From assembly GCF_003010495.1 (NCBI RefSeq), contig NZ_CP027570.1, positions 1,500,001 to 1,532,000 of the forward strand: a DNA stretch of 32,000 bases. The letters are read 5' to 3'. The notes under the pieces are model-generated. The model made no database searches and was not told where the DNA came from. It saw only the letters and a program-made list of their open reading frames with translations. The position numbers and the translations under genes are program-made. This document shows positions 1 to 32,000 of this stretch, in pieces. Source of the DNA: Megasphaera elsdenii DSM 20460. GTDB lineage: Bacteria > Bacillota > Negativicutes > Veillonellales > Megasphaeraceae. Positions within the stretch are counted from its first letter, which is position 1. The number at the start of each line of letters is the position of its first letter.

Positions 1-152
1 GCCAGGTCATCATCATTCATATCGCTAAAGACGATTACGGAGAAGTCCCAGCGGAAGGAGAAAGTTTTACTGTCGATGGCGATTACTGCCTGGTAGATAA
101 CGTCATCGACGACATGGGTATCTTGACGATGACCCTGCATAAGAATCACTAG
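1..152 (+). CDS. 3' end of a phage structural (head-tail region) gene; the 5' end is outside the window
   Basis: Frame 3 is open from the window edge to TAG at 150-152 (...QVIIIHIAKDDYGEVPAEGESFTVDGDYCLVDNVIDDMGILTMTLHKNH*). AGGAGG (151-156) and the next ATG at 161 follow immediately. No family recognised. Confidence 0.4.
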   Translation, partial: QVIIIHIAKDDYGEVPAEGESFTVDGDYCLVDNVIDDMGILTMTLHKNH

Positions 153-160
153 GAGGGCCT

Positions 161-676
161 ATGAGCGTAGAAATCGACATTCAAGGTGACAAAAAGCTTA
201 TGGACGCCTTGTCCTCTCTGAGCGATAAAGAAATCGCCAGGGCGGCTGTAGCTGCCGGAAAGCGGGCGGCCACAGCCGCCAGGACGGCAGGGACAAAGGA
301 AATCCGAAGCATTTATACCATGAAGGCCGGGGACTTGAAAGCGAAGGCGCAGATCCGGGCCGATGAAGACGGCGCTACCATCCTTGTCAAAGGGGCGCCC
401 GAGGCAATCCATAAATATCAGGCCAAGAAGCGGCGGGACGGCGTCTTCGTATCCGTAAAGCGCGGGAAAATGACGCATGTCCCCCGCGGCTTTAGCCTGG
501 GCGGGGCATTCGTCGCCCGTAAGGGAAAGGAAAGATACCCGCTGAAAGGTATCTATGGGCCGGCCGTGCCGCAGTTATTCGGCAATCCCGATGTCCTGAG
601 CGTCATGATGGATCGTGGCAGTGACGTCTTTGAAGAACGATTGGAACATGAAATCGAATACAGATTAGGGAAGTGA
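161..676 (+). CDS. HK97 gp10-family-like neck / tail-completion protein
   Basis: ATG follows AGGAGG. The 171-aa product starts MSVEIDIQGDKKLMDALSSLSDKEIARAAVAAGKRAA..., a layout typical of the HK97 gp10 family. It sits upstream of the sheath gene. Confidence 0.55.
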   Translation: MSVEIDIQGDKKLMDALSSLSDKEIARAAVAAGKRAATAARTAGTKEIRSIYTMKAGDLKAKAQIRADEDGATILVKGAPEAIHKYQAKKRRDGVFVSVKRGKMTHVPRGFSLGGAFVARKGKERYPLKGIYGPAVPQLFGNPDVLSVMMDRGSDVFEERLEHEIEYRLGK

Positions 677-680
677 TGCG

Positions 681-1190
681 ATGACCCCATTGGAATGCGC
701 GGAAGGTATCGCGGAATTCTTGAAAGAAAAATTCACGGCTTACCAGGAATATTGTGAAGGCCGGCCAGAAAATATCTTTTCGAGTGTCGATACGGATGTA
801 AATGTATATGCCGGATTCCTGCCCCGGGCGAATAACCGGGCAGACCAAAAGAAACTTTGTCCGGCCGTCGTGGTACGGCCAGAAGCTACGACAGACGACC
901 GGGATAAGTCCGTTACGTCTATCGTCATCTACGCGACTATTTACGATGAAGATATGACCTATGGAGCTCATATGTTGTTCCATTTCCTCGAATTCATCCG
1001 CTATCACCTGCTGGCCAACAATCCCATTGCCAAGAAATGGTTCATTGATATAGATGACGGGAATATCAAGACGACGATTCCCGATGACCAGCCGTTCCCA
1101 CAATGGGTAGGTGTCATTGAGTTCGACGTATTCATTCCGCAGCCACGTCAAACTCATTGGGAGGTTTTAGGAGGCAGATACGATGAGTGA
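681..1190 (+). CDS. Phage neck / tail-completion protein (family not recognised)
   Basis: A 169-aa ORF starts 5 nt after the previous stop and is co-oriented in the late operon. Function is inferred from position only. Confidence 0.45.
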   Translation: MTPLECAEGIAEFLKEKFTAYQEYCEGRPENIFSSVDTDVNVYAGFLPRANNRADQKKLCPAVVVRPEATTDDRDKSVTSIVIYATIYDEDMTYGAHMLFHFLEFIRYHLLANNPIAKKWFIDIDDGNIKTTIPDDQPFPQWVGVIEFDVFIPQPRQTHWEVLGGRYDE

Positions 1191-1419
1191 AAACAGCGGG
1201 CCGGTCATCTACGTCGGCCCAGCCTATAAAGACACGGAAATCCACACGAATCAGATTTTCGCAGACGGGATTCCTGCAAAATATAAGGACGACCCGGTAT
1301 ATAAGCATCTGTTCGTCACAGCGGGCGAATTGGATGCGGCACAAAAAGAAGTTAAATCTACAGGCTCGTTGAGAAACATCATGTATAAACGGGCCATGGC
1401 ATTACACGGAGGTAAATAA
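1183..1419 (+). CDS. Small phage protein, unknown function
   Basis: A 78-aa ORF overlaps the upstream stop (ATGAGTGA) and ends 1 nt before the sheath ATG. The packing suggests translational coupling. Confidence 0.45.
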   Translation: MSENSGPVIYVGPAYKDTEIHTNQIFADGIPAKYKDDPVYKHLFVTAGELDAAQKEVKSTGSLRNIMYKRAMALHGGK

Positions 1420-1420
1420 A

Positions 1421-2866
1421 ATGGCATTTTTCCACGGCGTAAAAGCAAGCGAAGTCCCGACATCGATTGTGGCGACTGTCGCCACTGATTCCGGCTTGCC
1501 GGTTGTCTTCGGGACGGCGCCTGTCCATCTGACAGAAGACCCGACAGCCTATGTCAATAAACCCGTCATCTGCTACAGCTGGAAGGAAGCGACGCAGAAT
1601 TTGGGGTATCATCCCGACTGGGATAAGTACACGCTCTGCGAAGCGATGTATACCGAATTCAAACTGTACAATGTAAAACCCATTGTATTTGTCAATGTAT
1701 TGGACCCGGCCAAACATAAAGTGTCCGTTTCGGACACAGCCAAAACTGTTACGAAGAAACAGGTCATCCTTACAGACCCGGTTTTATTGCATACGCTGAC
1801 CGTCAAGGGTAGTGCAGACGGGTCCGCAGCCACCTTGGATAAGGACTATACGGCGGCATACGACGATGATGGTCAGCTCATCATTACCCTCTTGGATGAT
1901 GGTGCCCTAGCCTCCGTATCGAGCATCCATGTTGCTTATGACAAATTAGATCCTACGGCTGTCAAAGATGACGATATCATCGGCGGCATGTCCACGGATG
2001 GCAAAAACAAAGGGCTGGAACTCGTCGACGATATTTATTTCCAGATTGGCAAAGTTCCGGGCCTGTTGGCAGCACCGGGATGGTCTGAAAAGCCGGCCAT
2101 TGCCGCTGTCATGAAAGCCAAAGCGGCTAAAATAGACGGATTGTTCCCTTGCATGGCACTGGTAGACATCAATACGGAACAGGTCAAAAAATACGCCGAC
2201 GTCAATATGTGGAAAAACGGCAACAACTACACGGGGAACAACCAGATTGTCTGCTGGCCGTGCGCTAAAAATGGCGATATGGTATTCCACTTATCGACCC
2301 ATATCATGGGCATCATCGGCGTTACCGACGGCAATAACGATGACGTCCCATATCAGTCGCCGTCCAATCAGACATTACAGGCGACAGGGCTGTGCCTGAA
2401 AGATGGCAGTGAAGTAAATCTCAATCTGACGCAGGCCAATCTGCTTAATGAACAGGGCATCGTTACGGGCTTGAATTTCTCCGGCGGCTGGAAGTCCTGG
2501 GGGAACTTTACCGGCGCTTATCCGGGCACGACAGATGTCAAAGATATGTTCATCTGTGTCCGGCGCATGTTCAACTGGCAGTATGTCACCTTCATTTTAA
2601 CGAACTGGCAGAAGACAGACCAGCCAATCACTCCGAGACTGGTAAAAACGCTGGTAGACAGCGAACAGGTGCGGTTGAATGGGCTGACGTCACGAGGATA
2701 TCTCTTAGGGGCCAGTGTCCAGTTCCTGGCTGATGAAAACCCGACGACCGATTTACTGGCCGGCATCTTCCGGATCCACACGAAGCTGACGCCGCCAGTC
2801 CCGGCACAGGACATTGAAGATACCTTTGAGTATGACGTATCGAATTTTGAAGTATTATTCTCGTAA
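1421..2866 (+). CDS. Contractile tail sheath protein (P2 FI / Mu gpL-like)
   Basis: The 481-aa product has an N-terminus MAFFHGVKASEVPTSIVATVATDSGLPVVFGTAP, typical of sheath proteins. It lies directly upstream of a clear tube gene. Confidence 0.85.
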   Translation: MAFFHGVKASEVPTSIVATVATDSGLPVVFGTAPVHLTEDPTAYVNKPVICYSWKEATQNLGYHPDWDKYTLCEAMYTEFKLYNVKPIVFVNVLDPAKHKVSVSDTAKTVTKKQVILTDPVLLHTLTVKGSADGSAATLDKDYTAAYDDDGQLIITLLDDGALASVSSIHVAYDKLDPTAVKDDDIIGGMSTDGKNKGLELVDDIYFQIGKVPGLLAAPGWSEKPAIAAVMKAKAAKIDGLFPCMALVDINTEQVKKYADVNMWKNGNNYTGNNQIVCWPCAKNGDMVFHLSTHIMGIIGVTDGNNDDVPYQSPSNQTLQATGLCLKDGSEVNLNLTQANLLNEQGIVTGLNFSGGWKSWGNFTGAYPGTTDVKDMFICVRRMFNWQYVTFILTNWQKTDQPITPRLVKTLVDSEQVRLNGLTSRGYLLGASVQFLADENPTTDLLAGIFRIHTKLTPPVPAQDIEDTFEYDVSNFEVLFS

Positions 2867-2878
2867 GGAGGGAAACCC

Positions 2879-3409
2879 ATGGCAGTAAATAAAATCCCGG
2901 AAGTCATCAATGATATGCGGGCTTATATCGACGGCGCCGACGATTTAATCGGCGTCAACGAAGTCGAATTGCCGGATTTGAAATCGCTGACAGAAGATAT
3001 TGAAGGCATCGGCGTCGCTGGGAAAATCGAGGCGCCCATTGCCGGGCATTTCGATTCCCTGGAATTAAAACTGACCTGGCAGGTGCCGACAAAAACCAGT
3101 TCCCGCCTGGTCGGCGGCAGCACCTTGGCGCTGGAACTCTATTCGGATATCCAGAACTGGGATAGCGGTGCCAACGACTACGAACACGAACAGTACCGCG
3201 TTGCCGTCCGTGGCCGTGTAAAGAGCCACAACCCGGGCAAATTCAAGGCCGGGTCCAAGACAGACAGCGAAACCGTCATCGAATGCACGTACTTTAAAAT
3301 CGAAATGGGCGGCTCCACGCTCTGCGAAATCGACAAATACGGATACAAAGCCATCGTCAATGGTGTCGACCTGTTACAGCAGGTCCGGGCCAATATCGGC
3401 ATGAATTAG
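2879..3409 (+). CDS. Major tail tube protein (P2 FII-like)
   Basis: The 176-aa product ends CTYFKIEMGGSTLCEIDKYGYKAIVNGVDLLQQVRANIGMN, collinear with P2 FII (CTYFRLTMDGKELVEID...VNGVDRLEQHRRNIGL). GGAGG lies upstream. Confidence 0.85.
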   Translation: MAVNKIPEVINDMRAYIDGADDLIGVNEVELPDLKSLTEDIEGIGVAGKIEAPIAGHFDSLELKLTWQVPTKTSSRLVGGSTLALELYSDIQNWDSGANDYEHEQYRVAVRGRVKSHNPGKFKAGSKTDSETVIECTYFKIEMGGSTLCEIDKYGYKAIVNGVDLLQQVRANIGMN

Positions 3410-3419
3410 GAGGATTAGC

Positions 3420-3746
3420 ATGAAAGAAAAAGAAAATGAACTCGTCAACGCTGAAATCGTAGATCAGGAAAATATCCTGCATCTGACAACTCCGTTGCCG
3501 AACGGGCAAACGGAAATTTATTTTGACTTTGCAAAACTGAACGGCTATGCTCTGCTGGCTTGCATGAGCCAGGCTAAAAAGAAAGACAAACTTATGACAG
3601 TACCGGCATTATCCATGGAATACCAGGCCATGGTTGCCGCTGCGGCCGCTAAAATGAAGTATGACGACATCCTCAACTTGAGTGGTCCTGACTTCATGGC
3701 AGCCTGCTTGAAGGCGCAGAATTTTTTACTGCCCAAGGAGCCGTAG
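3420..3746 (+). CDS. Tail assembly chaperone, short form (P2 gpE / lambda gpG analogue)
   Basis: A 108-aa ORF lies between the tube and tape-measure genes and is preceded by AGGAGG. It contains a slippery heptamer near its 3' end. Confidence 0.7.
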   Translation: MKEKENELVNAEIVDQENILHLTTPLPNGQTEIYFDFAKLNGYALLACMSQAKKKDKLMTVPALSMEYQAMVAAAAAKMKYDDILNLSGPDFMAACLKAQNFLLPKEP

Positions 3747-3913
3747 AAAACATAAGATTGTCGGCTATGAGGCTTGCCAAGTACACAAAAACGCCGATTG
3801 GATGGTTCCTGGAACAACCAATCGGCGATTTTCATGCCTGGATTCAAGTCATGAATGAAGAAGTAGACCGGGAAAAAGAAGAAATAGAGAAGGCCAAGAA
3901 GGGAGGGCAATAA
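3420..3913 (+). CDS. Tail assembly chaperone, frameshifted long form (P2 gpE+E' / lambda gpGT analogue), about 164 aa
   Basis: After a -1 slip at 3722-3728 the reading continues ...NFL/TAQGAVENIRLSAMRLAKYTKTPIGWFLEQPIGDFHAWIQVMNEEVDREKEEIEKAKKGGQ*. It stops 1 nt before the tape-measure ATG. No independent start or RBS exists for the 3747-3913 segment. Confidence 0.6.
3722..3728 (+). promoter_or_regulatory. -1 programmed ribosomal frameshift slippery heptamer T_TTT_TTA
   Basis: In the zero frame the sequence reads AAT TTT TTA CTG. The X_XXY_YYZ heptamer TTTTTTA occupies 3722-3728. The -1 frame is open from 3692 to TAA at 3911-3913. Confidence 0.65.
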
Positions 3914-3914
3914 G

Positions 3915-6900
3915 ATGAGTCGTGTCATGGAATTAGCTATTGCCATCAAGGGCCGTCTGGATGGGTCTGTAGCTTCGTCGATGCAGCGGGCTATCGCCGA
4001 GTCCAAAGAGTTGAAGACGCAAATCAAGGCGGCCAATGACGCTATGCGGAGCGCACAGCGGGCGGCGTCAGCTGAACAAAGGGCCACAGGCCAGGTCAGC
4101 GTAGCATCGTATCGGCAGATTGCCGCTCTCCAGGCTCGTATCAACGATTTGACCCAGCGACGGTCTGACATCTTAGATGCCCAGGCCAGAAAGCAAAAAG
4201 CACAGGCGGCCTTTGACAGTGCGAAAAGTAATTTGGCTGGGACTGCTATGAAAACAGCTGTCCTGGCAGCACCGTTAGTGGGGGCAACGAAAGCGGCCAT
4301 GGAATTTGAAAGTGAAATGGCTGAAATCAGAAAAGTTGTTGATTTTGATACACCAGAGCAGTTTAAGCAGATGGGACAGGATATCTTAGACTTGTCTACA
4401 AAAATGCCGATGGCTGCTTCGGGAATTGCCAAAATCGTGGCCGCTGGCGGCCAGGCTGGTATCGCCAAAGAAGATTTGCTGGAATTTGCTCAGGATGCCG
4501 TAAAGATGGGCGTAGCCTTTGACCTTACGGCTGACCAGGCTGGGGATATGATGGCTAAATGGCGAAGCGCTTTCAAACTGAATCAGCAAGACGTAATGGC
4601 TTTAGCGGATAAAATCAATTATTTGGGAAATACAACGGCCGCCTCGGCACCATTGATTTCCGACGTCGTAACCCGTATCGGGCCACTCGGGGAAATAGGT
4701 GGACTTGCGTCCGGAGAAATAGCCGCTCTGGGGGCTTCCATGATAGAAACAGGGACACAATCAGACGTAGCCGCAACCGGCATCAAGAATCTCATTCTAG
4801 GAATGGCAGCTGGAGAAGGCGCTACGAAAAGCCAGGCCGCTGCCTTCCAACAGCTGGGATTTGATGCGGTGGATATGGCCAAGCGGATGCGAACCGATGC
4901 TAAAGGCGCTATTATGGATGTCTTTCGGGCCATACAGTCGTTGCCTGAATATCAACAAGCGGGAGTTTTATCCGATTTGTTTGGGAAGGAATCAATCGAA
5001 GCCATCGCTCCCTTGCTTACGAACTTAGATAAACTACAGTCCAAATTTGAAGCAGTCAACGATGCCACAAAATATGGAGGCGCTGTAGATTCAGAATATG
5101 CAGCCAGATGTGAAACAACGGCCAATCAAATGTATCTGTTCAAAAATAGTATGACAGCCGTGGCCATTGAAATCGGCTCTGCATTATTGCCAGCCATTAA
5201 CAGCATCTTACGGAGTATCGTTCCTGTCGTCGTTGCCTTTGCCAATTGGGCCAAAGAACATCAAGTATTGATACAAACCATAGTTGCCCTGGCCGCCAGT
5301 TTTGCTGGTGTCTTATTGGCCGCCAGGTCTATTTTAGCCATCAGAGCCGGTTTTAGGATGCTTAAAGAAACGGCTGATATGTTCTTCACAGTAAACAAGA
5401 ATGGGGAAACCGTATTGCGCGGGTCCGCGACGGCATCCAAACTTTTTCATGCCGGATTGAATGGATTAGGGGCAGCCTTTCGTGCTGCGGCAACAGGGGC
5501 CAGAGCGTTAGCAATGGCTCTCATGGCCAATCCTATTATCGCCATCGTGGCCGTCATCATTGCCGTGGTCGCCGCCATTATTTATTTCTGGAATACAAAC
5601 GAACAATTCCGGGCCGCCGTCATTGCGATTTGGAACAATATCGTATCCTTTGGCATGAGTCTGTTTTCAGCCCTGGCCGCTTTCTTCACCGGCGTATGGA
5701 ATGGCCTGGTCACGATTGCCACAGCCGTCTGGAGCGGCATCATGACCGTAGCGACGATGGCCGTATCGGTCATCATGGACATCATATCCGCCTTTGGCGC
5801 TTTCTTCACCGGCGTATGGAATGGCCTGGTCACGATTGCCACAGCCGTCTGGAGCGGCATGATGACCGTAGCGACGATGGCCGTATCGGTCATCATGGAC
5901 ATCATATCCGCCTTTGGCGCTTTCTTCACCGGCGTATGGAATGGCCTGGTCACGATTGCCACAGCCGTCTGGAGCGGCATGATGACCGTAGCGACGATGG
6001 CCGTATCGGTCATCATGGACATCATATCCGCCTTTGGCGCTTTCTTCACCGGCGTATGGAATGGCCTGGTCACGATTGCCACAGCCGTCTGGAGCGGCAT
6101 GATGACCGTAGCGACGATGGCCGTATCGGTCATCATGGACATCATATCCGCCTTTGGCGCTTTCTTCACCGGCGTATGGAATGGCCTGGTCACGATTGCC
6201 ACAGCCGTCTGGAGCGGCATGATGACCGTAGCGACGATGGCCGTATCGGTCATCATGGACATCATATCCGCCTTTGGCGCTTTCTTCACCGGCGTATGGA
6301 ATGGCCTGGTCACGATTGCCACAGCCGTCTGGAGCGGCATGATGACCGTAGCGACGATGGCCGTATCGGTCATCATGGACATCATATCCGCCTTTGGCGC
6401 TTTCTTCACCGGCGTATGGAATGGCCTGGTCACGATTGCCACAGCCGTCTGGAGCGGCATGATGACCGTAGCGACGATGGCCGTATCGGTCATCATGGAC
6501 ATCATATCCGCCTTTGGCGCTTTCTTCACCGGCGTATGGAATGGCCTGGTCACGATTGCTACAGCCGTCTGGAACGGCATGATGACCGTAGCGACGATGG
6601 CCGTATCGGTCATCATGGGCATCATATCTGCCTTTGGTGCCTTCTTCGCCGGGGTCTGGAATGGCCTGGTCACGATTGCCACAGCCGTCTGGAGCGGCAT
6701 GATGACCGTAGCGACGATGACCGTATCGGTCATCATAGGCATCATATCCGCTTTTGGGGCCTTCTTCGCCGGGGTCTGGAATGGCTGTCTGGCCATCGCG
6801 TCGGCCGTGTGGGATGCTATCTCCAGCTTTGTATCGGCCGCAGCCAGCGTCATAGAAGGCATCATCTCTGCATTGGTAGATTATATTTCCGGTGCTTGGG

Positions 6901-7463
6901 ATAGTGCTGTAGCCGCAGTACAAAGTTTTGCCAGCAGTGTCATAGATGCCATTGGCCAGGCCGTAGACTGGGCGATGGACAAGTGGAGCAGCTTAGTTAA
7001 TGCCTTGTCGCATCCGATTGATACGGCTATCAACATTGCACAAAACATAACCCGTACAATCAGCGAAGCAACCAGCGGCGGTGATGACGTCAGCGAAAAC
7101 GCCAGAGGTGGCATTTATCAGCGTGGGGCCTTCCTGACAACATTCGCCGAAGACTCGGCAGAAGCAGCTATCCCTTTAGACGGGTCGGCACGAGCTATCT
7201 CATTGTGGCAGCAGGCCGGAACCGCGTTAGGGGTCATGCCCAAAACGCCACAGCGGATGAGTGCAGGAACAGCCAAAGCCCCGTCGTACAGCAACAGCAG
7301 CATCACACTTAATTTCCGGCCGACTATCAACGTCCAGGGCGGCGGTGACGTCGCTGATGTCGTCCGTCAAGCCTTGGAGGAACAGGCGCGTCAATTCCAG
7401 CGGGAACTGCCTAAAATGCTGGATAGAGTATCCGCAGGACGGAGGCGGTTGAGCTATGAATAA
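3915..7463 (+). CDS. Tail tape measure protein
   Basis: The 1182-aa product has a coiled-coil N-terminus. Its core ...EMAEIRKVVDFDTPEQFKQMGQDILDLSTKMPMAASGIAKIVAAGGQAGI... is typical of the TP901-type tape-measure core. It has a hydrophobic repeat centre and sits after the chaperone pair. Confidence 0.9.
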   Translation: MSRVMELAIAIKGRLDGSVASSMQRAIAESKELKTQIKAANDAMRSAQRAASAEQRATGQVSVASYRQIAALQARINDLTQRRSDILDAQARKQKAQAAFDSAKSNLAGTAMKTAVLAAPLVGATKAAMEFESEMAEIRKVVDFDTPEQFKQMGQDILDLSTKMPMAASGIAKIVAAGGQAGIAKEDLLEFAQDAVKMGVAFDLTADQAGDMMAKWRSAFKLNQQDVMALADKINYLGNTTAASAPLISDVVTRIGPLGEIGGLASGEIAALGASMIETGTQSDVAATGIKNLILGMAAGEGATKSQAAAFQQLGFDAVDMAKRMRTDAKGAIMDVFRAIQSLPEYQQAGVLSDLFGKESIEAIAPLLTNLDKLQSKFEAVNDATKYGGAVDSEYAARCETTANQMYLFKNSMTAVAIEIGSALLPAINSILRSIVPVVVAFANWAKEHQVLIQTIVALAASFAGVLLAARSILAIRAGFRMLKETADMFFTVNKNGETVLRGSATASKLFHAGLNGLGAAFRAAATGARALAMALMANPIIAIVAVIIAVVAAIIYFWNTNEQFRAAVIAIWNNIVSFGMSLFSALAAFFTGVWNGLVTIATAVWSGIMTVATMAVSVIMDIISAFGAFFTGVWNGLVTIATAVWSGMMTVATMAVSVIMDIISAFGAFFTGVWNGLVTIATAVWSGMMTVATMAVSVIMDIISAFGAFFTGVWNGLVTIATAVWSGMMTVATMAVSVIMDIISAFGAFFTGVWNGLVTIATAVWSGMMTVATMAVSVIMDIISAFGAFFTGVWNGLVTIATAVWSGMMTVATMAVSVIMDIISAFGAFFTGVWNGLVTIATAVWSGMMTVATMAVSVIMDIISAFGAFFTGVWNGLVTIATAVWNGMMTVATMAVSVIMGIISAFGAFFAGVWNGLVTIATAVWSGMMTVATMTVSVIIGIISAFGAFFAGVWNGCLAIASAVWDAISSFVSAAASVIEGIISALVDYISGAWDSAVAAVQSFASSVIDAIGQAVDWAMDKWSSLVNALSHPIDTAINIAQNITRTISEATSGGDDVSENARGGIYQRGAFLTTFAEDSAEAAIPLDGSARAISLWQQAGTALGVMPKTPQRMSAGTAKAPSYSNSSITLNFRPTINVQGGGDVADVVRQALEEQARQFQRELPKMLDRVSAGRRRLSYE
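5671..6880 (+). repeat. In-frame tandem array of 120-bp (40-aa) units inside the tape-measure gene, about 10 units
   Basis: Units start at 5701, 5821 and so on. The six units covering 5821-6540 are identical at nucleotide level, and unit 5701-5820 differs from them by 1 nt (5741). Units at 6541 and 6661 carry a few substitutions. The edges (5671-5700 and 6781-6880) are degenerate. Confidence 0.95.
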
Positions 7464-7659
7464 GTACACGACAGTCCAGGGGGACATGTGGGATGCCATT
7501 GCATATAAAATTTTCGGCAATGAGCTCTATATGAATGAACTGCTGGAAGCGAATGAAACGTACCGGAACACGGCTATTTTTCCGGCAGGAATCATATTGA
7601 ACATCCCGGACATCAATGTAATCCAGTCATCCAAGATTTTGCCACCATGGAAGCGGTGA
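7456..7659 (+). CDS. Tail protein X (P2 gpX-like, LysM-type)
   Basis: The product is 67 aa, the same length as P2 gpX. It reads MNKYTTVQGDMWDAIAYKIFGNELYMNELLEANETYRNTAIFPAGIILNIPDI, matching the gpX pattern (Y.v.qGDt.D.ia...yG...e.vl.aNp...lp.G..i.lPd). It overlaps the tape-measure stop. Confidence 0.75.
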   Translation: MNKYTTVQGDMWDAIAYKIFGNELYMNELLEANETYRNTAIFPAGIILNIPDINVIQSSKILPPWKR

Positions 7660-7663
7660 TGCT

Positions 7664-8830
7664 ATGTCTTTAGAAACGATTAAAGCCAAATTAAATGAAT
7701 GGAAAAAAGAACTGACGCCGGGGACATTCCTCGGACGCCGGGCCTATGCTCAAATACTGTATACGCCGGCAGGCGAAACAGAGAGCAAAGACATATCCGA
7801 AGATATGATGAAGTATCTACTATCCATTGAAGTGACGGACAACCTGTCCGGACAAGTCGATGACATGACAGTCACCTTGGAAGACAGGGCACAGCTGTGG
7901 CAGGACACGTGGTATCCGGAACCGGGGTCCAAATTGGACATTACCCTTTATACGCTGAACAAAAACGGCGTCAACGAGGGTATCAAAGAATTGCCAGTCG
8001 GAGAATTTGAAGTCGATGAAATAGAAATCAACGGGATGCCGACGACGGTACAAATCAAAGCCGTCAACGCCATTGCTGATACGTCATTGCGAGGCATTAA
8101 GCAGAATCAATCGTGGGATAATATCAGTCTCTATAAAATCGCCAATGATATTGCATGGAGAAATGGCATGTTGCTGGACTATGAGCCGGGGGACCAGAAC
8201 AACCCATCGTATGAGCATGTCGAGCAGTCAGACGCATCAGACCTTGAATTTTTGAAGAAGCTATGTGATGATGCCGGCCTGGATCTGAAAATATCGACCA
8301 AGACCATTATCATCCTCGATGAATACCAGCTGGAAACCCAAGAGCCGCTGATTGTATTCTGGCGGCCAGGGACAGCCTCGTTTTCTGAGCAGACGAGTGA
8401 TGATGACGTATCGCCTGAAAATCCGCTGAACTTCACGGATTTTCTGTCCTACTCAATGAAAGCCAAGACCCGTGACATTTATCGGGCCTGCCACGTTAAA
8501 TACAAGCAGGGCAAGAACAAAGAAGTCATCGAGGGCTACTTTGAAGCCCCGAATAAGCAAACGGGGCTGACGCTGGAAGTGAATGAACAATGCGACACAG
8601 TGGACGCTGCAAATAAGCTGGCCAGGAAAAAATTGCGAGAACAGAACCGGGATGAAATCACGGCATCCTTTAGCCTGTACGGCGACTTCCACTTCATGGC
8701 CGGCATTGTTATCGGTTTCATGAACTTCGGTGCCTTTGATGGAAAATATATCGTCACAAAAGCAACACACAGCTTGGGCAATGGTTATGTACTCAGTCTG
8801 GAAATGAGGAGGTGCCTCGATGGATACTAA
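7664..8830 (+). CDS. Late control gene D-like tail/baseplate hub protein (P2 gpD / Mu gpP-like)
   Basis: The product is 388 aa (P2 gpD is about the same size) and lies after the tape-measure and gpX genes. Assignment rests on size and synteny plus general resemblance. Confidence 0.65.
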   Translation: MSLETIKAKLNEWKKELTPGTFLGRRAYAQILYTPAGETESKDISEDMMKYLLSIEVTDNLSGQVDDMTVTLEDRAQLWQDTWYPEPGSKLDITLYTLNKNGVNEGIKELPVGEFEVDEIEINGMPTTVQIKAVNAIADTSLRGIKQNQSWDNISLYKIANDIAWRNGMLLDYEPGDQNNPSYEHVEQSDASDLEFLKKLCDDAGLDLKISTKTIIILDEYQLETQEPLIVFWRPGTASFSEQTSDDDVSPENPLNFTDFLSYSMKAKTRDIYRACHVKYKQGKNKEVIEGYFEAPNKQTGLTLEVNEQCDTVDAANKLARKKLREQNRDEITASFSLYGDFHFMAGIVIGFMNFGAFDGKYIVTKATHSLGNGYVLSLEMRRCLDGY

Positions 8831-9284
8831 CATCAAAAAGCTATTGGAAAACCTGATATTTTATGGCACTGTATGCGCACTGACTCCGAAAGACGGAACC
8901 GTGCGCGTGTGTCGTGAAGATAAAGGAAACAAGGTAACGAACGATATGTTCGTCCTTCAACGCGGCTCATCGGAATCGAAAGATTTCTGGATGCCGGCTG
9001 TCGGGGACCAAGTGCTCTGCATACAGATGCCGAACTTTTCGGGTGCCGGCGTAGGTGATGGATTCGTGCTGGGAACTTTCTTCAGCAGCACTGATGCGCC
9101 GCCTGGCGGAGCCGATGCCAACACACGGGTCATCGACACGCCGGGAAATATGAAAATCAATGTCGGCGGGGTCTTGCAGATTAATGCTTCCGGTGGGGAT
9201 GTGGTAGTTAACGGCATATCACTCGTGTCGCATGTACACGGCGGTGTCACGCCAGGCGGCAGTAAAACGAGCACGCCAGAATAG
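8820..9284 (+). CDS. Baseplate assembly protein V-like central spike
   Basis: The 154-aa product has an OB-fold-like N-terminal part (GTVCALTPKDGTVRVCREDKGNKVTNDMFVLQRG...GDQVLCI). Its Gly-rich C-terminal part reads (GGVLQINASGGDVVVNGISLVSHVHGG), typical of gpV/Mu gp45 spikes. Confidence 0.7.
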   Translation: MDTNIKKLLENLIFYGTVCALTPKDGTVRVCREDKGNKVTNDMFVLQRGSSESKDFWMPAVGDQVLCIQMPNFSGAGVGDGFVLGTFFSSTDAPPGGADANTRVIDTPGNMKINVGGVLQINASGGDVVVNGISLVSHVHGGVTPGGSKTSTPE

Positions 9285-9292
9285 GAGGCGTT

Positions 9293-9763
9293 ATGTATAT
9301 CGGATATATGGGCAGTCTGCCATTCATCGTATCGTCGCATTATCTAAGGACACCGGCCAACTATCAGACCGAGGCGGGAAGCCGCTGGCAGGACCATGAC
9401 ATTATCTATCATAAGCCGGTCAGTGAGTTCATCGGGCCGAAATTACGAACAATCACCTTTGACCTTATTCTCACAGCATCGCATAACATTGCGATAAAAA
9501 AGGACTTGGCCACGATGAAGGAGATGTGCGAAAACGGCACCGTATTCCCGCTAATCATCGGGATGCGGCCAGTCAGCCAAAACTACTGGCGCCTGGACTC
9601 CATGTCCGTTTCGGATACGTTTTTTAGCTCTGTTGGGGCATTAATTTGGGCCAAAGTAAACGTCAAGCTTGTCGAATACGATGATAGCAACTACCAGGAA
9701 GAAAAATCAAAACTGAACCTTTACGGCAGCATTGCCAACGGGATACTGACCGTCTTTAGATAG
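9293..9763 (+). CDS. Phage tail protein, tentatively P2 GpU-family-like
   Basis: The 156-aa product has the pattern MGSLPF...RW.DHD....KPVSEFIGPKLRTITFDLIL...PLIIGMRPVSQNYWRLDS, reminiscent of the GpU family. Its position between V-like and W-like genes is atypical for gpU, so the call is tentative. Confidence 0.4.
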   Translation: MYIGYMGSLPFIVSSHYLRTPANYQTEAGSRWQDHDIIYHKPVSEFIGPKLRTITFDLILTASHNIAIKKDLATMKEMCENGTVFPLIIGMRPVSQNYWRLDSMSVSDTFFSSVGALIWAKVNVKLVEYDDSNYQEEKSKLNLYGSIANGILTVFR

Positions 9764-9773
9764 GAGGACATCC

Positions 9774-10088
9774 GTGGAATATGTTGTAATGCCAGACGCC
9801 AAAACCATTGATTTTGCGCCAGCAACGAAAATCGAAGAAATATTGCAGAACGTCCGGACCATCTTGGGGACTGTAAAATTCTCAGTGCCACTTGATAGGG
9901 AGTTTGGAATTTCCGGGGATGCCGTAGATAAGCCCATGCTACAAGCAGAAGCGATTTTGTCGAGTGAAATCTTTGCTCAAATCAAGCGCTACGAGCCGAG
10001 GGTAAGCATTACAGAAATAACATTCACTGGCGATATCAACGGACGACTTATGCCGAAAGTGACGGTGAAAATTAATGAAACTAGCTGA
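9774..10088 (+). CDS. Baseplate wedge protein, GPW/gp25 family
   Basis: GTG start, 104 aa. The segment ...IEEILQNVRTILGTVKFSVPLDREFGISGDAVDKP...IKRYEPRVSITEITF matches the gp25-like motif layout. It lies upstream of the J-like gene. Confidence 0.75.
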   Translation: MEYVVMPDAKTIDFAPATKIEEILQNVRTILGTVKFSVPLDREFGISGDAVDKPMLQAEAILSSEIFAQIKRYEPRVSITEITFTGDINGRLMPKVTVKINETS

Positions 10089-11190
10089 TTTACCAGACAT
10101 CGAATTCGTAGACGGCGATGCGGAGAAAATCAAAGCTGCCGTCTTTAACGACTATACCAGCATAACTGGTCGGACCTTAGCCCAAGGCGACCCAGTACGA
10201 CTATTCTTGCTGGTCGTATCCGAAGCGATTGTCCGGCTTGTAAATAATCAAAATTACATTGGCAAACAGAATTTGCTGAAATATGCATCAGGTGGAAACC
10301 TGGACAACCTCGGCGCCTTTTCCGATACGTCGCGAATACCGGCATCAGCCGCAACGACAACGCTGCTGATTACGCTAGCAGCTAAACGCGAGCAGGAAAC
10401 TATCGTAAAATCCGGAACGCGCGTAGCGACAGATAACGGCATTTATTTCGCAACCAACGAAGATGTGGCCGTCCTGGCCGGGAACTTGACAACGACGGTA
10501 AAAGCAACCTGTCAGACGGTCGGCACAGTCGGAAATGGGTTTCTCCCTGGCGAAATCAAATCCGTCGTTGACCCGGTGGCATATGTGGCTTCCATCGTCA
10601 ATACGACGGCCAGCGCAGGCGGCGCCGATGAAGAGTCAGATGACGACTATCGAGAACGCATCCACGAAGCGCCGGAACACTTTTCCACGGCCGGGCCGAC
10701 AGGGGCTTACGAGTATTGGGCGAAATCGGCCAATAGCGGTATCATCGATGTCGCCGTAACCAGTCCCAGTGCCGGCACCGTTGAAATACGGCCGCTCATG
10801 ACCGGCGGGACACTGCCGAAACAGGAATTGCTTGATGCAGTAAAAACGGTGGTATCCGCAGATAAAGTTCGACCCTTAACTGACAATGTATCTGTCGTCG
10901 CCCCGGATGAGGTATCCTATGACATTGCGATGACGTACTATACCGACACTGGAACAGCGAAATCAACAATCAAAGACGCTGTAGCTCAAGCCGTAAATAA
11001 CTATCGCTTGTGGCAGAAATCTAAAATTGGCCGCGACATCAACCCGTCACGGTTAATTGCCGATGTAATGGCCGTCGCTGGCGTAAAGCGCGTCACCCTC
11101 ACAGCACCGACTTATACTGTGCTGACAGACACGCAAGTAGCCCAGGATAAAACGACATCTATTGTCCTAGGAGGAAGTGAAGACGAATGA
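10075..11190 (+). CDS. Baseplate J-like protein
   Basis: The 371-aa product overlaps the W-like gene. It contains ...GGADEESDDDYRERI...FSTAGPTGAYEYWA...DV, typical of the Baseplate_J family. Confidence 0.8.
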   Translation: MKLADLPDIEFVDGDAEKIKAAVFNDYTSITGRTLAQGDPVRLFLLVVSEAIVRLVNNQNYIGKQNLLKYASGGNLDNLGAFSDTSRIPASAATTTLLITLAAKREQETIVKSGTRVATDNGIYFATNEDVAVLAGNLTTTVKATCQTVGTVGNGFLPGEIKSVVDPVAYVASIVNTTASAGGADEESDDDYRERIHEAPEHFSTAGPTGAYEYWAKSANSGIIDVAVTSPSAGTVEIRPLMTGGTLPKQELLDAVKTVVSADKVRPLTDNVSVVAPDEVSYDIAMTYYTDTGTAKSTIKDAVAQAVNNYRLWQKSKIGRDINPSRLIADVMAVAGVKRVTLTAPTYTVLTDTQVAQDKTTSIVLGGSEDE

Positions 11191-12494
11191 TAGACGCAGA
11201 TTACAAAATCGCAAAACATTTGCCTGAATCCATCGACAAAGCTCCTGTGCCGGATTTGGCCCAGGCAGTTGATATGGCACTATCTGGCATTAATTCAGAC
11301 TTATTATTGATTTATCCCGCTATCGACAATTTGCCAGAAGCGCTGATTGATCATCTAGCAGCGCAAATGCATGTAGATGAATATGACGATTCTGACTTGA
11401 CGGCAAAAAGGAAACAAGTCAAAGAGTCATTCTTGCTACATAGATACAAAGGAACGAAATACGCTGTACAGCAAGCCATTACTACCGTACATAAATCAGC
11501 GCTCATACAAGAATGGACAGAATACGGCGGAGATCCGTATCATTTCAGAGTCAAACTATCGACCGGCACTTTAGGCGATGCAACGATAATTGATAAAATG
11601 ACACGAGCAATTAACGCATACAAAAACGTCAGGTCATGGCTAGACTATTTTGTCGTATTTGCCAGCAATCCGTTTAAACTCAATAGTTGCAAACGAGATG
11701 ATTCATGCATTCCAGAGACGCACAAAACAACATGGATAACGGAAATCGCTTTTAAAACAGGGCTAAACAAATCATGCGGCACAGTAGAAAGGACAGAAAA
11801 TAACGTAGTCCGAATCGAACACCACGAAACTATATTTTCGGGGAAAAAGATAAATGGAAAATTTAGACGCATAGATCTGAACAACAGCCAGTCATATAAA
11901 AAGCAGTGGACTACCACCCAAACTACTCAGAAAAAGGGAAGAATATTTAACACTGGAGGATACTCCCTAAACAATGTTGGAATTACTCGAATAAAGAAAA
12001 TCGACATTGGATATGACAAGGAGGTCATCGAAAAGCAATTCACACGGGGAACCACAAACAACGGAGCTGTTAAAATTATCCCCAAAGACCAGACACTGCA
12101 TATAACACACAGATGGAAAACCTTTAGAGCCGATACGATGAACGGGGAAAAAGATATCTGCTTAAACGGTGGACAGGTACAAAAACATGAAAAAAGCGAA
12201 GTAAAAATAACGCATACGACAATGAAAACCTTCGTCGGCGCGCTCACCAACGGGAAGCGGTTGACTAATAATAGCCCGACCACCACCATACGTCGGACAG
12301 TCCATACGCCAATCTATAAAAATATTATACAGAAGCCTGGAGCCACACTGCTAAATATGACGGATCATACAACAAAAAAAAGAGCAGTTGAAACGACCAT
12401 CCCGGGGAAAATTATCAAGCGCTTTTCGCCAACAAAGGGGGTGATTTTAAATAGTCATGCATTGATGGGATACATTAAAATTCAGAAAGGATAA
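11187..12494 (+). CDS. Tail protein I-like N-terminal domain fused to a ~270-aa Lys/Thr/Asn-rich extension
   Basis: ATGA overlap with the J-like gene. The first ~160 aa are collinear with P2 gpI (176 aa): ...LPEALIDHLAAQMHVDEYDD...KRKQVKESFLLHRYKGTKYAV...IQEWTEYGGDPYHFRVKL...AYKNVRSWL. From about nt 11650 the DNA becomes visibly AT-rich but stays open for about 280 more codons. Confidence 0.6.
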   Translation: MIDADYKIAKHLPESIDKAPVPDLAQAVDMALSGINSDLLLIYPAIDNLPEALIDHLAAQMHVDEYDDSDLTAKRKQVKESFLLHRYKGTKYAVQQAITTVHKSALIQEWTEYGGDPYHFRVKLSTGTLGDATIIDKMTRAINAYKNVRSWLDYFVVFASNPFKLNSCKRDDSCIPETHKTTWITEIAFKTGLNKSCGTVERTENNVVRIEHHETIFSGKKINGKFRRIDLNNSQSYKKQWTTTQTTQKKGRIFNTGGYSLNNVGITRIKKIDIGYDKEVIEKQFTRGTTNNGAVKIIPKDQTLHITHRWKTFRADTMNGEKDICLNGGQVQKHEKSEVKITHTTMKTFVGALTNGKRLTNNSPTTTIRRTVHTPIYKNIIQKPGATLLNMTDHTTKKRAVETTIPGKIIKRFSPTKGVILNSHALMGYIKIQKG

Positions 12495-14149
12495 TGAACA
12501 TGAGTGAAGAGATAGTAAAATTTCAGGGCGATACGACAGCTCGTGAGCTTTGGGAAAATGGACCAACCGTGTCGACCGGCCTTTCCAGAGTCTTGAGCCC
12601 CAATAATCGGAACTTCGGTTTAGTGGCCTTTCAGCAAGCGAAGCCGATACTGGATTCCGAATTAAACCTGATGCAACAGATTCAAAATAAGTTAAGAGCT
12701 GACATCCTGCGGACAATCATGTCTTCAGGCATTATTAGCATGGACGTCCAGGCGGGTATTACGGACAAGAAAAATACGTTGAGGATTTCCGGCGCAATGG
12801 CGTGCGTCAATGGCTGGCTACTAACATTGTCAGGAAGCAATCGGAACGATGCTGCATCGGACATTGTTTTTCCAGCCGCGCCAAACAGTGGCAGCCGCGA
12901 GGACCTTGCATTCGTAGAGTGTTGGTTTGAAGAAGTCGCACCGTCCGGCAGTCCCGAGGATGATGACGAGAACGTTTACCGCTATGGCGGCATCGCGTCT
13001 GGGACGCTTGCCAACGATTTGCAGGACAACGTGGCCGGCGCTGAGACGACGCGACGCATCCAGCTACGCTGGAACTTCCGCACCGTCACGGACGTGAATT
13101 TCACGACCCACCCTAAAGGCGTCGACAATGGTGACCGTGTGAAAGCGCGGGCCGGAGCACAGAGCGACACGAACTACACTTTCGGCAGCGTCGGCAACGG
13201 CCTGTATCGTGCGGGTGACGGCTCTAGCGCCGCGTGTACGGCACTTAGGTGCGTTGACGGCTACGTCTACGCACTGCCACTTTTCCGCGTCCATCGCCGC
13301 AACCAGACGGCGTATAATGCGACGGACAATAAAGAGGGAGCGCCGGCCTACAACAGCGGCACGCAGATTGCTACGGGGCTTTATCATGACGTCATCGCCG
13401 TGCAGGATGTTTTGCCACTTTATCCGATTGCCTCGGCCTACGAGCAGAGCGCGAACCGCGAGAGCGACCAGGCCGTACTTAAAGAGCTTTTTCAGGCCGT
13501 CCATCAGCAGGCCGCGGAGCTGACGAACTGGAAAACGCAGCGCATTCAGCAGGGCACGGCAACGATTTACAATAAATTCGTTGTCGCAGGCGGCATTATC
13601 AACGCTATCGACGGCACGCGAAACGTCAAGATTACGCGGACTGGCACGTACAGCGCGGCAAACTATTCGCTCATGTATGTAGACGGAATGCTCGTCTCCA
13701 TCTACGACACGCAGGACAGCGTAGCGACAGTGCCAACGAACAGTGGCAGTGCGGCGGCCAACTATTATGCCTACGTCGACAACGACGGAGACAAGTATAA
13801 AGTCAAGGTTGCAGACAGCGTGCCAGACGGCAAGCTTGGACTTTACCGCATCACGATTCCGGCCGGGGACACCGCGGCAAATCTCAACAACGCGAAATTC
13901 ACCGACATTCGGCGCGTCGAGTCGCACTACAGCAATTATTACGGAACGATTCCCGCGACCGCGGTCACGCTGCCATACGCGGCCATCGGGAGCGATTACT
14001 CGGTCGCACTAAATATCGAAAGTACGGCTTACAACCGCGATACGGTGCTTGAAGTTACGGGCAAGAGTCCGAACGGCTTTACGATTAAGAGCCACGGCGT
14101 CGCGGATAACGTCGTCGTGCGCTGGACGCTGACGCAGCCGAACGCATAA
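12494..14149 (+). CDS. Tail fibre / distal baseplate structural protein
   Basis: A 551-aa ORF starts in a TAATG overlap with the previous gene (an alternative ATG is at 12500). Its position after the J and I homologues is where fibre genes sit. No precise family recognised. Confidence 0.5.
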   Translation: MNMSEEIVKFQGDTTARELWENGPTVSTGLSRVLSPNNRNFGLVAFQQAKPILDSELNLMQQIQNKLRADILRTIMSSGIISMDVQAGITDKKNTLRISGAMACVNGWLLTLSGSNRNDAASDIVFPAAPNSGSREDLAFVECWFEEVAPSGSPEDDDENVYRYGGIASGTLANDLQDNVAGAETTRRIQLRWNFRTVTDVNFTTHPKGVDNGDRVKARAGAQSDTNYTFGSVGNGLYRAGDGSSAACTALRCVDGYVYALPLFRVHRRNQTAYNATDNKEGAPAYNSGTQIATGLYHDVIAVQDVLPLYPIASAYEQSANRESDQAVLKELFQAVHQQAAELTNWKTQRIQQGTATIYNKFVVAGGIINAIDGTRNVKITRTGTYSAANYSLMYVDGMLVSIYDTQDSVATVPTNSGSAAANYYAYVDNDGDKYKVKVADSVPDGKLGLYRITIPAGDTAANLNNAKFTDIRRVESHYSNYYGTIPATAVTLPYAAIGSDYSVALNIESTAYNRDTVLEVTGKSPNGFTIKSHGVADNVVVRWTLTQPNA

Positions 14150-14170
14150 GCATAAGAGGAGGCAGAGAAT

Positions 14171-14620
14171 ATGCTGATTAAGAGAATCCCCAAGAAGTGG
14201 GGAAAAGCGGAGTACGTGCCGTTTAAGGTCGACGGCACGACGCTGTACGCAGGGCAGGGAGAGAATACGGTCCACGCCGATTTGCAAGAAATTCAGTCGG
14301 ATATGGCGCAGACCGTCTACATCATGCAGGACTATTCGGGAACCTTAAGCGTCGGCTTCAATTCTTATCTCCCGTACATCTTGCTTATGGCGGAGATTCC
14401 TCCGTATCAGATGCAGATGGTCGACACGGGCGAGAAGAACAAAGACGGCGATGAGCAGTACAAGCCGGAGCGCGTTCCGATTGACATAGACAATATTCAA
14501 TTCACGCTTTGGCCTATGCAGGTCGCCATCGAGTCAGAGAGCGCGGCAGCCAACACGACAACGGAAAGCGCAACCACGACCACGGCAGCAGAAACCACGG
14601 CAGATACGAAAGGGGAATAA
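14171..14620 (+). CDS. Fibre-associated protein, unknown function, with a Thr/Ala-rich tail
   Basis: A 149-aa ORF preceded by GAGGAGG. The C-terminus AAANTTTESATTTTAAETTADTKGE is low complexity. It lies between the fibre gene and the DGR target gene. Confidence 0.45.
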   Translation: MLIKRIPKKWGKAEYVPFKVDGTTLYAGQGENTVHADLQEIQSDMAQTVYIMQDYSGTLSVGFNSYLPYILLMAEIPPYQMQMVDTGEKNKDGDEQYKPERVPIDIDNIQFTLWPMQVAIESESAAANTTTESATTTTAAETTADTKGE

Positions 14621-14625
14621 TCAAA

Positions 14626-15696
14626 ATGGAAAGTTTCATCATTGACAAAGACCGCAAAGCCATTGAACACGCGAGCGGCGGCAAGAACACACTTGTATAC
14701 GACAACGCGGGCAACCCGTCCGTCATGGTTGTTGTTCCGAAATTCAACCTGGAAGATGTTGACCCGTCCGGCACGCTCGGCACGGGCACGCACCCGGCTT
14801 TTATTGTCCACGGTAAAGAAGTTCCAGAAATTATGATTTCTAAATATCAGAACATCGTAGTCAGCGGTCGCGCGTACTCTCTTGCGCACGAAGATCCTGC
14901 GAACTGGATTAACTTTGACGCATCGAAAGCCGCTTGCGAAGCGAAGGGCCGAGGATGGCATCTGATGAGTCGTCTTGAATGGGCAGCCATCGAGCAGTGG
15001 TGCCATAAGAACGGCTTTATGCCACGCGGCAACACGAATTACGGCAAAGCTCACGACGCGGCGCACGAACACGGCGTCATTGGCCGCGACAGCAGGACAC
15101 TCACGGGCAGTGGCCCGCAGAGCTGGAACCACGACAACACGCCATATGGCATTTCTGACCTTTGTGGCAATGTTTGGGAGTGGAACGACGGCTACAAGAC
15201 GGTTGACGGCAAGCTGTATGCGGTCGGTGAAGATGGCGTAGTTATGAATAATTTTGACAACCAAAATGCCTATAAAAACTTGACCGGATTTGTCGACCTC
15301 GGGGCTTGCTACAACTCTACTGTTGCGGGCGACGCGAACAAGGAAAACCACAATATTGGTAAGTACAATATCGCGGCAACCGTTACGAATAAGCAGTACA
15401 CCGGAGGTTCGACCGAAGAATATTACGCGGAGAACGGCAGTAAAATCACCGAGGTCGCTGCGGCTTCCGGCTTCACGATTCCGAAGAGCGTTTACCAGCT
15501 CGGCATTGCGCTCCCTTCTACGTGGACCGATGTCGATGACTATTCTTGGGTACGCAATTACGGCGAACGGCTCCCGATCGCTGGCGGCGATTGGCTCAAC
15601 GGTTCGGACGCGGGAGTTTTCGCGCTGTACGTCTCTCGCCATCGGTCGTTCGCGTACGGCGACATCGGGTTCCGCTCCGCTTACATTGCGATTTGA
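14626..15696 (+). CDS. DGR variable (target) protein, FGE-sulfatase / C-type-lectin-fold; probable receptor-binding protein
   Basis: The start is taken at ATG 14626 (MESFIIDK..., after AAAGGGGA), not at 14509. Motifs GWHLMSRLEWAAIEQW and SDLCGNVWEWNDG are typical of the FGE/CLec fold. The C-terminus ...RLPIAGGDWLNGSDAGVFALYVSRHRSFAYGDIGFRSA is the VR scaffold. Confidence 0.85.
   Translation: MESFIIDKDRKAIEHASGGKNTLVYDNAGNPSVMVVVPKFNLEDVDPSGTLGTGTHPAFIVHGKEVPEIMISKYQNIVVSGRAYSLAHEDPANWINFDASKAACEAKGRGWHLMSRLEWAAIEQWCHKNGFMPRGNTNYGKAHDAAHEHGVIGRDSRTLTGSGPQSWNHDNTPYGISDLCGNVWEWNDGYKTVDGKLYAVGEDGVVMNNFDNQNAYKNLTGFVDLGACYNSTVAGDANKENHNIGKYNIAATVTNKQYTGGSTEEYYAENGSKITEVAAASGFTIPKSVYQLGIALPSTWTDVDDYSWVRNYGERLPIAGGDWLNGSDAGVFALYVSRHRSFAYGDIGFRSAYIAI
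15568..15682 (+). repeat. DGR variable repeat (VR)
   Basis: A 115-bp ungapped alignment to 16131-16245 has 14 mismatches, 13 of them at positions where the TR base is A. The last 21 bp (ACATCGGGTTCCGCTCCGCTT) are identical and GC-rich, which is IMH-like. Confidence 0.9.
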
Positions 15697-15718
15697 ACCT
15701 TGTCACTTGTGTTTTGCA

Positions 15719-15740
15719 GGCGCGGGCGATAGCCCGTGCC
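15719..15740 (+). promoter_or_regulatory. GC-rich hairpin 3' of VR (candidate DGR target-recognition cruciform)
   Basis: The sequence is GGCGCGGGC-GATA-GCCCGTGCC: a 9-bp stem with one G/T mismatch and a 4-nt loop. It starts 37 nt after the end of VR/TR homology. Confidence 0.35.
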
Positions 15741-15783
15741 CTTACTTCAGAGAGGATGAACAACCATCGACAAGCTGACCATT

Positions 15784-16104
15784 TTGACGAAATCCGCGGA
15801 CTTTATGGACGAGCTTTATGACGCGGTCGTGCAATATCCGAAGTCGGAGAAGTTCGCGCTCGGCGCGGATACAAAGGACAGCTTCATGCGGTTCTACCGG
15901 CTGATTATTGCAGCGGCAAAGAAGTATTACAAGAAGACAACGCTCCATGACGCGGATGTAGAGTTATTCGTCCTCAAGCACTTTATCCGGATGGGATTCG
16001 AGCGCCGCTATATGAGTATCAAGAGATACGAGAGGCTTTGCGCTTACATCGAGGAAATCGGCAAGATGCTTGGCGGCTGGATAAAAGCAGCGGAGAAGCG
16101 CTAA
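15784..16104 (+). CDS. avd: Accessory variability determinant (Avd)
   Basis: The 106-aa basic protein looks all-helical (...YPKSEKFALGADTKDSFMRFYRLIIAAAKKYYKK...), resembling the Avd / 23S-IVS four-helix-bundle family. It sits between the target gene and TR. The start is uncertain: TTG at 15784 has no clear SD, and an in-frame ATG lies at 15805. Confidence 0.8.
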   Translation: MTKSADFMDELYDAVVQYPKSEKFALGADTKDSFMRFYRLIIAAAKKYYKKTTLHDADVELFVLKHFIRMGFERRYMSIKRYERLCAYIEEIGKMLGGWIKAAEKR

Positions 16105-16425
16105 TCACCTTTGGGGGATGGCCGTATATTCGGCTCCCGATCGCTGGCGGCAATTGGAACAACGGTTCGAACGCGGGAGTTTTCGCGCTGAACGTCAATA
16201 ACCGTCGGTCGAACGCGAACGGCAACATCGGGTTCCGCTCCGCTTTACTTCGAACGTCAGAAGGCGCAGCCCTACGGGGCTACGCACAGTACACGAAGAA
16301 ATAAAGGGGCCATTCTCCATGCACCAGCAATGGCGCAAAAAACAAAAACGGATACCCGCGGTTAGTACGGCGCACGCAGGAAGGCGCAGGCTGGAAGGGC
16401 GCGGGTAGGTTAGTAGGGATTTTGC
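16105..16425 (+). ncRNA. DGR RNA region (TR plus ~180-nt spacer up to the RT start)
   Basis: This is a non-coding interval between avd and RT. It holds TR and a structured spacer, including the hairpin GCGCAGCCC-TACG-GGGCTACGC at 16264-16285. Transcript ends are not determinable from sequence. Confidence 0.5.
16131..16245 (+). repeat. DGR template repeat (TR)
   Basis: This non-coding copy of VR starts 27 nt after the avd stop. It contains 23 adenines and ten AAY codons in the VR-equivalent frame (RLPIAGGNWNNGSNAGVFALNVNNRRSNANGNIGFRSA). Confidence 0.9.
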
Positions 16426-17502
16426 TTGAAACGAATTGGGAATATTTATCCAGCTATTTACGACTTTGAAAATCTATATTACGCATACAGGGAGGCGAGG
16501 AAATGCAAGCGATACAGGCAGGAAGTCATGCAATTCGCGCAGAGCCTTGAGGAAAATCTTATCGAGATTCAGAATGAGCTGATTTGGCGAGAATACCGCG
16601 TAGGGAAGTATCACGAATTTTACGTGCGAGATCCGAAACGCAGACTAATCATGGCGTTGCCGTCTCGCGACCGTGTTGTACAATGGGCGATTTACCGGCA
16701 GCTCAATCCGATTCTCGACCGGAGGTATTTATCAACTTCCTACGGATGCAGGATCGGCGGCGGCGCGCATCGCGCGGTTGCGAAGCTCAAAGAATATTTA
16801 CGACTACAGACCGGCACAGCCTACATTCTGAAAATGGACGTCAGCAAGTACTTTTACCGTATCGACCACGATGTACTCATGGGGATCTTGGAGCGCATCG
16901 TGAAAGACCGCGGGCTACTTTGGTTACTACATGAGATTATCTATAGCGACCACGATTTCGGCATCGCGACCGATGATTACGACTTCACGGGCGAGCGGCT
17001 TTCCAGCGTCGGAATGCCTATCGGGAACCTTTCTTCGCAGATGTTCGCGAACCTATACCTCAACGAAGCAGACCAATATGCGAAACGCATCTTGAAGTGC
17101 AAGTACTACATCCGGTATATGGACGATGTTATCGTCGTGAGCAACGACCGTGCGAGGCTTTGGGAAGTCTGGCGCGCGATGGACGATTTTATGCGCGAGA
17201 GGCTACGACTCAAGCTCAACGCAAAGACTTGTATCCGATCCGAGGTGCAGGGCGTTGACTTCTGCGGATACCGGATCTGGCGCGACCATATCCGACTCAG
17301 GAAAAAGAGCGCGCTCAAGATGAAGCACCGCCTTCGGTGGCTAAAAAGAGCCTACGCTCGCGGAGAAGTCGACATACAGACCGTCGCCGCTTCACTAACA
17401 AGCTATTTCGGACTATTGTCACACTGCGATAGCTACGAGCTCAGGAAGAGTATACTGAACAACCTTGTACTGGTTAGAAAGCGAAAGGAGGGAAATAAAT
17501 GA
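16426..17502 (+). CDS. DGR-type reverse transcriptase
   Basis: TTG start gives MKRIGNIYPAIYDFENLYYAYREARKCKRYR. Motifs seen are SYGCRIGGGAHRAV, ILKMDVSKYFYRIDH, GMPIGNLSSQMFANLYLN (the DGR-specific [I/L]GxxxSQ) and YIRYMDDVIVV (YxDD). Confidence 0.9.
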   Translation: MKRIGNIYPAIYDFENLYYAYREARKCKRYRQEVMQFAQSLEENLIEIQNELIWREYRVGKYHEFYVRDPKRRLIMALPSRDRVVQWAIYRQLNPILDRRYLSTSYGCRIGGGAHRAVAKLKEYLRLQTGTAYILKMDVSKYFYRIDHDVLMGILERIVKDRGLLWLLHEIIYSDHDFGIATDDYDFTGERLSSVGMPIGNLSSQMFANLYLNEADQYAKRILKCKYYIRYMDDVIVVSNDRARLWEVWRAMDDFMRERLRLKLNAKTCIRSEVQGVDFCGYRIWRDHIRLRKKSALKMKHRLRWLKRAYARGEVDIQTVAASLTSYFGLLSHCDSYELRKSILNNLVLVRKRKEGNK

Positions 17503-17945
17503 TAGAAGCAGTAATCAATTTTTTTCGCGAGATGGCCCCGGCAGGGCCCGAAATAGAGTGGGGAGCAGCAGTATCATGCGGTGGAACCATTTTTTCATAT
17601 CTGGTTGGATGGAATACGGTAATAGAAGCATTATTAGTGGCCATGGCCATTGATTATATTACTGGAATTTTGGCGGCATATATCAATCCCAATATGCAGC
17701 TCAATAGTCAACGCGGATTCAAGGGAATATGTAAAAAAATCGTGATACTGTTGCTTGTCGCATTGGCACACGAATTAGATCGGGCAACTGGACAGCCGGC
17801 TGTCCAATCGCTAGTTGCGTGGTTTTTTTTGGGAAATGAGGGTTTATCAATTATTGAAAATGCGGCAAAAGCCGGTTTACCGGTGCCCGCCAGATTAAAA
17901 GATACATTAGAACAATTGACCAACAAAAAGGAGGAACGAAAATGA
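17499..17945 (+). CDS. Holin (phage_holin_4_1-like)
   Basis: ATGA overlap with the RT stop; 148 aa. Hydrophobic segments and ...AMAIDYITGILAAY...KKIVILLLVALAHELD...FFLGNEGLSIIENAAKAGLPVP are typical of this holin family. It lies directly upstream of the amidase. Confidence 0.75.
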   Translation: MIEAVINFFREMAPAGPEIEWGAAVSCGGTIFSYLVGWNTVIEALLVAMAIDYITGILAAYINPNMQLNSQRGFKGICKKIVILLLVALAHELDRATGQPAVQSLVAWFFLGNEGLSIIENAAKAGLPVPARLKDTLEQLTNKKEERK

Positions 17946-18511
17946 AGGTATTTATCAATCCGGGCCATGATATTAAGTATGATAGTGGCGCAGTACATTA
18001 TGATGCGGATGGAAATGTAGATTTGCGCGAATGCGATGTAGCAGCCAAAATCGGTACTGCTGTGCAAAAATATCTTGAAGCAGCTGGATGTGAATGCCGA
18101 CTATTACAGTCGGACAATCTTTACTATGATAGCAACTACGACGACCGCCCGGTAGCTGTCTGCGACGATGCGAATGACTGGCCGGCAGATGTATTTGTCA
18201 GCATCCATTGTAATGCCGCCAACGGCCAGGCCCGCGGCACGGAAGTAGAGTGTTACAGCCGCATGAGCAACGGGGGGAACCTCGCGCAGTGCATCCAGGA
18301 CCAGATTGTCAGCGCACTGGGCACCGTAGACCGCGGCGTCAAAGAGATGCCGGGACTCATCGTACTGCGCCATACCGATATGCCGGCCGTACTCGTAGAG
18401 ACAGCATTTATTGACAATGACGATGACGCGGCCCTACTTACAGACAAGTGGGATAACTTCGCCAGGGCTATTGCACGTGGCGTAACAGATTATGAATGTA
18501 GCTTACAGTAA
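17942..18511 (+). CDS. N-acetylmuramoyl-L-alanine amidase endolysin (Amidase_3)
   Basis: ATGA overlap with the holin; 189 aa. Motifs seen are INPGHD, VFVSIHCNAA, GTEVECYS and AVLVETAFIDNDDD. Confidence 0.85.
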   Translation: MKVFINPGHDIKYDSGAVHYDADGNVDLRECDVAAKIGTAVQKYLEAAGCECRLLQSDNLYYDSNYDDRPVAVCDDANDWPADVFVSIHCNAANGQARGTEVECYSRMSNGGNLAQCIQDQIVSALGTVDRGVKEMPGLIVLRHTDMPAVLVETAFIDNDDDAALLTDKWDNFARAIARGVTDYECSLQ

Positions 18512-18529
18512 TTTAAGGAGGACAAAAAC

Positions 18530-18808
18530 ATGGATAAACAGGAAATTTTAGACCTTATGGCACAGAAAGCGGCAGAAATCGCGAAAGCTCAGGCAGCAGC
18601 AGTTGTATCAAGCATTACCGTCGACGAACTCCGCCCACTCGTAGAATCGCAGATTAAATTAATCACCGACCCGCTCCAGGCTGAAATCAATAGCACGACG
18701 TCGCCCTGGGTCAAAATCCGTAACTCCGTCTATATCAAACTTATCAGCAGCACAGTAGGTACTATTATCAGTAGTATCCAGTCCGGATTGTCTGACATAA
18801 ATAAGTAG
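18530..18808 (+). CDS. Small protein downstream of the endolysin, unknown function
   Basis: A 92-aa ORF follows AAGGAGG. It is the last gene of the late operon before a terminator. No signal peptide or lipobox was seen. Confidence 0.45.
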   Translation: MDKQEILDLMAQKAAEIAKAQAAAVVSSITVDELRPLVESQIKLITDPLQAEINSTTSPWVKIRNSVYIKLISSTVGTIISSIQSGLSDINK

Positions 18809-18839
18809 ATACGACATATAAAACTATTGATAATGTAGC

Positions 18840-18900
18840 AGCCCTTGGTAGTACGCACTGCGATTGTACGCAGATTGCCGAGCCCAGGGGCTATTTTTTT
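18840..18900 (+). terminator. Candidate intrinsic terminator of the late/lysis operon
   Basis: An outer 9-bp stem AGCCCTTGG (18840-18848) / CCAGGGGCT (18884-18892) encloses an inner hairpin CTGCG-ATTGTA-CGCAG. A run of seven T (18894-18900) follows. Confidence 0.5.
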
Positions 18901-18901
18901 A

Positions 18902-18929
18902 TTGCAAATTTTGCGAGATGTGCTATACT
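18902..18929 (+). promoter_or_regulatory. Sigma70-type promoter with extended -10 (TTGCAA-16-TGcTATACT)
   Basis: -35 TTGCAA is at 18902-18907, TG at 18921-18922 and -10 TATACT at 18924-18929. No ORF over 5 codons follows before the next terminator. Confidence 0.45.
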
Positions 18930-18935
18930 ATAGGC

Positions 18936-19053
18936 AAGTCATGGCAGAAATATTCTGACCACGAGGATTGAAATTGTAACGTTGATTAGTAGTAATAACA
19001 GCTAGTCAAGCAAAAAAGGCTTGTTTACCACATTTGGTAGACAAGCCTTTTTT
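18936..19053 (+). ncRNA. Candidate prophage-encoded small RNA (~115 nt)
   Basis: It is bounded by the promoter above and the strong terminator at 19012-19053. It contains only a 5-codon ORF (MAEIF). An internal hairpin TTGATTAG...CTAGTCAA is present. Confidence 0.3.
19012..19053. terminator. Bidirectional intrinsic terminator
   Basis: The sequence is AAAAAAGGCTTGTTTACCA-CATT-TGGTAGACAAGCCTTTTTT: a 14-bp stem with one wobble, flanked by an A-run and a T-run. It lies between convergent transcription units. Confidence 0.75.
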
Positions 19054-19117
19054 GCTATTTCATTTGTTACCGTGCGGCCAGTGTAGCCAGGCGGAGCCAG
19101 AAGCCCCGCCTGTCATT

Positions 19118-19837
19118 TCATTTTACAATGGTTCTTAAATGTAATCGCTGTATATTCCATCCACCGGCAATTATTGTTTCAACATAGGCGGTCCCATTCG
19201 TTCCCGTTATCGTGCCGTTTAGGGCCTTTCCGTTGCTATCTAACCGGATTCCACTGTAGTCGGTAATGATACCGACCTTTTTCTTCACCCGGCCAACAAG
19301 ATCGATTATGTAACCTTGTGCGGCGACCTTATTTTTCGATTTTATTTGCTTATCCGTCAAGTCTTTCTCTTCGTAAGCATGATACCCGTATTTTTTCACA
19401 AAGGCTTTGTAGCCCATTTCCTTGCATTCACTTTTGTACAGGTCACGCCGGTAAAAAGCTGTTTTGTTCCAACTATTTTCCAATTCAGCTTGAAGTTTTA
19501 CGAGAACCTCTGGAACGGCTTTGAGGTCTTCGTTTTTCGCTTTCAACTGTTCCACTTTTTCGGTTAATTCTTTAACCTTTTCAGTGGCTTCCGAAACCTT
19601 CTTGTTCACTTCTTTGACTTCATCGGTTGCAAATTGAATATCAATTTGTAACCACCGTTCGGCTTGCCCCTTGAATTCTGGGACCTGATATTCTTTAGGA
19701 AGAGTTCCGTTGACTTTATAAAGTTCCAACTTTTCCAACTGATCCATTTTTCTCTGTAATCTCTTTTGCGCTTTTTCCAGTTTTACTTTTGCATTTTCCA
19801 GTCTTGCTTTTGCATTCTCGTATTTAATCATTGTCAT
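19118..19837 (-). CDS. Coiled-coil protein with a globular C-terminal domain, unknown function (moron)
   Basis: A 239-aa ORF on the opposite strand to all phage genes, with RBS AAGGAGG. The N-terminal ~120 aa are heptad-rich (ARLENAKVKLEKAQKRLQRKMDQLEKLE...KVKELTEKVEQLKAKNEDLK). The locus is AT-rich. Confidence 0.6.
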   Translation of the reverse strand: MTMIKYENAKARLENAKVKLEKAQKRLQRKMDQLEKLELYKVNGTLPKEYQVPEFKGQAERWLQIDIQFATDEVKEVNKKVSEATEKVKELTEKVEQLKAKNEDLKAVPEVLVKLQAELENSWNKTAFYRRDLYKSECKEMGYKAFVKKYGYHAYEEKDLTDKQIKSKNKVAAQGYIIDLVGRVKKKVGIITDYSGIRLDSNGKALNGTITGTNGTAYVETIIAGGWNIQRLHLRTIVK

Positions 19838-19881
19838 AATGTTTTCCTCCTTTGTACAACACTGTTTTTATTGTTGTCTAA

Positions 19882-19911
19882 ATCGTATCACATGTTACTG
19901 GGCGTTGTCAA
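19882..19911 (-). promoter_or_regulatory. Candidate promoter for the 239-aa gene (TTGACA-18-TGaTACGAT)
   Basis: On the minus strand, -35 TTGACA is at 19911-19906 and the extended -10 TGATACGAT ends at 19882. The spacer is 18 bp. Confidence 0.4.
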
Positions 19912-19948
19912 CACTAAAAATAATTATTTTTAAAAATATAATAATGTT

Positions 19949-19977
19949 ATTGACACCTTATAAAATGTGTAATAGTA
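19949..19977 (+). promoter_or_regulatory. Promoter P1 (TTGACA-17-TAGTAT, followed by ATAAT)
   Basis: -35 is at 19949-19954 and -10 at 19972-19977. It lies 30 nt upstream of the HTH gene and diverges from the minus-strand promoter. Confidence 0.5.
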
Positions 19978-20006
19978 TATAATCAATAGATGGGAGTGAT
20001 GTAAAA

Positions 20007-20204
20007 ATGACAAAAGAACAGTTTCAGAAGATGTGGAAAAAATGGCTTATCGATGTAGACAAGTCAGAAGCAGAAATCGCCCGCGAAAACGGGATGTTTC
20101 AGCAGAATCTTAATGCAAAAATTAAAAACGGCTCTATAAAATATGTAGAGCTTAGTGGGATTGTAGAGAAGTATGGATATACTATAGAAATCCGTAAAAA
20201 ATAA
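20007..20204 (+). CDS. Small HTH (Cro/XRE-like) DNA-binding protein
   Basis: 65 aa, RBS GGGAG. The segment SEAEIARENGMFQQNLNAKIKNGSIKYVELSGIVEKYGYTIEI has the helix-turn-helix pattern of small Cro/CI-type regulators. Confidence 0.55.
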   Translation: MTKEQFQKMWKKWLIDVDKSEAEIARENGMFQQNLNAKIKNGSIKYVELSGIVEKYGYTIEIRKK

Positions 20205-20216
20205 TCAAAAATAGTG

Positions 20217-20244
20217 TTGACATAATCAAAATGCATGTTATAAT
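20217..20244 (+). promoter_or_regulatory. Promoter P2 (TTGACA-16-TGtTATAAT), consensus with extended -10
   Basis: -35 TTGACA is at 20217-20222, TG at 20236-20237 and -10 TATAAT at 20239-20244. Confidence 0.7.
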
Positions 20245-20298
20245 ATAATCAGAAAGAGGGCAGAAAGCCCCAAGAGTGAACCGAAAGGAGCGGTAAAA

Positions 20299-20733
20299 AT
20301 GAAGGTAAATATTACATACAGCTGTGGTCACGAAGGAACTATTGAAGTCTTCGGCAAAGCCGAAGAACGAGAAAGAAAAATCAAATATTTTGAAGAATAT
20401 GGTCTTTGTCATGATTGTTATAAAGCAGAAAAACAGACTGAAGAAAAGGCATTCGCGGAAGGACATGAGCTTCCGGAATTAAAAGGCTCGGAAAAGCAAA
20501 TTTCCTGGGCAAATAAAATTCGGAAAGAAAAAATTGAAACATTCGAAAAAGAAAAGCTTGCGATTCGCAAGGGAGCCGGAGACGATTTCGCTGACTTTCT
20601 CGATGAATTTACAAAGGATTACTATCAAAATGATTCGGCATCGTGGTGGATTGACCATCGAGAATGGAGAACATTTAAAAAAGATCTATTAGGGGCAGCT
20701 GTAGTGGCTTTCAAGGCAAAAGACGGCATGTAA
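20299..20733 (+). CDS. Hypothetical protein with an N-terminal CxH...CxxC zinc-ribbon-like motif
   Basis: 144 aa, RBS AAAGGAG. It reads MKVNITYSCGHEGTIEVFGKAEERERKIKYFEEYGLCHDCYK; the rest is charged and helical. No family recognised. Confidence 0.6.
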   Translation: MKVNITYSCGHEGTIEVFGKAEERERKIKYFEEYGLCHDCYKAEKQTEEKAFAEGHELPELKGSEKQISWANKIRKEKIETFEKEKLAIRKGAGDDFADFLDEFTKDYYQNDSASWWIDHREWRTFKKDLLGAAVVAFKAKDGM

Positions 20734-20745
20734 AATATTCCGTCG

Positions 20746-20785
20746 GCCCCGTCGAGAATTCGGCGGGGCTAATTTTTTATTTTTC
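20746..20785 (+). terminator. Intrinsic terminator
   Basis: The hairpin GCCCCGTCG-AGAATT-CGGCGGGGC (9 bp, one G-T wobble) is followed by TAATTTTTTATTTTT. Confidence 0.65.
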
Positions 20786-20814
20786 TTGTCTAAAAGAAAC
20801 AGGAGGGATGATAT

Positions 20815-21003
20815 ATGGAAGAAAGCAGAAAAAAAGCCAATAAAAAGTGGCTCGCAAAAAACTACGAGTCAATCACTATCAGAGTCCCAAAGGGAACCAA
20901 AGAACAGATTAAGGCCTGGGCTGAAATAGCTGGTATTAGCATGGCCGCTTATATACAGGCTGCTTGCAAAGAAAAAGCCGAAAAGTTTACACATAACCCT
21001 TGA
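20815..21003 (+). CDS. Ribbon-helix-helix (Arc/CopG-like) small DNA-binding protein
   Basis: 62 aa, RBS AGGAGGGA. The segment YESITIRVPKGTKEQIKAWAEIAGISMAAYIQAACKEK fits the beta-strand/helix/helix RHH pattern. Confidence 0.55.
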   Translation: MEESRKKANKKWLAKNYESITIRVPKGTKEQIKAWAEIAGISMAAYIQAACKEKAEKFTHNP

Positions 21004-21028
21004 CAATCTGTACTACATGCAGTACAAT
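21000..21028 (+). promoter_or_regulatory. Promoter P3 (TTGACA-17-TACAAT, followed by ATAAT)
   Basis: -35 at 21000-21005 overlaps the RHH gene stop codon. -10 is at 21023-21028. Confidence 0.55.
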
Positions 21029-21085
21029 ATAATTAAAGAAGGGGGAAATGAACCCCACAGAAAAGATAAGAAGGAGACGGTAATT

Positions 21086-21322
21086 ATGAAATTAAACATC
21101 ACGGATAACGAAAAGAAAGAATTAGAAAGAATTTGGAGTGAAGTCTTGAAGGCTTTTCCTGAAGGCACAGAGCAAGACATGACAACATCGATTGAAAAGT
21201 ATGTCGATGAAAATGGCATCCCGGAAACCGATGAACACGATGCGCTTATCGGTGACCAATTGGAAGAATACTTAGAAAAAGGCTTGAATTTTGAAGATTG
21301 CAGAACGATAATCGAAGACTGA
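21086..21322 (+). CDS. Small highly acidic protein (78 aa), unknown function
   Basis: The start is taken at ATG 21086, 7 nt after AAGGAG, rather than at 21017. About 23 of 78 residues are Asp/Glu against 8 Lys/Arg (counted by eye). Confidence 0.55.
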   Translation: MKLNITDNEKKELERIWSEVLKAFPEGTEQDMTTSIEKYVDENGIPETDEHDALIGDQLEEYLEKGLNFEDCRTIIED

Positions 21323-21333
21323 AAAGCAGATAA

Positions 21334-21366
21334 AAGGACAGCTCGAAATGAGCTGTCCTTTTATTT
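21334..21366 (+). terminator. Intrinsic terminator at the end of the moron island
   Basis: The perfect 11-bp stem AAGGACAGCTC-GAAAT-GAGCTGTCCTT is followed by TTTATTT. Confidence 0.7.
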
Positions 21367-21399
21367 ATATAATGATTAAATAAGAGGGAAATATATGGC

Positions 21400-21443
21400 G
21401 GGGTCAAAATGGGGTCAAAGACACCAGACTTTTAGGGGTCATA
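21400..21443 (+). repeat. Three direct copies of GGGGTCA(A/T)A (candidate recombinase arm-type sites)
   Basis: The copies are GGGGTCAAA at 21400 and 21411 and GGGGTCATA at 21435. They lie 45-90 bp from the tRNA 3' end, in the last non-coding stretch of the prophage. Confidence 0.3.
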
Positions 21444-21444
21444 C

Positions 21445-21474
21445 GAAAATAGCCACCGCATAAATGCGATGGCT
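21445..21474 (-). terminator. Candidate terminator downstream of tRNA-Lys
   Basis: On the minus strand: AGCCATCGCA-TTTA-TGCGGTGGCT (10 bp, one G-U) followed by ATTTTCG. It starts 13 nt after the tRNA CCA end. Confidence 0.45.
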
Positions 21475-21487
21475 ATCAACTTTGTTG

Positions 21488-21563
21488 TGGTGGACCATCA
21501 GGGGATCGAACCCTGGACACCCTGATTAAGAGTCAGGTGCTCTGCCAGCTGAGCTAATGGTCC
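21488..21563 (-). tRNA. tRNA-Lys (anticodon CUU), CCA encoded
   Basis: The reverse complement folds as a 76-nt cloverleaf: acceptor GGACCAT/ATGGTCC, D arm GCTC-AGCTGGCA-GAGC, anticodon arm CCTGA-CTCTTAA-TCAGG, variable GTGTC, T arm CAGGG-TTCGATC-CCCTG, discriminator A, then CCA. Confidence 0.92.
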
Positions 21564-21610
21564 ATGTTTTGTTTTTTCTTCGTACTCGCTGTTTCCTGAG
21601 CACATGTAGT

Positions 21611-21639
21611 ATAATACACTAAATCGGAGAGAATTGCAA
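21611..21639 (-). promoter_or_regulatory. Candidate tRNA-Lys promoter (TTGCAA-17-TATTAT)
   Basis: On the minus strand, -35 TTGCAA is at 21639-21634 and -10 TATTAT at 21616-21611, about 48 nt upstream of the mature tRNA 5' end. Confidence 0.45.
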
Positions 21640-21772
21640 GCTTTTTTTAAAAAAAATTTACAGAAAGTTGAATTTCTCCCGATTCTTGATTTTGGCGATA
21701 CGGCGAATGTATAATGAAAGCAGTGAGATTTTACCCAAAATACTTAATTTGTAAATAGAGTGAAAGTGAGCG

Positions 21773-23236
21773 ATGCGCATGATTACTTATAATGGCAATG
21801 GCGGTATGGATACGCTTGCCGTCGGCATCAATCGGCGCTTGTCGACGCTGCGTCAGTTGCCCAAGGATGATGTCATGGTCATCCGGGCTTATGTTGAACA
21901 GCATCCGGAGGTGTTACCATATACATCCCTCCATGTCTTCCATTTCCTGTCGGATGGTCAGGCTAAGACATATTTCCTCATCGGCCTGGAAGGGAAGCCC
22001 ATCCGTTATTCGACGTATGAAGATTTCCGTATGGCCCGGCGCCTCATGGCAGCGGCTATGAAGGAAGGCGTCAGCGAGTTGGCTGTCATGGCTGATACCC
22101 TGGATATGGATCTGGGCTCCCTCATCGATGGCCTGCTGTACCGCAATTATGAATTTACCCGCTATAAACGCCAGGCTAAGAGCCGGACCATTGGCAATAT
22201 CAATATCCTGACCCATAGCCTGCGGCCGAAGGAATTCAATTCTATGTGCTATATGTATACTTCGGTCTATGAAGGCATCTATACCGCCAGGGATCTGGTC
22301 AACATGCCGTCGAACGATTTGACGCCGCGCAAGTTCGCCGACATCGTCGGCGGGATGCTCAAGGGCGATAATATCCTCATTGAGAACCTCAATAAGTGGA
22401 CTTTGGAAAAACGCCATATGGGCGGCATCGTCGCCGTCGGCAAGGGCAGCATGAATCCGCCGCAGCTCTTGTCCATCGCCTATCAGGGGGACCCTAACAG
22501 CCGGGAAGTCCTGGGCATCGTCGGCAAGGGCGTCACCTATGACAGCGGCGGCTTGTCCCTTAAAAGTCATGCCAATCTGGAATTTATGAAGGACGATATG
22601 GCTGGGGCCGCAGCGGCTGTCGGTGTCATGCGGGCGTTGATGCTGCTCAAGTATCCCGTCAATGTCCTGGCGGTCATCCCGCTGGTCGAAAATATTCCTT
22701 CCGGTATGGCCTATCATGTCGATGATATCCTGACCATGTATAATGGCAAGACCGTAGAAGTCAAGAATACCGATGCCGAAGGAAGGCTCATCCTGGCCGA
22801 CGCCCTGACGTATGCCCAGGAAAAAGGGGCGACGCGCCTCATCGACCTGGCGACTTTGACCGGCGCCTGCGTGACGGCTTTGGGGACTGTCCGGACGGGC
22901 ATGATCGGCAACGACCAGGAGTGGATGAACCATTTCTTCCAGGCCGCTACGGAAGTCCACGAAAAGATATGGCAGCTGCCGGCTGATGAAGAATATGAAA
23001 AGCTCCTGGAAAGCGACGTAGCCGATTTGAAGAACGTCGGCGGTCCCGAAGCCGGCGCGATTACGGCAGGCCTCTTCCTCAAGCAGTTCGTCCACGACGG
23101 CACGCCGTGGATCCACTTGGATATTGCCGGTCCGGCTTTCAATGAAAAAGCCGATGAAACGGGCCTCATCGGGGCGACCGGCGTCGGCATCAAATCGATT
23201 CTTCATTTATTACAGGGAGGCTTCCCATGCTCGTAG
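21773..23236 (+). CDS. pepA: Leucyl aminopeptidase (M17 family)
   Basis: 487 aa. VGKGVTYDSGGLSLK and the M17 signature NTDAEGRLILADAL are present. The start could be ATG 21773 or ATG 21779. Confidence 0.9.
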   Translation: MRMITYNGNGGMDTLAVGINRRLSTLRQLPKDDVMVIRAYVEQHPEVLPYTSLHVFHFLSDGQAKTYFLIGLEGKPIRYSTYEDFRMARRLMAAAMKEGVSELAVMADTLDMDLGSLIDGLLYRNYEFTRYKRQAKSRTIGNINILTHSLRPKEFNSMCYMYTSVYEGIYTARDLVNMPSNDLTPRKFADIVGGMLKGDNILIENLNKWTLEKRHMGGIVAVGKGSMNPPQLLSIAYQGDPNSREVLGIVGKGVTYDSGGLSLKSHANLEFMKDDMAGAAAAVGVMRALMLLKYPVNVLAVIPLVENIPSGMAYHVDDILTMYNGKTVEVKNTDAEGRLILADALTYAQEKGATRLIDLATLTGACVTALGTVRTGMIGNDQEWMNHFFQAATEVHEKIWQLPADEEYEKLLESDVADLKNVGGPEAGAITAGLFLKQFVHDGTPWIHLDIAGPAFNEKADETGLIGATGVGIKSILHLLQGGFPCS

Positions 23237-24033
23237 ACTTACACATGCACACGACCTGCTCCGATGGTGTCTATACACCGGAGCAGCTGACCCGGATGGC
23301 TGTCGATGCCAAGCTCAGTGTCATGGCCATTTCTGACCACGATACCGTCGCCGCCTATGATGGCAGCCATTCTTTTGCGCCAGGCGTCCGCGTCATCCCG
23401 GCTATTGAAATCAGTTCGGAATGTGACGGCGAAGATGTCCATATCCTGGGGTACGGCATTGATACGGCTGATGAAGGGCTGCAGGCTTACTGCGCCCAGT
23501 TCAAGGAACGGCGCTTCAACAGGGCCTTGGAAATCGTCGACCGCTGCCGGGCGCTTGGTTATGATATCGACCGCAGCGCCATCGAAGCGACGCTGCGACA
23601 GGGCGGCACCGTCGGCCGGCCCCATATTGCCCGCCAGCTCGTGGCCAAAGGCTATTTCCCGGACGTCAAGACGGTCTTTGATAAGCTCCTCTATCGCGGG
23701 GGTCCAGCCTACGTGCCGTATCACCGCCGCAGCATCGACGACTGTGTCGCCCTTATCCGCCAGGCCGGGGGCATTGCCGTCCTGGCCCATCCGGGACTGC
23801 TCAAGCGGACGCTGGACCAGGTCCTGGCCCATGACTTTGACGGCGTCGAAGTCTATCACCCCAAGAACCGCGGCCGTTATAAGGAATTTTTGAAACTGGC
23901 CGAGGACCGTCATTGGTACGTCAGCGGCGGCTCTGATTTCCACGGCACGACAGGGCGCTTCCCGGAAAAGGTCGGCGTTTTCACCGTCGATGCCCAAGCT
24001 GTAAAAGCCTTACTGAATGATGTAAAAGGATAA
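23227..24033 (+). CDS. PHP-domain metal-dependent phosphoesterase (TrpH/YciV-like)
   Basis: 268 aa. MLVDLHMHTTCSDG, ISDHDT, ...AHP...EVYHP... and GGSDFHG are typical PHP metal-ligand motifs. It overlaps the pepA end by 10 nt. Confidence 0.85.
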   Translation: MLVDLHMHTTCSDGVYTPEQLTRMAVDAKLSVMAISDHDTVAAYDGSHSFAPGVRVIPAIEISSECDGEDVHILGYGIDTADEGLQAYCAQFKERRFNRALEIVDRCRALGYDIDRSAIEATLRQGGTVGRPHIARQLVAKGYFPDVKTVFDKLLYRGGPAYVPYHRRSIDDCVALIRQAGGIAVLAHPGLLKRTLDQVLAHDFDGVEVYHPKNRGRYKEFLKLAEDRHWYVSGGSDFHGTTGRFPEKVGVFTVDAQAVKALLNDVKG

Positions 24034-24058
24034 GCTTTAAGAAAAGCAGGTGAGATTC

Positions 24059-24892
24059 ATGGAAGTTTTCGGTTTTATTGGGGCCAGTGGTACCGGCAAG
24101 AGCCATCATGCCCTGGTCGTCGCCTATGACCACGATATCCAGACCATCATCGACGACGGCCTGCTCATCGACCACAACCGTATCGTTGCCGGCCGGTCGG
24201 CCAAGGAAGAGACGAACCGCCTGAAGGCCGTGCGCCGGGCCATTTTCAACAAGCCTGAAGATGCAGCAGCCATGCGGGCGGCGTTGGCGAGAGTCCATCC
24301 GCCGAAACTGCTCATCCTGGGGACGTCGAAACACATGATCCACCGCATCTGCCAGGCCTTGGATCTGCCGGAAGCGTCGCAGTTCATCCGCATCGAGGAT
24401 GTATCGTGCCCGTCCGAGATCGCCAAGGCCCGGGCTATCCGCCTGAAAGAAGGCAAGCATATCATCCCCGTGCCGACGATGGAACTGAAGCCCCATTTCC
24501 AGGGCTATCTCCTGGACCCGATACGCTCCTTCTTCTACGGCCGTAACGGCAAGCAGATTTCCAACTTTGAACGATCCGTCGTCCGGCCTGTCTTCAGCTA
24601 TTATGGCAAGCTGACCTTTTCGAACGAAGTACTGGAAGCCTTAGTGCGCCATGCGTTGAAACAAAATGGCGGCGTCACCAAGATCAACCGTCTGCGGGTG
24701 GCCATCAATTACAATTCAACGCGCAACGGCCTGGCTATCATCCTGTCCCTGACCATCGCCTATGGCCAGAACATCAAGAAGCTCATGAGCCGCATCCGCA
24801 AGGCTATCCAGCAGGAAGTAGAATACACGACGGGCATGGCCGTCGAAATCCTCAAGATTACGGTCCGCGGTATTTCCCAGCCGGAACACTAG
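24059..24892 (+). CDS. P-loop NTPase N-terminal domain fused to an Asp23/Gls24-like C-terminal domain
   Basis: The start is taken at ATG 24059, 5 nt after AGGTGAG; the GTG at 24050 lies inside that SD. A Walker A motif GASGTGKS is at residues 10-17. The C-terminal ~110 aa (...VTKINRLRVAI...NGLAIILSLTIAYGQNIKKLMSRIRKAIQQEVEYTTGMAVEILKITVRGI) look like Asp23 family. Confidence 0.6.
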   Translation: MEVFGFIGASGTGKSHHALVVAYDHDIQTIIDDGLLIDHNRIVAGRSAKEETNRLKAVRRAIFNKPEDAAAMRAALARVHPPKLLILGTSKHMIHRICQALDLPEASQFIRIEDVSCPSEIAKARAIRLKEGKHIIPVPTMELKPHFQGYLLDPIRSFFYGRNGKQISNFERSVVRPVFSYYGKLTFSNEVLEALVRHALKQNGGVTKINRLRVAINYNSTRNGLAIILSLTIAYGQNIKKLMSRIRKAIQQEVEYTTGMAVEILKITVRGISQPEH

Positions 24893-26367
24893 GCGTCGCC
24901 GTTTTCTTCTGTCAGGACTGTCATGAGCGGCATGATGAGACCCCGCAGGGCGTCGACATTTTCGGCAGAGAAGCCTTTGTACTGGGGCGAACGGCTCAGG
25001 TCGTCGAAGAACTCATGCATACAGGTGATGAGCTGAGGGTTGTTGAGCAAGTAAATCGGTTTGGTCTGCGGCAGGATGTGGTGCGTGTTCTTTTTTAAGA
25101 AAGCTGACGTGTAGTTGCCGTAAAAGGCGAGATTAGAAAAATTCGTATAACTGCTTTCTCCCGGTGCCGGGAGGAGAATCCCACAGGTAATGGCCGGGTT
25201 CTTCTTCATCTTTTCAACGATGAGGTTGAGCTGGGCCTTTCTTTCGTCTGGCGTCATTTGGTAGTTCATGTCGGTCAGGTAGAAACAGCCCGTTTCCAGG
25301 TAGCGGATGATAGAATTTTTGGGCATAATGATTTTCATGCGGCCCTGCTCGATGATGCGGTACCAGATGTACTGGATGCGGCGGACCCATTCTTTAGTGG
25401 CGTTAGGGTATTTCCCTTTGTCGACGAGCTGGCACAGGGACGTATAGACTTCGTCGGGGAGGAGAAATTCCAGGCCATTCGTCAGGAAAAAGAGGTACTT
25501 ATTGGACGTAAAGAAGATGTCCCGGTAGCCAAAGCGTTCCATGCCCAGCGTTTGGCGGGGTTCCATGAGGACCGGCTGGACCATCATATAGGCGCAGCAT
25601 TTCTTATAGATTTCCCGGACTTGGACCGGGTCGGTGATGGTCAGGCACATGTCGATGTAATCGTCGCCGTCGACGTAATAGAGGTAGGCGAAGGCATCTT
25701 TGAGGACGATGATGTTGCGGTACGACTCGTGATTGATTTCATGCATGGTGAAATTATAAGTCAGCAGATGGTCCAGGCACTGGTAGAGGCTGCTGACGGA
25801 TTGGGGCATGTGGGCGGCGAAGACATCCATTTTCAGGCCTAAGTGGACATCACAGGACCAGTGGTCATTGTGACATTCTTCCAGAATCTGCCAGATGCCA
25901 TTCTGGTCGAGGACGTGGAACTGGCCGGTCATGACCAGCATCCCCTGAGACGGGAGGCCTTCGATGTATTGGTGGAGGAGCTGGCGCAGGGCCGTGTGGC
26001 AGTCCGCACGGCCGGCATAGAAATGGATAGCTTGGTCGCGGTTTTCATTTTTTCCCGTCTTGATCTGGGCCTGGCGATAGGCCTGGCTGAGCAGCCCGTA
26101 GAGATGGAACGCCAGATCCTGGCCGTCGTCGGCAAAGGAGAAGATACGGTTCAAGTCGTCTTCCTGGTGCTGTTTCTGGGCGGTATCGGCAAAGAAGCGG
26201 GCCATGTCTTCGTGGATGCGATCGGCGTGGCGCGAAGCCGGCAGGCGGGCGCCGTTGACCCATTTGCTGATATAGGACATGTCGTAGTCGATAGCCTGGG
26301 ATAAGGTCGTATATTTCGTCTCCGTGTATTGCAGCAGCTGCTTGAGGACTTCTGCATAAGGATTCAT
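24889..26367 (-). CDS. Transcriptional regulator with N-terminal XRE-type HTH and a large uncharacterised C-terminal domain
   Basis: The start is taken at ATG 26367 (MNPYAEVLKQLLQYTETKYTTLSQAIDYDMSYISKWVNGARLP), about 8 nt after AAAGGGG, giving 492 aa. It diverges from the CoA-transferase gene. Confidence 0.6.
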   Translation of the reverse strand: MNPYAEVLKQLLQYTETKYTTLSQAIDYDMSYISKWVNGARLPASRHADRIHEDMARFFADTAQKQHQEDDLNRIFSFADDGQDLAFHLYGLLSQAYRQAQIKTGKNENRDQAIHFYAGRADCHTALRQLLHQYIEGLPSQGMLVMTGQFHVLDQNGIWQILEECHNDHWSCDVHLGLKMDVFAAHMPQSVSSLYQCLDHLLTYNFTMHEINHESYRNIIVLKDAFAYLYYVDGDDYIDMCLTITDPVQVREIYKKCCAYMMVQPVLMEPRQTLGMERFGYRDIFFTSNKYLFFLTNGLEFLLPDEVYTSLCQLVDKGKYPNATKEWVRRIQYIWYRIIEQGRMKIIMPKNSIIRYLETGCFYLTDMNYQMTPDERKAQLNLIVEKMKKNPAITCGILLPAPGESSYTNFSNLAFYGNYTSAFLKKNTHHILPQTKPIYLLNNPQLITCMHEFFDDLSRSPQYKGFSAENVDALRGLIMPLMTVLTEENGDA

Positions 26368-26613
26368 AACTAAGACCCCTTTGATGGTAAAATTGAATGT
26401 GTGTATATTCTTTATATTCATTATATAGCTGCGGCGGGACACCTTCAAGGAAAGACCTTGTCACGTTTGTCATCTTTCGGGCAACTTTTTCATCTTTTGT
26501 CACGGCTTTGTGCGTATTTTTCAAGGGAAAACAGGGCTATACTAAAGTCAGAAGATGAGAAGAAAAAGAGCTCATCGAAGATAAGCAAGGCAATCTATAA
26601 GGAGGGAGTCATC

Positions 26614-28164
26614 ATGGCAAAACTGATTACAGCAGAAAATGCAGCATCGCTTATTAAGAATCGTTCGACTATCGCCGTTTGTGGTTTTGCACAGTGTGCA
26701 TTACCGGAAGAAGTATTGCAGGCCCTGGAAGACCGCTTTACCAAGACCGGATATCCGCAGCAGCTGACACTGGTCCATACAGCCGGCATCGGTGACGGTG
26801 TGAGCAAAGGTGCCAGCCATTTCGCCCATGAAGGCATGCTGAAACGGGTCATTGCCGGTCATTATAACCTGGCTCCCAAACTGGGTAAATTGGTCATGGA
26901 CAACAAGGTCGAAGGCTATAACCTGCCGCAGGGTACGATGGCTCAGTGGTTCCGCAGCATTGCCGGCCGCAAGCCGGGCCTCTTCACCCGCGTCGGCCTC
27001 AATACGTTCGTCGACCCCCGCATTGAAGGCGGTAAATTGAACAGCATCACCAAGGAAGACCTGGTAGAAGTGAAGGAATTGGATGGTGAAGAATACTTGT
27101 GGTACAAACCGTTCCCCATTGACGTCGCTATCGTCCACGGGACTTGTGCCGACTTGAACGGTAACGTATCGACGGATAACGAAGAAGTCCGCATGGAGCT
27201 CCTGCCCATGGCCCTGGCAGCCAAAGCCAGCGGCGGCATGGTCATCGTCCAGGTCGAAACGTTGGCCGAAAACCGGACGATTCCGCCGAAACACGTCGTC
27301 CTGCCGGGCATCGACGTCGACTACATCGTCTTGTCCAAGGTCCGTCAGGTCCAGAACCCGGCCTATACCGGTGAAATGCGTATGCCTCTGTCCCAGATTC
27401 CGCCGATGGCACTCAACGCCCGTAAGGTCATTGCCCGCCGGGCTGCGATGGAACTCGTACCCAACGCCGTCGTCAACTTGGGCATCGGGATTCCGGAAGG
27501 CGTCTCCAGTGTAGCCAATGAAGAAGGTATCGGCGATCAGCTGACACTGACTGTCGAAGCCGGACCGATTGGCGGTGTACCGGCCAGCGGCGCTGACTTT
27601 GGCGGATCGGCCAACGCCGATGCAATCGTCGACCATCCGTATCAGTTCGACTTTTACGATGGCGGCGGGCTGGACATGGCTTTCCTGGGCATGGCTGAAT
27701 GTAACGCCAAAGGCGATGTCAATGTCAGTAAGTTCAAAGACCGCATCGCCGGCTGTGGCGGTTTCATCAACATCACCCAGAACACGCATAAAGTCGTCTT
27801 CTGCGGTACCTTCACGGCTAAAGGCCTGCGCGAAGAAATCCGCGACGGCAAACTGGTCATCATCCATGAAGGGGCTGTCCAGAAATTCATCGATAAGGTC
27901 GGCCAGATTACTTTCAGTGCTGACTATGCTCACAAACATAATCAGCAGGTCATGTTCATTACCGAACGCTGCGTCTTCGTCCTCACCGACAAAGGCCTGG
28001 TCCTCACGGAAATCGCACCGGGCGTGGATCTGCAAAAGGATATCCTCGACCAGATGGAATTCGTGCCGCACATTGCCGAAGACCTGAAGACCATGGACGA
28101 ACGAATCTTCCGCGATGAACCCATGGGCCTGGCGCAGGACATCTTTGAACAGCAAGCCAGCTAG
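26614..28164 (+). CDS. pct: Acyl-CoA:acetate/propionate CoA-transferase (propionate CoA-transferase-like)
   Basis: The start is taken at ATG 26614 after AAGGAGGGAG, giving 516 aa. The product is collinear with family I CoA-transferases such as clostridial Pct: ...GHYNLAPKLGKLVMDNKVEGYNLPQGT..., VNLGIGIPEGV, QFDFYDGGGLDMAFLG, GDVNVSKF...GCGGFINI, ITERCVF. Confidence 0.85.
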   Translation: MAKLITAENAASLIKNRSTIAVCGFAQCALPEEVLQALEDRFTKTGYPQQLTLVHTAGIGDGVSKGASHFAHEGMLKRVIAGHYNLAPKLGKLVMDNKVEGYNLPQGTMAQWFRSIAGRKPGLFTRVGLNTFVDPRIEGGKLNSITKEDLVEVKELDGEEYLWYKPFPIDVAIVHGTCADLNGNVSTDNEEVRMELLPMALAAKASGGMVIVQVETLAENRTIPPKHVVLPGIDVDYIVLSKVRQVQNPAYTGEMRMPLSQIPPMALNARKVIARRAAMELVPNAVVNLGIGIPEGVSSVANEEGIGDQLTLTVEAGPIGGVPASGADFGGSANADAIVDHPYQFDFYDGGGLDMAFLGMAECNAKGDVNVSKFKDRIAGCGGFINITQNTHKVVFCGTFTAKGLREEIRDGKLVIIHEGAVQKFIDKVGQITFSADYAHKHNQQVMFITERCVFVLTDKGLVLTEIAPGVDLQKDILDQMEFVPHIAEDLKTMDERIFRDEPMGLAQDIFEQQAS

Positions 28165-28193
28165 GGACCATTGGAGAGTCATCACTGTAAACC

Positions 28194-28230
28194 AAAAAAG
28201 GGGCTGTCGCATGTGCGACAACCCCTTTTT
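28194..28230. terminator. Bidirectional intrinsic terminator
   Basis: The sequence is AAAAAA-GGGGCTGTCG-CATGTG-CGACAACCCC-TTTTT: a 10-bp stem with one mismatch, between convergent genes. Confidence 0.7.
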
Positions 28231-28247
28231 ATATGAGCTGCGAGATA

Positions 28248-28652
28248 TTATTTAGCTGCAGCTTTTTTTGCTTCGGCTTTGGCCAGGAACGGTGCCGATT
28301 CGATGATGAAGCGGTCGTGGGTAGCTTCGCCTACGAGGCCGGCTTCGTCGTGAGCTTCGATTTTGAAGGTGAGTTTTTTACGGTCCTGTTCGACCAAGGT
28401 AGCTTTGGCGGTGACGGTCAGGCCAATCGGAGTAGCTGCGACGTGTTTGACGTTCATGGCAATGCCGACGGTGTTATAGCCTTCCGGGAGCTGAGGATCG
28501 CAGGCGTTGATGGCTGCGTTTTCCATGAGGGCTACCAGGGCCGGTGTGGCATAGACCGGGGATTTGCCGCTGCCTAATTTAATGGCCGTGTTGTTTTCTG
28601 TGCATTTTTCGGAAACTTCTGCTGTCGAGTTCGCTTTGATGTTGAATTCCAT
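28248..28652 (-). CDS. Hotdog-fold thioesterase (FlK-like family)
   Basis: 134 aa, RBS AGGAGG. ...LGSGKSPVYATPALVALMENAA...NTVGIAMNVKHVAATPIGLTVTAKATLVEQDRKKLTFKIEAHDEAGLVGEATHDRFII matches the thioesterase pattern. Confidence 0.7.
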   Translation of the reverse strand: MEFNIKANSTAEVSEKCTENNTAIKLGSGKSPVYATPALVALMENAAINACDPQLPEGYNTVGIAMNVKHVAATPIGLTVTAKATLVEQDRKKLTFKIEAHDEAGLVGEATHDRFIIESAPFLAKAEAKKAAAK

Positions 28653-28812
28653 AGTGGTATAACCTCCTAAGTAAATGGGAATATGCCTGAATCGTATAGA
28701 TTGAGGCGATTTACATAACTATATCATATCATACTTTCCTCTTTTTTGACAGAAAAAGCGTCATAGGATACAATGAACATGTTACTGTTTGAGAAAAACG
28801 AGGAGTGAAATT

Positions 28813-29490
28813 ATGAGAATCAAAGCTATTTTGCTGATGGCAGCGGCTGTCCTGTCGATTGGGACGGCATCGCTGGCCAAGGATAAAGGGACGATGACTA
28901 AGTTCCCCAACTGGGGCATCATCACAGTGCCCGATGATATCTACATGCAGTCCGGACGGCAGCCCATGCTGACGGCAGCGGATGAAGGGAATGACGTCAT
29001 CGCATTGTTTGAAAAAATCTTCCCAATCCAGCCGGAAACGTATCAGGTCGTCAAGAAAGATGATGCCGATTTCCAGTACGCCTATTTGCTGCACTATACG
29101 GCGACGATTTGGGATGTCAAAGCCGCTGTCTACGGGGAGAACCGGGAAAATTCCTACCTCCGCGATATCGGCAGCCGGCCGGATATGCGGACCCTCATGA
29201 ACCGGCTGAATCAGAATATGCCGGGGCGCCTGCCGCAGGGCTTCCGCGTCGTAGCACCAGTGACGGCGAAGAAGACCAATGGTCATCTCTTTTATGAATG
29301 GACCATCGCCAAATCACTGGTCATCAATGGCAATCCCTTTACGGAAACGATTCACTGCCTGGCCTGGCAGCACGGCGATACGATGGAAGTTGCCGCCATC
29401 CTCGGCAACATCGCCAAAGAAGGCGATGACGACATCATCAGCGCCGTCACGGATATGTTGAAAAACGCAGAAAAAATGCCGAAGAAATAG
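28813..29490 (+). CDS. Secreted protein of unknown function (Sec signal peptide)
   Basis: The start is taken at ATG 28813 after GAGGAG. MRIKAILLMAAAVLSIGTASLA/KDKG looks like a cleavable signal peptide. No Cys is present, so it is not a lipoprotein. Confidence 0.6.
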   Translation: MRIKAILLMAAAVLSIGTASLAKDKGTMTKFPNWGIITVPDDIYMQSGRQPMLTAADEGNDVIALFEKIFPIQPETYQVVKKDDADFQYAYLLHYTATIWDVKAAVYGENRENSYLRDIGSRPDMRTLMNRLNQNMPGRLPQGFRVVAPVTAKKTNGHLFYEWTIAKSLVINGNPFTETIHCLAWQHGDTMEVAAILGNIAKEGDDDIISAVTDMLKNAEKMPKK

Positions 29491-29580
29491 TTTGTAGTTT
29501 GGCGTCAAATATCCAGGCGGGCCGCCCTTTGGGACGGCCCCTACGAACTGCTAGCCACTAACCACTAGCCGCTAACCACT

Positions 29581-29618
29581 AAAAAAAGTCCTGTCGCTAT
29601 GCGACAGGACTTTTTTTT
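29581..29618. terminator. Bidirectional intrinsic terminator
   Basis: The sequence is AAAAAAA-GTCCTGTCGC-TAT-GCGACAGGAC-TTTTTTTT: a perfect 10-bp stem. The T-run overlaps the alsS stop codon. Confidence 0.75.
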
Positions 29619-31272
29619 ACAACGTTTTCATCAGTTCTTCCAGATGTTCTGTGAGTTTCATGTTTTCTGAGTAGTCGACGGGGCAGTCGATGATGACGGG
29701 TTTATCCTGCTGGAAGGCTTTTTTCAGGGTCGGCAGGAGGTCTTCGGTCTTTTCGATGCGGTAGCCGATGGCGTGGAAGCTTTCGGCCATTTTTACGAAG
29801 TCCGGGTTGGTGAAGTCAACGTACTGGTGATGGCCATACTGCATATCCTGTTTCCATTTGATCAGGCCATAGCTGCAGTCGTTGAAGATGAGGGTGACGA
29901 AGTTCGTGCCCAGGCGGTAAGCCGTTTCAAATTCCTGAACGTTCATCAGGAAACCTGCGTCGCCGGTGATAGCTAGGATTTTCTTATCGGGATGGACGAG
30001 TTTGGCCGAAATGGCACCGGGGACGGCAATGCCCATGGTGGCGAAACCGTTGGAGATGAGGCAGGTGTTCGGTTCGTAGCAGTTGTAATGACGGGCAATC
30101 CAGACTTTATTGGCACCGACGTCGGAAATGACGATATCGTCCTTGCCCATGATGCGGCGGCAGTCGATGAGGGCTTTCTGCGGTTTGACCGGGAAGGACA
30201 TGTCGTGGGCGTAGCTTTCGTGTTCGTCGACCATTTTCTGACGGAGATCGAGGAACTGTTTCGGTTCAGCCAGGCGGGCGGCTTTGGCCATGATGCGTTC
30301 CAACGAGTTGGGGATGTTGCCGACGACTTCGACTTCCGGCTGGTAGTTCTTGTTGATATCGGCCGGCATGGTGTCGATGTGGATGATGTCGGCATTGGTC
30401 AAATGCCATTTGGCCGGGGCATATTCGATGATGTCATAGCCGACGGCGATGACCAGGCTGGCTTTTTCCAGCATCTTGGTCTGATAGTCGTCCATGGGGA
30501 TGCCGACGGTCCACATGGAATATTTATTGTCAAAGGGGATGGCGCCTTTGGCCATCATGGTATTGATGACGGGGAGCTTCAATTTTTCTGCGAAAGCCGT
30601 GAGCTGCTTGGCCGCTTTGCTGCGGATGACGCCGCTGCCGGCCAGGATGACCGGGTTCTTGGCATAGGAAATCATGGAAGCGGCCGCTTCGATTTGCGAT
30701 TCCAGAGCCGTTTCCGGCAGGATCGTCTTATGCTGTAATGGTTTTTCGTCGTCGGCGACGGGCATCTTGCTGATGTTGACCGGCAAGTCGATGAAGGTCG
30801 CACCGGGTTTTTCCCGTTCGGCATATTTGAAGGCCAGGCGGGTGATTTCAGCCATTGTGTCCGGGCGGACAACGGTATAGGCCCGGCGGGTGATCGGTTC
30901 GAACATGGCCCGCAGGTCGAGGTACTGATGGGCGGTGATGTGCATTTTATCGGTACCGACCTGGCCGGAAATGGCGACCAGCGGGGCCCCGTCGCAGTCG
31001 GCATCGGCGACGCCAGTAATCAGGTTGGTAGCACCAGGCCCGAGGGTAGCCATGCAGACGCCGGCTTTGCCGGTCAGACGGCCGTAGACGTCGGCCATGA
31101 AAGCGGCGCCCTGTTCGTGGCGGACGGTGATAAATTCAATCTTCGAATGTTCCAGGGCATCCATGACGGCGAGGTTTTCTTCACCGGGGATGCCGAAAAT
31201 ATAATGGACGCCTTCTTCTTCCAGACATTCGACGAGTAAGTCGGCGGTGTTGCGCGTCTTCTTTTGTTCCAT
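29617..31272 (-). CDS. alsS: Catabolic acetolactate synthase (TPP-dependent)
   Basis: The start is taken at ATG 31272, 8 nt after AAAGGAG, giving 551 aa. The product is collinear with AlsS/BudB: ADLLVECLEEEGVHYIFGIPGEENL, RHEQGAAFMADVYGRLTGK, ATLGPGATNL, TPP motif ITGDAGFLMNVQE...NDCSYG, C-terminus IIDCPVDYSEN. Confidence 0.85.
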   Translation of the reverse strand: MEQKKTRNTADLLVECLEEEGVHYIFGIPGEENLAVMDALEHSKIEFITVRHEQGAAFMADVYGRLTGKAGVCMATLGPGATNLITGVADADCDGAPLVAISGQVGTDKMHITAHQYLDLRAMFEPITRRAYTVVRPDTMAEITRLAFKYAEREKPGATFIDLPVNISKMPVADDEKPLQHKTILPETALESQIEAAASMISYAKNPVILAGSGVIRSKAAKQLTAFAEKLKLPVINTMMAKGAIPFDNKYSMWTVGIPMDDYQTKMLEKASLVIAVGYDIIEYAPAKWHLTNADIIHIDTMPADINKNYQPEVEVVGNIPNSLERIMAKAARLAEPKQFLDLRQKMVDEHESYAHDMSFPVKPQKALIDCRRIMGKDDIVISDVGANKVWIARHYNCYEPNTCLISNGFATMGIAVPGAISAKLVHPDKKILAITGDAGFLMNVQEFETAYRLGTNFVTLIFNDCSYGLIKWKQDMQYGHHQYVDFTNPDFVKMAESFHAIGYRIEKTEDLLPTLKKAFQQDKPVIIDCPVDYSENMKLTEHLEELMKTL

Positions 31273-31327
31273 GGTGTGCACTCCTTTGACGATAGATGGA
31301 TGAGTTGAAATTCGTGTTGCAACCTGT

Positions 31328-31356
31328 ATTATAATATGGTATAGCTTGTTTTTCAA
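31328..31356 (-). promoter_or_regulatory. alsS promoter (TTGAAA-17-TATAAT)
   Basis: On the minus strand, -35 TTGAAA is at 31356-31351 and -10 TATAAT at 31333-31328, about 55 nt upstream of the alsS ATG. Confidence 0.6.
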
Positions 31357-31379
31357 CATATTTAAGGGAAGCGATGTGC

Positions 31380-31408
31380 TTGCCTTTTTTAGGATTTCAC
31401 GTTATACT
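31380..31408 (+). promoter_or_regulatory. Candidate promoter (TTGCCT-17-TATACT) for a short non-coding transcript
   Basis: -35 is at 31380-31385 and -10 at 31403-31408. No ORF follows before the terminator at 31472-31501. Confidence 0.45.
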
Positions 31409-31414
31409 AAAAAC

Positions 31415-31501
31415 AGAGATAGTCCGATGGCTGCACATCGGCTCTCCTCTAGGTTAAGATGTTGAAGAAGGCCGTGTACCGCATTGGTATACGGTTTTTT
31501 T
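31415..31501 (+). ncRNA. Candidate small RNA (~85 nt), convergent with the 25-aa toxin-like ORF
   Basis: It has a 5' hairpin CCGATG-GCTGCA-CATCGG (31424-31441) and a CU-rich single-stranded stretch GCTCTCCTCT. The terminator is CCGTGTACC-GCATT-GGTATACGG followed by seven T (31472-31501). Confidence 0.35.
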
Positions 31502-31517
31502 CAGATATCGTACTTAC

Positions 31518-31595
31518 TTATTTACGTACCGAAATAACCAGCACGACTAAGGTAGCAAAAGCTATCATTAGATAAAGTGTTTCAAAGACACTCAT
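31518..31595 (-). CDS. 25-aa hydrophobic peptide, holin-like / type I toxin-like (not in the supplied ORF track)
   Basis: The minus strand reads ATG AGT GTC TTT GAA ACA CTT TAT ... CGT AAA TAA = MSVFETLYLMIAFATLVVLVISVRK*. It is preceded by GAGGTGATC, complementary to the 16S 3' end, 3 nt before the ATG. The sequence pattern resembles the Firmicutes 'putative holin-like toxin' peptides (MS.[FY]E.L.LM.AF...). Confidence 0.5.
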   Translation of the reverse strand: MSVFETLYLMIAFATLVVLVISVRK

Positions 31596-31603
31596 GCTGA
31601 TCA

Positions 31604-31619
31604 CCTCACTTTCGTGAGG
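31604..31619 (-). promoter_or_regulatory. SD-sequestering hairpin in the leader of the toxin-like ORF
   Basis: The mRNA sense reads CCUCAC-GAAA-GUGAGG, with a GNRA loop. The 3' arm GUGAGG is the 5' half of the Shine-Dalgarno GUGAGGUGAUC. Confidence 0.4.
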
Positions 31620-31708
31620 AAAACCGAATACATCGAACTATCTCATAACTAGTAGTTTGTCAAATGTTTATAAAAATATCAATGACTCTCTTTGACTAAG
31701 GTGAAATT

Positions 31709-32000
31709 ATGAACATTCTAATCAGCGCCTGCCTGCTCGGCCAGTATTGCCGTTACGATGGTAAGACGAAGGTTTATCCGCAGGTACAGGATTTGCTTGG
31801 ACGGGATGATATCCATTTGATTCCCGTCTGTCCGGAACAGTGTGGCGGTCTGGCGACGCCGCGGCCAGCGGCTGAACGGCAGGGCAAACGTGTCGTCACT
31901 GCTAATGGCAGTGAGGTGACGGCCCAGTACCAACGCGGTGCCGAAGCGGCCCTGTATTGGGCACGCCTGTTCCACTGTACGAAAGCCATCTTGAAGGAGA
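31709..32000 (+). CDS. DUF523 family protein (TudS-like), 5' part; the 3' end is outside the window
   Basis: ATG 31709 follows AAGGTGA. MNILISACLLGQYCRYDGKTK...IPVCPEQCGGLATPRPAAE carries the conserved Cys pattern of DUF523. The frame is open to the window edge. Confidence 0.75.
   Translation, partial: MNILISACLLGQYCRYDGKTKVYPQVQDLLGRDDIHLIPVCPEQCGGLATPRPAAERQGKRVVTANGSEVTAQYQRGAEAALYWARLFHCTKAILKE

Follow-up and report, generated by a model that had tools for sequence, protein, structure and literature searches.

The DGR of Bordetella phage BPP-1 is organized as mtd-VR, avd, TR, Sp, and brt, and its variable protein Mtd forms a trimeric fiber. TaqVP, the variable protein of a prophage DGR in Thermus aquaticus (PDB ID 5VF4), is by contrast a monomeric, single-domain protein without the trimerizing domains of Mtd (PMC6328139). 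Phage DGRs carry a GC-rich stem of 7 to 10 bp with a 5'-GRNA loop (PMC3240598), which in eight phage-associated examples including BPP-1 lies 4 to 34 bp past the end of the repeat. A survey of 372 DGRs found at least one non-adenine substitution in 23% of them and noted cases in which IMH and IMH* are identical (PMC5758913). The 2012 DiGReF catalogue includes “Megasphaera elsdenii DSM 20460” in its positive list, with the RT gi 348026361 scored as DGR-positive (PMC3521204, Additional file 2).

The stretch analyzed here, referred to as the window, comprises 32,000 nucleotides of M. elsdenii DSM 20460 (contig NZ_CP027570.1, positions 1,500,001 to 1,532,000) and contains a genuine, complete DGR within a prophage. 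The target, Avd, and RT exactly match M. elsdenii DSM 20460 or M. elsdenii RefSeq proteins, and the DiGReF entry very likely represents the same RT locus, although that catalogue includes no analysis of RNA, hairpin, or population variation; a literature search for Megasphaera together with DGR returned no dedicated study. The element is a textbook case of a known system, ordinary and previously catalogued, which adds little new and opens no long-standing question. What it does offer is a clean, well-behaved phage DGR from nature, in an anaerobe of rumen and gut that can be cultured, and because dozens of natural VR alleles are present in public data, it is a convenient system for DGR-driven host-range change in Negativicutes. 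It is also suited to asking whether the priming and stop RNA architecture of BPP-1 applies more widely. We are highly confident that the locus as a whole is best explained as a complete BPP-1-type DGR, in the order target/VR, avd, TR, spacer RNA, and RT, located where the tail module ends in a prophage with a contractile tail. An earlier, sequence-only reading had proposed a complete DGR with this BPP-1 gene order; the order matches, and the TR/VR pair, Avd, DGR-type RT, and lectin-fold target were all confirmed.

The variable repeat (VR) occupies positions 15568 to 15682 and the template repeat (TR) positions 16131 to 16245; these and all features below are on the + strand. Pairwise alignment shows an ungapped 115-nt direct repeat, 88% identical, with the copies 563 nt apart. 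TR adenines account for 13 of the 14 mismatches (6 A>T, 4 A>G, and 3 A>C), and the hypergeometric probability of placing at least 13 of 14 on the 23 adenines among 115 positions is P = 3e-10. The C and T residues of the TR are without exception unchanged in the VR, and the sole non-adenine mismatch, TR G16204 against VR A15641, results in R339H. The VR is read in the frame of the 356-aa target, whose C-terminal residues 315 to 352 it encodes. In the same frame the TR contains ten AAY codons and two ATC codons, and nine of the ten AAY codons are changed in the VR, to D, L, D, Y, S, R, F, Y, and D. The final 21 nt of the two repeats are identical. The TR itself sits in a noncoding gap between the end of the 106-aa open reading frame at 16104 and the start of the RT gene at 16426. 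The repeat coordinates, mismatch and adenine counts, AAY codon changes, identical 3' end, and noncoding location of the TR had all been read correctly from the letters alone. Adenine-specific differences and AAY-rich TR codons are both shared with BPP-1. A search of the whole window with every adenine replaced by N, allowing up to 12 substitutions, found no extra TR-like copies.

The target gene (14626 to 15696) encodes a 356-aa variable protein identical to WP_014016071.1 of M. elsdenii DSM 20460, and no signal peptide is seen in its sequence. A PDB sequence search with this protein retrieved TaqVP over its full length (5vf4, E = 3.6e-60, about 35% identity), and the AF2 model (pLDDT 95.5) matched the same structure in Foldseek with a TM score of 0.90. 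An FGE-type C-type-lectin fold had been proposed in the earlier reading, with the motifs GWHLMSRLEW and GNVWEWNDG, both of which are in the translation; the predicted model agrees and puts the VR at the C-terminus of the fold, as in BPP-1 and in the matching segment of TaqVP. Lower-ranked Foldseek matches to TvpA (E = 2.7e-3) and Mtd (E about 1e-2) are weak, both with TM scores of about 0.3. The T. aquaticus DGR is likewise prophage-borne, with avd after the variable-protein gene, but the host phylum is different and the window protein has inserts shorter by about 25 residues. As a single-domain TaqVP-like protein of 356 aa, the target also differs from that of BPP-1.

Homologues of the target, 37 to 39% identical over the full length, are the DGR variable proteins of the temperate phages VHML, VP585, BalMu-1, FP_Lagaffe, Pseudoalteromonas ACA1, and Pseudomonas Bise. 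These phages have different hosts, and their nucleotide similarity to the window is confined to the TR/VR core. Depositors have labeled some phage homologues Mtd-like or “antireceptor,” which are annotations, not tests. A nucleotide search of 50,697 phage records gave only short matches to the TR/VR core, at about 72 to 75% identity, and hence no isolated phage is closely related to this prophage.

Upstream of the cassette are sheath, tape-measure, and baseplate genes, a P2-I-like protein among them, followed by a gene for a 551-aa protein; holin and amidase genes lie downstream. Of the prophage, the window includes just the half with the tail and lysis genes. Both the contractile tail and the Negativicute host distinguish this DGR from that of BPP-1. 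The 551-aa protein belongs to no family found in Pfam, PHROGs, or a PDB sequence search. The tblastn matches were all weak: one links its N-terminal half to an annotated tail fiber of a phage (about 30% identity, covering roughly half of the protein), and another is to the protein whose gene precedes the DGR target gene in phage Bise.

From this setting the target is most likely carried on the virion, with a part in host recognition, and the distal receptor-binding protein and tropism switching put forward in the sequence-only reading are plausible. An active DGR could instead diversify a monomeric lectin-fold accessory that does not set host range, such as a binder of non-host ligands or an adaptor decorating the fiber. 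The monomeric state of TaqVP, the closest solved homologue and one that matches over the full length, would suit such a role, as would the presence of a separate upstream protein with a tail-fiber-like half, and the family to which the target belongs (phrog_2889, 4.9e-117) has no annotation tying it to a function. We nonetheless consider this alternative unlikely, since the gene lacks a signal peptide, is the last of the tail module, ahead of the DGR accessory and lysis genes, and has full-length counterparts in six temperate phages, in one of which, Bise, it likewise comes after a gene whose product is homologous to the C-terminal part of the 551-aa protein. The depositors' names for some of these counterparts point the same way.

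The avd gene (accessory variability determinant; 15784 to 16104, TTG start, 106 aa) scores 105.3 bits against the NCBIfam equivalog model NF033474 (DivGenRetAVD), above the curated cut-off of 80, and also matches Pfam bAvd (1.8e-28) and phrog_3206 (“Avd protein of DGR”). RefSeq names the same protein as a DGR protein (WP_198407941.1), and the presence of an Avd is a further likeness to BPP-1. The RT gene (16426 to 17502, TTG start, 358 aa) has the motifs IGNLSSQ and YMDD picked out by the earlier reading, which correspond to the [I/V/L]GxxxSQ and YxDD patterns of DGR-clade RTs. Its best solved relative is 8ub7 (E = 1.3e-43, 153 bits), whose identity as BPP-1 Brt was confirmed by tblastn, whereas the best group II intron RT reaches 84 bits and an entry deposited as “retron-type reverse transcriptase” 79 bits. 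The RT also matches phrog_1423 (4e-134), and adenine-biased TR/VR pairs were found at 45 of 80 loci encoding its homologues. Membership in the DGR clade, and not among group II intron or retron RTs, is thus supported by sequence comparison, through the best solved relatives, the motifs, and the homologue loci, NCBIfam having no DGR-RT model.

Natural relatives of the cassette allowed the two repeats to be followed separately. In each of 14 related cassettes the TR and VR differ at 8 to 17 positions, and all of these, or all but one, are at adenines. Where non-adenine substitutions separate the TRs of different lineages, they reappear in the VR of the same lineage. One further locus (L001) was excluded, as its sequence breaks off within the TR, 217 nt short of the RT gene. 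The prophages L081 and L082 are 98% and 97% identical to the window over about 6 to 7 kb and show no differences from it in the TR, avd, and spacer, whereas the 115-nt VR differs at 16 and 18 positions, respectively. Apart from the window-specific 15641, every one of these positions is an adenine in the TR. The sequence-only reading had said that VR differences spread over all four TR bases in related prophages would count against it, and the differences found are, with that one exception, at adenines. At the protein level, 15 natural target proteins display 14 distinct VR peptides, and variation affects 12 of 13 adenine-containing codons (mean of 6.5 alleles) compared to 1 of 25 other codons (Fisher P = 6e-8). 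These comparisons indicate indirectly that, at the population level among relatives, the VR turns over by mutagenic retrohoming while the TR stays constant.

Such turnover among relatives leaves room for a DGR that is real but dormant in DSM 20460, with the TR/VR pattern a record of past homing in a prophage that is now defective or a cassette that is now silent. The exact target protein, R339H included, is recorded on 31 contigs, a sign of VR stability on the timescale of strain resequencing. The VR has also acquired the non-adenine mismatch at 15641, half of the prophage lies beyond the window, and a promoter and terminator scan of 14000 to 17700 yielded nothing over shuffled expectation, with no sigma-70-like promoter before avd or TR. 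On the other side, the RT, Avd, and target reading frames are intact, the catalytic YMDD is present, and relatives in which the VR has turned over share the TR, avd, and spacer with the window at 100% identity. Outside the adenine positions, only one of the remaining 92 sites distinguishes the VR from the TR of the window, compared to a background divergence of about 2%, which argues for recent homing, and non-adenine substitutions of this kind are common in the surveyed DGRs cited above. Dormancy therefore appears to us distinctly improbable. The idea that the repeats are a simple duplication, diverged through normal mutation or gene conversion and enriched for adenine changes by chance, has nothing more than the one non-adenine mismatch in its favor and is refuted, its probability being negligible, by the adenine-bias statistics, the repetition of that bias in 14 independent relatives, the L081/L082 comparison, the confinement of protein variation in the population to adenine codons, and the adjoining dedicated Avd and DGR-type RT genes.

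Candidate acceptor signals lie at and beyond the 3' end of the VR. The VR ends in an 18-nt, adenine-free, GC-rich IMH-like block, TCGGGTTCCGCTCCGCTT (15665 to 15682), which lies within the identical 3' end of the repeats, 3' of the last position that varies in any relative (TR position 97), and is the same or almost the same in 15 of 15 cassettes. This block is identical in VR and TR, a difference from BPP-1, and therefore the donor and acceptor must be distinguished by sequence downstream. At the VR only, and absent after the TR, there follows a 36-nt block (15683 to 15718) made up of the last codons, the stop codon, and TTG....TTGTGTTTTG, and it is largely invariant over 11 cassettes whose targets are as little as about 62% identical. 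We infer that it aids recognition of the acceptor site. Immediately beyond it is a GC-rich inverted repeat (15719 to 15740), predicted by DNA folding to form a hairpin or cruciform with a 9-bp stem, GGCGCGGGC/GCCCGTGCC, and a GATA loop of the GRNA type. Across 11 relatives 97.9% of its cells are paired, compared to 36 to 54% in slid controls, and compensatory changes are seen at two pairs. The hairpin fits the stem and loop described for phage DGRs, BPP-1 among them, but it begins 36 nt past the end of the repeat, a slightly greater distance than in the eight characterized examples. An intrinsic terminator was also considered for this hairpin and was rejected because it has no T-run.

Downstream of the TR there is a structured spacer RNA that matches the Rfam motif RT-14 (16243 to 16390; 56.6 bits, with a gathering score of 48.1). 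Compensatory changes are present in 19 of 39 tested pairs, and 92% of cells are paired compared to 42 to 56% in slid controls. A long-range duplex, with its 5' strand GGGGGATGGCC at 16113 to 16123 and its 3' strand GGCCATTCTCC at 16308 to 16318, brackets the TR; 98.3% of its cells are paired in 11 relatives, with compensatory changes at 3 of 11 pairs. A structured spacer with a TR-bracketing duplex is again shared with BPP-1, and the duplex is a candidate counterpart, by analogy, of the “cPRT Stop” avd:Sp duplex of that phage. Within RT-14, stem P1 pairs GAAGAAA (16295 to 16301) with 16245 to 16251, a segment that starts at the final base of the TR and runs into the spacer, and GAAGAAA may thus supply the primer side of a template:primer duplex. 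The stop-duplex strand follows 6 nt downstream, and the corresponding elements of BPP-1, Sp47-56 and Sp59-70, come in the same order; on this analogy A16301 may be the priming adenosine. The primer assignment is conditional because the sequence is invariant and so has no covariation. RNAalifold gives an alternative pairing of TR 16238 to 16245 with AAAAACGGA at 16344 to 16352, and since both of its strands are also invariant, covariation favors neither pairing.

With the IMH the same at donor and acceptor, we regard as evenly balanced the joint proposition that direction in this DGR lineage is set wholly by the 36-nt block (…TTG....TTGTGTTTTG) and the GRNA hairpin, and that the “orphan” Rfam RT-14 is the DGR spacer RNA of this lineage, containing a BPP-1-like primer duplex and then a stop duplex, where an adenosine near 16301 acts as the primer. 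If true, the cis-primed mechanism seen for BPP-1 by cryo-EM would extend to phage DGRs of Negativicutes and Firmicutes, and RT-14 would gain a function; the M. elsdenii DGR already gives this motif a concrete genomic role.

By analogy with BPP-1, an RNA covering the 3' end of avd, the TR, and the spacer would fold so that the long-range duplex brackets the TR. A spacer adenosine beside that duplex, with A16301 the leading candidate, would then prime cDNA synthesis at the 3' end of the TR, and a complex of RT and Avd would copy the TR faithfully except for misincorporation opposite adenines. The cDNA would replace the VR at an acceptor marked by the IMH-like block, the 36-nt block, and the GC hairpin. 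In this way ten AAY and two ATC codons, 12 altogether, would be randomized to give about 9e12 possible peptides, with the varied residues on the ligand-binding face of a protein resembling TaqVP. The figure of 15^10 variants in the sequence-only reading is correct for the AAY codons, and adding the two ATC codons raises the theoretical repertoire to 9.2e12 peptides.

The diversity-generating retroelement (DGR) of the window is a genuine and complete example of the classical phage type, and it is very probably functional. Its parts lie in the order target gene, avd, template repeat (TR), spacer RNA and reverse transcriptase (RT) gene, with the variable repeat (VR) forming the 3' part of the target gene. 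VR (15568-15682) and TR (16131-16245) are 115-nt direct repeats on the forward strand that align without gaps, and no third copy is found within the window. VR is in frame with the 356-aa target ORF (14626-15696) and codes for residues 315-352, while TR sits in the gap separating a 106-aa ORF from the RT ORF. The two repeats differ at 14 positions, 13 of them at a TR adenine (six A>T, four A>G and three A>C); TR has 23 adenines, no difference falls on a TR C or T, and the probability of at least 13 of 14 mismatches landing on the adenines is 3e-10. The sole non-adenine mismatch is TR G16204 against VR A15641. Read in the VR frame, TR contains ten AAY codons, nine of which are altered in VR (to D, L, D, Y, S, R, F, Y and D), and the theoretical repertoire reaches 9.2e12 peptides once two ATC codons are counted in. 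Alignment and translation thus bear out the repeat, mismatch counts, codon changes and TR location given by the sequence-only reading, the peptide motifs that it quoted are all present in the translations, and its description of the element and classification as a DGR are supported.

The system is well known, and this element has been catalogued before. The target matches WP_014016071.1 / CCC73337.1 of Megasphaera elsdenii DSM 20460 exactly, as the RT matches WP_041647154.1 and Avd matches WP_198407941.1, which carries the RefSeq name "diversity-generating retroelement protein Avd." The DiGReF survey of 2012 counts an RT of M. elsdenii DSM 20460 (gi 348026361) as DGR positive (PMC3521204, Additional file 2), and this entry is very likely the RT locus of the window. 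Our literature search found no study of this DGR.

Comparison with relatives adds, modestly, population-level proof that VR turnover is restricted to adenines. In each of 14 related cassettes, drawn from genomes, viral contigs and metagenomes, TR and VR mismatch at 8 to 17 positions, all or all but one of them adenines. Lineage-specific non-adenine substitutions in TR recur in the VR of the same lineage, which indicates that information keeps flowing from TR to VR. Two close-relative prophage loci, L081 and L082, share 98% and 97% identity with the window along some 6 to 7 kb. Their TR, avd and spacer show no differences, and the target gene outside VR differs by about 2%; over the 115 positions of VR, the two loci differ from the window at 16 and 18 sites, respectively. 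Ordinary divergence of a duplicated segment would spread such differences over all four TR bases, but those in the relatives are confined to TR adenines, with the exception of position 15641. There, A is found only in the window, G is found in all TRs and in the other close VRs, and one distant lineage has T in TR and VR alike; the window A stems either from a point mutation in VR or from an RT error made where TR has no adenine. Single non-adenine exceptions occur in 23% of DGRs (PMC5758913).

The same pattern is seen in the proteins. The 15 members of the 90%-identity cluster have 14 distinct VR peptides, and variation affects 12 of the 13 codons that contain an adenine (6.5 alleles on average), compared to 1 of the 25 others (Fisher P = 6e-8); that lone variable non-adenine codon, R339H, is found in the window's own sequence only. 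The target allele of the window is itself recorded, unchanged, on 31 contigs. In the metagenomic relative L094 (TR, 5498-5612; VR, 4943-5057), several TR adenines are gone, with AAC codons changed to GCC, GAC and AGC; VR has the same bases as TR at these codons, and just eight adenine-site mismatches are left. This could reflect erosion of the mutagenic potential of TR or VR-to-TR conversion.

The two accessory proteins are of the expected kind. The 106-aa ORF scores 105.3 bits against the NCBIfam equivalog NF033474 (DivGenRetAVD), well over its cutoff of 80, matches Pfam bAvd at 1.8e-28, and is labeled "Avd protein of DGR" by PHROGs, all in keeping with its earlier assignment as Avd. The closest solved relative of the 358-aa RT is 8ub7 (E 1.3e-43, 153 bits), whose matched sequence is that of Bordetella phage BPP-1 brt, at 100% identity. 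Group II intron RTs reach 84 bits at most and an entry deposited as "retron-type reverse transcriptase" 79, so that the RT sides with the DGR type, as had been proposed; the NCBIfam models for group II, retron and DRT enzymes all score far under their cutoffs, in a collection without a DGR-RT model. An adenine-biased TR/VR pair accompanies 45 of 80 loci coding for homologs of the RT, from many phyla, and most of the loci lacking a pair are contigs with scant flanking DNA. Both avd (15784) and the RT gene (16426) have apparent TTG starts. Public records carry shorter versions with internal ATG starts (99 aa for Avd and 324 aa for RT); the longer forms are favored by their alignment, from residue 2 onward, with the Avd model and with BPP-1 Brt. 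Within the genome collection, the nearest RT (87% identity) belongs to a Selenomonadaceae MAG locus, L001 (1-217), whose contig ends inside TR. Assembly typically breaks in this way at the TR/VR repeat, and metagenome assemblies often contain truncated DGR loci.

The spacer between TR and the RT gene (16243-16390) matches Rfam RF02921 (RT-14) over the gathering score. In describing motifs RT-1 to RT-19, Weinberg et al. showed that RT-10 lies within the spacer of BPP-1 and surmised that further RT motifs act in other DGRs (PMC5737381). [quoted passage not shown] A model with 39 pairs, scored on an alignment of 11 cassettes, is 92% paired, compared to 42 to 56% in slid controls, and includes 19 compensatory pairs. 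A long-range helix joins GGGGGAUGGCC (16113-16123), just 5' of TR, to GGCCAUUCUCC (16308-16318) in the spacer; pairing in this helix reaches 98%, and three of its pairs are compensatory. Cryo-electron microscopy work on BPP-1 describes two neighboring duplexes: the TR 3' end and Sp47-56 make up a template:primer duplex, with priming from Sp A56, and two nucleotides farther on, Sp59-70 forms the avd:Sp "cPRT Stop" duplex (bioRxiv 10.1101/2023.10.23.563531). The RT-14 stem P1 (16245-16251 with 16295-16301) lies 6 nt ahead of the candidate stop-duplex strand (16308-16318), the same order as primer and stop duplexes in BPP-1, and by this analogy A16301 is the foremost candidate for priming. In an alternative pairing offered by RNAalifold, TR 16238-16245 joins 16344-16352, with A16352 as the candidate adenosine; since both this pairing and P1 are invariant, covariation does not choose between them. 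Assignment of RT-14 to a DGR spacer with this BPP-1-like primer/stop architecture is a second modest addition.

The acceptor side also has recognizable elements. The last TR position that varies in any relative is position 97, and 3' of it lies an 18-nt GC-rich, adenine-free block that is the same in VR and TR. A 36-nt block that follows VR, and does not follow TR, comprises the last codons, the stop codon and TTG....TTGTGTTTTG, and it is nearly invariant among relatives. Directly after it is a hairpin (15719-15740) with a 9-bp GC stem and a GATA loop. The stem is 97.9% paired in 11 cassettes, compared to 36 to 54% in slid controls, with compensatory change in two pairs; the loops are GATA, GAGA, GGCA or GGTA, all of which fit 5'-GRNA. 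Guo et al. reported that a BPP-1 hairpin/cruciform, with a 7- to 10-bp GC stem and a GRNA loop 4 to 34 bp from VR, is required for efficient homing (PMC3240598), and the window hairpin is of this type. The conserved post-VR block, a further modest addition, may set the direction of transfer where the block at the VR 3' end (IMH) and its TR counterpart (IMH*) are identical.

The target protein is homologous along its full length to TaqVP, the variable protein of a Thermus aquaticus prophage DGR (PDB 5VF4; E 3.6e-60), and the window VR aligns with the stretch defined as VR in the TaqVP paper. Its AlphaFold2 model, built with 64 homologs, has a mean pLDDT of 95.5 and matches TaqVP chains best (TM 0.90); CalU17, PvdO, Treponema TvpA and BPP-1 Mtd match far more weakly, all with TM of about 0.3. 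Together these matches indicate the FGE subtype of the C-type-lectin fold, as the sequence-only reading had held.

Upstream lie genes for tail completion, sheath, a tube-region protein, a chaperone, a tape measure and baseplate proteins, including one that is P2-I-like. Between the baseplate genes and the target are a 551-aa protein (12494-14149) and a 149-aa protein (14171-14620) that matches phrog_8734, of unknown function. From its gene position and the depositor annotations of homologs in phages FP_Lagaffe and ACA1, we infer that the target is a receptor-binding fiber tip and that the DGR switches tropism. Unlike Mtd, TaqVP has no trimerizing domains and is a monomer, and so the target may dock on the 551-aa protein rather than form the fiber itself. 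The 551-aa protein has no family in Pfam, PHROG or PDB and is likely a fiber or adaptor carrying the variable protein. Its N-terminal half weakly resembles the tail fiber of Tunturiibacter phage Tunturi_5 and gp211 of Bacillus phage G, and its C-terminal 200 residues match a protein encoded directly before the DGR target gene of Pseudomonas phage Bise.

Holin and amidase genes lie downstream of the cassette, followed by small ORFs (18530-21322) with no family except phrog_16123, a tRNA-Lys(CTT) on the reverse strand (21488-21563), and host metabolic genes (21773-31359: M17 aminopeptidase, PHP, Asp23, CoA transferase and TPP enzyme). The tRNA and host genes place the DGR in the right-hand part of the prophage, whose right end is just left of the tRNA, as the attachment site probably is also. 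The 97 to 98% identity of L081 and L082 to the window stops at the last RT codons (17491-17502); L081 (6865-8212) has unrelated ORFs in place of the holin_4_1 and amidase_3 of the window, and the L082 sequence reaches just about 200 nt past the end of the RT gene. At its 3' end, the DGR cassette forms a mosaic recombination junction.
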